Below, one piece after another: positions 1 through 59,654 of a stretch of DNA of 59,654 nt. The notes under the pieces were generated by a model. It did not search any database. It was not told the DNA's origin and saw only the letters and a list, made by a program, of their open reading frames with translations. Positions within the stretch are counted from its first letter, which is position 1. Each line of letters opens with the position of its first letter. This DNA is from Desulfobulbaceae bacterium (GTDB lineage Bacteria > Desulfobacterota > Desulfobulbia > Desulfobulbales > Desulfobulbaceae). Location of the stretch: the NCBI GenBank assembly GCA_030613515.1, contig JAUWLT010000001.1, positions 1 to 59,654 on the forward strand, in the 5' to 3' direction. The translations under genes and the position numbers were made by a program.

Positions 1-1
1 C

Positions 2-226
2 CGAAATGTGGTACCAAAAGATGAGAAGAAACCTGGGAAAGTCAGCGGTATCAGGCTCGGAAGCGGTGCTGTTTCAGCCAGAGGAATGGCAGAAACCCAG
101 ATACGTCAGATTGTTGAACTCATTGATGTAACCATGATGAATCAGACAAAAAAAGAGGTGTTAAAGGAGGTTAAAGACGAGGTGTCAAGACTGTGTCGGG
201 CATTTCCTGTTAACAGCTCTGTCTGA
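2..226 (+). CDS. glyA: serine hydroxymethyltransferase, C-terminal fragment (5' end lies outside the window)
   Basis: VPKDEKKPGKVSGIRLGSGAVSARGM...RLCRAFPV runs parallel to the E. coli GlyA C-terminus ([26 protein letters not shown]...ICARYPV). The frame is open to the window edge. Confidence 0.8.
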   Translation, partial: RNVVPKDEKKPGKVSGIRLGSGAVSARGMAETQIRQIVELIDVTMMNQTKKEVLKEVKDEVSRLCRAFPVNSSV

Positions 227-407
227 CTCTTCATACATGAGCCTGGCGATACATGTTCCGGTACCGGAACAATCAGAGGATACATTCAACACTCTGAACA
301 TCAGTGATAAAATTCTGATCTTGGCATATGATATACATTGCCGGGCCACGATTGAGAGGGTACCTGGTATGTACATCGGTTTGCTCATTGCCGGGTGTGT
401 TTTTCGT

Positions 408-459
408 GGCGAGGCGCCGCTCCTACTGTGAAGAAACTATGTAGGAGCGGCGCCTCGCC
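408..459. repeat. REP-like perfect hairpin (19-bp stem GGCGAGGCGCCGCTCCTAC, 14-nt loop) downstream of glyA
   Basis: Left arm 408-426 and right arm 441-459 are exact reverse complements. The element is GC-rich and intergenic. Confidence 0.7.
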
Positions 460-516
460 GCGAATTAAACGGGCAGGCCGAATATTTACTCTGCTATTAT
501 AAAGGTCAATAAAAAC

Positions 517-1152
517 ATGACAGTCAGTCTCATTACAATATTTTGCTCATCTTTTCTGATTGCGTTATCAGGGGCTTTAATGCCCGGCCCTCTCTTAACT
601 GTAACGGTGAGTGAGAGTACACGAAGAGGTGCGATTGCCGGACCTTTGCTGATTTTCGGTCATGGTATTCTTGAGCTGTCACTCATAGCGGCTTTACTCC
701 TGGGGCTGGCACCACTCCTTCAACGCAATGATGTGTTTGTCTTCATATCACTGGTGGGTGGCAGCATCTTACTTTGGATGGCTTTTTCCATGTTTAAGAG
801 CCTGCCTGACCTTCGTCTTAACCTGGCCCCGGAAGATGATAAAAGTAGAAATCTGGTAATCACCGGCATCGTGTTCAGCCTGGCAAATCCGTACTGGATA
901 ATATGGTGGGCCTCCATCGGACTTGGCTACATTTTACACTCTGTTAAATTTGGAGTTATGGGGATTGCCTCCTTTTTTGTTGGTCACATCCTGGCTGATC
1001 TTGCCTGGTATACGCTGATTTCGTTTGGCGTGGCCAAGGGGAGACGTTTTTTCAGTGATATTTTTTATAGACGGCTCATAGGCTGTTGTGCGTCCTTTCT
1101 GGTGGTCTTCTCCTGTTATTTTTTTTACAGCGGTCTTGAGAAAATTCTGTGA
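517..1152 (+). CDS. LysE/RhtB-family amino-acid exporter
   Basis: 211 aa with about six hydrophobic helices. It has the N-terminal ...GALMPGPLLTVT... motif typical of the LysE family. Confidence 0.75.
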   Translation: MTVSLITIFCSSFLIALSGALMPGPLLTVTVSESTRRGAIAGPLLIFGHGILELSLIAALLLGLAPLLQRNDVFVFISLVGGSILLWMAFSMFKSLPDLRLNLAPEDDKSRNLVITGIVFSLANPYWIIWWASIGLGYILHSVKFGVMGIASFFVGHILADLAWYTLISFGVAKGRRFFSDIFYRRLIGCCASFLVVFSCYFFYSGLEKIL

Positions 1153-1315
1153 TTCTCCGGTAATCTTTTATTTCAATCATCGGGTCTTTGATTATCACGG
1201 ATGATATAGAGCCATGCTCAACCTTAAAACGATGGAGACATGGTAATGGAGATATCCGTTAATAAATGCCACATTTTTTATTAAATCAGAGGTTCTTTTA
1301 TTACTATTTTACAGC

Positions 1316-3337
1316 ATGATAGATAATAGATTTAATCTTGTTTCTAATTTTACACCCTCCGGTGATCAGCCCCGGGCCATAGACAGTATTGTCCATGGTC
1401 TTGATAAGGGGGCACGTCACCAGGTGTTGCTGGGGGTGACCGGGTCGGGCAAGACTTTTACCATGGCCCAGGTTATTGCCCGGGTGAACCGGCCCGCCTT
1501 GGTGCTGGCGCCGAACAAAACCCTGGCTGCCCAGCTGTTTGGTGAGTTCCGTGAGCTGTTTCCCGATAATGCGGTGGAATATTTTGTCTCGTACTACGAT
1601 TACTATCAACCCGAGGCCTATATTCCTTCTTCTGATACCTATATTGAAAAAGATTCGTCAATTAATGACGCTATCGACAAGATGCGCCATTCCGCAACTC
1701 GTGCCCTGCTGACCCGCAAGGATGTGCTGATAGTGGCCTCGGTTTCCTGTATTTACGGGCTTGGTTCTCCGGACGAGTATAAGAACATGCACCTGTTCCT
1801 GCAGGTGGGCGAAGAATATCCCATGGAGGATGTACAGCGGCGGCTGGTTTTCATGCTCTATGAACGTAACGAGATGTCGTTTCACCGCGGGACCTTCCGG
1901 GTACGGGGTGATGTGATTGACATCTTTCCGGTGCACGAGGAAGAGCATGCGGTACGGGTGGAGTTTTTCGGCGATACCATTGATGCTGTCTCGATTATTG
2001 ACCCTCTGCGCGGGGTAGTGGTTGAGGATGTAAAGGAGTTGACCGTGTTTCCCTCCAGTCATTTCGTCACCAGTCAGGACAACCTGCAGCGTGCAATGGG
2101 AACGATAAAAGATGAGTTGCGACTGCGGCTCGATGAATTGTACGCCGACAACCGGCTGGTAGAGGCCCAGCGCTTGGATCAGCGAACCATGTTTGACCTG
2201 GAAATGATCTCGGAACTTGGCTACTGCAACGGGATTGAAAATTACAGCCGCCACCTGACCGGCAAGGAACCAGGCGTGCCGCCGCCCAACTTGCTGGATT
2301 ACTTTCCGGATAACTATCTAATGATCATTGATGAATCACATATCGCCATTCCCCAGATCGGCGGCATGTTTAATGGGGACCGGTCCCGGAAGCAGACCCT
2401 GGTTAACTACGGTTTCCGGCTGCCATCCGCCCTGGATAACCGTCCTTTACGTTTTGACGAGTTTGAGCAGCGTGTACACCAGGCAGTGTATGTTTCCGCC
2501 ACGCCCGGACCTTATGAGCTGGAACATGGTCGTGACCATATTGTGGAACAGTTGATCCGTCCGACCGGGCTGCTGGATCCGAGGATTGAGGTCCGGCCCG
2601 CGTCCACCCAGGTAGATGATCTGTTAGAAGAAATCCGTCAATGCACAGACCGGGGCGAGGCTGTGCTGGTTACAACTCTTACTAAGCGCATGGCCGAGGA
2701 TTTGACCGAGTATTATGAAAATGTAGGAGTTAATGTCCGCTACCTCCATTCCGACATCAAAACGCTGGAGCGGGTGGAACTGATCCGCGACCTGCGTCGG
2801 GGTGAATATAACGTGCTGGTGGGTATCAATTTGCTGCGCGAGGGGCTGGATATCCCGGAGGTAGCCCTGGTCGCCATCCTGGATGCCGATAAGGAGGGCT
2901 TTTTACGTTCTGAGCGCTCCCTGGTCCAGACGTGTGGCCGGGCAGCGCGCAATGTTGACGGGTTGGTGATTCTCTATGCTGATAAGATCACAAAATCCAT
3001 GCAGTTTACCATTGACGAGACTACTCGGCGGCGAAAAATCCAGCAGGAGTTTAATGATAAACATGGTATTATTCCCAGGACCATAATATCGGAGGTCAAG
3101 GATTCCATGACCCGGCATCTCAAGGCCTCAGGCTGGGATGGTTATACTGACGATGCCGGTATGCTGCAGGTCGGGGAACCTGAAATCGTGTACCATTCGC
3201 TGGATGAACTGCATAAAGAAGTTCAAGAGCTGGAGAGACGGATGCAGAAGGCTGCAGAGAAGCTTGCCTTTGAAGAGGCGGCAGCCCTGCGTGATAGAAT
3301 AAAAGATTTGAAGATGTTGGAGCTTGAGGTTGGCTGA
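1316..3337 (+). CDS. uvrB: excinuclease ABC subunit B
   Basis: 673 aa. Walker [13 protein letters not shown] box (IIDESHI), helicase motifs, and the C-terminal UVR domain ([14 protein letters not shown]). Confidence 0.97.
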
Positions 3338-3998
3338 TTTTCTGTATAAAGCATCCCTTACCATTGTGCCCCGCTTGTATGTGTGTTTGACCGCCCTCTT
3401 GTTCGGCTCCTGTTGTTTGCAGATCCGGGGTAGAGAAAATCTGGAAAAGGCGCTGGCCGGGGGCGGAGCCGTGGTGCCGTTCTGGCATTACTCAGTTTTT
3501 TACATGCTTTACCATTTGCGCCGGTATCCGGGTGTGGCCATGGTCAGTGCCAGCAAGGATGGCGAGTATATCGCTCGGGTGGCGGAATTGCTTGGTTTTG
3601 AAACTGTGCGTGGATCAGCCAATCGATTCGGTGTCAGGGCCTTAAAAGGATTGCTTGACCACGTGAAGCAGGGCAAAAATGCAGGTATCGTAGCTGATGG
3701 CTCCCAGGGGCCTGCCCTGAAGGTGCAGCCGGGTGCCATTCTGTTGGCGGCACAATCCGGTTCTCCTATTATGCCTATTGTCTGGGTGGTGAAGCGCTAT
3801 AAAGCTTTTAATTCCTGGGACCATACCGTCCTGCCCATGCCGTTTAGTCCCATGATTCTGCAGTATGGTGATTTGATTTATGTTGAGCCAAAACTTTCTT
3901 CCGCCCTGGTGGAAGAGTATAGACAGCAACTTGAAACAGAGATGAACTTAATGTACCGGCAGCTCTGGCAGGAATATGGCAAGGACAGCCATGTATAA
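3324..3998 (+). CDS. DUF374-family protein (lysophospholipid-acyltransferase-like)
   Basis: [31 protein letters not shown]...[10 protein letters not shown] is the DUF374 signature. The start is uncertain: TTG at 3324 overlaps the uvrB stop, and there are GTG alternatives downstream. Confidence 0.65.
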
Positions 3999-4047
3999 TA
4001 ACCGACCACGTGTTTTGTAACTATGCGATATCATATACCTCTAAACT

Positions 4048-4212
4048 GTAAGCTATTACAGGTGCTCCAGATTCGGAGTCTACGCTTACCTGCGCAGTTG
4101 CTTCCGCTCGCTATAACAGCGAAGTGGTGTCACTCCTCTATGCGGGCGGGAGTAATCGGAGTCTCGCATGCTCGCTTACCTGCGTGAAGATGGGGTGCCT
4201 GTGATGGCTTAC
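4048..4212 (+). other. candidate structured RNA/leader upstream of cbiA
   Basis: An 18-bp outer stem (4048-4065 with 4195-4212) contains four G-U pairs that work only on the + strand. It encloses two direct repeats, CGGAGTCT...CGCTTACCTGCG, at 4074-4095 and 4157-4184. Confidence 0.3.
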
Positions 4213-4232
4213 CATGTAGATGGAGAAGGTTG

Positions 4233-5609
4233 ATGTCAGAAACTAAGACCAGGTCCATTGTGGTTGCCGGTATGAGTGGCGGTTCCGGAAAATCCGTTGT
4301 CTCAGTCGGCCTGATTGCTGCCCTGCGAAATAGGGGACACCGGGTAATACCTTTTAAAAAGGGACCTGATTATATTGATGCCGGCTGGATGACCACAGCT
4401 GCCGACAGCCCCTGTTACAACCTGGATCCTTTCCTGATGAGCGAAGCAGCCATTGCTGATTCCTTCAGGCAACACGGGGCAGGTGCGGATTTTACCATTG
4501 TTGAAGGCAACAGGGGGTTGTATGACGGGGTCAATCCTGAAGGCGGATTTTCCACGGCTGAATTGGCCATCCAGCTGGATCTGCCCGTCCTGCTGGTGGT
4601 CAACTGCAGCAAGACTACCCGAACTGTTGCGGCGATGGTGCTCGGCTGCAGACAGTTGGATAAACGGGTGCGCATTGCAGGGGTGATTCTCAACCAGATT
4701 GCCACGCCCCGACATGAGCGCATTGTTACCCAGTCTGTGGAAAAGTACACCGACGTCCCTGTAGTCGGCATAGTACCGCGCATGAAAGACGACATCTTTC
4801 CCATGCGTCATTTAGGCGTAATCCCGCACCAGGAATATGGCACTGCAGATAGTGCTGTCAGCCGTCTTGCCGGGATTGCAGAAGACCATTTCGATCTGGA
4901 CCGGATTATTAAACTGATGCGACCACAGCAGCAGACGGCGGTGCCGAAACCGCTACAGGGTGGAGCTAAGGTGACCATCGGTATCCTCCGCGACACAGCC
5001 TTCCAGTTTTACTATGAGGAGAACCTTGAAGCCTTGCGCAACGGCGGGGCCAGGCTGGTGATGATCAATGCCCTGAGCGCAGACAGGCTGCCGGACGGGT
5101 TGGACGCTCTTTATATTGGCGGTGGTTTCCCGGAAACCAGTGCCCGGCAGCTGGCTGACAATGTCTCCTTTCGTGACTCTGTTCGTGAGATGGCTGACAA
5201 GGGGCTGCCGATTTATGCGGAATGCGGCGGTCTGATTTTTCTGGGTCGCTCCATCGTTCTTGATAATGTGGAGTATCCCCTGGCCGGTGTCTTTCCGGTA
5301 ACCTTTGGCCTGTCTGGCAGCCCGCAGGCCCATGGCTATTCAATCTTTACAGCAGATACAGGAAATCCTTTTTACCCGGTCGGTACCCGGATAAAGGGGC
5401 ACGAATTCCGTTATTCCACAGTTGAAAGCTGGGACGGCAAACTGGAAGAGCTGGCTCTTAATCTGGAACGGGGAACCGGTTTTAAAGGAAAAAGGGATGG
5501 TTTAATAAAAAAAAATGTCCTGGCCCTGTACACCCATGTCCTTGCTCCGGGAACCCCGGAATGGGCAAAAGGGTTACTAAAGGCAGCGGCAAGATTTACA
5601 AAAAAATAA
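4233..5609 (+). CDS. cbiA: cobyrinate (or related tetrapyrrole) a,c-diamide synthase
   Basis: About 458 aa. N-terminal CobQ/CobB-type P-loop (GMSGGSGKS), a C-terminal GATase-1 domain with the catalytic Cys in YAECGGLIFLG, and length equal to CbiA. ATG at 4233 follows GGAGAAGG; the ORF track starts at TTG 4230. Confidence 0.85.
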   Translation: MSETKTRSIVVAGMSGGSGKSVVSVGLIAALRNRGHRVIPFKKGPDYIDAGWMTTAADSPCYNLDPFLMSEAAIADSFRQHGAGADFTIVEGNRGLYDGVNPEGGFSTAELAIQLDLPVLLVVNCSKTTRTVAAMVLGCRQLDKRVRIAGVILNQIATPRHERIVTQSVEKYTDVPVVGIVPRMKDDIFPMRHLGVIPHQEYGTADSAVSRLAGIAEDHFDLDRIIKLMRPQQQTAVPKPLQGGAKVTIGILRDTAFQFYYEENLEALRNGGARLVMINALSADRLPDGLDALYIGGGFPETSARQLADNVSFRDSVREMADKGLPIYAECGGLIFLGRSIVLDNVEYPLAGVFPVTFGLSGSPQAHGYSIFTADTGNPFYPVGTRIKGHEFRYSTVESWDGKLEELALNLERGTGFKGKRDGLIKKNVLALYTHVLAPGTPEWAKGLLKAAARFTKK

Positions 5610-5656
5610 AACTGGGTGTACAGTTTTGTCAACCAGCAACCATAGAGCTATCCCTT

Positions 5657-5744
5657 CACCGCAGAGACGCAGAGACGCAGAGGCTGCAGAGATAATCTTC
5701 TGATTATAGAATAAAAACTCCGCGTTCTCTGCGTCTCTGCGGTG
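5657..5744. repeat. REP-like hairpin / bidirectional terminator between convergent cbiA and cbiO
   Basis: A 19-bp stem, CACCGCAGAGACGCAGAGA (5657-5675), pairs with 5726-5744. The left arm continues as a tandem GCAGAGAC octamer run (5661-5692). Confidence 0.6.
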
Positions 5745-5847
5745 AGCATTACTGGACAGATACATTTTTTCACAAACTATACACTATATGTTGTATCTGC
5801 TTGAGGTAACTGGATACCCAGTAAAATAAATAAAGGTGGCCTAAAGC

Positions 5848-6579
5848 CTATCCCTCATGTTTGTGAGGATGATCACCATGGAGATGGGCATGACGATGGA
5901 CATGGAGACAGGCCGTATCACTGCACACAGCCCGGCCATGATCCAGGGCGTAGAGATCTTTGCAGGTTTCGGCCAAAAAATCCCAGTCATGGGAAATGAT
6001 CATATAGGGGATATCGAACCTGTTGAGAATATCGATCAACCTGGACCTGGTTTCAGGGTCCAGGTTGTTGGTCGGCTCATCCAACAGCATGGCTTCCGGC
6101 TGCATGGACAGGATGGTGGCAAGGGAGACCAGTTTTTTCTCTCCACCTGAAAGCTGGTGCGTAACCCTGTCTGCCAGCCCGGTCAAATCCAGTTCATCCA
6201 GGGTTTTTCGGGATATTGTCAGAGCTTCTTCCGGGCTTGCCCCCAGGTTCAACGGGCCAAAGGCAACGTCTTCAATCACAGTGGGTGAGAACAATTGATC
6301 ATCCGCATCCTGAAAAACCATTCCCACGCTCCTGCGCAGTTCCCGAAACTCTTTTTCTTCAGCCAGTTGTTTTCCCTTGAACAGCAGTTTGCCGCTGGTG
6401 AGCGAATATAAACCCATGATCAAGTGAAGCAGGGTGGTTTTGCCGCTGCCGTTGGGACCGATCAGTCCGATTCGCTGCCCGTAATCCAGGGATACATCCA
6501 CCTGGTCAAGAATTGTTTTTTGGGTGTTGGGATAGGAAAAGGAAACCTGTTGCAGTTGGATGAGTGGTGAAGTTGTCAT
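5848..6579 (-). CDS. cbiO: ECF transporter ATPase (CbiO/NikO type) with a His-rich C-terminal tail
   Basis: Walker A GPNGSGKTT, signature LSGGEKK, Walker B LLDEPT. The last 19 residues, LHVHRHAHLHGDHPHKHEG, contain 8 His. Confidence 0.9.
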   Translation of the reverse strand: MTTSPLIQLQQVSFSYPNTQKTILDQVDVSLDYGQRIGLIGPNGSGKTTLLHLIMGLYSLTSGKLLFKGKQLAEEKEFRELRRSVGMVFQDADDQLFSPTVIEDVAFGPLNLGASPEEALTISRKTLDELDLTGLADRVTHQLSGGEKKLVSLATILSMQPEAMLLDEPTNNLDPETRSRLIDILNRFDIPYMIISHDWDFLAETCKDLYALDHGRAVCSDTACLHVHRHAHLHGDHPHKHEG

Positions 6580-6613
6580 TTTATGAGCAGGAGTAATGGT
6601 TATGATGATGGCA

Positions 6614-7369
6614 CTATTTCAAGGCACCCTCAAGTAAAAACAAGCCCATACCACCCAAAAGCAAACCTGTCAGCATAAGATAGTCTTTCCTGTTCATTTC
6701 CAGTTCCTGCAGGCTGTAGAATCTTCCTGAAAATCCCCGCAGGGCCATGGCTTGTTGTACCCGTGCCGCACGGTTCCAGCTCTTGACAAGGAGCATGCCC
6801 AGCATGTGCGCGTAGGTTTTGTAGGTGTGCAGGTTAGTTCCGGGTCTGAAACAACGCAGTTTTGCCGCTCGCTGCAACCGTTGGTATTCCTGGTGAATGA
6901 CAGTAATATAGCGGTAGGAGAAGAGGAGGAGTACACAAAGCCTCGGCGACAGGTGTAGTTTTTGTAAACCATGACCGAGCCTGGCCACGGTTGATGTGGC
7001 CAGCAGGCTGATAAAGATCAGGATAATCGCATTTGCCTTGATGGTAATGAGCGCAGCCAGGAAAAGACCTGGTTTGCTGAGTCCAATTCCTGCAAAATCA
7101 ATGACCGGCCGGCCGCCATAGGTCAGGGGCAGCAATAGCCAGAGCAGGATATTGAAGCTGTTGACAATGAGCAGTCTGCGCAGGACCTGTTTTGGGGACA
7201 GGCGGGCAGCGATTGTTAGAAGGATTGCGATCAGCAACCCGGCAAGGGCTGTCGCGAAGTTTTGACACAGGGCAATGACCAAGCTGAGTACTGCCGTATT
7301 GATAATCTTGACCCTTGGATCTGCCCGGTGCAGGAACGAGCTTCCCTGGCTGAACTGCTCAAAGTTCAT
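6614..7369 (-). CDS. cbiQ: ECF transporter transmembrane (T) component, CbiQ/NikQ
   Basis: 251 aa and polytopic. It has the CbiQ-type C-terminal ...A.AL..RGF... motif (QQAMALRGFSG). Its start overlaps the stop of the upstream gene by 1 nt (TAATG). Confidence 0.85.
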   Translation of the reverse strand: MNFEQFSQGSSFLHRADPRVKIINTAVLSLVIALCQNFATALAGLLIAILLTIAARLSPKQVLRRLLIVNSFNILLWLLLPLTYGGRPVIDFAGIGLSKPGLFLAALITIKANAIILIFISLLATSTVARLGHGLQKLHLSPRLCVLLLFSYRYITVIHQEYQRLQRAAKLRCFRPGTNLHTYKTYAHMLGMLLVKSWNRAARVQQAMALRGFSGRFYSLQELEMNRKDYLMLTGLLLGGMGLFLLEGALK

Positions 7370-8142
7370 TATTTTTTATACTCATCAAAGTAAATCCAGA
7401 GTATTGCACCCAGTTCTACCCCCTTGTCTGTCCCGTCAGGAGATTTCAGGGTATAATCGGCCTCGTTTAAAGCGGCAAAACCCCACCAGCCGGACAAAGG
7501 ACAGGTAAAAGTGAAAATACCGTTGTCATCGGTCTTGATCACCTGGGTAACATGATAGTCACCGGCTGCACCGATTTTCATATCCTTATTATAGAATTCC
7601 ACCTCCACCTCGGTATCTGCAACCGGCTTTCCCTTGAGCAGCACTCTTCCGGTAAAGCTGTTGCCGGCATAGTTGCCGAATGGTCTGAGCAGGGGGACGA
7701 TCTCGGTAGCCAAGCCAAGGGGCTGGTCCCAGCCCTGGTCTGCGCCAAAGGCGGCAACCACGGTTTTACTGTAATGGATAATGAAAACGTCCTCGGCCGG
7801 CTCCCAGTACGGCTTGGGCTCCATGACAAACCAGTAGACACCCGGACGTTTGATTCCTACCTCGTTCTGCCAGGCTGTATGATCCATGACCTTGTCCTGC
7901 AGCAGGGTACCTAACAGGTCAGTTTGTTTACCGTCCATGACCATGTAAAATTTTTCCGGCTTGGCAAGGTCCATGCCGATACCTTCAAAGGGATGGGAAA
8001 AGGAAAGGGTCAGTTGGATGTTTTTTTTCTGGGGGGTGACGATATGTTCCGATGGAATAACCATACCGAAATGTCCAAACGCCTGTCCGGCCAGGCTGAA
8101 GAGGAAAAGAGTGGTAAGGAAAGTGGTTCGAGTCATCATCAT
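7369..8142 (-). CDS. periplasmic DUF4198-type accessory protein (NikK-like)
   Basis: Signal peptide, then GHFGMVIPSEH... and a beta-rich sequence. It sits between the M and Q components, as described for NikK-type components of Ni/Co ECF systems. Confidence 0.6.
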   Translation of the reverse strand: MMMTRTTFLTTLFLFSLAGQAFGHFGMVIPSEHIVTPQKKNIQLTLSFSHPFEGIGMDLAKPEKFYMVMDGKQTDLLGTLLQDKVMDHTAWQNEVGIKRPGVYWFVMEPKPYWEPAEDVFIIHYSKTVVAAFGADQGWDQPLGLATEIVPLLRPFGNYAGNSFTGRVLLKGKPVADTEVEVEFYNKDMKIGAAGDYHVTQVIKTDDNGIFTFTCPLSGWWGFAALNEADYTLKSPDGTDKGVELGAILWIYFDEYKK

Positions 8143-8783
8143 TTACTCCTTTGTTGTTTTTTGGCCTGCATCCAGGCAAGTAAACCTGCCAGTCCCAGGA
8201 TGTAGCCGATGCCGCCAAGGATGTCTCGCAGGTCAGGGCTGTTATCCTTGTTTTCAGCCAGCATGTGTCTGAGTGGGGCCAGTTTTTTTTCCAGTTCCTC
8301 ATCAACGATACGGCGCAGTAGCTGTTCATCAACCAGAACAGTGTTTGTCGGATCAGCAGGAGAGGAAGCGTGATTCGTTACAGCAGTTGGTTTGGATTCT
8401 TTTACACCGGTCGACATGGGTGGCGTGTTGAGGACAAGATATTCTGCTGCGGGCAGGGGCCATTCACCACGATGTCCTTCGCCTGCATTAACAACAAGCA
8501 GAAGATCCAGGTGCTCACGAACAGCATCGTCAGGCATTGTAAAGCTGAATTTTCCCTGTTCATCAGTCCGGGTTGTAAGCAAAACCGCATGATTTGCAGC
8601 ATCCTGAACAGTGATCTCTGCATTTTTCGGTTTTCTGTTACCGCTGAATGCGGTTTCACCATAAATTATATCTCCTTCCGACCAGGCAAAAATGCGTAGC
8701 TTATGAGCGTGTGCCGTCAGCGGCAGAAGGACGGAAATAGAAAAAAGAAACAGTATGGTTAAGATGCGATATGGACAATTCAT
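8139..8783 (-). CDS. membrane-anchored accessory protein (NikL-like / replaces CbiN)
   Basis: Signal peptide, AHAHKLRIFAWSEGD..., a small beta domain, then a C-terminal TM helix (ILGGIGYILGLAGLLAW). It has 4-nt ATGA overlaps with both neighbouring genes. Confidence 0.45.
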   Translation of the reverse strand: MNCPYRILTILFLFSISVLLPLTAHAHKLRIFAWSEGDIIYGETAFSGNRKPKNAEITVQDAANHAVLLTTRTDEQGKFSFTMPDDAVREHLDLLLVVNAGEGHRGEWPLPAAEYLVLNTPPMSTGVKESKPTAVTNHASSPADPTNTVLVDEQLLRRIVDEELEKKLAPLRHMLAENKDNSPDLRDILGGIGYILGLAGLLAWMQAKKQQRSK

Positions 8784-9382
8784 GGCTGGTCTAAATGCAA
8801 AATTTCCGGCTGCACCCTGGCAAGAAAGGTAACCGTGAACATGGTTATAAATCCTTCAATGATCATAATCGGCACATTGGCACCTATGATAACTTTGGCC
8901 GTAGTCAGAAAACCGGAATCAGACAGGGCCAGGGCCAGGGCCACAAGCAGTGAGGACAGAAAAATCGCCAGTGCACCTGCGCAAAAGGCGGCAACAGGCC
9001 TGGTTTTGGGATTTTTCAGCCAGGGGCGGACCAGGTAATAGCAGCACAGGGCCGGCACGGCCATGGTAACCGTGTTTACCCCAAGTACCACAAGTCCGCC
9101 GAACTGGAAAAAAATCGCCTGCAGGAACAGGGCAATAAGGATGGCCGGAAAACCAGCCCAGCCGAGAATAATACCGAGCAGGCCGTTTAACACCAGGTGT
9201 ACGGAACCCGGTCCCAGGGGAACATGGATAAGGCTTGCCACAAAAAAGGCGGATGAGAGTAGTGCTGTAGGCATAATGCGCGCATAATCAACCTTTTTCA
9301 GGCCGATAACAGTACCCGCAGCTGCAATGACGCCACCACTTATCAGGACCGGAGCTGAAAGGATTCCTTCGGAAATATGCAT
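8780..9382 (-). CDS. cbiM: ECF substrate-capture component CbiM/NikM
   Basis: 200 aa. The N-terminus MHISEGIL is the metal-ligating Met-His end typical of CbiM/NikM, followed by a polytopic region. Confidence 0.85.
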   Translation of the reverse strand: MHISEGILSAPVLISGGVIAAAGTVIGLKKVDYARIMPTALLSSAFFVASLIHVPLGPGSVHLVLNGLLGIILGWAGFPAILIALFLQAIFFQFGGLVVLGVNTVTMAVPALCCYYLVRPWLKNPKTRPVAAFCAGALAIFLSSLLVALALALSDSGFLTTAKVIIGANVPIMIIEGFITMFTVTFLARVQPEILHLDQP

Positions 9383-9426
9383 AATAAAGACTTGATAATA
9401 CTTTTTTATGATTCGTAATATTGATA

Positions 9427-9455
9427 GTTGTACTGTAACACAGGCGGGTTGTCAA
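9427..9455 (-). promoter_or_regulatory. candidate sigma70 promoter of the nik/cbi operon
   Basis: On the minus strand: TTGACA (9455-9450), a 17-nt spacer, then TACAAC (9432-9427), about 45 nt upstream of the cbiM ATG. Confidence 0.35.
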
Positions 9456-9501
9456 GCAGGAGGCTTACAAATAGTCTTATTCTACAGGGACACAGCCAAG
9501 G

Positions 9502-11028
9502 TTATGGTTGTTGTGGCATATCTACTTTTTTTTGCTTGATCAGGAAGTATTTGAGCTGCTTGACAACTTCCATGTCAAGGCGTCCTTTACGGGCATTCTC
9601 TTCAACAATAGCCAGACTCTCGGCTCGGGAATTTGCCTTGCGGTAGGGACGTTTGGTGGTAAGGGCATCATACATATCAACAACAGCCATGATACGAACG
9701 GGCAGTGAAAGCTGATCACCACTCAATCCGTCCGGATATCCGGAACCATCAAGCCGTTCATGATGGTTCCGGATTATCTCCAGGGCGGCATCCAGGTTTT
9801 TCTGTAAAGGCAGGCAGATATTATAACCGGTCTGCACATGTTTCTTCATCACCTTCTGTTCATGGGAGGTAAGTCGTGAAGGTTTATTCAAGATTTGTCT
9901 TGGGATGCCTATTTTACCGATATCATGCAGCATGCTGCCAAGTTTGAGCGACTCCAGGTCATCCTTTTGCATGCCGAGCCGCTTGCCGATTTCCAGGGCC
10001 ATGCTCGCAACACGTTGGATATGTCCTTCATTGTATTTATGTGTTGCTTCAATGATATTAGCAAGAGAGATAAGAACGTTTTCAATACTGGTCAGGTTGC
10101 TGTTTACCTTCTTAATTCGTATCAATGACTGAACACGAGCCAGGAGTTCTTCACGGGCAGGGGGTTTGGTGAGAAAATCATTGACCCCCGCTTCAATCCC
10201 CTTAACCCTGGCTTCCACAGAATCAAGAGCGGTTATCAGGATAATGGGAATTACCCGGGTTGCCTCTGTCCGCTTCAGCAGAGAACAAACCTCATAGCCA
10301 TCCATACCCGGCATCATGATATCAAGCAGAATTAGATCGATGTCTTCGCGAACAACAACCTGCAATGCTTCTTCACCACTGGTCGCCTGGAATACATTGT
10401 AATTACTGGATGTGAGCAGAGCAGACAATAATGTAACATTTGCCGGTTCATCGTCTACTACAAGCACATTAGAAGACTGCTCTTTCTTGAACTTCGGTTC
10501 ATACTCCTCAGGCCAGAAAATCTTGCGGGTTGTTGACTCCTTTGCCTGGGCAAGCACATCTTCGGAGAGAAAGAGCAATGTCTCTTTAGTCGCTGCATTA
10601 CCGGGAAAGGAGACAATGCTCATACTCAAAGAGAAATTTGGCCCCAGAGTTTCAATTATTTCCCGGTGAATACGCGCGAGAACTTTTTTGGCTACAGGAA
10701 GGGTTATCTCGACAAGCAGCAGGGCAAACCGGTCTCCGGCAATACGGGCGGAAAGATCAGACTGTCGAACGCCACGACGTGTTATGATGCTGCCGATACC
10801 CTTAAGAAGAATGTCCCCTGCAAGCGAACCGTATTTATTATTGTAGCCCGTAAAATCGTCCACATCGAGTAGGGCAAGGACAAATGGAGATCCGTACCGC
10901 CGTGACCGTTCTATCTCGCGGTCCATACTCAGCTGAAAAAAACTGAGATCCATCAGGCCGGTCAAGCTGTCTTGACAGGTTGGTTGAACCTTGGACCTGT
11001 ATTCACTTTGTAATATTTTTTCCATCAC
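9502..11028 (-). CDS. degenerate GGDEF - REC - HD-GYP signalling protein (c-di-GMP phosphodiesterase type)
   Basis: The N-terminal GGDEF fold reads AGDRF in place of GGDEF but keeps RQSD five residues upstream. REC: VLVVDDEP...LLDIMMPGMDG. HD-GYP: MLHDIGK...HHERLDGSGYPDG. Confidence 0.85.
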   Translation of the reverse strand: MMEKILQSEYRSKVQPTCQDSLTGLMDLSFFQLSMDREIERSRRYGSPFVLALLDVDDFTGYNNKYGSLAGDILLKGIGSIITRRGVRQSDLSARIAGDRFALLLVEITLPVAKKVLARIHREIIETLGPNFSLSMSIVSFPGNAATKETLLFLSEDVLAQAKESTTRKIFWPEEYEPKFKKEQSSNVLVVDDEPANVTLLSALLTSSNYNVFQATSGEEALQVVVREDIDLILLDIMMPGMDGYEVCSLLKRTEATRVIPIILITALDSVEARVKGIEAGVNDFLTKPPAREELLARVQSLIRIKKVNSNLTSIENVLISLANIIEATHKYNEGHIQRVASMALEIGKRLGMQKDDLESLKLGSMLHDIGKIGIPRQILNKPSRLTSHEQKVMKKHVQTGYNICLPLQKNLDAALEIIRNHHERLDGSGYPDGLSGDQLSLPVRIMAVVDMYDALTTKRPYRKANSRAESLAIVEENARKGRLDMEVVKQLKYFLIKQKKVDMPQQP

Positions 11029-11035
11029 TAATGAT

Positions 11036-11065
11036 AGAATATCTGTTGAGAGGAACTGTTGTCAA
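11036..11065 (-). promoter_or_regulatory. candidate sigma70 promoter, possibly giving a leaderless or very short-leader mRNA
   Basis: On the minus strand: TTGACA (11065-11060), an 18-nt spacer, then TATTCT (11041-11036). The -10 element ends only about 8 nt before the GTG/ATG at 11028/11025. Confidence 0.35.
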
Positions 11066-11268
11066 GAAATAGCACATATTTTTGGCGAAATTAATATATT
11101 AATTTCATTTAATTATGATTCATTCTTTTTAAGGTTCCTGGTTTTCAAGTTGCAGATTCTATTTTTTTGTTTGTTTTGGTCATTCCTTAGCCGGGAAGTC
11201 ACTGTCTTGGAGAATTGTTAAAAATATTTTAAGGAAACACCAAACTTATTTTCAAGGGTGAGATTCGT

Positions 11269-14200
11269 TTATTCCATTGTGCGGCAGCTGTCTTCAAGCT
11301 TTTTCCATTGTTGTTCTAGCCTTTTCTCCGATACCGGAAATGCAGTGCCCAATTCCGATGCGAATATAGACACCCGGAACTCTTCAACCATGCGTCTATA
11401 CAGTGCAATTTCTTTGCGGCATGGTATGGAAAGTTTTTCTCTCTCATTGAGTTGCAGCAGTCGGTTCAGGACAGGTTGCAGCCGACGTGCCTTTTGTGAA
11501 TCTTTGAGGGGTGAATATTCCGCCCGCTCGATTCGCAGGGCCAGGGCTTGTAAATACCTTTTTTTATCCGTTATTTCATTTAATTGAATTGTTGTCAGAA
11601 AGTTGTGGGGAAGGAGTTTTTTGAGGAGCCCCTGGTACTCATCAAAACGGTTTTTGTCATAGCTCTTACTTTGAGCTGTCCGTTGTGTACACTGAGTCAG
11701 GGTGATTTGCACCTGCCTGCGCGTTGCCAGCAGGTCAAGGATCTGCTCAAGATATTTGTATGAGGCTTTGAGTATGCCGATCTGTTTGAGTTCACTGACC
11801 GTATTTTCAACCTGTTCCCTGTCCGGCAACTCACCAGATGATGTGTGAAAGAGTCCATCCAGAATACAGTTTGCCAGCATGTTTTTAATTTCTGCTGCTG
11901 TTGCCTGCATGCCAAGCGAGATCCAGGAGGCGGAATGGCCGGCGACGGCTGCCTTGCACTCTTTTTTGATGGCTTTGATTTCGCGGGGGAACTGCAGGCC
12001 GTACAGGAATCTGAGTCCAATCCTGTTCTTAAGGTGTGCCTGCTCAAAGTCATCAATATACTTCAGGGTCAAACTCTTCTTCTGCTCATCAACAAACAGG
12101 GCAGGGTAGTATATGCTGGTGATTCTTTTCTGTCGGTCCATCCTGGGAATGGGTTGAGGTGCTGTTGAAAATTCCCAGACCGTGATGTCGGATTTCTCAG
12201 GCAGCTCGCTTTGTTGTGTTGTGGAAACAGGTGATGCAGCTCGGGTGCAGTAGGTCATCAACTCATGAAAAGACCTGCTGCAATGTAGAGTTTTTCCTTT
12301 TTCGTCACAGAGCCGAAAGCGCATTCGCAGGTGAACCGGAAGGTTGTCAACCCGCCAGTCCTCCCGATTGATGGTGACCTGGAACCGGCGAAAAATGACT
12401 TGCTCCAGGGCCGGATAGAGTGAGCCCTGGTAAAGATCTAAACCGTCCATGATGCGATCAACAGCAATCGGCAGAGGGACAAACAGCTTGCGAAGTCGTT
12501 TGGGCAGACCTTTAAGCAGGGAGAAAATCTTTTCCTGCAGCAGGCCGGGCACAAGCCATTCAAACAGGGCAGAGGACAGGGCAGGGTAATATTGAACCGG
12601 AATATCCACAGTGACACCATCTTCTTCATGGCCGGGCTGAAATTGGTAATGGAGTTTCAGCGTACCCCGGCCGGTCTGCAGGACGACCGGGAAGCGATAC
12701 AATTCGTCACTGTCAGGAAGTGTCCGGCAAATATCCTCTTCATCCATCCACAGGAACCGGTCTGATTTTTTCTTTTTCAGAAATCGGTTCAGGGTAAAAC
12801 GGTCATAGATGTTAGCCAGCCGTTTATCATAAAAATCATACAGCACCTGGTCATCCATCATGATACCGCGTCTGCGCAGTCGTTCCTCCATGTCTGCAAA
12901 ACGGCGGGCCAGATCAAGGTTGTGCTGCAGAAAGGGGTAACTGCCACCGAGTTCGCCGTTTATCAGGGCCTGCCGGATAAATATTTCCCGCGCTTCACGT
13001 CCGGTTTCTTTATTGATCCTGCCATAGTTAACCCGGCGACCGGCTGTAAGAATAAGGCCGAACAAGGTTACCTTTTCAAGGGCCGTCACCTGACCTGCCT
13101 TTTTCCGCCAGTGTGGATCCGACCAGGACCGTTTGCAGAGATCCCCGCCCAGCCGTTCCAGCCAGTTCACATCAATAGATGCCACCACCCGGGCAAAGAG
13201 CTGGGAGGTGTGTACAAAATCAGCAGCCACAATCCACTGGGTGCCGTGATTATACAGACCGGAGCCGGGAAACAGGATCACCTCCCGGTTGCCGCTGACC
13301 TGGTAGCTGTTCTTTTTTTTGCGCATGCCGATATTGCGCAGGAAACCAGCGGTCAATGCCTGGTGGATGGCTGCAGGCTGTGCAGGTTTTGTGTTGATGT
13401 TAAAGCCCTTGTGCTGTTTTAGAATGCGTAAGATCTGGTCATGGATATCAAACCATTCCCGCATCCGCTGCCAGGAACAAAAGTTTGTTTTGCAGAATTT
13501 TCGTAAGCCTGCAGCGGGATGTTTACCCTGCATGGCGCTTTTGCAACTGTCCCAGATGTTGACAAAGGTGATAACATCAGATCCGGGCTGGTTGAATTTG
13601 CGGTGGGCCGCCTCTGCCTTTTCAATCTTGTCAGCAGGCCGAATGCGGGGATCCTGGATGGCAAGGACTGCGGCAATAACAGTAACTTCGCGCAGTGCGC
13701 CAAGCTTTTCTCCCTCAATAATCATCCGTGAAATTCTCGGATCCAGAGGTAATCCGGCCATGATCCTGCCACGTTTGGTAAGGTGATGGTCAGTCGTAAT
13801 CGCGCCAAGCTCACGCAGGATACGATAACCGTCATTAATTGCCCTGGCCTCCGGGGGATCAACAAAGGGAAATTTACGTGGATCACCCAGTCGCAGGGAG
13901 ATCATCTGCAGGATGACCTCAGCCAGATTGGAACGAAGGATTTCAGGCAAAATGAACTCCGGACGCGACAGGTAATCCTCTTCACTGTATAGCCGGATGC
14001 AGGTTCCCGGCCGGGTCCTGCCGCAACGTCCGGCCCGTTGATCACAGCTTGCCCTGGATATCCTGGACACGGGCAGGCTGGTTGTTCCTGCCCTGACATT
14101 ATAGCGGGCAATCCGGGCCACGCCGGTATCCACTACTGCCAGTATGCCCGGAACCGTGATCGATGTTTCCGCCACGTTGGTGGCAACAATGATTTTACGA

Positions 14201-15015
14201 AGTTGTGAGGGTTGAAAGATTTTACGTTGATCAGCACCGTGCAGGCGACCGAACAGAGGCAGGACCAGAGCCGGGTTCTGTAACTTTTTTTTGAGTAGTT
14301 CCACCGTGTCCAGGATATCCCGTTCCGTGGGCATAAAAACCAGGATGTCGCCACCCCCGGGATTGTCGGCAAGGGAGATAACCTCGCTGGTAGCCTGTTC
14401 CACCATGGTCTGTTCATTGTTCACGGTTGCGGTATCCGGCTCGTGGTAGCGAAAGGTAACAGGATAGGTGCGGCCTGATACCTGGATGACAGGTGCATTG
14501 CTGAAATGACGACTGAATTTTTCCGTATCAATAGTGGCTGAAGAGATGATCATTTTCAGATCTTTTCGTGATTTCAGTAACTGATGGAGGTATCCCAGCA
14601 GGAAATCAATGTTCAGGCTTCGCTCATGGGCCTCGTCAATGATAATGGTATCATACTGTGCCAGGTTGCGGTCACTTCTGGTCTCAGCCAGCAGGATACC
14701 ATCGGTCATGAACTTGATTTTCGTATCTGCCCCAGTGTGGTCATGAAAACGGATCTTGTAACCAACCAGAGCGGACGCACCCAGTTCTTCTCGTACCCGG
14801 TCAGCCATTGAAACCGCAGCAATGCGACGCGGCTGAGTACAGCCGATGATGCCCTGTCTGCCACGGCCAGCCTCAAGGCACATTTTGGGCAGCTGAGTAG
14901 TCTTACCCGAGCCGGTATCACCGGCAATGACCACCACCTGATGCTCCTGTACTGTTTTGACAATGTCAGCTCTTCTGGTTGAGATAGGCAGGATTTCAGG
15001 ATAGTGGAGTTGCAT
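11269..15015 (-). CDS. hrpA: ATP-dependent RNA helicase HrpA (DEAH box)
   Basis: 1248 aa. GDTGSGKTTQ, IIIDEAHERS, SATID, QRAGRCGR, and the long HrpA-type C-terminal region. Confidence 0.95.
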   Translation of the reverse strand: MQLHYPEILPISTRRADIVKTVQEHQVVVIAGDTGSGKTTQLPKMCLEAGRGRQGIIGCTQPRRIAAVSMADRVREELGASALVGYKIRFHDHTGADTKIKFMTDGILLAETRSDRNLAQYDTIIIDEAHERSLNIDFLLGYLHQLLKSRKDLKMIISSATIDTEKFSRHFSNAPVIQVSGRTYPVTFRYHEPDTATVNNEQTMVEQATSEVISLADNPGGGDILVFMPTERDILDTVELLKKKLQNPALVLPLFGRLHGADQRKIFQPSQLRKIIVATNVAETSITVPGILAVVDTGVARIARYNVRAGTTSLPVSRISRASCDQRAGRCGRTRPGTCIRLYSEEDYLSRPEFILPEILRSNLAEVILQMISLRLGDPRKFPFVDPPEARAINDGYRILRELGAITTDHHLTKRGRIMAGLPLDPRISRMIIEGEKLGALREVTVIAAVLAIQDPRIRPADKIEKAEAAHRKFNQPGSDVITFVNIWDSCKSAMQGKHPAAGLRKFCKTNFCSWQRMREWFDIHDQILRILKQHKGFNINTKPAQPAAIHQALTAGFLRNIGMRKKKNSYQVSGNREVILFPGSGLYNHGTQWIVAADFVHTSQLFARVVASIDVNWLERLGGDLCKRSWSDPHWRKKAGQVTALEKVTLFGLILTAGRRVNYGRINKETGREAREIFIRQALINGELGGSYPFLQHNLDLARRFADMEERLRRRGIMMDDQVLYDFYDKRLANIYDRFTLNRFLKKKKSDRFLWMDEEDICRTLPDSDELYRFPVVLQTGRGTLKLHYQFQPGHEEDGVTVDIPVQYYPALSSALFEWLVPGLLQEKIFSLLKGLPKRLRKLFVPLPIAVDRIMDGLDLYQGSLYPALEQVIFRRFQVTINREDWRVDNLPVHLRMRFRLCDEKGKTLHCSRSFHELMTYCTRAASPVSTTQQSELPEKSDITVWEFSTAPQPIPRMDRQKRITSIYYPALFVDEQKKSLTLKYIDDFEQAHLKNRIGLRFLYGLQFPREIKAIKKECKAAVAGHSASWISLGMQATAAEIKNMLANCILDGLFHTSSGELPDREQVENTVSELKQIGILKASYKYLEQILDLLATRRQVQITLTQCTQRTAQSKSYDKNRFDEYQGLLKKLLPHNFLTTIQLNEITDKKRYLQALALRIERAEYSPLKDSQKARRLQPVLNRLLQLNEREKLSIPCRKEIALYRRMVEEFRVSIFASELGTAFPVSEKRLEQQWKKLEDSCRTME

Positions 15016-15128
15016 GGGAAAATATAATTTTCTTCGACAGGTTAGTGGGGAATGTGTAAGATATGGGGAAGTACTTTATACAGTAAATCATTCAGGAAAA
15101 CACTTCAAAAAGGAACAGAGAGGAGAGG

Positions 15129-16013
15129 ATGAAGAGAATCCGTAAGGCCGTAATTCCGGTGGCCGGTATGGGCACCAGATTCTTACCGGCCACCAAGTCT
15201 ATCCCTAAAGAGATGCTCACCATTGTTGACCGGCCTACCATCCAGTACATTGTGGAGGAAGTGGTTGCCTCAGGAGTTGATGCGGTCGTCCTGATCACCT
15301 CGGAAGGCAAGTCGGCTATTGAAAATCATTTTGACTACAATTTCCAGCTTGACACCGTCCTGAGACAGAAAAATAAGCGTGCATTACGAGATGAATTGAC
15401 TACGATCTCCAACCTGATCGATATTGTTTCAGTGCGCCAGAAGGAGCCCCTGGGGCTCGGCCACGCTATCTGGATGGCCCGCAACGTGATCGGTGATGAG
15501 CCTTTTCTGGTACTGCTTGGTGATGATCTTGTGCGCAGTAAAAAACCCTGTTGCCGCCAGATGATCGACCTGTATAACCAAGTCAAAGAGTCCATTGTCG
15601 CTATCCAGCGAGTCCCCATGGACCAGACCTTTCAGTACGGGATTGTTGAAGGGATGGAGACCGAGTTTGACCGCACTTATAAGGTTAAGCGGATGGTTGA
15701 AAAACCGGCTCCCGGCACCTCTGACTCGGATATGGCCATTATTGGCCGCTACCTGCTGATGCCGGAAATATTTGATTTCCTGGGCACAACTACCCCGGGC
15801 CATGGCGGTGAAATTCAGCTCACCGACGCCCTGCTGGCACTGTCCAACCGGCGCGGTATGTATGCTTACGAGTTTGAGGGAAAACGTTACGATGCCGGTG
15901 ATAAACTCGGCTATTTGAAGGCTATTGTCGATATCGGCCTGGAGCACCCCACTCTGGGTGGTCCTCTCAGGGAGCATCTGAATTCCATTTGCAGTTCCAA
16001 AGACTGTTGCTGA
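15129..16013 (+). CDS. galU: UTP--glucose-1-phosphate uridylyltransferase
   Basis: KAVIPVAGMGTRFLPATKSIPKEML...VEKP motif; 294 aa. Confidence 0.93.
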   Translation: MKRIRKAVIPVAGMGTRFLPATKSIPKEMLTIVDRPTIQYIVEEVVASGVDAVVLITSEGKSAIENHFDYNFQLDTVLRQKNKRALRDELTTISNLIDIVSVRQKEPLGLGHAIWMARNVIGDEPFLVLLGDDLVRSKKPCCRQMIDLYNQVKESIVAIQRVPMDQTFQYGIVEGMETEFDRTYKVKRMVEKPAPGTSDSDMAIIGRYLLMPEIFDFLGTTTPGHGGEIQLTDALLALSNRRGMYAYEFEGKRYDAGDKLGYLKAIVDIGLEHPTLGGPLREHLNSICSSKDCC

Positions 16014-16014
16014 T

Positions 16015-16066
16015 AAAAGGAATAGTGAAAAGGAATAGTGAAAAGGAAAAGTGAAGAGGAACAGTG
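16015..16066. repeat. four tandem 13-bp purine-rich repeats (AAAAGGAATAGTG x2, AAAAGGAAAAGTG, AAGAGGAACAGTG)
   Basis: Read directly from the sequence, starting immediately after the galU stop. A partly complementary pyrimidine tract lies at 16085-16101. Confidence 0.85.
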
Positions 16067-16166
16067 GGAAAGATGGACACTCATTTTTTCCTTCTTCCTC
16101 TATATCGGCAATAATTATGCGCTATAACATGCACAATGTAGTGGCTGTGATCACGTATATTGTTCT

Positions 16167-18656
16167 ATGAAGCTGTATGAAGTCGCGGTTGCTGCTCCCC
16201 TTTTTGATAGTCTGACGTATGGCCAGCCAGCAGGAGTTACCGACACTCTACCGGCTGGTATCCGGGTGCTGGTGCCGCTGGGAAACCGGCTGGTTACCGG
16301 TTATCTCCTTGGTCCGGCTGCAAAAGACGCAGACGGTTCTACCTTCCAGGTAAAAGAAATTGTTGACCTGCTTGACCCTGACCCGCTTTTTCCTGAACAC
16401 CTGATTCCTTTTTTTCGCTGGATTGCAGACTATTATCACCATCCGCTGGGCGAGGTGATCCGAACCGGACTGCCCGGTGGTTTGATCGTCAGATCCGGTC
16501 GTGAAGTTGTGTTGACTGATTCCGGCCGACAGCACCTGCCGGATGCGCTGTTAGCGGTTAAGAAACAGGCTGCCTGGATGCAGCGGTTACTGGATAAAGG
16601 GATGTTGCTGCCTGGAACCGTTAATACTGTCTGGCGAAAACCGGCTATGCAGCGGCTGCTCAAAAAATGGCAGCAAGCCGGCTGGCTTGAAATACAAGAA
16701 GTGATTGTTGAACCTAAGGTCAAAGCCAAGACCCGGACCATGGTCAATCTCTCTTCCACACTCCAGGAGCAGCTTGCCGGCTACAAGACAAAAAATCCTG
16801 AACAGTTGCCGGAGGTTGCCGATGGGCTGAAAAAGTCAGAGCACAAGACCCTGGCGCTTTTCTTCAAACACTGTGACGGCCGCACTGCACTGCCGCGACC
16901 TGAACTGACCAGACGCTATTCCGGAGCGGGTAAGGCCCTGCATGGGCTTGTCGACCGTGGACTGGTTACCTTGGAAGAGCAACGCTGTTACCGGGATCCA
17001 TTTGGTTGTGTTCCCCCATTTTTTGCCAGACCGGAAATCCTTACCCAAGAGCAGAAAAATGTTATTCATGAACTGATTGCAGCTGTTGACAGGGAGAAAT
17101 TTCAGCCCTATCTGCTCTTTGGCGTAACCGGATGCGGTAAAACAGAAGTGTATCTTCGGGCAACGGAACGTTGTCTTGATTTGGCTAAAACCGTGTTGGT
17201 ACTGGTGCCGGAGATTGCTCTTGCCTCCCAGGTTGAAGCTCATTTTTATTCTCGTTTCGGTAATACTCTGGCTGTCCTGCACAGCGGACTGACTGCTGGT
17301 GAACGTTTTGATCAGTGGCAACGGATTCTTCAAAAAAAGGCTTGCATTGTTATCGGAGCCCGTTCAGCTGTGTTTGCGCCGCTTGCCGATCTGGGCCTGG
17401 TGATTGTGGATGAAGAGCATGAACCAGCCTATAAACAGGATGACGGCCTGCGCTACAACGGCCGTGACATCGCCGTGCTGCGAGCCCGCTTTGCAGACTG
17501 TCCGGTTATTCTCGGTTCTGCTACCCCCTCTGTTACCAGTTTCCATCATACCAGTAGTGGAAAATATCAATTGTTGACCATGCGCCGGCGGGTGAATGAC
17601 CAGGCCATGCCTGAAGTGGAAATTGTTGATCTCGGCAGTAAAAAAAGGGAACGGCCGGACCTGTTTTTTTCCGATCAGCTCACTGCCGCCCTGCATGAAA
17701 ACATGGAAAAACGACTGCAAAGCCTGCTCTTTGTCAACCGGCGCGGCTATGCATCCTTTATGCTCTGCCGAGACTGCGGCCATATTATCGAGTGCCGCCA
17801 CTGCAAGGTATCGTTAACTCATCACCGGCACAGCAACAGGCTGATCTGCCATTACTGTGGGTATTCAATTCCCCTAAACATTATCTGTCCCGCTTGTCGT
17901 TCAAATTCCGTTGTCGGGCTGGGCATCGGTTCTGAACGTATCGAGGCAGAGGTTCGCCAGTTGATTCCCCATGCCAGGGTTGCCCGGCTGGACAGCGACA
18001 CCACAACAGACCGAAAAAAATATATGGCCATTCTCCAGCAGGTGCGTAACCATGAAGTGGATATACTGATCGGTACCCAGATGGTGGCCAAGGGGCTTCA
18101 TTTTCCCTTGATGACCCTGGTCGGGGTGGTCTGGGCGGACAGTGGACTGGGCATGCCTGATTACAAAGCCTCGGAACGGACCTTCCAGTTGCTTGCCCAG
18201 GTAACCGGCAGGGCAGGGCGGGGTGAACATGCAGGTAAGGTAATCATACAGACCCATCAGCCTGGCCATTATGCCATTGATTTCGCCAGGCGTCATGATT
18301 ATGAAAAACTTTATGAGCAGGAAATAAATCTGCGCGCAAGTCTTAATTACCCGCCTTTTTCAAGGTTAGCCAATATAAAGTTCAGCGGTGAAAACGAAGA
18401 GTCGGTTGCGGCAACTGCAAAAGACGTGGCTCGTTTTTTGCGAACTGTAGTTAGCTCAGCGGAGATTGAGATATTGGGACCGGCACCAGCCCCGCTGGCC
18501 AGGATAAAAAACCGCTATCGCTGGCAGTTGCTTCTTAAAAGCAGAGATTTTTTGACGCTGCATGCGGTTTGTGATCAGCTGCTTGCTGAAAAAAACCGTC
18601 TCTGCAGCACAGGGGTCAGGATGGGGCTTGATGTAGATCCTGAAAATATGATGTGA
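16167..18656 (+). CDS. priA: primosomal replication-restart helicase PriA
   Basis: 829 aa. GVTGCGKTE, VDEEHE, and the Cys-rich zinc insert CRDCGHIIECRHCKVSLTHH...CHYCG...CPACRS. Confidence 0.95.
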   Translation: MKLYEVAVAAPLFDSLTYGQPAGVTDTLPAGIRVLVPLGNRLVTGYLLGPAAKDADGSTFQVKEIVDLLDPDPLFPEHLIPFFRWIADYYHHPLGEVIRTGLPGGLIVRSGREVVLTDSGRQHLPDALLAVKKQAAWMQRLLDKGMLLPGTVNTVWRKPAMQRLLKKWQQAGWLEIQEVIVEPKVKAKTRTMVNLSSTLQEQLAGYKTKNPEQLPEVADGLKKSEHKTLALFFKHCDGRTALPRPELTRRYSGAGKALHGLVDRGLVTLEEQRCYRDPFGCVPPFFARPEILTQEQKNVIHELIAAVDREKFQPYLLFGVTGCGKTEVYLRATERCLDLAKTVLVLVPEIALASQVEAHFYSRFGNTLAVLHSGLTAGERFDQWQRILQKKACIVIGARSAVFAPLADLGLVIVDEEHEPAYKQDDGLRYNGRDIAVLRARFADCPVILGSATPSVTSFHHTSSGKYQLLTMRRRVNDQAMPEVEIVDLGSKKRERPDLFFSDQLTAALHENMEKRLQSLLFVNRRGYASFMLCRDCGHIIECRHCKVSLTHHRHSNRLICHYCGYSIPLNIICPACRSNSVVGLGIGSERIEAEVRQLIPHARVARLDSDTTTDRKKYMAILQQVRNHEVDILIGTQMVAKGLHFPLMTLVGVVWADSGLGMPDYKASERTFQLLAQVTGRAGRGEHAGKVIIQTHQPGHYAIDFARRHDYEKLYEQEINLRASLNYPPFSRLANIKFSGENEESVAATAKDVARFLRTVVSSAEIEILGPAPAPLARIKNRYRWQLLLKSRDFLTLHAVCDQLLAEKNRLCSTGVRMGLDVDPENMM

Positions 18657-18726
18657 AAAGGGAAAAAATGTATTAGTTCACCGCCGAGGTGCAACCAATT
18701 TGGTCAAACCTCCGAACGGAAAAAGT

Positions 18727-18820
18727 TTACCAGTACCCTTAGCTGTGCGTGATCAAGCCCTTCAATTATACTCCCTGTATATTGCTGGGCTTGAGCGCGT
18801 GCAGATGAGGGTACTGGTAA
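18727..18820 (+). other. long composite hairpin (candidate small RNA or priA 3' element)
   Basis: A 13-bp perfect outer stem (18727-18739 with 18808-18820), a 5x5 internal loop, and a 16-bp inner stem (18745-18760 with 18787-18802). The inner stem has three G-U pairs valid only on the + strand, one mismatch, and a 26-nt loop. Confidence 0.35.
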
Positions 18821-18837
18821 TCTTTTACAAGAAAGAA

Positions 18838-18882
18838 GTACCCCGGCAGGAAAAAAGGAGGGGGGGAAACCTGCCAGGGTAC
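18838..18882 (-). terminator. intrinsic terminator of the zraP-like gene
   Basis: A 13-bp stem (18838-18850 with 18870-18882). Its single non-canonical pair is G-U on the minus strand. On that strand it is followed by UUCUUUCUUG, 44 nt past the stop codon. Confidence 0.5.
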
Positions 18883-18925
18883 TTACTTACAACTTCTGCA
18901 TGAAAATAGTCTCCTGACTTGTAGT

Positions 18926-19372
18926 TTACATCCTGCTGCCGCCGTGATGTCTGCCGTAGCGCATCATAGGACCATCACCCATTCTTCCCATTCCCATCAT
19001 CAAGCCTGCCGGCAGTCCGGCAGCTCTTGCCTTTGTTCTTAGCTGCTCACGCAGATCAAAGAGTTCGCCTGCCAGTTGTGACGCCTTTGCCGGATCCGGT
19101 GTGGTACTGCTCATTACAGCACGCTTTGCCGCCCTTTTTTTAGCCATATTCTTTCTCAGTTCAGTCGTTTCAGACAAAAAAGTGTCGTGGGCTTTTAGTG
19201 TTGCCTCATCAAAGGATTGTTGACCCTGGCCGAAGCAGGGATTCTGAAAGCCGGGGCCACCCCCTCTCATTGAACCAGGGCCGGCAGTGGCAGCCTGCAG
19301 CCCACCAAATGCCAGGGCAGTGGTAACAGCAGCTGCAATAATGATTTTTTTCGTTTTGTTTTTTGCACTCAT
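18926..19372 (-). CDS. periplasmic ZraP/Spy/CpxP-family metal-stress chaperone-like protein
   Basis: Signal peptide, helical repeats, ...SSTTPDPAKASQLAGELFDLREQLRTKARAAGLP..., then a Gly/Met/His tail (GMGRMGDGPMMRYGRHHGG). This runs parallel to E. coli ZraP. Confidence 0.7.
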   Translation of the reverse strand: MSAKNKTKKIIIAAAVTTALAFGGLQAATAGPGSMRGGGPGFQNPCFGQGQQSFDEATLKAHDTFLSETTELRKNMAKKRAAKRAVMSSTTPDPAKASQLAGELFDLREQLRTKARAAGLPAGLMMGMGRMGDGPMMRYGRHHGGSRM

Positions 19373-19412
19373 TGGAATATCCTCCGTGTCTAATTGTTGT
19401 TATTTTCATTAA

Positions 19413-19429
19413 AGCCAAGATCATGCCAG
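19413..19429 (-). promoter_or_regulatory. sigma54 (-24/-12) promoter of the zraP-like gene
   Basis: The minus strand reads CTGGCATGATCTTGGCT: GG-N10-GC spacing, with TGGCAT-N5-TGGC against the consensus TGGCAC-N5-TTGC. It lies about 40 nt upstream of a GGAGG RBS and the ATG at 19372. Confidence 0.6.
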
Positions 19430-19555
19430 TTTGGAGAAGTCTGTATAATTTGCTGTAATATAATGATATAATGAATAATCATGTATTGTTCTTATTAGAT
19501 TGGCTTGTGAGTCAATCTGAAACCGGGTATTTTTTATCCAGCTGAAAACTGCAGG

Positions 19556-19572
19556 TGGGTATTTATTACCCA
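19556..19572. promoter_or_regulatory. palindromic candidate enhancer (UAS) site TGGGTA-N5-TACCCA
   Basis: A perfect 6-N5-6 palindrome about 135 bp upstream of the sigma54 -24 element. Related copies: GGGTATTTTTTATCC (~19524-19538) and TTATTACCCA (~19614-19623). Confidence 0.35.
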
Positions 19573-19747
19573 GCCCGGTGGATTTTTTTTTGCGGTTATC
19601 CAAAAATCAGCTTTTATTACCCATGATGCCTTCGTAAAAAGTCTTTGTGGAGCGCTATCAGAGCCGGAAGCTCGTCAAAGCAGAACAAAGGCTATTGACG
19701 AACTTGTCACCCGTTGATAACGGAACTGTTTTTGCAACAAATCAAGT

Positions 19748-21571
19748 ATGACCCGAACTATACGCTCACGATTTTTCTTTGTTTCCCCCTGGCTGCTTGC
19801 CGCAGCCACAGGCCTGCTTATCCTGATCGTGGTGACTTTTACCCTCAGTAACGTGCAGCGGGAAAAACAATTGATGACCGATGCCATGTTGCAGAAAGGA
19901 GCCACCTTGATGCGGGTTGTCGGCTCCGGTGCCCGTTCCGCCCACATGGCTGACCTGCATCGAGGGGGCTGGAATACTAATACATGGGATAAGTATGTGC
20001 AGCGTGTCATCAACCATTTATCTGAAGATCCTGGTGTACGCTTTTTGATGGTGGTCGACAATCAGAGCAGGGTTGTGGCCCATACTGACAGTAAAATGAT
20101 CGGTACTGTTTTAAAAAAACGGCCTGAATCTATCGAGACTGCCAAAGTAGAAAACAAACCCGGACTTGTTTACCATATAAAAACCGTTGATGGGTATGGC
20201 CGAACTTTTCTTATTACCCGGCCCTTTATGCCGTTTCGCCCGCCAATGCCGTTCATGCACCTGTACAATCGGTCACACCGTGAGAGCAGACGAAATTCCC
20301 CTTCCCCCGATATGTTGAAAAATCGCAATCGATTTTACAGAGAAATGCACAGCAGCAATATTTTTTATTCCGCTGTTGTCGGTCTTGATATGAAGAAGTA
20401 TGACAACGCTCTGCAACATTTGCGTTTCCAGGCATTTATGTTATCGCTGGCCATGCTGTTGGTTGGTCTCGGCGGCTGGCTCTCCCTTGCTGCCGTTCAG
20501 GGATATCGGCTGTCCCAGAAGGCGTTGTCTGATATCCAGGCGTTTACCGGCCTGCTTGTTTCCCGCCTGCCGGTGGGAATTATTGCCACGGATCAGCAGG
20601 GAAGGGTGAGCACCTGGAATCAGGCGGCAGCAGACATGACATCCATTTCCAGTCAACAGGCATTGGGAAAAGTGGTCCAGAAATACCTGCCCACGGAACT
20701 TACTGCATTTTTTTCACCGGATTCTGATTCGTTTGAACCAGAGGCGGAATCTAAGGGCAGGGAAATCAGGTTGATCATCAACGACTGTGAGATGGTTCTT
20801 CACTGTCAGCGCATTGATCTCCGGGATCCGGAAGAAAAATATATGGGCCGGGTGCTGTTGCTCTCTGATATTACACGCTTAAAAGATCTGGAATCTGAGA
20901 TGCGTGAAAATGAGCGGTTGGCTGCCGTGGGTAGGATGGCAGCCGGGGTTGCCCATGAGGTGCGCAACCCGCTCAGTTCAATCAAGGGGCTTGCCCTGTT
21001 GCTTAAAGGTACGTTTTCCGAGGAGAGCAGGGAGTTTGAAACCACAGGGCTGCTGATCCAAGAGGTTGAGCGCATGAATCGTACCATCTCCGAACTGCTC
21101 AGCTTTGCCCGGCCGGCGTCCCTTGATCTGCAACAAGTGGATGTTCAAGAACTGCTCTCTGAAACCCTGGAGTTAGTTGCAGCAGATACGGCCAGCGAGC
21201 ATATTCAGACTAATCTGCACTGTGACCATGACCTGCCGATGGTATTGGCTGATAGAGATCGACTCAGCCAGGTCTTTATCAATATTCTGCTCAACGGGGT
21301 ACAGGCAATGGAACAGGGAGGAACCCTGGAGATTATCGCCCGTAAATCCAGTTCCGGCAAACAGGTTGAGCTGCAGTTCAGAGACTCGGGAAAAGGGATA
21401 CAACCAGAACACCTGTCCCAACTGTTTTTCCCCTATTTTACCACCAAGAGAGGGGGAACCGGTATTGGTCTTGCCATTTCCCAGAAAATTATTGTTGATC
21501 ATGGCGGTACCATCAGGGTGGAAAGCGAGCCGGGCAAGGGAACAACGGTGTTTGTTCTGCTACCGGTGTAA
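19748..21571 (+). CDS. membrane sensor histidine kinase (ZraS/NtrB-like: periplasmic domain - PAS - HisKA - HATPase)
   Basis: Two TM segments flank a ~190-aa extracytoplasmic region. PAS: GIIATDQQGRVSTWN. H-box HEVRNPLSSIKG; N and G boxes (NILLNGVQA, DSGKGI, GGTGIGLAIS). Confidence 0.85.
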   Translation: MTRTIRSRFFFVSPWLLAAATGLLILIVVTFTLSNVQREKQLMTDAMLQKGATLMRVVGSGARSAHMADLHRGGWNTNTWDKYVQRVINHLSEDPGVRFLMVVDNQSRVVAHTDSKMIGTVLKKRPESIETAKVENKPGLVYHIKTVDGYGRTFLITRPFMPFRPPMPFMHLYNRSHRESRRNSPSPDMLKNRNRFYREMHSSNIFYSAVVGLDMKKYDNALQHLRFQAFMLSLAMLLVGLGGWLSLAAVQGYRLSQKALSDIQAFTGLLVSRLPVGIIATDQQGRVSTWNQAAADMTSISSQQALGKVVQKYLPTELTAFFSPDSDSFEPEAESKGREIRLIINDCEMVLHCQRIDLRDPEEKYMGRVLLLSDITRLKDLESEMRENERLAAVGRMAAGVAHEVRNPLSSIKGLALLLKGTFSEESREFETTGLLIQEVERMNRTISELLSFARPASLDLQQVDVQELLSETLELVAADTASEHIQTNLHCDHDLPMVLADRDRLSQVFINILLNGVQAMEQGGTLEIIARKSSSGKQVELQFRDSGKGIQPEHLSQLFFPYFTTKRGGTGIGLAISQKIIVDHGGTIRVESEPGKGTTVFVLLPV

Positions 21572-21576
21572 TAAGC

Positions 21577-21591
21577 ATTGAACCACGGATG
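21577..21591. repeat. copy of the ATTGAACCACGGATG repeat motif
   Basis: The 15-mer is identical to 55190-55204. It lies just after the kinase stop codon. Confidence 0.6.
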
Positions 21592-21640
21592 GCCACGGGT
21601 AACAAAACCGTAATCCATGTTAATCTGTGAAAAGCTGTTG

Positions 21641-22432
21641 TTAAGGAATACAGGTCTGCACGCTTGAACTGGTGATGTATACATCAAAACGAATTGTCTT
21701 GCCGGTAAGGGAATGGGAAGGGGATCTACTCGCGAAACAGGGAGCCCTGAGAGGGCGCTTAACCACCACTCTTTTGGCTGCTGTTGCCAGTGCTGCTGTC
21801 AGGAGATGTTCAGGAGAAGATTCACAGGTTACCAGCATCTGCAGCATCTGAAGTTCTTTTTTTACCCGGGCTGATTTTCGCCGCTCGGGAAACATGGGGT
21901 CCAAATAGACGACATCCACCCTCTGTCCGCTTCGTTGTATTTCCAGGAGAGCATAAACAGTATCACAGGCTGTCAACCGGATACGTTGGGCGATTTTTGT
22001 TGTTGCAGGATGGACAAGGGCACGCTTCAGGCCATCAGCAAGCAGGGCGGCTACAACCGGTTCCCGTTCAAATATCTGTACCCGGCATCCTGCAGCAGCC
22101 ATGATAAAGCTATCCCTGCCCATGCCGCCGGTCCCATCGACAACAGTAGGCGGCGCGCCTCCCTTGAAGCCTATAGCCCGAACCAGCATTTCCTGTTTTT
22201 GCTGTTGTCTGCGAAACGCGGCCTTTCCCCTGGTGAACTCAACCCTGACCGGTCCGGCAAGGTTGGGGTCACCCTGTTTAACGAGCTCAAGCCCCTTGCC
22301 GGTGTACCTCAGCAGCATATGGTATTGATCTCCCGGCCCGGCCATTGGCAGGTCAAGTTCGGCAGCCAGTTTTTCAGCCTCTGCAATCCGTGCCGGGTCA
22401 AGGGCTGCGACAGCAATATCAGGGTTCAACAT
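21641..22432 (-). CDS. rsmJ: 16S rRNA (guanine1516-N2)-methyltransferase RsmJ
   Basis: VVDGTGGMGRDSFIMAAAGCRVQIFEREPVVAALLADGL, VVYLDPMFPERRKSARVKKE, KRVVVKRP and RFDVY all run parallel to E. coli RsmJ (YhiQ). Confidence 0.88.
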   Translation of the reverse strand: MLNPDIAVAALDPARIAEAEKLAAELDLPMAGPGDQYHMLLRYTGKGLELVKQGDPNLAGPVRVEFTRGKAAFRRQQQKQEMLVRAIGFKGGAPPTVVDGTGGMGRDSFIMAAAGCRVQIFEREPVVAALLADGLKRALVHPATTKIAQRIRLTACDTVYALLEIQRSGQRVDVVYLDPMFPERRKSARVKKELQMLQMLVTCESSPEHLLTAALATAAKRVVVKRPLRAPCFASRSPSHSLTGKTIRFDVYITSSSVQTCIP

Positions 22433-22524
22433 TACAGGGGAATCTCCTGTTGTAAAGGGAGCCTGATTATCTTTGTGCGTTGATATTTCATGACGTGCAA
22501 TGTATCATGAAAAGATAAAAAAAG

Positions 22525-22633
22525 GTAACTGTTCAGGAGCACACCATCTCTGCACGGTCAGGCTGACTCACATAGGTATTACTATAGTTTGCAAGCCTGC
22601 CTGCACAGATATGGGGCACTCCTGAACAGTTAC
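22525..22633. repeat. long inverted repeat / hairpin upstream of kdsB
   Basis: 15-bp perfect arms, GTAACTGTTCAGGAG (22525-22539) with 22619-22633, and partial pairing continuing inward. The interior is 79 nt. Confidence 0.6.
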
Positions 22634-22703
22634 AGTCCCGTTGTATTGCCAATTTTTTGCATCCAACAGCACAGTTACAAAAAAGGCAACTTAAGGAAGA
22701 TTA

Positions 22704-23474
22704 ATGAGTGAACCTGATTCCAGGGTGATAGCGGTTATTCCAGCCCGTTACCATTCCAATCGTTTTGAAGGAAAGCCGCTGGCCCTGATTAATGGCAAAC
22801 CCATGATCCAGCATGTTGTTGAGCGAGCCATGCAGGTAAAGCTGCTGTCCAGGGTTGTGGTGGCAACTGATGATGACCTCATTGCCGAAGCGGTTACCTC
22901 ATTTGGGGGAGAGGTGGTCATGACCCGGCCTGATCATGCCTCGGGTACGGATCGGCTGGCCGAGGCTGCGGAGCTGTTGAACATTGAAGAGCATGATGTT
23001 GTCGTCAACATCCAAGGTGACCAGCCGTTGTTTCCGGTAGAAGTTGTTGAACAGGTTGCAGGCCCTCTGCTTGGTGATCCGGCCCTGCCCATGGCCACCC
23101 TTATCTACAAGATCATCCGGCCGGAAGAGATCAACGATCCCAACCATGTCAAGACCGTGTTTGACTGCAACGGTAATGCACTTTATTTTTCGCGCTCACC
23201 TATACCTTTCCAGCGTAATCCTGAAGAGTCTATCCAGCCGACCTATTATAAACACCTTGGTTTTTATGCCTATCGCAAGGGATTTCTGCTTACCTTTGTG
23301 GCTCTGCCGGAAGGGGAGTGGGAACGGTTTGAAAAGCTTGAACAGTTACGGGCTCTGGAGTATGGCTATACTATTCGGGTTGTACTGACTGAGCATGATT
23401 CCATTGAAGTTGATACTCCACAAGACGCGAAACGGGTGGAAGAAATCATACGTAACCAATCACTGGGTTCATAA
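22704..23474 (+). CDS. kdsB: 3-deoxy-manno-octulosonate cytidylyltransferase (CMP-Kdo synthetase)
   Basis: IAVIPARYHSNRFEGKPLALINGKPMIQHV..., NIQGDQP; 256 aa. Confidence 0.93.
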   Translation: MSEPDSRVIAVIPARYHSNRFEGKPLALINGKPMIQHVVERAMQVKLLSRVVVATDDDLIAEAVTSFGGEVVMTRPDHASGTDRLAEAAELLNIEEHDVVVNIQGDQPLFPVEVVEQVAGPLLGDPALPMATLIYKIIRPEEINDPNHVKTVFDCNGNALYFSRSPIPFQRNPEESIQPTYYKHLGFYAYRKGFLLTFVALPEGEWERFEKLEQLRALEYGYTIRVVLTEHDSIEVDTPQDAKRVEEIIRNQSLGS

Positions 23475-23518
23475 CACTGTGTTATTGCGACCTTACTGAC
23501 CAATTCAGGAGGAATACA

Positions 23519-24445
23519 ATGAAGAAAAAAATCACCATTATTGGTGCCGGCAATGTCGGTGCCACTGCTGCCCATTGGGCTCTGGCCCGTAAACTTGGCA
23601 ATATCGTGCTGCTTGATATCATGGAGGGGATCCCCCAGGGCAAGGCGCTTGATCTCTGGCAGTCCGGACCGCTGGATTCCTATGCCGGCACTGTAATCGG
23701 ATCCAATGATTATGCTGATTCAGCGGATTCAGACGTGGTTATCATCTCCGCAGGCCTGGCCCGTAAACCCGGCATGTCCCGTGATGATCTGCTGGCAAAA
23801 AACGTGGCCATTGTCAAGTCCTGTGCGGAAGAAGCGGTCAAGCACTCGCCCAACTGTTTTATGATTGTAGTCACCAATCCCATTGACGCCATGGTCCACA
23901 CCGCGTTCAAGGTTTCCGGACTTGATAAGAGCCGGATTGTCGGCATGGCAGGAGTCCTTGATACAGCCCGTTACCGGACGTTTTTAGCCGATGCCGTCGG
24001 AGTGGCACCGGCCGATGTCAATGCCCTGGTCATGGGGATTCACGGCGATAAGATGCTGCCTATGGTCAGACTGGCTAATGTGGGCGGAGTTCCGATCACA
24101 GAACTGCTGACAGAGGAGAAGATTGCAGAGATTGTCAAGCGGACCCAAGTGGGCGGGATGGAGATCGTCAATCATTTAAAGACCGGCAGCGCCTTTTTCA
24201 CACCCGGTCTGGCAGCTGTTGAAATGGCGGAAGCCGTACTGAATGACAGCAAACGGGTCATGCCTTGCGCCGCCTATCTTGAAGGTGAATTTGGTATTTC
24301 CGGCTATTTTCTTGGTGTTCCGGTTGTGTTAGGCGATAAGGGTGTGGAACGGATCCTTGAATTTGAGCTTACAGAAGACGAAAAAGCTGCACTTGAAGAT
24401 TCTGTGGCGGCTGTATCAAAACAAATGGAAGCTACAGGATTGTAA
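23519..24445 (+). CDS. mdh: malate dehydrogenase (LDH-like family)
   Basis: MKKKITIIGAGNVGATAA..., GLARKPGMSRDDL, and the active-site IHGD; 308 aa. Confidence 0.92.
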   Translation: MKKKITIIGAGNVGATAAHWALARKLGNIVLLDIMEGIPQGKALDLWQSGPLDSYAGTVIGSNDYADSADSDVVIISAGLARKPGMSRDDLLAKNVAIVKSCAEEAVKHSPNCFMIVVTNPIDAMVHTAFKVSGLDKSRIVGMAGVLDTARYRTFLADAVGVAPADVNALVMGIHGDKMLPMVRLANVGGVPITELLTEEKIAEIVKRTQVGGMEIVNHLKTGSAFFTPGLAAVEMAEAVLNDSKRVMPCAAYLEGEFGISGYFLGVPVVLGDKGVERILEFELTEDEKAALEDSVAAVSKQMEATGL

Positions 24446-24508
24446 GTGGTTAGGCTGGAATAAGCAGTTTCAAAAATGATTTTTTCTGCCTGACAACGGA
24501 CTCTGTAG

Positions 24509-26863
24509 ATGGTGAGCAATGAGACAAAGTCCCTGCAGCAACTGCTGCAGGGACTCACTAAAAAAAAGCTCAGCCCCCTGGATTTTCTAGCCAAGGGCAG
24601 CGTGACGGAACGGGTTATCTCCCTTGTTCTTGGAGAAGCAGTTCCACCAGGAGCTCTCGGTCTCAACAGAGAATGGCAGCAATTGAGCGCCGGCCTGCGC
24701 GATTTTGATGTAAGTGATCTCACTGTTGTCGTCTTCGGTGGTGGCACCGGCCTGTCCAACATTGTCGGAGGTGATTCCAGACGCCCTGGGTGGCGGCACA
24801 CGCCATTTACCGGTTTGAAAGAAGTTTTTCCAAACCTGCATTCCATTGTCTGCGTCACCGATGACGGCGGCTCAACCGGTGAAATACTGAAGGATTTTCC
24901 CCTGGTTCCCCTGGGAGACCTTCGCCATGTTCTGCTTTCCTCCATCCGCAAAACAACCCTTAAAAATAAATTCCAGCTTGATGATCAGGCAGCCTGTGGT
25001 GTTGCTAGCGGGCTGCACACCCTTTTTAATTATCGGTTTATCTCTCCTCCTGCCTCTGCAGAGCAACTGCTGGCAGACAGTACGACCGATCTGGATCTGT
25101 TTCCTGAGTCTCTGGCCGATTATCTATGTGAACTGGTAAACCGTCTGTTTGGTGATCAATGTATGACCCGGGCCTTGAAGCGGCCTCAGTGCCTGGGCAA
25201 CCTGCTCCTGGCTGCTGCCATCTATACGAATCTGCCTTCCTCTCTTGCTGCGATTGAGCCCGCAACAAGCCGGAAACAGGTCCAGGCGGCAACCATGAAG
25301 GGGCTTTCCGAGCTCTCCCTGGCCATTGGTGCAGAGTCTAAGTCCGTGCTTCCCTGTACAACAACCTCTGCCCAGCTCCAGGTGCTGTATGCAAATGGTG
25401 TCCTGGTGACCGGTGAGTGCAAGTCAGGTTCAGCCAGCCGAGGTTATCCGGTGGGTCGCGCACTGGTCGAATTCTCAGATGATCCCCTGCTGCCGGACGA
25501 AGTCGTTGAACTTATCCGCGAGGCTGATGTCATTATCATGGCACCGGGCAGCCTCTACTCCTCGATCATCCCGATTCTGCAGGTTCCGGGACTTGCCGAC
25601 CTGATCCGGCAAAACAAGACCGCTCTGAAGCTGCTGGTTGCAAACATCTGGGTGCAAAAGGGTGAAACTGATGCCACCCGAGATGCTCCTGAGCGAAAGT
25701 TTCATGTTTCAGACCTTATTCTTGCCTATGATCACAATATTTCCGGCGGCATTCAGGGGTTGTTTTCCCACGTTTTAACTTTGGATCTGGCAGATATTCC
25801 GGGCTCGGTACTGCAGAACTATGCCATTGAAGAAAAAGAACCGATCTACCTCGATCACAGTCGGGTGCGGGAACTCGGTCTTGAACCCGTAGAAGCATAC
25901 ATCTTTTCACGGGAACTTCTCCAGCAGCGAAACGTTATCCAGCACGACCCGGTTTCGCTTTCCCTTGTCGTACAGGTATTGTGTGGATTGCGTACAGGCG
26001 GATTCCTCTCTATACCGGCAGACAATGAACTGCTGCCGTTTTCCAGGAAATTTTCTGCCAATGTCCGTAGCGATCACATGATTCCGTGCCTGCGCTATGA
26101 GGAGATACGAAGAAAGCTTGAGACAATTGATTTTAAGCTTCTCGCTTTGAAATCCAGTCATGCACAAGATATGGCAGCCGATGCCCGGCTGCGTATATTT
26201 GAGCGTATTGTCGAGATAATCTGGCGTCACCCGGACATTCATCCGGATCATCTTAAATTTGTTTCCGGTGTATGCCTGATCGACACCAACTGCTGGAAAC
26301 GATGCCAGGAATGGGATAATGTTTTTTCTTTTTATGATCCAGCAGACGGATATGTTAAGATTCGCCGGGATCAGTCGGAGGATCCCAATCGGTTGGAGAT
26401 GGCCTTCCTGGTCGGCCTGGGTCAGTCCCTGCTGGGCAACTATGCCGAGGAAAAACGGCTGGAAGACGTATCCTTCCAAGGCGACAATGTGGGCCGGATC
26501 TACTGTCTGACCGTCAGGGAGGAGCATCGGCTTGCCTGTTTTTTCTCAGCAGCGGAACTTGATGTCTTCCTGAAGCTATGCCGGATGTACCCCTCACGGG
26601 AGCAGGAACGACTCTATGCCCGTTTGGTGAATGGAGAAGAGGGATTCACGCCGCCTGGTCTTCTGTTCGGACTTGTTTTTGCCTGGTACCTGGACAATCG
26701 GTTTGCCCCCAACATTGATTACAAGATGTCAATTATGAAGCATGAGTTATCCTATCTGATCCCGGAACAGGTCAGGATCGTCGGCAGACGTGAGCAGCTG
26801 ATTCGTTTTTTCAGAGAAAATGTTTTCGGTCGGCATTTGCCGCAGATCAGGTTATCAGCCTGA
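24509..26863 (+). CDS. YvcK/CofD-family (UPF0052) protein with an insertion and an uncharacterised ~285-aa C-terminal extension
   Basis: VVVFGGGTGLS, VCVTDDGGSTGEIL, PLGDLRHVL and IIMAPGSLYSSIIPIL match YvcK motifs. It is 784 aa against about 320 aa for canonical YvcK. I recognise nothing in residues ~500-784. Confidence 0.7.
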   Translation: MVSNETKSLQQLLQGLTKKKLSPLDFLAKGSVTERVISLVLGEAVPPGALGLNREWQQLSAGLRDFDVSDLTVVVFGGGTGLSNIVGGDSRRPGWRHTPFTGLKEVFPNLHSIVCVTDDGGSTGEILKDFPLVPLGDLRHVLLSSIRKTTLKNKFQLDDQAACGVASGLHTLFNYRFISPPASAEQLLADSTTDLDLFPESLADYLCELVNRLFGDQCMTRALKRPQCLGNLLLAAAIYTNLPSSLAAIEPATSRKQVQAATMKGLSELSLAIGAESKSVLPCTTTSAQLQVLYANGVLVTGECKSGSASRGYPVGRALVEFSDDPLLPDEVVELIREADVIIMAPGSLYSSIIPILQVPGLADLIRQNKTALKLLVANIWVQKGETDATRDAPERKFHVSDLILAYDHNISGGIQGLFSHVLTLDLADIPGSVLQNYAIEEKEPIYLDHSRVRELGLEPVEAYIFSRELLQQRNVIQHDPVSLSLVVQVLCGLRTGGFLSIPADNELLPFSRKFSANVRSDHMIPCLRYEEIRRKLETIDFKLLALKSSHAQDMAADARLRIFERIVEIIWRHPDIHPDHLKFVSGVCLIDTNCWKRCQEWDNVFSFYDPADGYVKIRRDQSEDPNRLEMAFLVGLGQSLLGNYAEEKRLEDVSFQGDNVGRIYCLTVREEHRLACFFSAAELDVFLKLCRMYPSREQERLYARLVNGEEGFTPPGLLFGLVFAWYLDNRFAPNIDYKMSIMKHELSYLIPEQVRIVGRREQLIRFFRENVFGRHLPQIRLSA

Positions 26864-26865
26864 TC

Positions 26866-28557
26866 ATGACCTCCAACACAACAAATACAATTGCCTCAGG
26901 AAACGGAAAGCCTCTACTCGATAGACAGGCAGCACAAGAGAACACCCGGATTGAGGAGCTGAACAGGAAGCTTTCCCGCGAGATCAGCCTACGGAAATCA
27001 ATGGAAGAATCGCAACCAAATGCGCTCCAGGAATGGCAATCTATCTTTGACGCCCTCAATGAACCGGTCATTATTCTGGATAAGGACCGTACTGCAGTCA
27101 AGGCTAATCAAGCTGCCTGTGAACTCCTATCCTCAGAAAATGAAGATATTATCGGTCAGAAATGTTACCAGCTTTTTCTTGGTAGACCTTCTCCCTGCAC
27201 AGACTGTTCGCTGCAGTCTGTGGATCTAAACTGCAGAAGATATGAGATGGAGGTAGAAGGCCGTTTTTCAGGCAAGATCCTTCGGGTTACCTGCGCCCCG
27301 GTGTTCCAGGGAACAGAGCTGGTCGGCTATGTCCATTCCGCTCTTGATATCAGCCACCAGCGAAATCTGGAAAAGCAACTGGCCTGGGCACAAAAAATGG
27401 AGGCTATCGCCACTCTGGCCGGAGGAATTGCCCATGATTTTAATAATATTTTAGGCGTAATTCTGGGCAATTCCGACCTGCTCCTCTACCGTCTGCCTGA
27501 CAGTTGCAGTCAGATAAACGGAGACCAGGGTCAACTGGGTGTTGGGGATATTAAAGACCATCTTACCGCAATTCAGAAAGCCGGTCTGAGGGCCAAAGAC
27601 CTGGTGAGCCAGATTCTTGCCTTTAGCAGACAAACTGCAACCAGTCGCAGGGAAGTTATCATCACCCCGGTGGTCAAGGAGGTCGTAAAACTGCTCCAAT
27701 CGTCCCTGCCTGCAACCATTGAACTGCATGCTGAGTTTGCCGGGGATATCGGCTATATTTTTGCCGACCCCACCCAAGTTCATCAAGTCCTGATGAATCT
27801 CTGTACCAATGCTGTTGATGCCCTTAATAATCAGTATGGCCGGATTGAAATTTCTTTGCATGAGACAAAAATCGGTTCCAGGAAGAAGCCATCCTTTGAA
27901 CTGAAAAATGGTGAATACGTTGTACTCTCTGTGCGCGATAATGGTATCGGCATGACCGACGATATCATGGAGCGAATATTTGACCCTTTTTTTACCACTC
28001 GCGAGGTGGGCGAGGGAACAGGAATGGGACTGGCAGTCCTGCATGGTATTGTCACGGCCCATAATGGTATCATTGATGTCCGCTCGGAGCCGGGTAAAGG
28101 GTCTATTTTTACGATTTACTTTCCTAAAATAGTGGTCCGGGAAAACAGCAGCGAAAAAGATTCGCTGATCAATCTGCCCATAGGTTCGGAGACCATTATT
28201 TTTGCCGATGATGAGGAAGATATTGTAAAAATGTATACCGAAATGTTAGAATATTTAGGGTATACAGTCATTCCGGCTGCTAACGGTGAACAGGTGCTCT
28301 CGTACCTGGAAAACCATTTGCAGGAGGTCGACCTGGTCATTACGGATCAGACTATGCCACAAATGACCGGCCTTGAACTTGCGGACAAAATTCACGGTCT
28401 GCGCAGTGACCTGCCGGTTATTCTCTGTTCAGGATACAGCGAAACAGTTTTTGATAAAGCGACCAGGCAGGCTGGAATTAATAAATTTCTTGCCAAACCC
28501 CTGAAGATGAAAGATCTTGCTGTAACGATTCACCAAGTTTTTTTCGAGACTAAGTAG
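26866..28557 (+). CDS. cytoplasmic PAS - HisKA - HATPase - REC hybrid histidine kinase
   Basis: No TM segment. The PAS domain has a Cys cluster (PSPCTDCS). H-box GIAHDFNNILG; DNGIGM and GTGMGLAV; receiver DLVITDQTMPQMTG. It starts 2 nt after the upstream stop. Confidence 0.88.
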   Translation: MTSNTTNTIASGNGKPLLDRQAAQENTRIEELNRKLSREISLRKSMEESQPNALQEWQSIFDALNEPVIILDKDRTAVKANQAACELLSSENEDIIGQKCYQLFLGRPSPCTDCSLQSVDLNCRRYEMEVEGRFSGKILRVTCAPVFQGTELVGYVHSALDISHQRNLEKQLAWAQKMEAIATLAGGIAHDFNNILGVILGNSDLLLYRLPDSCSQINGDQGQLGVGDIKDHLTAIQKAGLRAKDLVSQILAFSRQTATSRREVIITPVVKEVVKLLQSSLPATIELHAEFAGDIGYIFADPTQVHQVLMNLCTNAVDALNNQYGRIEISLHETKIGSRKKPSFELKNGEYVVLSVRDNGIGMTDDIMERIFDPFFTTREVGEGTGMGLAVLHGIVTAHNGIIDVRSEPGKGSIFTIYFPKIVVRENSSEKDSLINLPIGSETIIFADDEEDIVKMYTEMLEYLGYTVIPAANGEQVLSYLENHLQEVDLVITDQTMPQMTGLELADKIHGLRSDLPVILCSGYSETVFDKATRQAGINKFLAKPLKMKDLAVTIHQVFFETK

Positions 28558-28559
28558 AT

Positions 28560-28928
28560 ATGCGTATACTTGTTATAGATGATGATGAACAGATGCGTGT
28601 CCTTTTGGATCAGGCCATGCAATGGGCGGGGTTTGAAGTCGTAACGGCTGAAAATGGTCGCCAGGGACAGCAACTGTTTGAAGAACAGCCTGCCGACCTG
28701 ATCATCACCGATCTGATCATGCCTGAACAGGAAGGGTTGGAGACTATCCGTATCCTGAAGCAGGGGTATCCGACAGTAAAGATAATCGCAATTTCCGGTG
28801 GCGGCCGAATAGGGCCGGAGGCCTACCTGCCTGCTGCCATGGAGCTCGGAGCCGACCGGATCTTTGCCAAACCCTTTGATGTCAAGGAACTGATCTCTGC
28901 TGTCCATGAGTTGCTGGGCAACGACTGA
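28560..28928 (+). CDS. stand-alone CheY-like receiver protein
   Basis: 122 aa. MRILVIDDDE..., DLIITDLIMPEQEG, AKPF. It starts 2 nt after the kinase stop. Confidence 0.9.
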   Translation: MRILVIDDDEQMRVLLDQAMQWAGFEVVTAENGRQGQQLFEEQPADLIITDLIMPEQEGLETIRILKQGYPTVKIIAISGGGRIGPEAYLPAAMELGADRIFAKPFDVKELISAVHELLGND

Positions 28929-29018
28929 ACCCGACAGTGGACAGGGGAGCCCCTTTATTATTTACTGCTTTTTCACTCTTTCTTGAAATAATCTGTAACA
29001 AACTGTCTGCCTGTCATC

Positions 29019-30023
29019 ATGTATCTTGCCCGTCGTTTCATTAATAATCGTCTTCATTATCAGTTGCGCGAGTCCTTCCTTGAAGGGGATATTTACAGGA
29101 ACCGGGAACTTATTGATCTTGGTGCCAATCCTGGTAAATATATCGTCTATCCCGGCGGCTCTTCTTTTTACATTGACGATAGGGTTTTTGATCTTCTGAA
29201 AACCTCAGGTTTTGATGCTGATTACGATGAGGTGGAATCCTTTTTCCTGCCCTTTCTTGACCCATACATTCGAACCCGGATTGATCCTTTTTTAAACAGG
29301 ACAGCTAACAGGGGCTGGAAACGGATTGATGAGCCGACCCGGCAGCGTATCTTTACCAACACCCATATCTTTGATCGCAGACGAATCCATTTCCTCCGCT
29401 TCGGCCAGACCGATCTTCGTGAGCTGGACCGTTCACCCTCCCTGTTCAAGATCCTGCTTGATAAATCCCGTGACGAGCTGGAACAACTGGTGCTTGAGCG
29501 GGAGCAGGATCTGCGCCCCCAGGAGTATAAACGCTATATCTTTGCCATCTTTGATCTGCAGCATTACTTTACTGAAATCTGTGCCAGGACCATGCCCCAT
29601 GCCCTGGACAGTGACAGGCTTGACGACTGTTTTTTACAAGAGCTCTGTCGGTTGGACAGCGACAAGCTTTTCTGGCAGGGGATGGAACGTGATAGGGGCT
29701 TGGTTTCCTACATGATCCGTTATGTGGTCATGTTTTTTGATTATGCTTTTCCCGGCGGTCAGACCTGGGATGAGTTTGTTCGGGCACATATCGGTTCCGG
29801 CCACCGTGCAGGACCCATGAAAGGTTCCCGGCGCATGTCCATGCGCGAGGTCACTACCGTCTTCGGCGTCAGCCAGTCCAAACTTTCCGCCATGAGTAGG
29901 TCTGCCCTGACCCGGCTGTACCGCAAAAAAGCACAGCAGATGCATCCTGACAAGGGCGGTGATCATGAGCAGTTTATTGAACTGACCACTGCCTATAACG
30001 AACTGCTGCGCACCAAATTGTGA
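29019..30023 (+). CDS. protein with an unknown N-terminal domain and a C-terminal J-domain (HPD motif)
   Basis: The last ~50 aa, LTRLYRKKAQQMHPDKGGDHEQFIELTTAYNELL, correspond to J-domain helices II-III with HPD. I recognise no domain in residues 1-270. The stop overlaps the start of the next gene (GTGA). Confidence 0.65.
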   Translation: MYLARRFINNRLHYQLRESFLEGDIYRNRELIDLGANPGKYIVYPGGSSFYIDDRVFDLLKTSGFDADYDEVESFFLPFLDPYIRTRIDPFLNRTANRGWKRIDEPTRQRIFTNTHIFDRRRIHFLRFGQTDLRELDRSPSLFKILLDKSRDELEQLVLEREQDLRPQEYKRYIFAIFDLQHYFTEICARTMPHALDSDRLDDCFLQELCRLDSDKLFWQGMERDRGLVSYMIRYVVMFFDYAFPGGQTWDEFVRAHIGSGHRAGPMKGSRRMSMREVTTVFGVSQSKLSAMSRSALTRLYRKKAQQMHPDKGGDHEQFIELTTAYNELLRTKL

Positions 30024-31798
30024 CCTCTCAGCCTTCTGCGTCCGGACAGCGTCCCGGCATCGCTCCATTGCTTGGTCTGATCCGTCCAATTTACCATCGC
30101 TACCTGCCGCGCTTGCTGCTTGGTTTTCTGGCCCTGTTAGCTGTTGACTTCCTGCAGCTGACCATTCCCAGGTACTTGAAAAATGGTGTTGATACCCTGG
30201 CAGGCGGGACTGCAACCGGTCACAGCCTGCTCATTCTCGGTGGGTATATCCTGGTTACGGCTGCATTCATAGGTATGCTCCGCTTTTGCTGGCGTACCCT
30301 GATTATCGGCTTTTCCAGGCGGCTGGAAAAAATCCTGCGCAACCGTCTTTTTTCCCATATTCTGGAAATGGACCGGCCTTTTTTTGATCGCCATACCACA
30401 GGCGATATCATGGCCCATGCAACCAACGACCTTTCTGCTGTACAGATGGCCTGCGGCATGGGTATGGTCGCAGCTGCCGATGCCCTTGTCATGTCCACGG
30501 CAGCTCTTTTTTTCATGGCCCATATCAGTCCGACGCTGACCCTGATCGCCATCATTCCCATGCCCTTGCTGGCATTTTGTACCTGGATCCTGTCCGGCAG
30601 GCTGCATAAGCGGTTCGACCTGGTACAGGAACAGTTTTCTCTGCTTACTGAATTTGCACGCAATACAATGGTATCTATCCGGCTGATCAAGGGCTATACC
30701 AGAGAGCACCAGCAGATTAAAGATTTTGAGACCCTGGGTAGGGAGTATGTTGCAAGCAATCTCAAGGTCGCTTTTATTCAGGGACTGCTCTTTCCAGTGG
30801 CCACGCTGGTTGGCAATACCGGGATGCTGCTGGTACTGTACTTCGGTGGCCGGCTGGTGATCAATAACGCCATCACCCTGGGTGATTTTGTCGCCTTTGT
30901 CACCTACCTGTACATGCTGGTCTGGCCGATGATGGCTGTGGGCTGGGTAACCAACCTGGCCCAGCGCGGCCTGACCTCGCTGGCCAGGATTTATCGACTG
31001 CTTGCTGCAGAACCTCTGCTGACTGGTACCGAAAAACCGGATAATAAGCCGCAGATTCAATCATTCATCTTTTTATGCCGTAACCTTAATTTTACCTATC
31101 CCAATGGGGTCGCACCCGCTCTGTCAGGCGTCAATCTTGAAATAGGGCCGGGCATACTCGGTGTGGCAGGCAGAACAGGTTCCGGGAAATCAACCCTGTG
31201 CAGGCTGCTGACCAGGCAATACCCAGTGGCCGAGGGCATGCTCTTTTTTTCCGGTCGTGATGTGAACAGCTTTACGCCGGCAATGATCAGAAAACAGATC
31301 AGCTACGTCAGCCAGCAGCCTGTTCTCTTCTCCAGCTCGGTTGGGGAGAATATCAGCCTGGCAAATCCCGATGCGTCCCTGGATGAGATCACAGCAGTTG
31401 CCCGGTTGGCGGCCATCCATGATGAAATAATGGAGATGCCTGACGGCTATAAAACTACCATCGGAGAGAGGGGACTGCGACTATCCGGAGGTCAGAAACA
31501 ACGGATCGCCATTGCCCGAGCCCTGCTGGCCGACCGACCGATCCTGATCATTGACGACGCCCTGTCCGCACTTGATACTGAAACTGAGCAACAGGTCTTT
31601 GCCGGCATCCGTACCCGGCTGCAGTCCAAGACCGTACTTATTGTTTCCCACCGTTTGAGACTCCTCTCCGGAACCGATAGAGTTATTGTTCTTGACCGGG
31701 GCCGCATTGTTGACCGTGGCAACCATCAGCAAATGTTGGACCGGAATGATTTCTACCGGGCAATGGCACGAAAACAGCAGAGGAAGGCTGATGCGTAA
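30020..31798 (+). CDS. ABC exporter, fused TMD-NBD half-transporter (MsbA/MdlA-like)
   Basis: Six TM helices, then GRTGSGKST, LSGGQKQRIAIARAL, ILIIDDALSALD. Confidence 0.9.
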   Translation: MTSQPSASGQRPGIAPLLGLIRPIYHRYLPRLLLGFLALLAVDFLQLTIPRYLKNGVDTLAGGTATGHSLLILGGYILVTAAFIGMLRFCWRTLIIGFSRRLEKILRNRLFSHILEMDRPFFDRHTTGDIMAHATNDLSAVQMACGMGMVAAADALVMSTAALFFMAHISPTLTLIAIIPMPLLAFCTWILSGRLHKRFDLVQEQFSLLTEFARNTMVSIRLIKGYTREHQQIKDFETLGREYVASNLKVAFIQGLLFPVATLVGNTGMLLVLYFGGRLVINNAITLGDFVAFVTYLYMLVWPMMAVGWVTNLAQRGLTSLARIYRLLAAEPLLTGTEKPDNKPQIQSFIFLCRNLNFTYPNGVAPALSGVNLEIGPGILGVAGRTGSGKSTLCRLLTRQYPVAEGMLFFSGRDVNSFTPAMIRKQISYVSQQPVLFSSSVGENISLANPDASLDEITAVARLAAIHDEIMEMPDGYKTTIGERGLRLSGGQKQRIAIARALLADRPILIIDDALSALDTETEQQVFAGIRTRLQSKTVLIVSHRLRLLSGTDRVIVLDRGRIVDRGNHQQMLDRNDFYRAMARKQQRKADA

Positions 31799-33578
31799 CT
31801 TCGGTTATTTTGAAGAGGGCAGAATCGGCCGCATTTCCGATACCCGAATCTGGCAGCGGTTGTTCACCTACTGCCGGGTTCACAAGATAGGTCTTGCTGC
31901 AGCGATACTGCTGTCCATGCTGGTCACCGCTACAACCCTTACCCTACCACGGCTCATGCAGATGGCCATTGACAACTGCATGACCGCAACCGGGATAGAT
32001 ATTGCTTCGCGGATGGGCGGTCTTGGTGAGCTGGCCCTGATATACGGATTTGCTGTTGTTATTACCTTTGCAGCAGGTTTTGTCCAGGTGATATTGCTGG
32101 AGTATATTGGTCAGTCCATCATGAACCGGCTGCGAAATGATCTATACCGTCACCTGCTTTGCCTGGATTTGGCCTTTTTTCATTCCCATCCAGCAGGACG
32201 CCTTGTTACCCGGCTGACTAATGATATCCAGAATATGCACGAGATGTTTACCTCGGTCATGGTAACCCTGTTTAATGATGCGCTCAAACTTATCGGCATC
32301 CTGGTGGTCCTGTACCTGTTAAATGTCCGGCTGGCCATGGTCATGACTGTTTTTCTACCCCTGTCCCTGACCGTAACTCTGCTCTTCTCAAGGCTTGCAA
32401 GGGACCGTTTCCGGGCCATCCGCAGCCAGCTTGCCGTACTTAACGCTTTTCTTCAGGAAACCGTGTCAGCAGTAAATGTTCTCCAGCTCTTTGGCAGACA
32501 GCAGGAGAGTCTCAGCAGGTTCAAGGAACTCAACCAGGAATATTTGCAGCGCACTCTGCGTCAGATTCGATTGTTCGGTACCTTTATGCCCTTGACCGAA
32601 TTCCTTGGTTCTCTGGCCATGGCCACCATCCTCTGGTACGGAGGCAGCGAAATTATCAGAGAGCAGTTGACCCTGGGCGAGCTGGTGGCATTTTTTGCCT
32701 ATATGCGACTTTTTTTTCAACCCATGCGCGAATTGTCTCAGAAATACTCCATTGTTCAGTCCGCCATGGCCTCAGCCGAACGTATTTTTCAACTTTTGGA
32801 TACCAGGAGCAGTATCAACGCACCTGAGCATCCCCTGCAAGGAGAACTGATTAAAGGGGAGATACGATTTGAAAAGGTAAGTTTCCGTTACCCGGATGAA
32901 AAAGAAGAAGTTCTCCATGCTATCGACCTGCAGATAATGGCGGGAGAAACCGTAGCCTTGGTGGGTTCCACCGGTGCCGGAAAATCCACCTTAATCAGCC
33001 TTCTTGTCAGGTTTTACGATCCTACCGGCGGTAAAATCCTGATTGATGGCCATGAACTGCACGAGTTTTCCCCTGAGACCTTGCGGGAAAAGATTGGTAT
33101 TGTTCTCCAGGATGTGCTCATTGAACCTGATACCATACTTGCTAATATTGCTCTGGGGACAGGCAAGGACCGGCAGCATGTTCAGGAGATTCTTGAGCAG
33201 ACAGGTATGGATCCTTTTATTGGACGCCTGCCCGATGGTCTTGATACCCGGATAGGGGAGGGAGGGCTTGACCTGTCAGCAGGGGAAAAACAACTGCTTG
33301 CCTTTGCCCGTGTCCTGTGTCGCAACCCTACTGTTCTGATCCTGGACGAGGCAACCGCATCTGTTGACACTGAGGCTGAAAACCTGCTGGAGCAGGCAAT
33401 TAGCGCTGGTTTCAGTGGTCGAACATCAGTGGTTATTGCCCATCGTCTTTCCACTGTCCGCCGGGCAGACCGGATCGTGGTCATGGACAGGGGCAGGATT
33501 GTGGAGCAGGGCAGCCACGAAGAGTTGATGGAGAACCATGGTGTCTATGCGGACCTGATTACTATGGATTTGCAATAG
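31791..33578 (+). CDS. ABC exporter, fused TMD-NBD half-transporter (MsbA/MdlB-like partner)
   Basis: GSTGAGKST, LSAGEKQLLAFARVL, VLILDEATASVD. ATG at 31791 follows AGGAAGG and overlaps the upstream stop (ATGCGTAA). The longer ORF from 31686 is only overlap. Confidence 0.9.
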   Translation: MRNFGYFEEGRIGRISDTRIWQRLFTYCRVHKIGLAAAILLSMLVTATTLTLPRLMQMAIDNCMTATGIDIASRMGGLGELALIYGFAVVITFAAGFVQVILLEYIGQSIMNRLRNDLYRHLLCLDLAFFHSHPAGRLVTRLTNDIQNMHEMFTSVMVTLFNDALKLIGILVVLYLLNVRLAMVMTVFLPLSLTVTLLFSRLARDRFRAIRSQLAVLNAFLQETVSAVNVLQLFGRQQESLSRFKELNQEYLQRTLRQIRLFGTFMPLTEFLGSLAMATILWYGGSEIIREQLTLGELVAFFAYMRLFFQPMRELSQKYSIVQSAMASAERIFQLLDTRSSINAPEHPLQGELIKGEIRFEKVSFRYPDEKEEVLHAIDLQIMAGETVALVGSTGAGKSTLISLLVRFYDPTGGKILIDGHELHEFSPETLREKIGIVLQDVLIEPDTILANIALGTGKDRQHVQEILEQTGMDPFIGRLPDGLDTRIGEGGLDLSAGEKQLLAFARVLCRNPTVLILDEATASVDTEAENLLEQAISAGFSGRTSVVIAHRLSTVRRADRIVVMDRGRIVEQGSHEELMENHGVYADLITMDLQ

Positions 33579-33634
33579 CTGAAGGGACTCAGTAGGGCTA
33601 GCATCTTTTTTTCATGGAAATTATTATCTCTGAA

Positions 33635-35115
33635 TCAATGTCATTAACTTAAGATTTCTTTCGAATATATTATTGTAAAAACAGCATGTTAATGTTATAT
33701 TTCAGCACAGATCGTTATCCAAATCTACCTATTCACACAAGGAGAGAGACATGGCTGAATTATTTCAAAAGAATCACCAAACTGGCACAGAATCTGATTT
33801 TCAATACATGTGCCAATCTTATTAATTTCATTAAAAATATTATATATTCGCAAGAATTTCTCGAAATAAGCCGAAAAAACAATAAAGACTTTTCACGCAC
33901 CAGAAAATTGCCATTTGCGCTCCTTGTTCTCTATTTGTGCAACCTCACCAAAAGCTCATACCAACCAGAGCTGAACAAATTCTTCAAAATCCTTACCAGA
34001 TCCACCGTAGCGAAAAATATTGTAAGCAAGGTAGCCCTTTGCAAAGCAAGAAAGAAGCTAAAATATGAGGCGTTTACAGATCTAAACAAACAGTCTGTTG
34101 AATACTTCAATGCCAACTTCAATCCATCAAAATGGAATGGCTTCTTTCTGAAAGCTGTGGATGGTTCTACAGTTAAGTTGCCAGATTTTCCAGAGATCAG
34201 TGAACATTTCGGGACATGGAATCCACGGAAAGGTAATCCTTTTCCAATGGCTCGTATTTCTCAAATGTTTGATCCTCTCAATAGGGTTACAACCCATGCC
34301 CTGATCAGTCCCAAAAGTGTGGGAGAAAGGGAAATGGCAGCCAATCATTTTGAACATCTCACCGATCAGGATCTTGTCTTGTTGGATCGTGGTTATCCTG
34401 CATTCTGGCTTTTTAAACTCATCCTTTCTTATAATGCACATTTCTGTTCCAGAATTTCCATCAAAAAATGGAAGATTGTTCGTGAGTTTATTAGTTCTGG
34501 TAAACAGGAGCAGATTGTTTCGATAGAGGCTCCCACTACGTCCATTGCTGCTTGCCAGGAGTATGGGTTGGATCTATGCCCTATGAAATTACGCCTCATC
34601 CGTGTGGAATTGGACTCTGAAGAACCAGAAGTCCTCATTACATCGCTACTCGACAGCGAAAAATATCCAACTGATCTATTTGCCGAACTCTATCACGACC
34701 GTTGGCCTGTGGAAGAAGATTACAAGGTGATGAAGTGCAGGATAGAGCTGGAAAACTTCTCAGGAAAAAGTTCATTGTCAGTTTACCAGGATTTCCACGC
34801 CCGCACATTTTCAAAGAACATCACTTCAATGCTTGCCTTTGCCGCTCAACCAATCGTAGAAGAAACAGCAAACGACAAGGAACACAACTACAAAATCAAT
34901 TTCACTCAGGCTCTTTCAACAATGAGAGATACCATCGTGATACTATTGGTTAAATCAACTACAGCGATTCAGAGCATTGTCTCCGATATTCTGGATACAT
35001 TTGCTATGGCAACCGAACCCGTTCGACCGGGAAGAAAATTTCCGCGTAATCATAAAAGAGCGCAGAGGAAGTATTGTTTGAATTACAAACCAATTCTTTA
35101 AGTTAATGACATTGA
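33635..35115 (+). mobile_element. intact IS4-family insertion sequence (about 1.48 kb)
   Basis: 18-bp perfect terminal inverted repeats TCAATGTCATTAACTTAA (33635-33652 with 35098-35115). It is flanked by an 8-bp direct repeat TCTCTGAA (33627-33634 and 35116-35123) and is more AT-rich than its flanks. Confidence 0.88.
33686..35101 (+). CDS. IS4-family DDE transposase
   Basis: DDE candidates are LKAVDGSTVKLP, LVLLDRGYPAF and the YHDRWPVEEDYKVMK (Y-R-E-K) block. The stop lies inside the right inverted repeat. Confidence 0.85.
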   Translation: MLMLYFSTDRYPNLPIHTRRETWLNYFKRITKLAQNLIFNTCANLINFIKNIIYSQEFLEISRKNNKDFSRTRKLPFALLVLYLCNLTKSSYQPELNKFFKILTRSTVAKNIVSKVALCKARKKLKYEAFTDLNKQSVEYFNANFNPSKWNGFFLKAVDGSTVKLPDFPEISEHFGTWNPRKGNPFPMARISQMFDPLNRVTTHALISPKSVGEREMAANHFEHLTDQDLVLLDRGYPAFWLFKLILSYNAHFCSRISIKKWKIVREFISSGKQEQIVSIEAPTTSIAACQEYGLDLCPMKLRLIRVELDSEEPEVLITSLLDSEKYPTDLFAELYHDRWPVEEDYKVMKCRIELENFSGKSSLSVYQDFHARTFSKNITSMLAFAAQPIVEETANDKEHNYKINFTQALSTMRDTIVILLVKSTTAIQSIVSDILDTFAMATEPVRPGRKFPRNHKRAQRKYCLNYKPIL

Positions 35116-35229
35116 TCTCTGAATCAGAGTCAAGAATTTTTGGAAGCATGGTGACCACGATTGCCCGACCGCATTTGAAATGCACTGGGGCCATCTACGC
35201 CAAAAAAATCAGTTTACATTGCCAAATAA

Positions 35230-36717
35230 TCATTGACTATCAATATAATCACTTGGACCTGCCCCAAACATAGAAAACAGGACGGCAGGACGCTCTTCCC
35301 CTGGTTCTGGTTCAGAAGATTCAATCGTTTCTTTTATCGGGCCGGAAGCTTTTACCCTTAAAATTTGACCGACCTTTAATTTGTGAGGTGCTGTCAATAC
35401 ATCATTATTTAATTCGTAGATCTTTTTCCACTTTTGGACGGTACCAAACAACTTTTGAGAAATTATGCCAAGAGAGTCACCCGATTGTACAGTATAGGTT
35501 CCATCCTCATTCAAAACAAGCAGGGAAGTAGACGAGCCAGGTGACAAAGGAACATTCCCCGTCTCTGAAAAAGTTGGAATGGCCAGGGTCATTCCAACTC
35601 GCAGCCCATCGGGATTATTTGCAAGTTGATCCTTATTAGCATTTGCGATGGCTGACCATTTAGAGGATATACCATATACCTTCAAGGAGATGAATCCAAG
35701 AGTATCACCAGGTTGTACTGAATAAACAGATTCAACAGAGTTCTTCCGGCTGGAGGACATTTCAAATGGTGACTCATCTTGTTGTTTAACCTCGGGTTTT
35801 GTTTGTTGAGGTTGTTCAGAGTCATCCACTGTTATACGGTTAGCAACATAGTCCTGCAATTGAGGAGTACTCTTTTCACCCATTGTTTCTTCGGGTCTCC
35901 GGACTATATCAGCAGTGGGCTGAATATCCTGATGAATGGTAAACTCACCCTCAGCACTGCTGGTATCTCCGATCTTTTTTTCCATTTGAAGGAAAGAAAC
36001 CGGCACCGGAGATAAGCTCTCTTTCCGGTTAAGCTGCAGCTCAGTAAACGAGACGGTTCTTTTCTTCCGGGTAGACCCGGCGGCCTGTTCAGAGAGTTTC
36101 TGCTGTTTACCTTCCTCCTCTTTTGACAGTGCTTTTTTTCGTGTCTGCTGTTGCAGAGCAGTTGTTTTATCCTTTTCTGTAAAGGTTAAGTAAAAATTAT
36201 CCGTGTAGAACAACCCTGCTCCGACCATTATCAGGAGTAGAGAAAAACAAGCGAACAGGGGTAACCATTCACGATATCGCCCTGATTGAGAAGACGTTGT
36301 CAGCAAGGCAGGTTGATTATCTTGTCTGCTCATTCTGCGTTTAGCACGATGTTCCAGAGCCCGGACTAAGGTTATGGCATCATCAACTCTCCTGAGTGCT
36401 TCAGGAAGCTCTGGATAATCAATGGCAATATCTTCTACTTTTTTATACTTCTCACGGGCCAGTTCCAGTTTTCTCTCAGTTTCAAGGGTATCGGCCTCAC
36501 GAAAATATTTTTCTGCCTGCTCAACCAGAGCGGAAAGCTGTTTGCTGATTCTTTCCCGGTCATCTTTTTCCATCTCTACTGCTGATTCCTGAAAGAGTCG
36601 GTTGGCCTCAGCTACGTGCTTTTGTCGAATTTTTTCTTGAATAACATCTGCCGACTTTTCTGTATGCAGAGATTTTTCATGTAAATCAACAAGTTGAATC
36701 GTGTTTGTTATCGACAT
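35230..36717 (-). CDS. coiled-coil / single-TM protein with two C-terminal LysM peptidoglycan-binding domains
   Basis: N-terminal charged helical region, TM WLPLFACFSLLLIMVGAGLFY, a low-complexity linker, then YSVQPGDTLGFISLKVYG... and YTVQSGDSLGIISQKLFG... (LysM x2). Confidence 0.8.
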   Translation of the reverse strand: MSITNTIQLVDLHEKSLHTEKSADVIQEKIRQKHVAEANRLFQESAVEMEKDDRERISKQLSALVEQAEKYFREADTLETERKLELAREKYKKVEDIAIDYPELPEALRRVDDAITLVRALEHRAKRRMSRQDNQPALLTTSSQSGRYREWLPLFACFSLLLIMVGAGLFYTDNFYLTFTEKDKTTALQQQTRKKALSKEEEGKQQKLSEQAAGSTRKKRTVSFTELQLNRKESLSPVPVSFLQMEKKIGDTSSAEGEFTIHQDIQPTADIVRRPEETMGEKSTPQLQDYVANRITVDDSEQPQQTKPEVKQQDESPFEMSSSRKNSVESVYSVQPGDTLGFISLKVYGISSKWSAIANANKDQLANNPDGLRVGMTLAIPTFSETGNVPLSPGSSTSLLVLNEDGTYTVQSGDSLGIISQKLFGTVQKWKKIYELNNDVLTAPHKLKVGQILRVKASGPIKETIESSEPEPGEERPAVLFSMFGAGPSDYIDSQ

Positions 36718-36992
36718 ATTATCACAAGATGATTAATAATTGCTTTCAGGGCAGCTGGCCGGGAAGATATAAGAAGCATTCTGAGATTGTCCGACTCCGC
36801 AATCTTTTCCAGTGGCTGCCCTGAAGGATAGTCGCATTTTGGAGACATCATGATGATGGTTACACCTTGATGCCCATAAACCCAAATTTGTTTATTTCGT
36901 TCTATGGTAATAGCTCGCAGAAAACCTCTTCTTTTGCCACACTGTTGCAAAAGAATTTCAACAAAATGATGAGTAGTACAAATTTCTTGCAA
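36708..36992 (-). CDS. hypothetical small protein (doubtful)
   Basis: 94-aa ORF with a TTG start that overlaps the LysM gene start by 10 nt. I recognise no motif. Confidence 0.2.
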   Translation of the reverse strand: MQEICTTHHFVEILLQQCGKRRGFLRAITIERNKQIWVYGHQGVTIIMMSPKCDYPSGQPLEKIAESDNLRMLLISSRPAALKAIINHLVIICR

Positions 36993-37290
36993 ATTTTACG
37001 CCAACTGTAATACTGTGGGTTGTTAACACTATACAGATGAATTTCAGATCTTTTCAAGATTTTTTCATTGGATCACATTGAAATATTTCCGATTTTCTGG
37101 ATGGTATTCCGGAAAAGTGAACATTTTCGAAAATATATTCGAAAAAAGCAGGGGAGGGGTAACCAGTGGTAATCAAACCCTGATTGGGATTTTGTCAAAC
37201 GATGTGCAACAAACTGATTGTCAGGTTTTATCTCGTCTTACTTTCGGAAATACGTCAGATCAAATCTGAACCACTCCACTTTATGAAACC

Positions 37291-38850
37291 TTATTTTTTC
37301 TGCTGGACATAGCGAATCATCTGGCTTGGGGTAAGTTTGGAATTTGAAGGGCCTGAGCGGATGAAAAATTCTTCGTTCTTGCCTACTTTCAGGAAAACCG
37401 GTTTGCCGGCAGGCTGACAGTCTACAACGACGATTTTTTTGTCTTCAATTTCTACTAAAGTGAAGTCGGCGAAATCGGAAAATTCTGCTCCTACGTGCTG
37501 ATTGAAAAGATTTTTTATGTGGAGCAGACATCGGTCGTCATTTTCAAAGTTATCCGCTTCAAGACCATAAATTCCGCCGTCATCGGCTACCCCGATGAGC
37601 AGGGTGCCTCCATCACTGTTGAGAAAGGCAATGACGGCTTTGAGCCAGGCAAATTCAATTTCCTTGCCGGCTTTGCCGTTTTTCAGGTTTATGCGGACTG
37701 TGGATTTAAATTCGATGTTGCTTCCTTCACCTTCGTTGATCAAGGAATGAACTTTGAGTACCGGGTCCTCCTGTTCAGGACTCCGTGCTGATCGTAGACC
37801 TCCGTTCAGCCAGATTAGCAGCAGCATGGCGCCGCCACCGGCACAGGCGACAAGCAGGTCAATCAGATCGATATCAAACAGTGTGCTGTTTAAACCGGCA
37901 ACAAGTTCCTTTTCAGAGGCGGCTACGCCAACCCAGATAACGGAATTATGCTTCAGCATGGGTTTGAACGTTGCCAGCCATTGCTGTTTGTTGTTCTGCA
38001 ATCTCACAACCTGTCCGGCAGGTTGATCAGCTTTCTTCCACCGGCTGATCAGTTCAGAGATTGGGGCAGGGGATACGTCTTCTTCTCCAACCTCAGCACC
38101 GTCCCCCAGTATAAAATAGTCGGAATAGGGATTGACTAAAAACAGAATTCCCCGACGTGTTCTATCTTTTGCCTTCAACAGTTGGCGGAGTTCCTTTATG
38201 GGAATGTCAATGGCAAAAACAGCAAAGTCGTTTTCCGTATCAGCAATATCCCAGGAAACAGAAGCGCTGATTCCCTTGATTTTTGTTTCATAAAAGGTGT
38301 AAACCGATGTCCAGTAAATTGAATCCTCTTTTTCTGAGCGGTGAAACCAAGGCCGTTTTACCGGGGAATAATCACTTTTCTTCTGCCACTCCTTTATTAG
38401 TTTGTCAGGTTCCTGCCAGCGTTGATAGAGCAGGTTTCCCTTCTGGTCTGCAGCTCGGGTTCTGGTCACCCATGAGGATTCATCCGGGCGCAGGTAGTAT
38501 TCCCACCCCTTGTTGTCAGCCAACAGAATACCTGAAAGTGGTGCCTGATGTTCAATCAGAGGCATTAATTGTTTATTCAAGCCGATTGTGTCATTACGGT
38601 CCAGAACACCATTGCGGGCCCAATCCCGAACTATTTTAAGTTTATCTGATATTGAATCAAAAAAACTCTGCATATCACGGAGCTCGGCATCACTTATTTC
38701 GTTGATTACCGGACCCGCCAGGTTGGATTTCAATTTGAAAAACTGATAGCCGTTGAGTGCCATCAGGATGACCAGAAAACCGGCCAGAGGAATAAGGATG
38801 GCTCTCAGTCGTGGCATGGATAGGCGGCGCCTGGTTTGTCCCTTGTTCAT
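37291..38850 (-). CDS. transmembrane receptor: TM - periplasmic Cache-like domain - TM - cytoplasmic AlbA_2 (Schlafen-type) domain
   Basis: TM1 LRAILIPLAGFLVILMAL. Cache signature: VKRPWFHRSEKEDSIYWTSVYTFYETKIKGISASV. TM2 LIDLLVACAGGGAMLLLIWL. AlbA_2 motifs: GSNIEFKS, AFLNSDGGTLLIGVADDGGIYG, EFFIRSGPSNSKL. Confidence 0.7.
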   Translation of the reverse strand: MNKGQTRRRLSMPRLRAILIPLAGFLVILMALNGYQFFKLKSNLAGPVINEISDAELRDMQSFFDSISDKLKIVRDWARNGVLDRNDTIGLNKQLMPLIEHQAPLSGILLADNKGWEYYLRPDESSWVTRTRAADQKGNLLYQRWQEPDKLIKEWQKKSDYSPVKRPWFHRSEKEDSIYWTSVYTFYETKIKGISASVSWDIADTENDFAVFAIDIPIKELRQLLKAKDRTRRGILFLVNPYSDYFILGDGAEVGEEDVSPAPISELISRWKKADQPAGQVVRLQNNKQQWLATFKPMLKHNSVIWVGVAASEKELVAGLNSTLFDIDLIDLLVACAGGGAMLLLIWLNGGLRSARSPEQEDPVLKVHSLINEGEGSNIEFKSTVRINLKNGKAGKEIEFAWLKAVIAFLNSDGGTLLIGVADDGGIYGLEADNFENDDRCLLHIKNLFNQHVGAEFSDFADFTLVEIEDKKIVVVDCQPAGKPVFLKVGKNEEFFIRSGPSNSKLTPSQMIRYVQQKK

Positions 38851-38874
38851 GGAGATTGTATTCGTTGGCTTATT

Positions 38875-39690
38875 TCAGCGATTAAATACGTTTTTAAAAA
38901 AAGGTATCCAGCGGATAAGCATTTTTTTGAGGCGGCCGTCTTGTTTGATTGCAGCCAGGTAGGCGTTGGCGGTCTGTTGAAGTACGGTATCATCTTTACG
39001 CACTCCCCACCCAATTTGTTCCCTGGTCATAGGTGTGGTTACGGGAGCCAGCCCATTTGCCTCATTTTGGGCGGCAAAGTAAAAATTCATGGGCAGGTCA
39101 TAGACAAAGGCATCAATCTTTTGTGCAAGTAAGGCTTTGACACCCTGTTCAGGTGTTTCAAAACCGGTAAAGCGTTGTTTTCTGTCCGTGGCCACATTTT
39201 TTTCAATGAAAAGATCACCGGTTGTGCCTTTTACCGTACCGATTTTGACTGTGGGATTAAGTAAATCCGTAAATCCATTACGGTATCGGTTCATATCTGT
39301 AAGTCGTACCAGGGAGACCTGACCGCTGATCATATATGGATTGCAGAAGGCTATTCTGTAAAGCCTGGCATCGGTAATGGTCATGCTGGACATGATAATA
39401 TCGGTTTTGCCGGCAAGCAGAGCAGGGATCTGGTCTATCCACTTAAGTTCGACAAAACGCACCTCTCTGCCGGCAAATTGTGCCAGGCCACGGGCAAATT
39501 CCGCCTCCAGGCCGGTTACCTGACCCCGCTCTTTATAGGCTGTGGGGGGGGCATTGGGAGTTATGCCTACCCGCAGAATTTTTGTATTGGTGGCAGGAAT
39601 GGAGCCTGTGTTATAGTTGTTCTGCACACAGGACGACAGGCTAAAGAGTATGAAAGAAGATAGAATTACAGAAAGAAAATAACGAATCAT
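38875..39690 (-). CDS. lipoprotein, family-3 (amino-acid type) solute-binding protein
   Basis: Lipobox LFSLSSC. ILRVGITPNAPPTAY..., GLEAEFARGLA, GKTDIIMSSMTIT. ATG at 39690 is preferred over the longer ORF from 39738. Confidence 0.8.
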   Translation of the reverse strand: MIRYFLSVILSSFILFSLSSCVQNNYNTGSIPATNTKILRVGITPNAPPTAYKERGQVTGLEAEFARGLAQFAGREVRFVELKWIDQIPALLAGKTDIIMSSMTITDARLYRIAFCNPYMISGQVSLVRLTDMNRYRNGFTDLLNPTVKIGTVKGTTGDLFIEKNVATDRKQRFTGFETPEQGVKALLAQKIDAFVYDLPMNFYFAAQNEANGLAPVTTPMTREQIGWGVRKDDTVLQQTANAYLAAIKQDGRLKKMLIRWIPFFKNVFNR

Positions 39691-39786
39691 AAATAAACCT
39701 ATTTGGTAACTATTCAGGCCAGTGCAAAAAACCTGCACCTACCTCGGAATATAACTGTTCAGATGGGGTGTAGCTGAACAGTTACC

Positions 39787-40287
39787 CTATTTGCTGATGG
39801 TGCCGTCAATAACACGGCCCTGGGAAATAAAGGAAATACCCTGCTGCATCTGGGTTCCGATCATGACGGACTCGACAATGGGCTCGGAAACAGGTTTTTC
39901 AGCACGCCAGTGGACAAGAAATTTGGCACCGGATCCGCCTGCTCTGTCAGACTCCGGGACAATATACCGAATGGAAACCAGCGGGTCAACCGGGACAGGT
40001 TTGTCAATATAACTTCGCAGTTTCTTACCATGGGAATCGTAATAATCCACTATATCCAGAACAATAGATGCTTTGGGATCCGTGTTGCGAATGGACAGTG
40101 TGGCGGTTAAATCAAAAGGCTTATCCTTATACCGGTCATCAGCATAAATGTGAGAATAAAGCGGTACATAAATGGACTGATTCAACCAGCGGCTTATATC
40201 ACCGGCATGAAGCGTGGTTACCGCGGTCGTAAAAAGGATGATAGCGCCGATCAAGATCAAGGTATGGACTGTTTTGCCGTGTAGCAT
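39787..40287 (-). CDS. DUF3124-family exported protein
   Basis: 166 aa with a signal/anchor helix. SIYVPLYSHIY...LSIRNTD...IVDYYDSHGKKL...FLVHW resembles DUF3124 proteins. Confidence 0.6.
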   Translation of the reverse strand: MLHGKTVHTLILIGAIILFTTAVTTLHAGDISRWLNQSIYVPLYSHIYADDRYKDKPFDLTATLSIRNTDPKASIVLDIVDYYDSHGKKLRSYIDKPVPVDPLVSIRYIVPESDRAGGSGAKFLVHWRAEKPVSEPIVESVMIGTQMQQGISFISQGRVIDGTISK

Positions 40288-40374
40288 GAGAGTATAATAC
40301 TCCGGGAGATAGTATGAGAGGCTATGAGTCGTTTCAAACCCGGCTTCCCAGTTTTGTACATGCTAAAAAATATC

Positions 40375-41085
40375 TCAGTTGCCCAGTGTTTTGACCTTGG
40401 TGGGTTGCGGTGCGGGCATGGCACTGCGCAGCTGATCTGCCTGGGCGTTACTTACCGAGCCTCGGATCAGGATGTCCACCGGACCTACCGGACTGCCGTA
40501 ATAGGCATTGTTCCATTTATCACGGGGGGCAATGACCGCGCCTTCAATGCTGACACCGCCAAAGGCACCCTTGGACCGGCCAAAGGCCAGCACGTCAGCA
40601 GTCTGGGCTTTGGCAGAAGCCCCGATAGGACCGGCGGCAACGGCAACATCAGCGCCAAGTTTAAATTCTGTGGACAGCATGGCATTCAGACCTTTTTCAG
40701 TCATGATCATCATGACAATTTCTGATGCATCAGCACCGATCTGCAGACCGATGGAAACGGAACCCATGGTGTAAAAAGCAGGGTAACTCCAGGCTCCTGT
40801 TTTCATGTCTCGGTGGAGCAACACACCGGATCCGCCGGAACCACCGACAATAAAACCGCCCCTGATCATCTGCGGTATAATAAAGATAGCGCGAGCACGG
40901 TGGGCATTATTGTGAAACCAGGTCATATTGGAGTCAGCCATAAAGCTTTTGAAAACAGCAGTACCTTTCAGCACCAGGGCCTGGGCATCAGAAGAGTCAG
41001 AGGCCTTGGCATTGGTGAGGGGAAGGGCAAGGGAAATAGAGAGCAGCACAAGAACAAGGGTCAGGTTTCGAATGTAAAAAAACAT
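40375..41085 (-). CDS. periplasmic SYLF (DUF500, Ysc84-like) lipid-binding domain protein
   Basis: From MFFYIRNL...: signal peptide, then GGFIVGGSGGSGVLL, SIGLQIGA and FGGVSIEGAVI, which are SYLF-type glycine-rich beta repeats. The upstream 47 codons of the ORF-track model look non-coding. Confidence 0.75.
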   Translation of the reverse strand: MFFYIRNLTLVLVLLSISLALPLTNAKASDSSDAQALVLKGTAVFKSFMADSNMTWFHNNAHRARAIFIIPQMIRGGFIVGGSGGSGVLLHRDMKTGAWSYPAFYTMGSVSIGLQIGADASEIVMMIMTEKGLNAMLSTEFKLGADVAVAAGPIGASAKAQTADVLAFGRSKGAFGGVSIEGAVIAPRDKWNNAYYGSPVGPVDILIRGSVSNAQADQLRSAMPAPQPTKVKTLGN

Positions 41086-41193
41086 AAAAGATACCTTTAA
41101 AAGTTGAAGTTGAAAAAAGTAGAAGGGGGGTACGTTCGGTTCTGAACAGTCGCTGTCAAACACTATAAGACAGGGAACAGTAGATAATGAAAA

Positions 41194-41233
41194 GCAGCAG
41201 GTGAGCGACAGGTACCTGTCGCTCACCTGCTGC
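41194..41233 (-). terminator. perfect 40-nt palindrome, intrinsic terminator of the rubredoxin gene
   Basis: GCAGCAGGTGAGCGACAGGT/ACCTGTCGCTCACCTGCTGC. On the minus strand it is followed by UUUUCAUUAU, 8 nt past the rubredoxin stop. Confidence 0.7.
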
Positions 41234-41240
41234 AGAAAAA

Positions 41241-41399
41241 TCAGTCAGCCTCGTAGAAATTCTCTTTTTCAGCCTGACACTTCGGGCAGACCCAATCATC
41301 GGGCAGATCTTCAAACGCGGTGCCGGGATCAATACCGTTTTCAACATCACCTTCTTCAGGGTCATAGATATATCCGCAGGGACATTCGTACTTTTTCAT
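41241..41399 (-). CDS. rubredoxin (52 aa; below the ORF-track length cutoff)
   Basis: My translation: [52 protein letters not shown]. It has the two CxxC knuckles (CPCG, CPKC) and the conserved YIYDP, DPGT and FEDLPDDW blocks. Confidence 0.92.
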
Positions 41400-41598
41400 G
41401 ATTCTTTTCCTCCAGGTAAACAGGTATCAGACGTCAATGCCCAATAATTATGGTTCAGACATGGATTCTATCCACAGCCGAGCTGAAAAAAACTGAATTT
41501 ATCTCAAGTTTAATGAACCCTGCAGATTTTATCAAGAAAAAGCGATTGATCCTTCGGAAATTGTACCTCGCTGGACAACAGGAAAGTGTCCCTGAAAT

Positions 41599-41621
41599 AA
41601 CAGGCTGGCTGCCTGTTTTTT
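41599..41621 (+). terminator. intrinsic terminator/attenuator-like hairpin 90 nt upstream of rplU
   Basis: AACAGGC-TGGCT-GCCTGTT followed by TTTT, on the + strand only. A TTGACA hexamer follows at 41626-41631. Confidence 0.45.
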
Positions 41622-41710
41622 ATCCTTGACAGAGCAGGGGGTTGTGTAGTTTATTTTAATGTTTTGCTGATTATAACAGTAATTGTCTTTGATCATACAG
41701 GAGGAATAGT

Positions 41711-42022
41711 ATGTATGCTATAATTCGTACCGGTGGCAAACAGTATCAGGTTGCAGCCGGTGATACACTTCGTGTTGAAAAATTGCAGGGCGAAGTAGGT
41801 GAAACCGTAGAACTTTCCGATGTGTTGTTGGTTGCTGATGGCGATGATGTTAAGGTTGGCAAGCCGATGGTAGGCGGTGCCAGGGTTGTTGCCAAAATTG
41901 CCGAGCAGGGTAAGGCGAAGAAAGTACTTGTCTTTAAGAAGAAAAAACGCAAAGGCTATCGTGTACTTCGTGGACATCGTCAGCTGTTTACCGCCCTGAG
42001 CATTGAAGAGATCATAGCATAA
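41711..42022 (+). CDS. rplU: 50S ribosomal protein L21
   Basis: [25 protein letters not shown]...; 103 aa. Confidence 0.97.
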
Positions 42023-42058
42023 TTTTTCGTTTTTAGTTTCATTTTTGGAGATATATCC

Positions 42059-42316
42059 ATGGCACATAAAAAAGCAGGTGGTAGTTCAAGGAACGGCCGT
42101 GACAGTGCGGGCCAGCGGCGCGGAGTAAAGCGCTTTGGTGGAGAGACTGTCCGTGCCGGCAACATCATTATTCGTCAGTTAGGCACGAAAATTCATCCCG
42201 GTGAAAACGTTGGTTGTGGTCGCGATTACACCCTGTTTGCAAAGGTTGATGGTGTCGTAACGTTTGAAGCCTTTGGCAAGGGACGTAAACGGGTATCCGT
42301 CTATCCTGCAGCCTGA
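42059..42316 (+). CDS. rpmA: 50S ribosomal protein L27
   Basis: [28 protein letters not shown]...; 85 aa. Confidence 0.97.
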
Positions 42317-42389
42317 TTTATTTTTCCCTAAGCCGGGAAAAGGCTGAAGATTTTCCGGCTGCGATCCTTTAGTTGCAGTCGGAGCTGTC

Positions 42390-42427
42390 AACTCGACATC
42401 AATATGATTGGTGTCGAGTTTTTTTTT
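42390..42427 (+). terminator. intrinsic terminator/attenuator between rpmA and obg
   Basis: AACTCGACATC...GGTGTCGAGTT stem followed by a run of 9 T. Confidence 0.65.
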
Positions 42428-42451
42428 GAGGTTTGGGGACAAAAATAAAAA

Positions 42452-43465
42452 ATGGGCTTCGTTGATGAGGTAAAATTTTTCGTCAAGGCCGGGGACGGCG
42501 GTAACGGCTGTGTAAGTTTTCGTCGGGAAAAATTTGTGCCCAGAGGCGGCCCCAACGGTGGAGACGGCGGGCGTGGCGGATCGATATTCCTGGAGGCCGA
42601 TCCGCGCAAGCACTCCCTCATCGATTTTCGCTACCGTTCCCATTTCAAGGCCCAGCGCGGAGGAAACGGTCAGGGAAGTGATAAACACGGGCGCAGCGGC
42701 AAAGACACCGTAGTCCTTGTTCCTGCAGGATCTGTGGTCAAGGACGCTGAAACCGGACAGGTACTGGTCGATCTTATCGACCCGGGGCAACGATTTACAG
42801 CAGCCCGGGGGGGTAAGGGTGGTTTTGGCAATGCCCGTTTTGCAACTTCCACTAACCGCGCACCGCGCAAGGCTACTCCCGGTACAGTCGGTGAAGAGCA
42901 CTGGCTTAAAGTTGAGCTCAAACTGCTGGCGGATGTCGGTCTCATAGGGTTGCCCAATGCCGGTAAGTCCACCCTGCTGTCAAGATTGTCAGCTGCAAAT
43001 CCCAAGGTGGCTCCTTATCCCTTTACCACCCTTGCCCCGCAGCTCGGTGTCCTGCAGTTCAAATACATGGATCCCTGTATCATTGCCGATATTCCCGGCC
43101 TGATCAAGGGCGCAAGCGAGGGGGTAGGGCTCGGTCACCAGTTCCTGCGCCATGTTGAACGGACAACTATCCTGCTCCATATCATTGATGCAGCCGGTGA
43201 GGAGGATCGACCTTTTGCAGATTACCAGGTTTTAGTCAGAGAGCTTGAGGCCTATAACGAGGAGTTGAGGGACCGTACCTATCTTATTGTGCTGAACAAG
43301 ATCGATTGTATTGATGCGGACAGACTGCAGGAAGTGAGGACCATGTTTACTGACCGGGGGTTGGATGTCCTTGCAGTTTCCGCGAAAGAAAAGACAGGTA
43401 TTGATAACCTGAAAGAGTACCTTGCCGATATCCTGGAAGAACAGCGGGAGCTTGCGAAACAATGA
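42452..43465 (+). CDS. obg: GTPase Obg/CgtA
   Basis: FVDEVKFFVKAGDGGNGCVSFRREKF (Obg fold), G1 GLPNAGKST, G3 DIPG, G4 NKID. Confidence 0.96.
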   Translation: MGFVDEVKFFVKAGDGGNGCVSFRREKFVPRGGPNGGDGGRGGSIFLEADPRKHSLIDFRYRSHFKAQRGGNGQGSDKHGRSGKDTVVLVPAGSVVKDAETGQVLVDLIDPGQRFTAARGGKGGFGNARFATSTNRAPRKATPGTVGEEHWLKVELKLLADVGLIGLPNAGKSTLLSRLSAANPKVAPYPFTTLAPQLGVLQFKYMDPCIIADIPGLIKGASEGVGLGHQFLRHVERTTILLHIIDAAGEEDRPFADYQVLVRELEAYNEELRDRTYLIVLNKIDCIDADRLQEVRTMFTDRGLDVLAVSAKEKTGIDNLKEYLADILEEQRELAKQ

Positions 43466-44646
43466 CCTTTCAGGTTGACCATCAGGATGGACTTTTTTAC
43501 CGGCAGACCCTGTTTGATCAGGCCAAAAGAGTCGTGATAAAGGTGGGCAGCGCTGTTTTGACCGGTCAGGACGGCTTGAATCTTGAGGTCATCGCCAACC
43601 TGGCCCGCCAGGTTTCTTTTCTCTGGTCAACGGGCCGTGAGGTTATTCTGGTCAGTTCCGGGGCTGTTGCTGCCGGTCGCAGGCGCCTTGGTGTGCATCG
43701 CAACAGCAACGAAGAACTCAAGGTCAAGCAGGCTCTGGCAGCCATGGGTCAGGGGTTGCTGATGCAGGCCTATGAACAGGCTTTTGCCGGTCATGACCAG
43801 CAGGTAGCCCAGATTCTGCTCACCCATGCCGATCTTTCCCACCGGGACCGGTATATTAATGTCCGCAATACTATCCTGACACTGTTTGAATTCGGGGTTG
43901 TGCCGATTATCAATGAAAACGACACGGTGTCCGGCCAGGAACTGCGTTTTGGTGATAACGACACTCTGGGTGCCCTGATCACCAATATGATCGGAGCGGA
44001 TATGTACATCATGCTCACCGATGTGGATGGGCTCTGTACGGCAAACCCGGCTGATAATGTTTCTGCCCGGCATGTGTACACTGTCGCAACCGTTGATCGC
44101 GAAGTGGAGGCCATGGCCGGACATACCAGCAGTATGCTTGGAACCGGCGGTATGCAGTCCAAAATCCGGGCAGCAAAAATGGTGGCTGCCTGCGGGGGAA
44201 GTTCTTTTATCGGACCCGGGCGTAATCAAGAAATTCTGCAGGAACTGTTTTCCGGCGACCTGGTGGGAACATTTTTTTTGCCCGGCAGCGAAAAGATTAA
44301 GAGCAGAAAACACTGGATCGCCTATGTCCTGCGTCCTGCCGGTTATCTGAATCTGGACGGGGGCGCCTGTCGGGCCATCCGGGAACATGGTAAGAGTCTG
44401 TTGCCATCCGGTATTGTCGAGGTCGAGGGTAGATTCAGAGTCGGAGCACCGGTTCACTGCCGTTGTCCTGATGGGAGGGTTGTGGCTGCGGGCTTGATAA
44501 ACTACTCTTCATCTGATATTGAAAAGATCAAGGGCTGCAAAAGCTCTGAAATCGAGGCAATTTTAGGATTTAGAGACAGCGATGAGATTATCCACCGTGA
44601 CAATCTGGTCCTGCTTGAAGATACAGCGGCCGCACAGGAGTTGTAG
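43462..44646 (+). CDS. proB: glutamate 5-kinase (with PUA domain)
   Basis: RVVIKVGSAVLT, VSSGAVAAG, INENDTV, and a C-terminal PUA domain. ATGA overlap with obg. Confidence 0.95.
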   Translation: MTFQVDHQDGLFYRQTLFDQAKRVVIKVGSAVLTGQDGLNLEVIANLARQVSFLWSTGREVILVSSGAVAAGRRRLGVHRNSNEELKVKQALAAMGQGLLMQAYEQAFAGHDQQVAQILLTHADLSHRDRYINVRNTILTLFEFGVVPIINENDTVSGQELRFGDNDTLGALITNMIGADMYIMLTDVDGLCTANPADNVSARHVYTVATVDREVEAMAGHTSSMLGTGGMQSKIRAAKMVAACGGSSFIGPGRNQEILQELFSGDLVGTFFLPGSEKIKSRKHWIAYVLRPAGYLNLDGGACRAIREHGKSLLPSGIVEVEGRFRVGAPVHCRCPDGRVVAAGLINYSSSDIEKIKGCKSSEIEAILGFRDSDEIIHRDNLVLLEDTAAAQEL

Positions 44647-44691
44647 AAATACATTGCCCGAAAAACCTGATTAGGTGTGAGGAATAAACTC

Positions 44692-45957
44692 ATGGATAAT
44701 GACCAGATAGAAAAGATCGTCACAGAAATGGCTGAAAACGGCCGCAGGGCAGCTCGCAAACTGGCTGCCGTGCCCACGGCTGTCAAAAATGCTATCCTGC
44801 TCGATACGGCTCAGTTGCTGATGGATGAGCGGGAGTTTATCCGCCATGAAAATGAAAAAGACCTTGCCATAGGCCGGGAAAAAGGGCTGTCACCTGCCAT
44901 GCTGGACCGGCTTGAACTCAGTGATAAGGTTATTGCTTCCATGGTACAGGGACTGCATGAGATTGCAGCTCTGTCCGACCCGGTGGGTGAAGTCGATGAC
45001 ATGAAACGCAGGCCCAGCGGTATTACCGTGGGCAGGATGCGCGTTCCGCTGGGAGTCGTGGGCATGATTTACGAATCTCGGCCCAATGTGACCATTGATG
45101 CTGCTGCCCTCTGTTTAAAGGCCGGCAACGGTGTGTTGCTGCGTGGCGGTTCCGAAGCCATTTTTTCCAATCTTGCCCTGGCAAAACTGCTGCAAAAGGT
45201 GCTTGCCTCCCATTTAGTGCCTGAGGAGGCGGTTCAGGTGATTCCTGTTACAGACCGTTACGGCGTCAACGTCATGCTGGCCCAGGAAGATTTCATTGAT
45301 GTCATTATTCCCCGGGGTGGCGAAGGGTTGATTCGTTTTGTGGCCGAGACGTCACGTATTCCTGTGCTCAAGCATTACAAGGGCGTCTGTCATCTCTATA
45401 TTGATGACAGCGCAGATATCCAAATGGGAATTCGCATTGCCATGAACGGCAAGACCCAGAGACCCGGAGTCTGTAATGCCCTGGAAGGGTTGCTGGTACA
45501 CCGATCCATTGCAGAACAGTTCCTGCCTGCTGCAGCTAAACAGCTGATGGCAGCCGGAGTTGAGTTGCTCGGCTGCAAAGGAAGCTGTGCCATAGTTCCA
45601 GATATGACTCCTGCCATGGACTCTGATTGGGGAACGGAGTTTCTTGATCTGAAAATGATTGTTCGGGTAGTGAACGATATGGATGAGGCAATGCACTACA
45701 TAGAACAATACGGTTCTCAGCACACCGAGGTGATTGTGACCGGTTCTTATGACAACAGCCGGCGTTTCCTGCGCGAGGTGGACGCTTCAGCGGTGATGAT
45801 CAACGCATCCAGCCGTTTTAACGACGGAGGTCAGTTTGGACTTGGCGCCGAGATTGGTATTTCAACCACCAAGCTGCATGCCTACGGTCCCATGGGGCTG
45901 GAAGAACTTACCACCAGGAAATTTATTGTTTTTGGTGAGGGCGAGGTCCGGGAATAA
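44692..45957 (+). CDS. proA: gamma-glutamyl phosphate reductase
   Basis: An aldehyde-dehydrogenase-type sequence: YESRPNVT, and the catalytic Cys in QRPGVCNALE. ATG at 44692 behind GAGGAA is preferred over GTG at 44677. Confidence 0.93.
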   Translation: MDNDQIEKIVTEMAENGRRAARKLAAVPTAVKNAILLDTAQLLMDEREFIRHENEKDLAIGREKGLSPAMLDRLELSDKVIASMVQGLHEIAALSDPVGEVDDMKRRPSGITVGRMRVPLGVVGMIYESRPNVTIDAAALCLKAGNGVLLRGGSEAIFSNLALAKLLQKVLASHLVPEEAVQVIPVTDRYGVNVMLAQEDFIDVIIPRGGEGLIRFVAETSRIPVLKHYKGVCHLYIDDSADIQMGIRIAMNGKTQRPGVCNALEGLLVHRSIAEQFLPAAAKQLMAAGVELLGCKGSCAIVPDMTPAMDSDWGTEFLDLKMIVRVVNDMDEAMHYIEQYGSQHTEVIVTGSYDNSRRFLREVDASAVMINASSRFNDGGQFGLGAEIGISTTKLHAYGPMGLEELTTRKFIVFGEGEVRE

Positions 45958-45959
45958 AT

Positions 45960-46664
45960 GTGACTGAATCTGAAAAAGAACAGAAAATAGGCCTATTAGG
46001 CGGAACTTTTGATCCTGTACACGATGGACATCTTGCAATAGCCGGCAGGGCAGAAGAAGCGCTTTTATTGGACCGGGTTATCTTTATTCCTGCTGCTGAC
46101 CCTCCCCACAAAAAAAAGACAGATGCCTCCTACGGTCACCGGGTTGCCATGCTTGAGGCTGCTCTTGCCGGGGCAGGTGACTATAATAAAAAAAACACGA
46201 ATAAAAAGTTTGAAATTTCTCTTCTTGAGGCAGAGCGGGCAGCGCCTTCCTATACGGTTGACACCCTGCTTGAGCTGAAAAAACGATTGGTCGAGCAACA
46301 ATTTTATTTTATTATCGGAGCAGATTCACTCCTGGAATTGCATCTCTGGTATCGTTACCAGGAGCTGCCCGACTTGACCCACTTTATTGTTGTTGCCCGG
46401 CCCGGGATTTCCATACAGGAAATCAACCGGGCCATTGGAAGGTTGCCGGGACCTTTTATTTTTGATGAGTCGCAGCAGCAGTGGAGACGAAGTGATGGAG
46501 CGGAAATAGTTTACCTGGCTGATGTTTGCAAAAGTATATCTTCCTCCACAATTCGCATGCAGCTTGCTCAGGGACAGCGCCCGGACACAGTAGACAGGCG
46601 GGTACTTGATTATATTTTCGATCATAAGCTCTACCAGAGTGACAGCACCGGCAAGCAAGCCTGA
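45960..46664 (+). CDS. nadD: nicotinate-nucleotide adenylyltransferase
   Basis: IGLLGGTFDPVHDGHL (H/TxGH motif), ISSSTIR (ISSTxxR); GTG start. Confidence 0.9.
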   Translation: MTESEKEQKIGLLGGTFDPVHDGHLAIAGRAEEALLLDRVIFIPAADPPHKKKTDASYGHRVAMLEAALAGAGDYNKKNTNKKFEISLLEAERAAPSYTVDTLLELKKRLVEQQFYFIIGADSLLELHLWYRYQELPDLTHFIVVARPGISIQEINRAIGRLPGPFIFDESQQQWRRSDGAEIVYLADVCKSISSSTIRMQLAQGQRPDTVDRRVLDYIFDHKLYQSDSTGKQA

Positions 46665-46673
46665 GGATAAACG

Positions 46674-49600
46674 GTGACCACCACGTCCTATATAGCTGAT
46701 CTCCATATTCATTCTCTCTATTCCCGGGCCACCAGCAAGGCCAGTACCCTGCACGGTCTTGCTGCCTGGGCGGCCATCAAGGGAATTGATGTTGTCGGTA
46801 CCGGGGACTTCACCCATCCAGGCTGGTTTGCCCTTTTAACCGAAAATCTTGAACAGGCGGAACCTGGTTTTTTCAGATTAAAACAGCCCCCATCATTTGA
46901 AAAACTGGCACCCATCCTGCCGCCCGGCGTCCAGCCGGATACCTCGGGTATTCGTTTTGTGCTCAGTTCCGAGATAAGTTCCATTTACAAACGGGGCGGC
47001 AAGGTACGCAAGGTGCACAATATCCTGTTTGCACCTGATTTTAAATCGGTGCGCAAAATCAACACCACCCTGGCAGGAATCGGCAACCTGGAATCGGACG
47101 GCCGCCCCATCCTTGGCCTTGATTCTAAAATTCTGCTTGAAATTTTGCTGGAGAATGCACCGCAGGGCTTTCTGGTGCCGGCCCATATCTGGACCCCCTG
47201 GTTTTCCCTGTTTGGATCCAAATCCGGATTTGACGCCATTGAAGAATGTTTCGGGGACTTGAGCGAGCAGATCTTTGCCCTTGAAACCGGCCTCTCCTCA
47301 GACCCGGAAATGAACCGCTGCATCTCGGCCCTGGACCGGTTCTCTCTGATTTCCAACTCGGATTGCCATTCTCCATCCAAGCTGGGCAGGGAGGCCAATA
47401 TTTTTAATGGAGCTTTTGATTTTTTCAGCATGCAGGAGGCCATTCGGGATCCTGTTGATAAATCCGGCCACCAGAATTTTACAGCCACCATTGAATTTTA
47501 CCCGGAAGAGGGCAAGTATCACTGCGACGGCCACCGAAAATGCGGTGTCTGTTTTAAGCCGGACCAGACTGTGAAGGAGAAAGGGATCTGTCCGCAATGC
47601 GGCAGGCCGTTGACTATCGGTGTATTGTACAGGGTGATGGAGCTTGCCGACCGCAGTACACCGGTCTACCCGGACGGATCGCCGGCAGTACACAGCTTGG
47701 TGCCTCTGCCCGAATTGCTCGGCGAGCTGTTTAACTGCGGAGCTGCAACCAAAAAGGTAGCAGGGGTGTATGGCAAACTGATAAATGAATTCGGCTCTGA
47801 ATTCAATCTGCTTCTTAACACCCCCATCCCGGATATCAAATCAGCCTCCCCCATGCTTGGTGAAGCAATAGATAGGGTCAGGGAGAACAGGGTAATCCGT
47901 AAGCCCGGTTTTGACGGTGAGTTCGGGGTTATCAAGGTGTTCAGCGATGAGGAGAGAATCGGTTTTGGCGGTCAACTCAATCTTTTTGGAGTGACACCGA
48001 CTAAGCCGCGTAAAACAAAAGGTAAAAAGACCCCGGTTCGTATCAAGCAGACTACCCGGAAAACATTCCGTCAGTTGAAGAAACTCAACCCGGAACAACA
48101 GGCTGCGGTGGACAGTGCTGCAGCACGTATTATCGTAAAGGCCGGGCCCGGTACCGGTAAGACACATACCCTGGTACAGCGGGTCAATCGGTTGCTTGCC
48201 CAGCAGCAGAGCCCGATCACGGTAATCACCTTTACCAACAAAGCTGCTGAGGAAATCCGGCAGCGCCTTGCGAAAATGGGCAGCAGCAACCAGCCGTTTC
48301 GTGTTGATACTTTTCACGGATACTGTTTGCACTGGTTGCGTCGCCATGATCCTGATCTTCGGGTTGCCGGCCCGGAGATGCGCAGCCGGATGTTTGAGCG
48401 TGTCTACCCACGGATCAAAAACGTCCAGCGTAAAAAAATGCAGCGGGAGGCCGCTCTTTTCCTGTCCGATCAACCACAGTTGCCGGAAACCTTTCCCGGG
48501 TCGCTGCAACCCTTTTTCAATTCTCTCAGACAGCATAATCTGCTTGATCTTGATGAAGTTGTACCCGCCTGTACGACCCTGATCCATGATGATCCCTCTT
48601 TTGCAGATGAAATGCGGGCAGCGACTGGTCATCTGCTGGTTGATGAATTTCAGGATCTTAATGCAGGCCAGTATGAACTGGTACGGCTGCTGGCCAAGTC
48701 CTGTTCCATCTTTGCCATCGGCGACCCGGATCAGGCCATTTACGGATTTCGGGGTTCCAGGCCTGCCTGGTTTTATCGTTTCATAGAAGAGCAGAAACCG
48801 GAGGTCCATTCCCTGGTCACCAATTACCGCAGTGGATCAATTATTCTTAAAGCCGCCTCCAGGGTTATTGCTGCCAACCATGGTTTGGAAACTTCCAGGG
48901 TAACAGTTGCGGCCGGCACCAACCGTGGAGTAATTTATCATTACCTGGCTGCGGATGCCGGGGCAGAGGCCCGTTTTATTGCAGACCAGGTCCAGCAGCT
49001 TATCGGCGGTACCTCTCACCGGGAAATAGACCGACTTGGTAGTTCCGGGGGCAAGGGCCTGGCCCTGTCTGATATCGCCATCCTTTACCGAACCGGAAGA
49101 CAGGCTACTGTCATTGCCGAGGCCATGGCTAAGCGGTCCATTCCCTGTCAGGTGGTTGATATCCAGCCATTTTACCAGACAGGGGATGCTAAGATCATTT
49201 ACTTCTGGATCCTGCTTGCTGCCGGCATGATCGATAAGGCCGAGCTACTGTTCCTGTTTAGCCGGGAGCAGGGAATTGGTGTTCAGGGGCTGTCTGGACT
49301 GGAAAAAATTCTTGCAGATAACAGCAGTACTCCAATGGCTGATCTTGCTGACAAACCAAGCCTGCTGCCTACCCGCATCCGGAAAAAGGTAGCCGGATTC
49401 ACAGAACTTGGCGTACAACTTGTCCGTACTGCTAACCGGGAGACCGTTGCAGCCTGCATTGATGTGCTGCTTGATCGATACGGCATGGACAAGGATAATC
49501 CGGATCTAATACGGATGGGGCAACTGGCAGCCTCGGCTGTTTCGCTGCAATCTTTTGCTGATCATCTCCGGAAGTATCAGGATGCTGTTATCTATGATGA

Positions 49601-49961
49601 GCGGGCGGAAGCCGTATTGCTGGCTACCCTGCATGCCTCCAAGGGATTGGAATTCAAGGCGGTTTTTCTTGTCGGCTGTGAAGAAGGACTGCTGCCCCTG
49701 TCCCCCCGCACTCGTCTTGCGCCGGAAGTTGACAAAGAACATGTGCAGGAAGAACGAAGGCTCTTTTTTGTCGGCATGACCCGCGCGGCACGGGTGCTGT
49801 ACTTGTCAGGAGCTACTGAGCGGTACGGTTTTGAGTTAAGTGGAAAGCGAACACCTTCCCGTTTTCTGGCTGAGATACCTGAAGAACTGTTAAGCAGTCC
49901 CCTGGTGCGGACCCCAAAAAGAAGAAAAAAAACTTCGACCAAACAGTTGAGGTTGTTTTAA
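46674..49961 (+). CDS. fusion protein: EndoQ-like PHP phosphoesterase with Zn ribbon (COG1379 type) + UvrD/PcrA-type SF1 helicase
   Basis: N-terminal part: DLHIHSLYSRATS...GTGDFTHPGW and CDGHRKCGVCF...CPQCGRPLTIGVLYRV. A basic linker follows. C-terminal part: GPGTGKT, VDEFQD, GDPDQAIYGFRG, NYRS, TLHASKGLEF, VGMTRA. Confidence 0.75.
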   Translation: MTTTSYIADLHIHSLYSRATSKASTLHGLAAWAAIKGIDVVGTGDFTHPGWFALLTENLEQAEPGFFRLKQPPSFEKLAPILPPGVQPDTSGIRFVLSSEISSIYKRGGKVRKVHNILFAPDFKSVRKINTTLAGIGNLESDGRPILGLDSKILLEILLENAPQGFLVPAHIWTPWFSLFGSKSGFDAIEECFGDLSEQIFALETGLSSDPEMNRCISALDRFSLISNSDCHSPSKLGREANIFNGAFDFFSMQEAIRDPVDKSGHQNFTATIEFYPEEGKYHCDGHRKCGVCFKPDQTVKEKGICPQCGRPLTIGVLYRVMELADRSTPVYPDGSPAVHSLVPLPELLGELFNCGAATKKVAGVYGKLINEFGSEFNLLLNTPIPDIKSASPMLGEAIDRVRENRVIRKPGFDGEFGVIKVFSDEERIGFGGQLNLFGVTPTKPRKTKGKKTPVRIKQTTRKTFRQLKKLNPEQQAAVDSAAARIIVKAGPGTGKTHTLVQRVNRLLAQQQSPITVITFTNKAAEEIRQRLAKMGSSNQPFRVDTFHGYCLHWLRRHDPDLRVAGPEMRSRMFERVYPRIKNVQRKKMQREAALFLSDQPQLPETFPGSLQPFFNSLRQHNLLDLDEVVPACTTLIHDDPSFADEMRAATGHLLVDEFQDLNAGQYELVRLLAKSCSIFAIGDPDQAIYGFRGSRPAWFYRFIEEQKPEVHSLVTNYRSGSIILKAASRVIAANHGLETSRVTVAAGTNRGVIYHYLAADAGAEARFIADQVQQLIGGTSHREIDRLGSSGGKGLALSDIAILYRTGRQATVIAEAMAKRSIPCQVVDIQPFYQTGDAKIIYFWILLAAGMIDKAELLFLFSREQGIGVQGLSGLEKILADNSSTPMADLADKPSLLPTRIRKKVAGFTELGVQLVRTANRETVAACIDVLLDRYGMDKDNPDLIRMGQLAASAVSLQSFADHLRKYQDAVIYDERAEAVLLATLHASKGLEFKAVFLVGCEEGLLPLSPRTRLAPEVDKEHVQEERRLFFVGMTRAARVLYLSGATERYGFELSGKRTPSRFLAEIPEELLSSPLVRTPKRRKKTSTKQLRLF

Positions 49962-49962
49962 C

Positions 49963-51633
49963 ATGCTGATAAAACAGGAAAAACAGCTGAGAGACAAAAT
50001 CAGCCATCTTGAAGAAAAAATCCAGCTGCTGGAAAAGAACCGTATAATCCTGGAGCGTAAGGCCCGACAGGCAGACTCTGCAAGCAAAGCCAAATCCGAC
50101 TTCCTGGCCATGGTCAGCCATGAGATCCGGACTCCAATGAACGGGGTGATCGGGCTCAGCGAGTTACTCCTTGAAACCAAACTTGAATCCCGCCAGAAAC
50201 AGTTTGCTGAGCTGATTCTGTCCTCGGCCCGTAATCTTCTAACCCTGATCAACAGCCTGCTCGACTTCAGCAAAATTGAAGCTGACAAGATGACCCTTGA
50301 TATCAAGCCCTTTAACCTCAGGGAATTGTTAGATGAAATCGTACCGCTGTACGAGCTGGCCGGAAAACGCAAGGGGGTAGAGGTAAACCTGGAAGTTGAT
50401 CCTGGTCTTGCAGAGTGTTACCTCGGCGATGCGTATCGTATCCGACAGATACTGGTCAACCTGCTTGGTAATGGTATTAAATTCACTGATCGTGGTTCGG
50501 TACAGCTCAGCGTGGTTCTGGAAAAGAAAAAAGATCCCGGCTTGATTCGTTTCACCATAACCGACAGCGGCCCCGGTATCCCCGAGGACAAACAGGATCG
50601 GCTGTTTGTTGCCTTTTCCCAGGTCGATAATTCTTCCACTCGTCAATACAGCGGGACAGGACTTGGCCTGTCGATCTGCAAAAAGCTGGTTGAACTTATG
50701 GATGGTACTCTTGATTTCAGTTCACGGGTCGGGCAGGGTAGTTCTTTCTGGTTTACGCTTCGTCTTGTCAGGCCGGAAACAGTCGAAACGAAACTGCAGC
50801 CGGACAATTCTGTTCCAGTCCCGCCTATGACGGACAATCAGGATCCAGGCGGGGGCAGTAATTTCCCCCGAATCCTGATTGTGGACGATGATGAGACCAA
50901 TCGCATGGTGCTGGAAGAAATCTTCCGAAAAACCGATGCATTAATTGTTTCTGCCGAAAACGGTGAGCAGGCTGTCCAGTTCTGCAGGCAATTGCCTTTT
51001 GATCTCATTCTGATGGACTGTCGCATGCCGGTCATGGATGGTTTTGAGGCCACTGCACGTATCAGAAAGCAACTCAGGACAGTCGGCAGTACAACCATGG
51101 TGATCATAGCACTCACAGCAGACGCCACCATGGCGACTGAAAAAAAATGCAGGCAGGTCGGCATGGATGGTTATCTCTTGAAACCTCTTGATACCACCCA
51201 GCTACAAAAAGTGCTTGATGCCCGGCTGCCTGATTTTAATCTTGCTATCCTGCCTGAACATGCAGACTCAGCCGGTCGGAATTCCCTCCAAAATACAGAG
51301 GAGGCCGCAGTCGACCATGCAACACTTGAAGAACTTTGCCGGACCATCGATAATATTAAACCCGTTATTACCATCTTTCTCAACCTGTTGCCCCGCCGCC
51401 TGAAAAAGTTGGAAAAGGCTGTCCAGAAGCAGGACAGTACGGAAATTGCGAGTATTGCCCATACCCTTAGAGGCAGTTGCAGCCAGTTTGGAGCCTACGG
51501 ATTAGCTGAACTGTGCTCACAGGCCGAGGACATGGCCCGGGATCATAATTTAACCGTGATCAAACAACAGTATGACAGAATTTATCGAACTGCCGGGGAA
51601 GTCAGTGTTATTTTACAAGAAAAACTTGATTAA
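49963..51633 (+). CDS. sensor-less hybrid histidine kinase (coiled coil - HisKA - HATPase - REC - Hpt)
   Basis: Only a ~45-aa coiled coil precedes the H-box SHEIRTPMNGVIG. DSGPGI, GTGLGLSIC; REC DLILMDCRMPVMDG; Hpt AHTLRGSCSQFG. It starts 1 nt after the upstream stop. Confidence 0.88.
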   Translation: MLIKQEKQLRDKISHLEEKIQLLEKNRIILERKARQADSASKAKSDFLAMVSHEIRTPMNGVIGLSELLLETKLESRQKQFAELILSSARNLLTLINSLLDFSKIEADKMTLDIKPFNLRELLDEIVPLYELAGKRKGVEVNLEVDPGLAECYLGDAYRIRQILVNLLGNGIKFTDRGSVQLSVVLEKKKDPGLIRFTITDSGPGIPEDKQDRLFVAFSQVDNSSTRQYSGTGLGLSICKKLVELMDGTLDFSSRVGQGSSFWFTLRLVRPETVETKLQPDNSVPVPPMTDNQDPGGGSNFPRILIVDDDETNRMVLEEIFRKTDALIVSAENGEQAVQFCRQLPFDLILMDCRMPVMDGFEATARIRKQLRTVGSTTMVIIALTADATMATEKKCRQVGMDGYLLKPLDTTQLQKVLDARLPDFNLAILPEHADSAGRNSLQNTEEAAVDHATLEELCRTIDNIKPVITIFLNLLPRRLKKLEKAVQKQDSTEIASIAHTLRGSCSQFGAYGLAELCSQAEDMARDHNLTVIKQQYDRIYRTAGEVSVILQEKLD

Positions 51634-51687
51634 TTTTTATGATTCCCGCACAATAGAATCAAACACCTTTTTCAAACCGATTATGAC

Positions 51688-53037
51688 ATGGACACTTTTT
51701 CTTTTCAGGGGATCACCCCATCTATTCTGCTTGTTGATGACGACGAAGTAGTCCGCTTGCTGCTGCATCAGTTTTTAGAGGGTGCCGGTTATCATGTGGT
51801 GGAAGCGGAAGACGGTCACCAGGCACTGGACAAAGTTGCTAACAATGGCTTTGACCTGGTAATTATGGACATTGCCATGCCGGGAATAGACGGTCCTGCG
51901 GTATGCGAGCAGATGCGTACCACCATGGATAATCCCCCACCGGTGTTGATGATTACAGCCTTTGATGATGAGGACAGTGTTGACAGATCCTTCAAGGCCG
52001 GTGCTGTCGACTATATCGGCAAGCCCATTCGTTGGTCGGTGCTGAAAAACCGTATCCGCTATATCATCGGTTCGTATCGTTCCAAGCTTGAAATGGAAAA
52101 CATTTCCAGAAATTACGAGTTGATTTTGAACGCAGCAGCCAACGGCATCTGTGGACTTGATAAAAGACGTAAAATCAATTATATCAACCCAGCAGCGCTG
52201 GAAATGCTAGGTTTTGAACGTTCCGAGATGATCGGTCGCCCCTATCATGAAGTGTTCCGGCTATCAATGCCGAACACTGAGAATTTTGATCTGGACTGTT
52301 GTCCTTATTTTGAAAATTCCGACAACCGAACCTCATTGCATTATGATGAGATACGGCTGTTGCGAGACGATGGAACCAGTTTTCCGGCAGACTTCAGATC
52401 CACCCCTATCGTGCAGGGAAAGAAACTTGCAGGAGCCGTCCTCGTCTTCCAGGACATAACAGAACGGCAACAGGCAGCGGAACTTATCCGTTTCATGGCA
52501 AATCACGATTCCCTGACCAGTCTGCCCAATAGAAATTATTTCCGTAAACGGTTGCCCCAGGCCATCTCACTGACACAACGCTACGGCCGACAACTCTTTC
52601 TGCTGTTTATCGACCTGGATCGCTTTAAGCCCATCAATGACACCTACGGTCATGGCGTAGGAGATATGGTACTGGTGGAAGTGGCCCGACGGTTGACCTC
52701 CATGCTCCGTTCCTCGGATTCAGTCTGCAGGCTCGGAGGTGATGAGTTTGTTATCCTGCTGGAGAGTACGGATACGTTTGAAGGCGCGGAAAAAGTTGCC
52801 GGCAAGACCATTAACCTGCTCAATGAGCCAATTGAGGTCGATGATCACATCTGCTACATCGGGGCAAGTGTGGGAATCAGTGTCTTTCCCAATGACAGTC
52901 AGGATGCGGAGACCATGCTCCGTCACGGCGATATCGCCATGTACCAGGCAAAGAAAAAAGGCCGTAACTGCTGGGTTCTGTATCAGGAAGAAAAGAAAGA
53001 GGGAAAAGTGAAGAGGGAAGAGGGAACAGACTGGTAG
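51688..53037 (+). CDS. REC - PAS - GGDEF response regulator (diguanylate cyclase)
   Basis: DLVIMDIAMPGIDG, a PAS domain, and an intact RSSD-x5-GGDEF (I-site plus A-site). Confidence 0.9.
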   Translation: MDTFSFQGITPSILLVDDDEVVRLLLHQFLEGAGYHVVEAEDGHQALDKVANNGFDLVIMDIAMPGIDGPAVCEQMRTTMDNPPPVLMITAFDDEDSVDRSFKAGAVDYIGKPIRWSVLKNRIRYIIGSYRSKLEMENISRNYELILNAAANGICGLDKRRKINYINPAALEMLGFERSEMIGRPYHEVFRLSMPNTENFDLDCCPYFENSDNRTSLHYDEIRLLRDDGTSFPADFRSTPIVQGKKLAGAVLVFQDITERQQAAELIRFMANHDSLTSLPNRNYFRKRLPQAISLTQRYGRQLFLLFIDLDRFKPINDTYGHGVGDMVLVEVARRLTSMLRSSDSVCRLGGDEFVILLESTDTFEGAEKVAGKTINLLNEPIEVDDHICYIGASVGISVFPNDSQDAETMLRHGDIAMYQAKKKGRNCWVLYQEEKKEGKVKREEGTDW

Positions 53038-53065
53038 CTGCCACTTTTACCTCTTCCCTTTTCCC
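53001..53065. terminator. imperfect purine/pyrimidine hairpin between convergent genes (bidirectional terminator candidate)
   Basis: GGGAAAAGTGAAGAGGGAAGAGGG (53001-53024) pairs with CACTTTTACCTCTTCCCTTTTCCC (53042-53065), with 20 of 24 positions complementary. The left arm encodes the last residues of the GGDEF protein. Confidence 0.5.
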
Positions 53066-53067
53066 TG

Positions 53068-53523
53068 TTATTTTCCTTGGGCAATGGTCCTGATAATATC
53101 GGACTTGCCGATAACGCCCACAAGTTCATTTCCGTCCAGTACGGGCAGAGTGTGGACCTTTTTTTCAGCCATCAGGGTGGCAACTTCATCCAGTGACGTG
53201 TCCTGCTGCACAGTGATGATTTCCCGGGCAAAGATGTCACTTACCTTTGTCCCCGCAATCTTTTTCATCTCTTTTTCCATCTTTTCCGGGTTTTCAAGAA
53301 AGAAAAAAGCGTCCAGGATAGCCACCGTGGTGGGAATATGTACTTTTTTGTTCTGGTAAATAAGGTCACTTTCCGTGACCACCCCGATGACTTTTGACTG
53401 ATCGTCAACCACCGGTGCACCGCTGATCGTGTTCTCAGAAAAAATTTTTGCCAATTCACGCACAGGGGTCTCGCTGGTCACCGTGATGACATCTGTGCTC
53501 ATAAGTTCTTTTGCCGTTAACAT
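53068..53523 (-). CDS. CBS-pair domain protein
   Basis: 151 aa. Two CBS motifs: MSTDVITV...GAPVVD...GVVTESDL and ITV...HTLPVLD...GVIGKSDI. Confidence 0.85.
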   Translation of the reverse strand: MLTAKELMSTDVITVTSETPVRELAKIFSENTISGAPVVDDQSKVIGVVTESDLIYQNKKVHIPTTVAILDAFFFLENPEKMEKEMKKIAGTKVSDIFAREIITVQQDTSLDEVATLMAEKKVHTLPVLDGNELVGVIGKSDIIRTIAQGK

Positions 53524-53552
53524 AGGTTCTCCTTTTATTTATACCCGTTTTC

Positions 53553-55148
53553 TTAGTTTGTTTGATAGTGAACCATCTTTTGGGCTGCCGATGGTAGTGC
53601 AGCTGCGACGTCTGATGCCAGGTAGCCATACGGTTGCTTTTCAGCCAGCAGATCCGCAGCCAGTCCATGCATATAGACGCCGATCCCTGCTGCGTCCCAA
53701 GGAGAATATCCCTGAACAACCAGGCCGCCGATAAGGCCGGACAGGACATCACCCATGCCGCCGGTTGCCATGCCGTTGTTGCCGCTGCTGTTTATTGCCC
53801 ATCCGCTCCTGTTTGAACAGACTACAGTGCCGGCTCCCTTAAGAACCGTGACAATTTCATGATCATTTTGGACCTGCACATCACTCAGCCAGTTTGCAGC
53901 ATGGAGCCGGTCTGCCTGGATTTCTGCAGTACTGCATCCGGTCAGCCGGGCCATCTCACCGGGATGGGGCGAAAGGATACGTGGTCCACCAGCAGCTGCA
54001 ATAGCCTCAGGTTCCAAGGCCAGCAGATTGAGAGCATCAGCATCCACAACCATGGGCAGGTGCAGCTCGCTGTACAGTCGTCGTACAAGTGCACCGGTAT
54101 CAGGATCAGTCCCTATGCCCGGGCCGAGAACCAGCGCACCTTTTCCGGCAAGTAGATTTATTATCAAATCATGATCAGCCATGGAAAATGTCTTGTCTGA
54201 ACAGGGCAGGGGGACAGTCATGGCCTCGGGCAGGCTGGTCTCAAAGATCGTGTTCAGCTCAGTTGGTACGGCCAGAGTAACCAGGCCACAACCGCTTTGC
54301 AGAGCTGCCTGGCCACTGAGTATGGCCGCACCGGTCTTGCCCTCGGACCCGGCCAGAATGAGCAGGTGGCCGAAACTGCCTTTATGGGTTGCCTTGTGGC
54401 GTGGCAGTAACAGCTTGCCGGTGTCCTTGTCAAGAACTTTACCCGGAAGGGATGCAGCCTCAATAACCTGCCGGGGAATGGTGATGTCAACGACTGCCAG
54501 TCTACCGATGGTTGGTCCGCCATGCATATAATGGCCGGGCTTTGCAAGTCCATAGGTAACAGTTAAATCAGCCTGTACGCTGCAGCCTAATGTTTCGCCG
54601 GTGTCGGCGGAAAGACCGGAGGGGATATCCACGACCGTAACCGGCCATTTATGTTCATGGGAGAGTTTATTAATTAACCGGACAACTTTCGCAAAGCGTC
54701 CTTCCAGCTTTCGCTTCAACCCGGTACCAAACAGGGCGTCAACCAGACAGTGGACAGGGTGCGCGAAATGAAGATTTTTTATCTGTCCCAAGAGCTGCGA
54801 AATAGTATCTTCCTGTAGCACAACCATGTTCGGGAGATCGATTGTATTGCATACAGCTGCATTAATACCCGCATCACCGCTTAATGTTTCAGGCGTCACA
54901 AGGTAGACAAGATAAGGAAATCCACCACGCTGGAGTACATGACGAGCGATCACCAACCCGTCACCGCCATTATTGCCGGGTCCAATAAAAATAATGACGG
55001 ATTTCTCCCGAACAGGTCCAAACTTCTGCTCCATCTGATCAACTGTGCCCAGGCCGGCATTTTCCATAAGCACGACACCTGGAATCCCGATCTCTTTGAT
55101 GGCTGTCTGATCCAGGGCCTGCATCTGAGTTGAGGTTGCAAGTTTCAT
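53553..55148 (-). CDS. nnr: bifunctional NAD(P)H-hydrate repair enzyme (epimerase / ADP-dependent dehydratase)
   Basis: N-terminal part: IFIGPGNNGGDG (YjeF_N). C-terminal part: GHLLILAGSEGKTGAA, GGMGDVLSG (carbohydrate-kinase fold). ATG at 55148 is preferred; the 17-codon GTG extension runs into a repeat hairpin. Confidence 0.9.
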   Translation of the reverse strand: MKLATSTQMQALDQTAIKEIGIPGVVLMENAGLGTVDQMEQKFGPVREKSVIIFIGPGNNGGDGLVIARHVLQRGGFPYLVYLVTPETLSGDAGINAAVCNTIDLPNMVVLQEDTISQLLGQIKNLHFAHPVHCLVDALFGTGLKRKLEGRFAKVVRLINKLSHEHKWPVTVVDIPSGLSADTGETLGCSVQADLTVTYGLAKPGHYMHGGPTIGRLAVVDITIPRQVIEAASLPGKVLDKDTGKLLLPRHKATHKGSFGHLLILAGSEGKTGAAILSGQAALQSGCGLVTLAVPTELNTIFETSLPEAMTVPLPCSDKTFSMADHDLIINLLAGKGALVLGPGIGTDPDTGALVRRLYSELHLPMVVDADALNLLALEPEAIAAAGGPRILSPHPGEMARLTGCSTAEIQADRLHAANWLSDVQVQNDHEIVTVLKGAGTVVCSNRSGWAINSSGNNGMATGGMGDVLSGLIGGLVVQGYSPWDAAGIGVYMHGLAADLLAEKQPYGYLASDVAAALPSAAQKMVHYQTN

Positions 55149-55192
55149 GGTTGTAGCGTACTCTTTGTTATATTGATGACAATAGATGTATT

Positions 55193-55261
55193 GAACCACG
55201 GATGCAGCAGATTATGAAGATGAGAAATAATCAGTGTTTTTTTTGTTTTCATCCGTGGTTC
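55193..55261. repeat. REP-like hairpin GAACCACGGATG ... CATCCGTGGTTC
   Basis: 12-bp perfect arms (55193-55204 with 55250-55261) and a 45-nt loop. The 15-mer ATTGAACCACGGATG recurs at 21577-21591. Confidence 0.7.
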
Positions 55262-55383
55262 TGCAATTCTTATCATATAGTAAAAGTATATACTCTTTCC
55301 AGGTGAACGGCAAATCTAACCTATCACAGGGGTTGAAACTACGTGGCAGCACAAACCTTTAAGATCTAAACCGGCAACGAATT

Positions 55384-56004
55384 ATGAAAATCACTGTTTT
55401 TGAACAAAACGGCTCAGGACAACATAAAATTACAGGGATGGAGCAATATGGTACGGGCATTGAAATCAATGAAATAATTTCCATTGACGAATCTCTTCCC
55501 GAATTTGTGGATGATCCTGAAAAGTATATTACAGACTCATTTACAGCCGACCTTGTACTGGACTATCTTACACATCCTGATCTTTCCCATTACCTGGTCA
55601 GCTTGTGTAAAAAAAAGAAAATATCAGTAGTCGCCGCGGGCAAAAAGAACGAGGACGCCATTACCCCTTTCACCTGTTGCGGACTTGGCCGCTACCGGAG
55701 ACTGGGCGCCTATGGTGAACAGTTCGGCTTTCCCGAATACAGGGTGGAGCTGGACGGCAACAGGATTGCAGTCCTTGAGGTCCTGCGCGGCGCACCCTGC
55801 GGTGCTACCTGGGATATAGTAAACAGGGTCATAGGGGTGAACATTGAAGAGGCGATGAGCCTCCTGCCCCGTGAGATCCAGTACCTGTGCACAGCCAACC
55901 CCGGTCGATTCGATCCGATCAGCGGCAAGAGCCCGGTCCATCACGCAGGGTATGTACACAGGGCGGCATTGAAAAAGGCAATTGATGAAGCGAGAAAGGT
56001 ATAA
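55384..56004 (+). CDS. conserved hypothetical protein (possibly DUF166 family)
   Basis: 206 aa, soluble, with Cys motifs FTCCGLG and GAPCGATW. The family assignment is from memory only. Confidence 0.4.
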   Translation: MKITVFEQNGSGQHKITGMEQYGTGIEINEIISIDESLPEFVDDPEKYITDSFTADLVLDYLTHPDLSHYLVSLCKKKKISVVAAGKKNEDAITPFTCCGLGRYRRLGAYGEQFGFPEYRVELDGNRIAVLEVLRGAPCGATWDIVNRVIGVNIEEAMSLLPREIQYLCTANPGRFDPISGKSPVHHAGYVHRAALKKAIDEARKV

Positions 56005-56041
56005 AGTAAAGGTATAAGGTGTAAGGTGTAAGGTATACCTT
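55996..56041. repeat. heptamer tandem repeat AAGGT(A/G)T filling the whole intergenic spacer
   Basis: Four in-phase copies at 56009-56036 plus degenerate copies upstream. It ends in the palindrome AAGGTATACCTT (56030-56041). Confidence 0.8.
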
Positions 56042-57585
56042 CAATCTACCGCCCTAATATCATGCATCGTTCTCGGCTGCCACCTGAGCCCTCCCTTGAA
56101 GCCGTAGCATCGCGTCAGGTACAGGGTGTGTACCAGTTCCCTGCCAAACCAGGGGGATTCGCGGTAGATGGGGATCTCTTCGGCCGGATCAACCCGGTCA
56201 AAAATCCGGGAGAGCAGGATAGTTAAATTTCTGTCTTCAAAGACGCCGACAGCGTTTTGACCGGCAAGCATCTCATCATCAAACCAGAAATCGTACACAT
56301 TGGGCCTGGCCCAGCGGTTAATAGAAACCGTGTACGGTTGTCCGGGCATGTAAAAGGCTAACTCACTGGCAAGCTGGTAACGCAGGCCGAAGACAAAAGT
56401 ATTTTCAGGCTGCCCCATCTCCTTGAGCACTTTATCAACCACATTTCCAAGCTCGTTCCAGCCCACGGTTTCCCTGGCTGTTCGGTCAAGATCCACTTTG
56501 ACCGGCAGCACGGGATAGAGGAGTTGAATAATAATGGCTGCAGACGTGGCAAAGGCAAATCCGATGCCGAATTTCCACAACCTGTGATGCAGGGCGGGCC
56601 TCCCTCCCTGGCCGGGACTATACAGCGCTGCAACCAGGATCATTCCTGTCAGGTATGCCGGTGCGGGCCAGTTGCCGTAAATTCGTACGTGAAAGGCAAG
56701 CAGGGTAAAGACAACAAAGCTTGTCAGGGACATCCAGATCAAAAAAGGACCATCGCCCGGGCGTAACCGTTTACTGGACCAGCCGTTTATCCAGCCGGCA
56801 AGAAGAAACAGGAAGATCACAGGTGAAAGCAGGGCTGCCTGGCTCCCGAAAAAATCACCAATATAACGAAGGGTAAAAAAGGTGCTGTTATCCACACCGC
56901 CCTGGAACAGAACATGCCGGAAGGTAACCCAGTTATGGCGTGAATTCCAGATCAGGACCGGTGTGAAGACAATACAACCGGTTGTCAGCCCTAACCACGG
57001 CTTATAGGAAGACAACCTGGTTTGATAAATCCGGGTAAAGAGCATGCAGAAAAAAAGCGAAGGCAAAAAGAGCAGCATTGTATACTTGGAAAGCAGGCCA
57101 AGGCCGAACCAGATGCCGGTGAGCAGCCACTGGTTGAGCCTGTTGCGTTCAAGGGCCTGGGCGGCATGATAACAGGCCGCAGCCCAGCAGGGCAGAAGCA
57201 GGCCGTCCGGGGTGGCGATCAGGGCGGAGCCGTTTAATAGCAGCATCACCTGGCTTACCAGGGCCACATGAAAGGCGCAACGCCAGGAAAACCAGCGGGC
57301 CGCCAGCAGGCAGAGATAGACGGAAGCAACTGTTACACCCAGGATTGTTGGCAGACGGACAGCAAATTCATTCTGGCCAAAAAACGTTGTTGCAAGCCAT
57401 ATGGTCCAGGCGATCATGGGTGGATGATCGTAATAGCCGATATCCAGATAACGGCTCCACTGCCAGTAATTGGCCTCATCCGGAACCAGCAGGAACTGGC
57501 CGCTGACGATCAGACGAATGACAAGGGCAATAATAAGGACCAACCAAGTCGCCCTGAGGCTGTTCCATTCTTTTGTTGAACTCAT
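56041..57585 (-). CDS. GT39/ArnT-like (PMT_2) membrane glycosyltransferase
   Basis: 514 aa, about 11 TM helices. First-loop motif LLVPDEANYWQWSRYLDIGYYDHPPM, and a soluble C-terminal domain. Confidence 0.75.
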   Translation of the reverse strand: MSSTKEWNSLRATWLVLIIALVIRLIVSGQFLLVPDEANYWQWSRYLDIGYYDHPPMIAWTIWLATTFFGQNEFAVRLPTILGVTVASVYLCLLAARWFSWRCAFHVALVSQVMLLLNGSALIATPDGLLLPCWAAACYHAAQALERNRLNQWLLTGIWFGLGLLSKYTMLLFLPSLFFCMLFTRIYQTRLSSYKPWLGLTTGCIVFTPVLIWNSRHNWVTFRHVLFQGGVDNSTFFTLRYIGDFFGSQAALLSPVIFLFLLAGWINGWSSKRLRPGDGPFLIWMSLTSFVVFTLLAFHVRIYGNWPAPAYLTGMILVAALYSPGQGGRPALHHRLWKFGIGFAFATSAAIIIQLLYPVLPVKVDLDRTARETVGWNELGNVVDKVLKEMGQPENTFVFGLRYQLASELAFYMPGQPYTVSINRWARPNVYDFWFDDEMLAGQNAVGVFEDRNLTILLSRIFDRVDPAEEIPIYRESPWFGRELVHTLYLTRCYGFKGGLRWQPRTMHDIRAVD

Positions 57586-57732
57586 TACAGCTCTGGTTTC
57601 CAGGTATTGGCGTTTACGGGTTACCGACCCTCTCTATTGCCGGATGTCGGCAAAACTTGTTCAGCCGACTAATTTCGATTATGATTATATTTTAAATTCA
57701 ATCCTACAATCAATTTTTTCAATAAAAGGTTC

Positions 57733-59534
57733 ATGCGAATATTACAGGCTTTTCTTATTGTCCTTTTACTGGTGCTCTTTCCCTGCAACCTCTTTGCTGC
57801 CCATGGTGTTTCCATTGACGGTAAATTGAAATACCAGCAGGGGTTCAGCAGATTTGACTATACTTCACCTGATGCGGTCAAAGGCGGATCCCTGATCCTG
57901 CACGATCTAGGTGGGTTTGACAAGATGAATCCGTTTACCCTTAAAGGAAGCGCCCCATTCGGACTTGATTCTTTAATTTTTGAAACCCTGGCAGTGGGCA
58001 GCTTGGATGAGCCTTTTGCTGCCTATGGCCTGATCGCAAAAGATATCGCCCTGGCAGCGGACAGGAAATCCGTCATCTTTACCATTGATGAAAATGCCAG
58101 GTTTTCCAATGGTACACCGGTAACTGTCCATGATGTAAAATACTCCCTGGATACTCTGAAAAGCGATAAGGCGCATCCTTTTTACCAGATTTACCTGCAG
58201 AATATCACCGGGGCTGAGATACTGGATAAACAGAAAATCCGTTTTTTCTTTGACAAGCCTAACCGTGAATTGCACATGATCGCAGCCCAGTTGCCGGTGC
58301 TGAACAAAACCTTTTACGAGCAGCATGGTTTTGACCCGTCCGGAGAGACCGATACCATGACGCCTCCGATTGGCTCGGGCCCCTATATAATCAAAGAGGT
58401 TAATCACGGCAAATCAGTTATCTATGAACGTAATCCAGACTATTGGGCCGCCCAGCATCCCACGCGCAGGGGAATGTTTAATTTCGACACCATTACCATC
58501 AAGTATTTCAAGGACCAGATCGTCAGCGTCGAGGCCTTCAAGGCCGGCGAGTTTGATTTCATGGTGGTCAATATTGCCAAGCAGTGGCAGCGTGACCTCT
58601 CCGGCCGTCGTTTTGAGAGCGGGGAGCTGATCAAGAAACGATTTCCCCATAAAAACAATGCAGGCATGCAGGGATTTGTTTTTAATACCCGTCGCGCGCT
58701 GTTTAAGAATCCAAAAGTGCGCCGGGCCCTGGGCCTTGCCCTGGACTTTGAGTGGACCAATACAACCCTGTTCTTTGACCAGTACACCCGTTCCAATTCT
58801 TATTTCAGTAACTCAGACCTCGCGGCAACCGGCCTGCCCGGACCAGCTGAACTGGAACTTCTTACGCCCTTTAAAGAACAACTGCCGCCTGAGGTGTTTA
58901 CGACCCCTATTTTACCCCCGACCACCACCCCGCCCGGCAGTCTGCGCACCAATCTCAGGTTGGCAAAAAAATTGCTTTCCGAGCAGGGGTGGCAGGTGAT
59001 AAACGGTGTGTTAACATCTGACAACGGTACCCCTTTCAGCTTTGAAATCCTGTTGGTAAGTCCCTCTTTTGAGCGGGTAATGGCCCCTTATGTAAAAAAT
59101 CTGGCCAAGCTGGGCATCAGGCTGATTACCGCACCATTGATCCCGCTCTGTACAGCGACCGGGTGAAGAATTTTGATTTTGATATGGTGGTCAACGTTTA
59201 TGGCCAGTCCCAGTCGCCGGGCAATGAGCAACGGGATTTCTGGTCATCTTCCTCAGCTTCACGCAAAGGTTCCAGGAACCTGGCCGGCATCAACTCCCCG
59301 GTGGTTGACAGCTTGGTTGAATCCATCATCTATGCCAAAACCCAGGATGACTTGACCGCTGCATGTAAAGCCCTGGACCGGGTACTTTGGTACGGCTATT
59401 ATGTTGTTCCCAACTGGTACCTTGCCTCTCACCGTCTTGCTTACAGCGCACAATTCAGCATGCCGAAAACCCTGCCGCTTTACTTTAATCCCTACCAGTT
59501 ACTGTACAGTTGGTGGATTGAGCCGGGCAAATAA
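57733..59534 (+). pseudogene. family-5 ABC substrate-binding protein (YejA/oligopeptide-like) interrupted by a 1-nt frameshift near 59119-59121
   Basis: ORF 57733..59166 has a signal peptide and an SBP_5-like body. It continues in the -1 frame as ...ADYRTIDPALYSDRVKNFDFDM... (ORF 59163..59534). Joined length is about 600 aa. Confidence 0.6.
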
Positions 59535-59552
59535 CAATTGGTCCTCTAAATA

Positions 59553-59654
59553 ATGAAGCACCAGTTTACCCTTTTCCTCAAAGATACACAGGCTACAAAA
59601 CGGATCGGATACCGGTTAGGTAAGGTTGCCCGAAGCTGTGACGTCATTCTTCTC
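59553..59654 (+). CDS. tsaE: tRNA t6A biosynthesis protein TsaE, N-terminal fragment (3' end outside the window)
   Basis: My translation, MKHQFTLFLKDTQATKRIGYRLGKVARSCDVILL, fits the TsaE N-terminus pattern (...T..lG..la......dvi.L.GdLGAGKT) up to the window edge. Confidence 0.5.
   Translation, partial: MKHQFTLFLKDTQATKRIGYRLGKVARSCDVILL

Follow-up and report, generated by a model that had tools for sequence, protein, structure and literature searches.

A double-length YvcK/GlmR relative with a novel C-terminal domain, encoded beside kdsB and a two-component block in Desulfobulbaceae

CofD/FbiA is the 2-phospho-L-lactate or PEP transferase of F420 biosynthesis, and canonical YvcK is found in synteny with yvcJ/rapZ, plus whiA in Firmicutes. 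Bacillus subtilis GlmR (YvcK) binds UDP-GlcNAc, activates GlmS and is a partner of YvcJ/RapZ (PMC6171935, PMC7525490); it switches protein partners according to UDP-GlcNAc, and Y265 and R301 are the residues tested in it (PMC7525490). The GlmR of Listeria monocytogenes is an accessory UDP-GlcNAc uridyltransferase in which the putative uridyltransferase residues D40, D41 and N198 were tested, the DD pair being part of a triple mutant that kills the activity (PMC10128056). An initial annotation of the locus described here held that canonical YvcK is not a signalling protein, which understates the case, since GlmR is itself a regulator that responds to UDP-GlcNAc and has protein partners (PMC7525490).

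We analysed a stretch of 59,654 nucleotides (the window) from a Desulfobulbaceae bacterium. One of its genes encodes a relative of YvcK/GlmR, the regulator of cell-wall precursors, that is about twice as long and is hereafter called long YvcK; genes for a hybrid kinase and a stand-alone receiver follow (Table 1). Whereas GlmR is a single-domain protein of ~320 aa, long YvcK has 784 aa and carries an N-terminal extension, insertions of ~100 aa and a novel C-terminal domain. Unlike B. subtilis, its host is a Gram-negative sulfate reducer, from sediment, and its gene has kdsB and two-component genes as neighbours instead of yvcJ/rapZ or whiA.

Table 1. Positions of the genes and protein domains discussed, counted from the first nucleotide of the window.
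Feature	Coordinates	Strand	Basis
kdsB (CMP-Kdo synthetase)	22704..23474	+	Pfam CTP_transf_3, E 1e-59; NCBIfam kdsB above cutoff
Malate dehydrogenase gene (mdh)	23519..24445	+	NCBIfam TIGR01763, 423 bits vs cutoff 352
Long YvcK gene	24509-26863	+	ORF, 784 aa
N-terminal extension, residues 1-72	24509..24724	+	AF2 helices 2-17, 32-40, 53-64
YvcK/CofD-fold domain, residues 73-495	24725..25993	+	Pfam PF01933; Foldseek match 2O2Z
C-terminal domain, conserved core, residues ~556-778	26174..26842	+	phmmer, AF2
Hybrid kinase gene	26866-28557	+	ORF, 563 aa
Stand-alone receiver gene	28560-28928	+	ORF, 122 aa
J-domain protein, 334 aa, conserved	29019..30023	+	weak Pfam DnaJ match, residues 292-329
Two half-size ABC exporters, SmdA/SmdB- or MsbA-like	30020..33578	+	Pfam ABC_membrane + ABC_tran

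The long YvcK protein and its domains

Judged from its 1337 homologues, the long YvcK gene is real; among the matches listed, homologues measure ~780 aa and align over their whole length, and the family members listed span 669-808 aa. Sequence comparison places the protein in a distinct 'long' subfamily of YvcK/GlmR (CofD-fold) proteins, so far uncharacterised, because its N-terminal domain falls under the NCBIfam YvcK cutoff (TIGR01826, 123.2 bits in two stretches against 196). The four YvcK motifs reported by the initial annotation were all found in the translation (GGGTGL at 77-82, TDDGGSTG at 117-124, LGDLR at 135-139 and PGSLYSSIIP at 346-355), and so was the extra sequence between them: the Pfam CofD match (PF01933, residues 73-463, E 2e-45) lays 391 residues over 287 profile positions, and therefore ~100 residues are inserted. 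These insertions are helical and lie mainly within residues ~145-262; consistently, HMMER aligned the protein to 2O2Z in two blocks, 72-157 and 263-485. This entry, the B. halodurans orthologue of YvcK/GlmR, is the closest solved structure (Foldseek, TMt 0.86, E 4e-19), so that long YvcK shares the CofD-like fold of the B. subtilis and Listeria proteins. CofD/FbiA belong to the same superfamily (PF01933) and gave weaker Foldseek matches (TMt ~0.55). Orthology to CofD/FbiA was clearly rejected (TIGR01819, 21.3 bits against a cutoff of 257), and the neighbours examined in the window include no cof or fbi genes of F420 biosynthesis.

We compared 60 long-family members with 44 canonical YvcK sequences. 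The motifs GGGTGL, DDGGS(S/T)G, GDxR, PGSLY(T/S)S and QxGET were invariant or nearly so across both sets, the first two and QxGET(D) strictly so, while substitutions at positions 140, 356, 358, 443 and 478 discriminate the long from the canonical proteins. Two of these five positions correspond to residues tested in GlmR. The equivalent of R301 of B. subtilis, position 478, is Q/H in 59/60 long-family members and K in the other, against R in 40/44 canonical sequences; the equivalent of Y265, Y438, is kept in 60/60. The UDP-sugar-binding pair is thus not kept as a whole, and the ligand of long YvcK need not be UDP-GlcNAc. Likewise, of the Listeria residues, D40 and D41 have invariant equivalents (D118 and D119), but at the N198 equivalent, position 356, 59/60 long-family members carry I/V/L where 37/44 canonical ones have N. 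With two GlmR functional residues replaced, the long proteins could have a quite different substrate or function.

The N-terminal extension of ~70 aa is helical and family-specific, with L24, D25 and E34 invariant in 41 homologues. Beyond the CofD-fold domain, a variable linker (residues ~496-555) leads to the C-terminal domain, which is predicted to be an alpha/beta domain of ~220 residues and was modelled confidently (pLDDT 86.4, pTM 0.83). The AF2 model of the full-length protein reached a pTM of 0.85, which indicates a fixed predicted arrangement of the domains. The remark of the initial annotation that residues ~500-784 resemble nothing recognisable held at the level of both sequence profile and predicted fold: residues ~496-784 had no match in Pfam or NCBIfam, the C-terminal domain had no profile match in PDB sequences or Pfam, and its model had no Foldseek match with E<0.001 in PDB or BFVD. 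A phmmer search of 1.84 billion representative proteins recovered only 90 clusters; the aligned region was C-terminal in every full-length match, and an N-terminal CofD domain was present in 10/10 of the matches scanned with Pfam. The domain is exclusive to this CofD plus C-domain architecture. Internal duplication does not account for it. Its conserved motifs are WxHxDIxxxHL, WxRxQxWDNVxSFYDP, LGQSLLGNY and GFTPPGLLFGLxYAWYLDNRF; Gly, Trp, Leu, Pro and Phe make up most of its invariant residues, which also include a single His and a single Arg.

Gene order and its conservation

Reading the junctions directly from the sequence placed the kinase 2 nt behind long YvcK (TGA-TC-ATG) and the receiver 2 nt behind the kinase (TAG-AT-ATG), as the initial annotation had described; the first junction is bridged by one metatranscriptome contig (26672-26891, 0 mismatches) of depth ~2; the run it comes from is labelled 'RNA?', its RNA status being a guess. 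The assignment of kdsB upstream and exporters downstream also stood, but mdh and the J-domain gene, missing from that earlier map, intervene between kdsB and long YvcK and between the receiver and the exporters, respectively. The J-domain protein consists of an unannotated stretch of ~280 residues and a C-terminal J-domain with its HPD motif (MHPDKGGD). Both exporters scored under the NCBIfam SmdA and MsbA cutoffs, and ATG 31791 is the probable start codon of the second.

The kinase is cytoplasmic and has the described PAS-HisKA-HATPase-REC architecture (Pfam), with a single PAS domain as sole input, the PSPCTDCS stretch, an H-box (AHDFNN) and the ATPase-domain motifs DNGIGM and GEGTGMGL. The receiver is CheY-like, with Response_reg as its only Pfam domain (E 2e-24) and a complete pocket made of the acidic DDD7-9, the phospho-acceptor D51, S79 and K104. 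The AHDFNN type of H-box and the C-terminal REC recall CckA-type hybrid kinases, and a single-domain receiver without an output domain, whose best NCBIfam match is CpdR, recalls the CpdR/DivK type; however, both proteins score far under the equivalog cutoffs (300 against 1000 and 78 against 180). In contrast to CckA-ChpT-type systems, no Hpt (ChpT-like) protein turned up in the Pfam scan of the cluster, which covered the 10 proteins with genes at 19748-33578, and in contrast to CckA-type kinases the PAS domain bears a Cys triad (C100, C111 and C114), which is kept in 54/56 orthologues. Two other signalling genes lie in the window, one for a kinase (19748-21571) and one for a GGDEF-REC-HD protein (9502-11028).

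Linkage was counted in 68 species-level loci of Desulfobulbaceae type (Desulfobulbales), 12 of a sister clade and 13 from elsewhere. The gene order of the window recurs in related loci, and the J-domain and exporter genes are syntenic in most of them. A REC-encoding gene was found within 3 kb downstream of long YvcK in 65/68 Desulfobulbales loci, whereas such a gene followed in 4/12 sister-clade loci and in 0/13 loci of Kiritimatiellia, Verrucomicrobia and other unplaced lineages. The two-component linkage is thus real but lineage-limited, not family-wide. Hence both points on which the initial annotation had staked its proposal stood, namely an extension that has no known domain and a linkage conserved in related genomes. 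The hybrid kinase has an orthologue in 49/68 loci and is absent from 19, including all Electrothrix loci examined, and is dispensable to the cluster; the receiver (57-93% identity) is its constant two-component element, present downstream in 64/68 loci, kinase-less ones included. More widely conserved than either within Desulfobulbales is kdsB, which precedes long YvcK in the same orientation in 64/64 genome loci and in 11/11 of the sister clade, with the variable mdh between the two genes in 35/64. The sister clade keeps the order kdsB-(mdh)-long YvcK, followed by a rearranged block with PrmA-like methyltransferase, GGDEF, cyclase, HrpA and L,D-transpeptidase genes.

Roles considered for long YvcK

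Our preferred reading, held tentatively and with somewhat less than even confidence, is that long YvcK is a GlmR-like nucleotide- or nucleotide-sugar-binding checkpoint protein, or an envelope-precursor enzyme, co-transcribed with a phosphorelay. The N-terminal domain would bind a nucleotide or nucleotide-sugar as GlmR does; given the substitutions at the R301 and N198 equivalents, the mode of binding would probably differ from the one B. subtilis GlmR uses for UDP-GlcNAc. The C-terminal domain would pack on the N-terminal one as one unit and serve as a partner-binding or regulatory module. Like GlmR, the protein is plausibly a metabolite-responsive regulator tied to envelope precursors; a role as metabolic checkpoint or accessory transferase in their supply would fit its conserved place behind kdsB, and this envelope role would draw on the GlmR homology together with that adjacency, which did not extend to the loci examined outside Desulfobulbales. 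In Desulfobulbaceae a two-component block, made of a variable hybrid kinase and a constant CheY-like receiver, lies between long YvcK and the J-protein/ABC-exporter module and would be co-transcribed with long YvcK, so that expression, and possibly activity, of checkpoint protein and phosphorelay would be coupled in this lineage. Such coupling would be a lineage-specific addition and not the core function of the family.

The initial annotation proposed that a nucleotide-sugar- or metabolite-binding YvcK-like module feeds a phosphorelay. In full, this model makes long YvcK the ligand sensor of the neighbouring phosphorelay, or else an accessory or phosphotransfer protein of it, and lets the C-terminal domain bind the kinase or a REC domain, so that nucleotide-sugar status sets receiver phosphorylation. 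We consider this unlikely; the idea that the protein feeds the kinase or receiver directly is read from adjacency. The receiver does follow directly in 64/68 loci while the kinase, mdh and a second kinase come and go, and in loci L082 and L086, which are Desulfotalea-like, a REC-first kinase is encoded immediately downstream by a gene that overlaps or abuts long YvcK. Partner switching by GlmR offers a precedent (PMC7525490), the window kinase has only its cytoplasmic PAS as input, and the lack of an Hpt in the cluster may mean that a partner is missing. However, the C-terminal domain is equally conserved in the sister-clade and more distant proteins whose genes have no adjacent two-component gene, which excludes REC or kinase binding as its general role, and Foldseek related its fold neither to Hpt or CheX/CheC nor to a kinase-binding domain of any other kind. 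Moreover, in locus L110 the J-protein/ABC module comes directly after long YvcK with no receiver, and the two-component block may just as well be part of that downstream module.

Another possibility, likewise improbable, is an enzyme that makes LPS or envelope glycoconjugates in functional association with kdsB, the two-component genes being mere operon neighbours. Such an enzyme would use a nucleotide-activated donor, either as a phosphotransferase of the CofD/FbiA type or as a nucleotidyltransferase of the GlmR type, and its C-terminal domain would bind the acceptor. The breadth of the kdsB adjacency and the invariant GGGTGL, DDGGS(T/S)G and QxGET(D) motifs speak for it, as do the DD pair, whose counterpart belongs to the Listeria triple mutant (PMC10128056), and the true transferases CofD and FbiA with the same fold; several conserved Trp and Tyr of the C-terminal domain would fit sugar binding, and alpha-amylase, NUDIX and glycosyltransferase-like genes occur as neighbours outside Desulfobulbales. 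But position 356 has lost the N198 equivalent, the C-terminal invariants hold no obvious catalytic set, kdsB is adjacent in 0/12 of the loci examined outside Desulfobulbales (Kiritimatiellia, Verrucomicrobia, other unplaced lineages), and neighbours in other lineages are heterogeneous.

A third alternative, which we judge quite unlikely, is inherited synteny without functional coupling, long YvcK being a housekeeping protein unrelated to kdsB and the phosphorelay. Within a single order, common descent can preserve synteny without selection, and the linked loci all come from one order; moreover, the sister clade has a rearranged downstream block, and signalling genes are plentiful in these genomes, the two others in the window among them. 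Against this, the adjacency survives divergence of long YvcK to ~47% identity and the gain and loss of intervening genes, and the 2-nt junctions, or overlapping and abutting ones as in loci L015, L082 and L086, suggest translational coupling.

The long YvcK locus and its transcription

The gene for the long YvcK, a protein with a YvcK/CofD-fold N-terminal part (N-domain) and a family-specific C-terminal part (C-domain), is followed in the window by genes for a PAS-HisKA-HATPase-REC hybrid kinase and a bare CheY-like receiver. The junctions read TGA-TC-ATG (yvcK-long/kinase) and TAG-AT-ATG (kinase/receiver) in the window sequence, which places the members of each pair 2 nt apart. Translation located the motifs GGGTGL, TDDGGSTG, LGDLR and PGSLYSSIIP at residues 77-82, 117-124, 135-139 and 346-355 of the long YvcK. 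The motifs, the domains and the 2-nt spacing were as the initial annotation had described them for these three genes, but its account left out the malate dehydrogenase gene (mdh) and the gene for a J-domain protein. Upstream of yvcK-long we found rsmJ (minus strand), kdsB and mdh; downstream of the receiver lies a gene for a protein with a C-terminal J-domain, and then two half-size ABC exporters.

Coordinates of the features discussed (window positions, unless another locus carrying a long YvcK gene is named by its L-number)
Feature	Position	Strand	Detail
GGDEF-REC-HD(GYP-type) protein gene	9502-11028	-	
HrpA-type helicase gene	11269-15015	-	DEAD, HA2, OB, DUF3418
Cache-PAS AtoS/ZraS-like kinase gene	19748-21571	+	
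Promoter-like site upstream of kdsB	22480-22508		consensus scan
Long YvcK gene	24509-26863	+	784 aa
Contig from RNA library	26672-26891		223 nt, 0 mismatches
PAS-HisKA-HATPase-REC kinase gene	26866-28557	+	563 aa
Cys triad of the kinase PAS (C100, C111, C114)	27163-27207		C-Y-x-L-F-x5-P-C-x2-C
Bare receiver gene	28560-28928	+	122 aa
Small hairpin after the receiver gene	28943-28955		
J-domain protein gene	29019-30023		334 aa, motif MHPDKGGD
Second ABC exporter, mechanical ORF	31686-33578		begins at TTG 31686
DDE transposase gene	33686-35101		PF01609
Hybrid kinase gene, longer form	L015:10343-13009		888 aa
PrmA-like methyltransferase gene (sister clade)	L104:4265-5176		overlaps yvcK-long stop codon
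PrmA-like methyltransferase gene (sister clade)	L105:8121-9026		overlaps yvcK-long stop codon
PrmA-like methyltransferase gene (sister clade)	L112:5781-6674		overlaps yvcK-long stop codon

The promoter-like site and the hairpin are suggestive only, and terminator-like sites were not enriched in a consensus scan (13 found vs 12 expected). Only two low-coverage cold-seep RNA libraries yielded fragments, which came from kdsB, mdh, yvcK-long and the kinase gene. One RNA-library contig, whose strand and depth are unusable, bridges the yvcK-long/kinase junction, which is consistent with co-transcription of the two genes.

The two domains of the long YvcK family

Among 5.8 billion proteins searched, 1337 homologues of the long YvcK came up. 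The 120 matches listed are ~780 aa long and align from end to end, apart from a few shorter fragments; their named hosts are Desulfobulbus, Electrothrix, Electronema and Desulfolithobacter, and they are annotated merely as 'YvcK family' or 'CofD family'. The window is present in DNA runs of metagenomes sampled from cold seeps and marine sediments. The gene is genuine and defines a family.

Pfam CofD (PF01933) covers residues 73-463 (E 2e-45) and, since these 391 residues lie on only 287 profile positions, about 100 residues are inserted. In the full-length AF2 model (pLDDT 83.8, pTM 0.85) the N-domain superposes on the B. halodurans YvcK 2O2Z (E 4e-19, TMt 0.86) and matches FbiA and CofD more weakly. 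The HMMER alignment with 2O2Z covers 72-157 and 263-485 as two blocks separated by a helical insertion, and the NCBIfam YvcK model TIGR01826 gives 123 bits against a cutoff of 196 in a match broken into two stretches. An F420 CofD orthologue was ruled out by the NCBIfam scan, and the 'GAK system CofD-like' family (TIGR04357) was rejected on a local match of just 50 residues (29 bits vs a cutoff of 340).

We aligned 60 long-family sequences with 44 canonical YvcK ORFs (312-490 aa) from metagenome loci. Both groups share the phosphate-binding motifs, DD118/119 and Y438, and five positions cleanly split the groups: canonical N is H/K/R in the long family at position 140 (GDxRN motif), N is I/V/L at 356, L is Q at 358, A is K at 443 and R is Q/H at 478. 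In the alignment to B. subtilis GlmR (another name of YvcK), the counterparts of position 478 and Y438 are R301 and Y265, and substituting Y265 or R301 abolishes UDP-GlcNAc binding (PMC7525490). In Listeria GlmR, N198 is the counterpart of position 356 and D40/D41 are those of D118/D119; mutating the D40/D41/N198 triple cuts its uridyltransferase activity about 100-fold (PMC10128056). With the scaffold and the phosphate-binding core kept and residues of the ligand and activity sites changed, the ligand or reaction of the long YvcK probably differs from that of canonical YvcK/GlmR.

Run against 1.84 billion 50%-identity representatives, phmmer matched residues 492-784 to only 90 clusters. Every full-length match (669-788 aa) carries the C-domain at its C-terminus, all ten of those scanned with Pfam hold an N-terminal CofD domain and nothing more, and the shorter matches look like fragments. 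After a variable linker (~496-555), the conserved core (~556-778) contains the motifs WxHxDIxxxHL, WxRxQxWDNVxSFYDP, LGQSLLGNY, GFTPPGLLFGLxYAWYLDNRF and FFRExVF; in 33 diverse members, the residues that never vary are H581, R769 and otherwise mainly Gly, Trp, Leu, Pro and Phe. Residues 498-784, modelled separately with AF2, give a confident prediction (pLDDT 86.4, pTM 0.83) of an alpha/beta architecture with two long hairpin sheets.

The initial annotation had recognised nothing past residue ~500, and the searches bore this out. Pfam and NCBIfam scans of the whole protein found no known domain past residue ~495, Pfam gave nothing significant on the 33 C-domain sequences, the C-domain profile matched nothing significantly among PDB sequences (best E 0.33), and Foldseek of the C-domain model (pLDDT 86) against PDB and BFVD returned no hit with E<0.001 and a best TM of <=0.37. 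As modelled, the C-domain is without a known relative among solved and viral structures, and it merits its own domain-family entry. A zincin-like peptidase, to which scattered weak matches pointed (4qhf, 3lmc, 1eb6 and some phage 'metallopeptidases'), was rejected for want of HExxH or a conserved metal-ligand set; so was an internal CofD duplication, as hhalign gave only a self-match of the C-domain and no relation to the N-domain.

Conservation of the neighbourhood and possible functions

We compared yvcK-long neighbourhoods in three sets of loci. The first, 80 species-level genome loci, all of the Desulfobulbales type, has the order rsmJ(-) / kdsB-(mdh)-yvcK-long-(hybrid kinase)-receiver-(second kinase)-J-protein-ABC1-ABC2. 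Of the 64 loci in this set that could be evaluated upstream of yvcK-long, all have kdsB and 35 have mdh. A gene encoding a REC occurs <=3 kb downstream in 65/68 loci, and only L055 is truly without one because the contigs of the other two exceptions end within the kinase gene. Orthologues of the receiver (57-93% identity) occur in 64/68 loci and those of the hybrid kinase in 49/68; all Electrothrix loci examined have no hybrid kinase, the receiver directly following yvcK-long.

The second set, a sister clade at 44-48% identity to the window protein, consists of metagenome contigs found with an alignment of distant members. It retains rsmJ(-)/kdsB-(mdh)-yvcK-long, with kdsB in 11/11 loci; its downstream genes vary, and a REC gene lies <=3 kb away in 4/12 loci. 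In some of these loci a translationally coupled PrmA-like methyltransferase replaces kinase and receiver, with a PAS hybrid kinase (L104) or a GAF-GGDEF protein (L112) encoded next. Others have a cyclase plus a PAS-HD protein, HrpA or L,D-transpeptidase on the opposite strand or, in L110, the J-protein/ABC module directly after yvcK-long. Within the third, more distant set, the Desulfotalea-like L082 and L086 have a REC-first kinase overlapping or abutting yvcK-long; Kiritimatiellia, 'Spartobacteria' (Verrucomicrobia) and other unplaced loci have a two-component neighbour in 0/13 and kdsB in 0/12, and their neighbours are heterogeneous (alpha-amylase, accBC, NUDIX, PAS-LuxR, MqnA-like, thiolase). 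No general conserved neighbour outside Desulfobulbales emerged when the ORFs flanking yvcK-long in 20 loci were clustered; only a thiolase recurred, in 5 loci. The REC counts therefore show that two-component linkage is conserved within Desulfobulbaceae but not family-wide. The more widely conserved partner of yvcK-long within the order is kdsB.

YvcK/GlmR are checkpoint proteins for UDP-GlcNAc supply, important in Gram-positive bacteria for cell-wall integrity, antibiotic tolerance and virulence; their mechanism is debated between a GlmS regulator and an accessory uridyltransferase. The long YvcK shares their scaffold but fails the curated score cutoff, has the R301 and N198 equivalents replaced, differs in size and architecture and lacks yvcJ/rapZ synteny; it is clearly not CofD. 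In the literature searched, no paper links YvcK/CofD-like proteins to Desulfobulbales or two-component systems, or mentions the long YvcK. The scaffold is known, the C-domain is undescribed and the altered pocket is new.

We tentatively favour, at somewhat less than an even chance, a distinct GlmR-like subfamily. Its N-domain would be a CofD-fold module binding a nucleotide(-sugar) in a changed specificity pocket; the C-domain would be permanently fused to it and pack against it, a fixed arrangement suggested by the pTM of the full-length model. The protein may then serve as a checkpoint or accessory transferase of envelope-precursor metabolism, a role in keeping with the kdsB linkage. We consider it unlikely that the protein is instead an enzyme tied to kdsB, and slightly less likely still that the gene order is plain inherited synteny.

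In Desulfobulbaceae, the favoured GlmR-like protein would be expressed together with a phosphorelay that has the CheY-like receiver as its constant element. The stronger idea of the initial annotation, that in this lineage the long YvcK feeds the phosphorelay, appears improbable: it draws only on the adjacency of the genes, on the absence of an Hpt from the proteins of the cluster and on GlmR as a precedent for switching partners, but the C-domain is no less conserved in loci that have no two-component gene close by. We give still less credence to a cytoplasmic nucleotide-sugar sensor whose C-domain docks on REC and sets receiver phosphorylation, as a ligand-gated accessory or as a phosphotransfer/phosphatase partner of an Hpt-less phosphorelay; if true, it would be a new kind of two-component input module and a new protein fold.

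The family is narrow. Its folded domain without relatives, its altered ligand- and activity-site residues and its hosts, Gram-negative sulfate reducers (including cable bacteria) and Kiritimatiellia, indicate a YvcK scaffold adapted to something else. The operon that, in one lineage, joins yvcK-long to genes for a hybrid kinase and a very conserved receiver offers a concrete and testable case in which to ask if a CofD-fold protein that binds a metabolite communicates with a phosphorelay.

Kinase variants and flanking genes

The window's kinase is a shorter, cytoplasmic form. In one subclade, which includes L015 and further loci whose PAS is offset by ~1.1 kb, the start of the orthologous kinase overlaps the yvcK-long stop, and the kinase has an extra ~320-residue N-terminal region with the look of a membrane-anchored sensor. 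A second kinase gene, of the REC-PAS-kinase-REC type and missing from the window, follows the receiver in many loci. The Cys triad of the PAS is kept in 54/56 orthologous kinases from related loci, which suggests a metal, Fe-S or redox-sensing domain; the triad is not a haem-c motif of the CXXCH kind.

In most Desulfobulbales loci the J-domain protein, which has ~280 N-terminal residues without a family match, is encoded between receiver and ABC exporters. For the second exporter the likely true start is ATG 31791, preceded by GGAAGG and giving an 8-nt overlap with the ABC1 stop (31796-31798). The transposase gene directly follows the exporter pair, and GC content falls to 0.42-0.44 from about 34 kb of the window; together they may mark the boundary of the conserved cluster or else an inserted mobile element.

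Signalling genes are dense in this genome, the GGDEF-REC-HD protein and the Cache-PAS kinase among them, which makes coincidental adjacency of such genes likelier. The contig L071 (JAIWHJ010000156.1), labelled a Promethearchaeota archaeon MAG, is probably a mis-binned bacterial contig, because it has the Desulfobulbales rsmJ-kdsB-mdh-yvcK-long order at 74-81% protein identity to the window. The HrpA-type helicase gene lies about 9.5 kb upstream of yvcK-long in the window and directly downstream, on the opposite strand, in the sister-clade loci L101, L103 and L118, which suggests that the clades differ by a local rearrangement.

Follow-up and report, generated by a model that had tools for sequence, protein, structure and literature searches.

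A dCache receptor with a Schlafen domain as its only cytoplasmic module in a Desulfobulbaceae bacterium: a candidate transmembrane ribonuclease

We found a gene for an inner-membrane one-component protein that joins a periplasmic dCache sensor to a single Schlafen/AlbA_2 domain in the cytoplasm. The gene lies in a window of 59,654 nucleotides (contig JAUWLT010000001.1), the whole stretch of DNA analysed here. By analogy with characterised systems, we propose, with a probability of roughly 0.5, that the receptor would be a dimeric, ligand-gated transmembrane ribonuclease, in which the dCache domain would sense an amino acid and the Schlafen domain would cleave RNA. The observations on which this proposal builds are the architecture and topology of the protein, its folds, the integrity of its motifs, the distribution of its family, and its gene contexts.

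Architecture of the receptor

A sequence-only reading of this region had proposed the order TM-Cache-TM-AlbA_2, with AlbA_2 as the only cytoplasmic module. Profile, fold and family evidence bore out this order, and the ORF list gave the same coordinates and strand for the receptor, the solute-binding protein (SBP) and the DUF3124 protein (Table 1). Hydropathy revealed exactly two transmembrane segments (aa 15-33 and 329-347), and together with the K/R charge it placed aa 34-328 in the periplasm and aa 348-519 in the cytoplasm. The N-terminus was assigned to the inside, because the six K/R residues stand before TM1.

In the Pfam search, SLFN_AlbA_2 (PF04326) matched C-terminally with 75.9 bits over aa 375-506 (cutoff 25.3; E=4.7e-21), and MCP-like_PDC_1 matched within the periplasmic part with 28.5 bits over aa 146-222 (cutoff 27), as had been expected. 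The dCache_1 profile was weak in this receptor, yet it was called in many relatives. The single local match of NCBIfam in the Cache region, phosphodiesterase GepA, was far under its cutoff and uninformative. The AlphaFold model of the receptor was confident; in the linker, the pLDDT was low at aa 352-359, followed by a helix at 363-373. Foldseek comparison of this model agreed with both domain assignments, matching SLFN, SAMD9 and DIP2311 on one side of the membrane and amino-acid chemoreceptor sensors on the other. The mean identity across the family was 69% for the Schlafen module, 39% for the sensor, and 34% for the linker. As for other dCache receptors, the protein is most likely homodimeric.

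Table 1. Features of the receptor gene and its surroundings, in positions of the window (aa, receptor residues)
Feature	Position	Strand	Basis
Receptor gene, 519 aa: TM1, dCache_1AA, TM2, linker, Schlafen/AlbA_2	37291..38850	-	ORF; Pfam; ~520-aa homologues; AlphaFold pLDDT 82
TM1 (aa 15-33), N-terminus inside	38752..38808	-	hydropathy 2.14; six K/R in aa 1-16
Periplasmic double-PDC (dCache_1) sensor (aa 34-328)	37867..38751	-	Pfam PDC_1/dCache_1; Foldseek
Amino-acid motif region of dCache	38206..38370	-	spacing compared with PMC8915833; aligned to Mlp24 (6iop)
TM2 (aa 329-347), small-residue-rich (ACAGGGA)	37810..37866	-	hydropathy 2.12; A335 and G338 nearly invariant
Short cytoplasmic linker (aa 348-372), without HAMP or other module	37735..37809	-	no Pfam match
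Single-lobe Schlafen/AlbA_2 domain (aa 373-506), sole cytoplasmic module	37333..37734	-	PF04326; profile and Foldseek matches
Predicted nuclease motif E375-x4-E380-x-K382 (GEGSNIEFK)	37705..37728	-	E(x)4(D/E)xK match; 80/80 conserved
D423, third acidic residue, in GVxDxG	37582..37584	-	alignment with 5yd0, 9nyy and 9jr9; 80/80 conserved
Family-3 solute-binding lipoprotein (SBP), orphan, lipobox LSSC	38875..39738, likely start 39690	-	SBP_bac_3 E=1.4e-29
Exported DUF3124 protein, signal peptide ending LHA/GD	39787..40287	-	PF11322 E=2.3e-49; hydrophobic N-terminus
Exported Ysc84/SYLF protein, whose gene heads the same-strand array	40375..~41085	-	PF04366 E=3e-33
Intrinsic terminator of the upstream rubredoxin gene	41194..41233	-	18-bp perfect stem and T-run
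Rubredoxin gene, 52 aa	41241-41399	-	ORF read directly from the sequence
IS4 element	33634-35116		perfect 19-nt inverted repeats

The Schlafen domain and its predicted nuclease site

Profile searches with the cytoplasmic domain matched SLFN14, SLFN13, SLFN12, SLFN11 and SLFN5 (E 1e-7 to 1e-3), and Foldseek matched DIP2311, SAMD9 and SLFN11/13/14/5; all of the top 20 Foldseek matches were AlbA_2/SLFN proteins (probability ~1.0). The E375-x4-E380-x-K382 motif aligned with TES..VEFK of SLFN14 and SLFN13, as well as with SLFN12, and D423 aligned with the second D of GVDD in 5yd0, 9nyy and 9jr9. We take D423 to be the equivalent of rSlfn13 D248, after correcting the rSlfn13 numbering for the 13 tag residues by which the 5yd0 construct is offset. 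(V/I)AFLN, a variant of the SAFAN Schlafen box, and the Gly/hydrophobic stretch SDGGTLLIGV that follows it aligned with SAFANTQGGYLLIGV, in a region where F409, N411, G415 and G420 are invariant in the family alignment. The three motifs on which the AlbA_2 assignment had originally been made, GSNIEFKS, AFLNSDGGTLLIGVADDGGIYG and FFIRSGPS, were all present in invariant columns. The E/E/K motif, the AFLN box, and D423 were invariant in 80/80 relatives, those from archaea and Bacteroidota included.

The receptor motif matches the E(x)4(D/E)xK motif defined by experiment for SLFN-pAgo (bioRxiv 10.64898/2026.05.29.728809) and for Cash, whose metal-site triad is E17/D22/K24 (PMC13462974). An endoribonuclease output is favoured because the putative metal-dependent nuclease site (E375, E380, K382 and D423) is intact; regulated RNA cleavage is most likely the function of the domain, and by analogy tRNA is probably the likeliest substrate.

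The dCache sensor

The best Foldseek matches of the sensor were the ligand-binding domains of Tlp3, Mlp24/37, PctA/B/C and CtaA (E ~1e-8, probability 1.0). The published amino-acid motif is YxxxxRxW(Y)-[13-17]-Y-[27-34]-D (PMC8915833). The receptor carries the complete set, Y161, R166, W168, Y184 and D215, corresponding to the published Y121/R126/W128/Y144/D173, with spacings of 14 and 30 residues that are within the published ranges; the auxiliary second Tyr (Y129 in PctA) is replaced by Phe. With a complete motif, direct binding by the dCache domain of an amino acid, or of a closely related amine/carboxylate derivative, is most likely.

The motif residues were conserved in ~57-68 of 71 dCache members, and the motif was kept across members from Desulfobulbales, Myxococcota, Chromatiales and Aquificales. 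Several paralogous clades and the Bacteroidota members have lost the motif and retained the Schlafen domain, so the family as a whole cannot share an amino-acid ligand.

Neighbouring genes and genomic context

Between 31.7 and 46 kb the gene order was exporter-type ABC, IS4, LysM, receptor, SBP, DUF3124, SYLF, rubredoxin, and rplU-rpmA-obg-proBA. The probable start of the SBP is an internal ATG (M17, at 39690) that closely precedes the lipobox LSSC. The intergenic gaps of 24 nt and 48 nt given by the sequence-only reading are right for the longest ORFs, and with the likely SBP start the gap between DUF3124 and SBP becomes 96 nt. The closest solved structures to the SBP were the cationic amino-acid binders AncCDT-1, 3k4u and ArgBP, and no importer permease or ATPase gene was found among the genes at 31.7 to 46 kb. 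DUF3124 had no solved relative in the PDB, and the single paper found that names it was irrelevant.

The array gains a fourth upstream same-strand exported gene, SYLF, which begins past the terminator of the rubredoxin gene, a 52-aa gene omitted from the list of ORFs of at least 60 aa. This terminator is the upstream boundary of the transcription unit of the array, and rubredoxin occupies the same place in one related locus (L001). The 40-nt palindrome upstream of SYLF, considered as an operator or repeat element, proved to be this terminator. No terminator-like site was found in the intergenic gaps of the array; the few weak matches fell inside coding sequence. Rfam found no RNA element across the whole window. 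The IS4 element, once described as adjoining the cassette, lies outside it, 2.2 kb away; since the LysM gene intervenes and the wider region is syntenic with relatives, we rejected an association of the cassette with a mobile element.

The conservation of the neighbours was examined by tblastn and clustering over 80 loci. The SBP adjoined the receptor in 21 of ~77 loci, all within one receptor clade; DUF3124 was present in ~12 of these 21; and ~50 full-length relatives had neither gene. This ruled out the three-gene cassette as a family-wide unit, and the co-occurrence of DUF3124, SBP and receptor across genomes was confined to part of one clade. The complete order SYLF-DUF3124-SBP-receptor recurred in five loci (L004, L006, L008, L014 and L017). 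In the clade of the window, we read the orphan SBP lipoprotein, of the amino-acid type, as a clade-specific accessory that may present or widen ligands; exported DUF3124 and SYLF are its less regular companions.

Receptor loci are flanked by housekeeping genes in conserved order (rplU-rpmA-obg-proBA, ABC exporters, aconitase, enolase, uvrC). The neighbourhoods are clade-specific and the receptor clades track them, which points to vertical inheritance and not to defence islands. No universal partner gene (inhibitor, antitoxin or kinase) was found beside the receptor across the surveyed loci; the absence of a conserved inhibitor or partner counts against a nuclease, as an unregulated tRNase would be toxic.

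Distribution of the Schlafen subfamily

The Schlafen domain of the receptor belongs to a distinct, strongly conserved subfamily, which comprises 844 clusters at E<=1e-30 and in which the domain nearly always stands at the C-terminus. It was found behind dCache sensors, behind polytopic membrane modules in archaea (polytopic TM and SLFN), and behind response-regulator receivers in two-component phosphorelay operons, as REC-SLFN (at least 120 clusters) and REC-SLFN-REC-HD-GYP proteins. One REC-SLFN gene ends an operon of dCache hybrid-kinase, REC-SpoIIE and REC-HD-GYP genes. Evolution reuses this domain as a plug-in signalling output. The earlier generalisation that AlbA_2 proteins are soluble is incomplete: the subfamily is mostly membrane-anchored, although soluble response regulators exist too. 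Many short matches of the exhaustive search were N-truncated metagenomic fragments of the dCache type, and we rejected these as separate architectures. Among the orthologues, that of Desulfogranum marinum DSM 2058, which is cultivable, has the same SBP/DUF3124 context.

The design had been thought undescribed, and we found no description of a Cache-AlbA_2 architecture in the papers retrieved by our literature search, nor of TM-dCache-Schlafen in the text of two 2026 surveys of prokaryotic Schlafens.

Proposed mechanism and alternative explanations

In the mechanism that we propose, the periplasmic dCache would bind its ligand outside the inner membrane, and binding would move TM2 and the short linker inside the receptor dimer. 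Cleavage would be switched on or off as this motion alters the relative orientation of the two Schlafen domains; in the clade of the window, the SBP lipoprotein may present ligands to the receptor or widen their range. We propose a register-dependent switch because characterised single-lobe prokaryotic Schlafens are active only with at least two copies in the right register: in Cash and RzAgo, the single-lobe SLFN domains cut tRNA only once the sensor has driven an oligomerisation by which a two-lobed site is rebuilt (PMC13462974; bioRxiv 10.64898/2026.05.29.728809). Dimerisation, the identity of the ligand, nuclease activity, its substrate and the sign of regulation are what we infer in this scheme. 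In a broader form, which we hold tentatively and at somewhat less than even odds, extracellular amino-acid levels would set tRNA/rRNA cleavage by the Schlafen domain and so tune translation, without a second messenger or phosphorelay, and the subfamily would be a hitherto unrecognised class of output domain in prokaryotic signal transduction, serving one-component membrane receptors of bacteria and archaea as well as REC-SLFN response regulators. Prokaryotic Schlafens would then have a physiological role outside defence.

The sequence-only reading had allowed either binding or cleavage of nucleic acid. A membrane-tethered regulator of the ToxR/CadC type, whose AlbA_2 domain would bind DNA (or RNA) under ligand control and not cut it, would fit the match of the fold to the DNA-bound SAMD9 domain and to DIP2311-type putative regulators, as well as the naming of relatives by NCBI as DNA- or RNA-binding ('putative DNA binding domain-containing protein'). 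The crystal structure of the SAMD9 DNA-binding domain shows that some AlbA_2 domains bind DNA, which counts against the nuclease reading, and some mammalian Schlafens are without catalysis (PMC13462974). However, non-catalytic Schlafens typically lose the acidic triad or Lys residues (PMC13462974), whereas here the E/E/D triad and Lys are invariant from bacteria to archaea, which binding alone would not require. Pfam found no HTH or other DNA-reading module in the receptor, whose cytoplasmic part consists of the linker and AlbA_2, and no conserved target gene stands beside the receptor across clades. We therefore consider such a regulator unlikely, and transcription control a less likely output than RNase activity; cleavage is favoured over binding because the predicted triad is both intact and invariant. 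Anti-phage abortive infection, in which the periplasmic domain would detect an envelope or phage cue and free tRNA cleavage that kills or arrests the infected cell, as in Cash and SLFN-pAgo, is more improbable still, even though the experimentally characterised prokaryotic Schlafens that we found all defend by tRNA cleavage and PADLOC gave a weak local match of the receptor to the SLFN part of its pAgo model. The housekeeping synteny tracked by the clades, the small-molecule amino-acid pocket of the sensor, and sister architectures that are classical phosphorelay response regulators all argue against it. For the window proteins and recurrent neighbours PADLOC gave generic matches only, and we rejected membership in a defence system.

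An alternative concerning the input is that, in the clade of the window, sensing depends on the SBP, which would bind the ligand and dock onto the dCache in the style of LuxP/LuxQ or TorT/TorS, with DUF3124 and SYLF as further periplasmic subunits. The SBP is an orphan, no terminator-like site separates the genes of the array, and three loci (L026, L030 and L031) keep the SBP while the motif Arg has become Thr. The adjacency of SBP and receptor (22-173 nt in most loci of the clade) also persists while the flanks vary, with DUF3124 or a PqiB/C-like pair upstream and an ABC exporter or sugar epimerase downstream. However, this adjacency has a single origin and could also be explained by shared ancestry; the SBP has been lost in L018, and a 1.6-kb antiporter gene splits the pair in L009, L011 and L012. 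Given also the many full-length relatives without an SBP, dependence on it is less likely than not. The SBP-assisted sensing suggested by the sequence-only reading is not required, because the dCache of the window itself carries the full amino-acid-binding motif.

If the ribonuclease reading is right, RNA cleavage would join kinases, cyclases, phosphodiesterases, phosphatases, chemotaxis and DNA binding among transmembrane and two-component outputs, and prokaryotic Schlafens, so far characterised only as anti-phage effectors, would serve environmental sensing in core-genome contexts. It would also offer a simple, testable system for the control of RNA cleavage from outside the cell: a single chain whose amino-acid ligand and catalytic triad are both predicted, in a host that can be cultivated. 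The REC-SLFN response regulators are a soluble, phosphorylation-controlled sister system for biochemistry.

Comparison with known systems

Mammalian Schlafen RNases and SAMD9 cut tRNA/rRNA, shutting down translation. The catalytic lobe of SLFN11/12/13/14 and the tRNase domain of SAMD9 are homologous to the receptor domain, and the catalytic E, E and D match one for one in the alignment; mammalian Schlafens, however, are cytosolic, with two lobes per chain and helicase or other domains, whereas the receptor has one membrane-tethered lobe. In Ire1 and RNase L, ligand- or stress-driven dimerisation lets a sensor control a fused RNase, in Ire1 across a membrane. This likeness is a functional analogy only, as folds and lineage are unrelated and the receptor has no kinase module.

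The sensor side resembles the dCache_1AA receptors PctA, Tlp3, Mlp24/37 and CtaA (PMC8915833) in its TM1-dCache-TM2 layout, fold and Y/R/W...Y...D motif. The outputs reported for these receptors are MCP, histidine kinases, GGDEF/EAL, cyclases, HD, Ser/Thr kinases and SpoIIE (PMC8915833); none of these is a nuclease or a Schlafen domain. The receptor also lacks HAMP.

SLFN-pAgo and 'Schlatpase' (SLFN and GHKL ATPase) share with the receptor the AlbA_2 fold, E(x)4(D/E)xK, the xAFxN box and the Gly/hydrophobic core, and the TM-score of its Schlafen domain to their structural example DIP2311 (3LMM) was 0.61. Dimerisation of these proteins rebuilds the two-lobed architecture of mammalian SLFN (bioRxiv 10.64898/2026.05.29.728809). 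In contrast, the receptor is without GHKL ATPase, HTH or Argonaute; its subfamily has a basic loop after EFK that is 5 residues longer (STVRTNLKTGKxGKE), and oligomerisation from the receptor dimer or receiver domain would replace the ATP binding of 'Schlatpase'.

Cash (SLFN and Csx15) has, like the receptor, a single-lobe Schlafen domain, an E...(D/E)xK metal site and a fused small-molecule sensor, and for tRNA cleavage it relies on its sensor to assemble SLFN-SLFN interfaces (PMC13462974). Cash is soluble, senses intracellular cA4 through the Rossmann-like Csx15 and belongs to type III CRISPR loci; the receptor, unlike Cash, has an extracytoplasmic dCache_1AA, a C-terminal SLFN and housekeeping loci, and its nuclease activity is predicted, whereas that of Cash is experimental. 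The dCache receptor with a Schlafen output is a variant of the sensor-coupled prokaryotic Schlafen nucleases, with predicted activity.

Domain architecture and topology of the receptor

Pfam placed SLFN_AlbA_2 (PF04326) at aa 375-506 of the 519-aa receptor (E=4.7e-21) and MCP-like_PDC_1 at aa 146-222 (28.5 bits, slightly over the gathering score of 27); dCache_1 was weak in this protein, yet it was called in many relatives. A hydropathy scan gave exactly two transmembrane (TM) segments, aa 15-33 and 329-347, and six K/R residues lie ahead of TM1; thus, the N-terminus is placed inside, with about 295 residues in the periplasm and 172 in the cytoplasm. These results bear out the sequence-only reading, which had proposed a C-terminal AlbA_2 domain, a Cache-type periplasmic part, and two TM helices around the extracytoplasmic region. 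The three minus-strand ORFs also lie where it had put them, and its gap lengths (24 and 48 nt) are right for the longest ORFs. The full-length AlphaFold model, for which 93 sequences were aligned, was confident (mean pLDDT 82). It opens with a long helix at the N-terminus, which is followed by a pair of alpha/beta PDC modules and by TM2; a short linker of low confidence then leads to a compact alpha/beta domain. About the architecture itself we have very little doubt.

A word-indexed search gave 371 hits. The best 120 of the 371, from Desulfobulbaceae and other Thermodesulfobacteriota, are all 501-568 aa long and all carry PF04326, most of them together with dCache_1 and/or PDC_1. Their database names are generic ('putative DNA binding domain-containing protein', 'RNA-binding domain-containing protein [Desulfogranum marinum]', 'hypothetical protein'). 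When GTDB was scanned with a single genome for each species, 95 relatives emerged, and 80 of them were retained; the majority are from Desulfobulbales, and full-length relatives with 26-35% identity extend to Myxococcota, Chromatiales, Aquificales, Desulfuromonadales, Thermodesulfatator, and Bacteroidota. Conservation is strongly asymmetric, favouring the Schlafen (SLFN) module (mean pairwise identity 69%, minimum 57%) over the periplasmic region (39%) and the linker (34%), and the long invariant runs are in the cytoplasmic domain.

The Schlafen output domain

The cytoplasmic-domain profile matched the solved Schlafens SLFN14 (1e-7), rat SLFN13 (3e-7), and SLFN12 (8e-7), followed by SLFN11 and SLFN5. 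When aa 359-519 were modelled on their own (pLDDT 86, pTM 0.83), the top 20 structure matches were AlbA_2/Schlafen folds only: DIP2311 of C. diphtheriae (TM-score 0.61), the SAMD9 DNA-binding and tRNase domain, and SLFN11/13/14/5. E375, E380, and K382 align to the TES..VEFK segment of the solved Schlafens, (V/I)AFLN aligns to the SAFAN box, and D423 aligns to the second Asp of GVDD. Once the numbering of the 5yd0 construct is corrected for its 13-residue tag, the counterpart of D423 is D248 of rat SLFN13, in the numbering of the published E205/E210/D248 triad. E375, E380, K382, R386, N388, F409, N411, G415, G420, and D423 are kept in 80/80 sequences, including those from Archaea and Bacteroidota. 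A basic loop after the EFK strand (R386, K390, K393, K396) is 5 residues longer, is specific to this subfamily, and is a candidate RNA-binding element.

E375/E380/K382 is the same signature as the Mg2+-bound active site E17/D22/K24 of the CRISPR-associated Schlafen Cash (PMC13462974) and as the E(x)4(D/E)xK of SLFN-pAgo, which is accompanied there by the SAFAN box and a Gly/hydrophobic core (bioRxiv 10.64898/2026.05.29.728809). According to both of these 2026 reports, single-lobe prokaryotic SLFN domains are the counterpart of the mammalian C-lobe, and they cut tRNA only once a sensor-driven assembly joins SLFN domains.

Use of the domain behind different signal inputs

An exhaustive HMMER search with the cytoplasmic-domain profile against 1.84 billion cluster representatives gave 9053 hits at E<=1e-3, of which 844 reached E<=1e-30. 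Among the best 150, about 110 have a dCache-type length, and the SLFN domain is C-terminal in all except one (hit P0256), in which REC-SLFN-REC-HD-GYP forms a single chain (REC, receiver domain). Many short hits, considered as separate architectures, proved to be truncated fragments. A polytopic TM module precedes the domain in hit P0258 and in Thermoplasmata, Methanomethylophilaceae, and Nanoarchaeota, whose SLFN domains are 46-48% identical to that of the window. Response_reg is joined to SLFN in hit P0207; the REC-SLFN family comprises at least 120 clusters with both domains, about 320-330 aa long and mostly from Desulfobacterales, annotated in databases as 'response regulator' only. On a 372-kb contig (locus L086), the REC-SLFN gene is the last of a signalling operon and shares 4 nt with the gene before it (see table). 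Since the SLFN domain interchangeably follows dCache sensors, membrane modules, or receivers, this Schlafen subfamily behaves as a signal-transduction output. Receivers typically work through phosphorylation-induced dimerisation, which is consistent with a dimerisation-gated nuclease.

The sensor domain and its predicted ligand

Foldseek comparison with the PDB led from the cytoplasmic part to AlbA_2/Schlafen folds, the comparison that the sequence-only reading had recommended, and from the periplasmic part to dCache ligand-binding domains (E about 1e-8, probability 1.0). Amino-acid receptors dominate the latter list: Tlp3 (Ile/Leu/Val), Mlp24 and Mlp37 (several amino acids), PctA/B/C, and CtaA. 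The amino-acid motif of dCache_1AA domains consists of Y121/R126/W128 and Y144/D173, with the pattern YxxxxRxW(Y)-[13-17]-Y-[27-34]-D (PMC8915833). It is complete in the window receptor as Y161/R166/W168 (F169), 14 residues, Y184, 30 residues, and D215, and these five motif residues align with Mlp24. Most dCache members retain the motif, distant phyla included, and it is gone from the three Bacteroidota sensors and some Desulfobulbales paralogue clades; therefore, direct binding of an amino acid or a close derivative is predicted for the window receptor and not for all family members.

In three relatives with an adjoining family-3 solute-binding lipoprotein (SBP) gene (L026, L030, and L031), R166 is replaced by Thr and the SBP is kept, which hints that ligand capture may have moved to the SBP there.

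Genomic context of the receptor

The receptor gene belongs to a same-strand array that starts just past the terminator hairpin of the rubredoxin gene. A fourth exported protein gene, Ysc84/SYLF (Pfam), lies upstream of DUF3124; because its listed start (41226) falls within the hairpin, its true start is about 41085. For the SBP, the true start is most likely the internal ATG at 39690, right before the lipobox LSSC. In a consensus scan, the SYLF/DUF3124/SBP/receptor intergenic gaps contained no terminator-like sites, the few weak matches being all within coding regions, and DUF3124 is preceded by a promoter-like match.

Downstream, a gap of 573 nt (36718-37290) separates the receptor stop from a LysM protein gene. 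It contains a doubtful 94-aa ORF only and a promoter-like match (37057-37028, minus strand), and gave no Rfam match. The LysM protein is fast-evolving, since its identity is 48-52% in the two loci (L005 and L006) where receptor identity is 80-90%; the gene is missing from more distant loci. The cassette had been described as lying next to an IS4 element, but this element is 2.2 kb from the receptor, between the LysM gene and an ABC exporter. Loci of more distant relatives have this exporter directly convergent on the receptor.

Coordinates of the features in the window and in loci of relatives (L)
Feature	Location	Strand	Remarks
Receptor ORF	37291-38850	minus	519 aa; ORF list
SBP ORF	38875-39738	minus	SBP_bac_3, E=1e-29 (Pfam)
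DUF3124 ORF	39787-40287	minus	DUF3124, E=2e-49 (Pfam)
Rubredoxin gene	41241-41399	minus	52 aa; below the >=60-aa cut-off of the ORF list
Intrinsic terminator of rubredoxin gene	41194-41233	minus	18-bp perfect hairpin and T-run
LysM protein gene	35230-36717	minus	TM and two C-terminal LysM domains; downstream of receptor
IS4-family element	33634-35116		DDE_Tnp_1 transposase, 471 aa; perfect 19-nt terminal inverted repeats
Signalling operon	L086 1-6981		REC-SpoIIE, dCache_1-HAMP-PAS hybrid histidine kinase with Hpt, REC-HD-GYP-REC, REC-SLFN
Archaeal polytopic TM + SLFN proteins	L080 7350-8501; L081 4810-5943; L083 431-1606; L084 6996-8138		about 380 aa

We surveyed the context by tblastn of the window neighbours against all loci and by clustering of neighbour ORFs, and neither gave a universal receptor neighbour. 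The suggestion that DUF3124, SBP, and receptor co-occur did not hold across the family: the SBP is directly upstream only in one receptor clade (21 loci, the window included), with DUF3124 in about 12 and SYLF in about 9 of these, and about 50 other full-length relatives have neither SBP nor DUF3124. In most loci of the SBP clade, the wider surroundings are those of the window: rubredoxin and rplU-rpmA-obg-proBA flank one end, and at the other end are two convergent exporter-type ABC genes. The SBP-receptor pair of this clade persists though both flanks vary; upstream, a PqiB/C-like pair takes the place of DUF3124 in some loci, and downstream, a sugar epimerase takes that of the ABC exporter in L026, L030, and L031. 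A Kef-like cation/proton antiporter gene (about 540 aa) lies between SBP and receptor in three loci (L009, L011, and L012; e.g. L011 6350-7978), and L018, of the same clade, is without the SBP. The about 50 relatives with neither SBP nor DUF3124 have clade-specific housekeeping neighbours: aconitase and globin, enolase, UvrC, FmdE and MoCF genes, or an APH-type kinase and a methyltransferase.

In another receptor clade (L019, L020, L022, L023, L038, L039, L041, and L062), a conserved same-strand pair adjoins the receptor, encoding a 145-aa lipoprotein and a 613-aa exported protein without a Pfam match (e.g. L039 9556-11824); the pair may be an alternative periplasmic partner set. Translation-related genes are also close to SLFN signalling genes: rplU-rpmA-obg (41711-43465) lies beside the window array, and an EF-G paralogue and a YbaK-like tRNA-editing protein are encoded a few genes from a REC-SLFN gene (L088/L089 5765-8410). 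This may be coincidence.

Proposed mechanism and alternatives

The analysis established the architecture, topology, folds, motif integrity and invariance, modular signalling use, and non-defence contexts. We propose that the receptor would be a homodimer in the inner membrane, whose dCache_1AA domain would bind an amino acid in the periplasm. A change in dimer geometry would then travel through TM2 and the linker of roughly 25 residues, and it would make or break a productive SLFN-SLFN arrangement and so gate a putative metal-dependent endoribonuclease. By analogy to Cash, SLFN-pAgo, SLFN11/13, and SAMD9, its likeliest substrate would be tRNA. We infer the sign of regulation just as we infer dimerisation, ligand, catalysis, and substrate, and give the whole chain a probability of about 0.5.

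The same domain could instead serve as a membrane-tethered, non-catalytic DNA- or RNA-binding regulator, which we consider unlikely; given the motif alignment to solved Schlafens and the 80/80 invariance, it has every sequence hallmark of a catalytically competent nuclease lobe. An abortive-infection sensor is still less probable. PADLOC found nothing meaningful among the window genes and recurrent neighbours, and from this result and the housekeeping neighbours the family looks vertically inherited in core-genome positions, not in defence islands. Somewhat doubtful, and compatible with the proposed gating of an endoribonuclease, is that in the window clade the ligand is sensed via the SBP rather than directly. 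The SBP is an orphan, since the stretch from 31.7 to 46 kb contains no importer genes, and cationic amino-acid binders are its nearest relatives of solved structure; judged by these relatives, it fits the amino-acid theme without proving co-sensing.

Comparison with known systems

The claim that a Cache-AlbA_2 design is undescribed agrees with full-text literature searches, which found no paper joining AlbA_2 and Cache or Schlafen and dCache, and no relevant one on a response regulator with AlbA_2. The Cash survey sorted 926 SLFN homologues, picked for closeness to defence systems, into seven clusters, none of them membrane-bound or Cache-linked (PMC13462974). From the 103,533 proteins of its census, the SLFN-pAgo preprint singles out the GHKL 'Schlatpase' fusion, and the word 'transmembrane' is absent from its text (bioRxiv 10.64898/2026.05.29.728809). 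The outputs reported for dCache_1AA are kinase, cyclase, phosphodiesterase, phosphatase, and chemoreceptor (PMC8915833); a nuclease, the putative output of the receptor here, is not among them. The receptor proteins are already public with correct Pfam calls, so that the architecture is visible; it appears to be uncharacterised and undiscussed. Sensor-coupled prokaryotic Schlafen nucleases are a known kind, and what is new here is the extracytoplasmic or phosphorelay input and a context of signalling, not defence.
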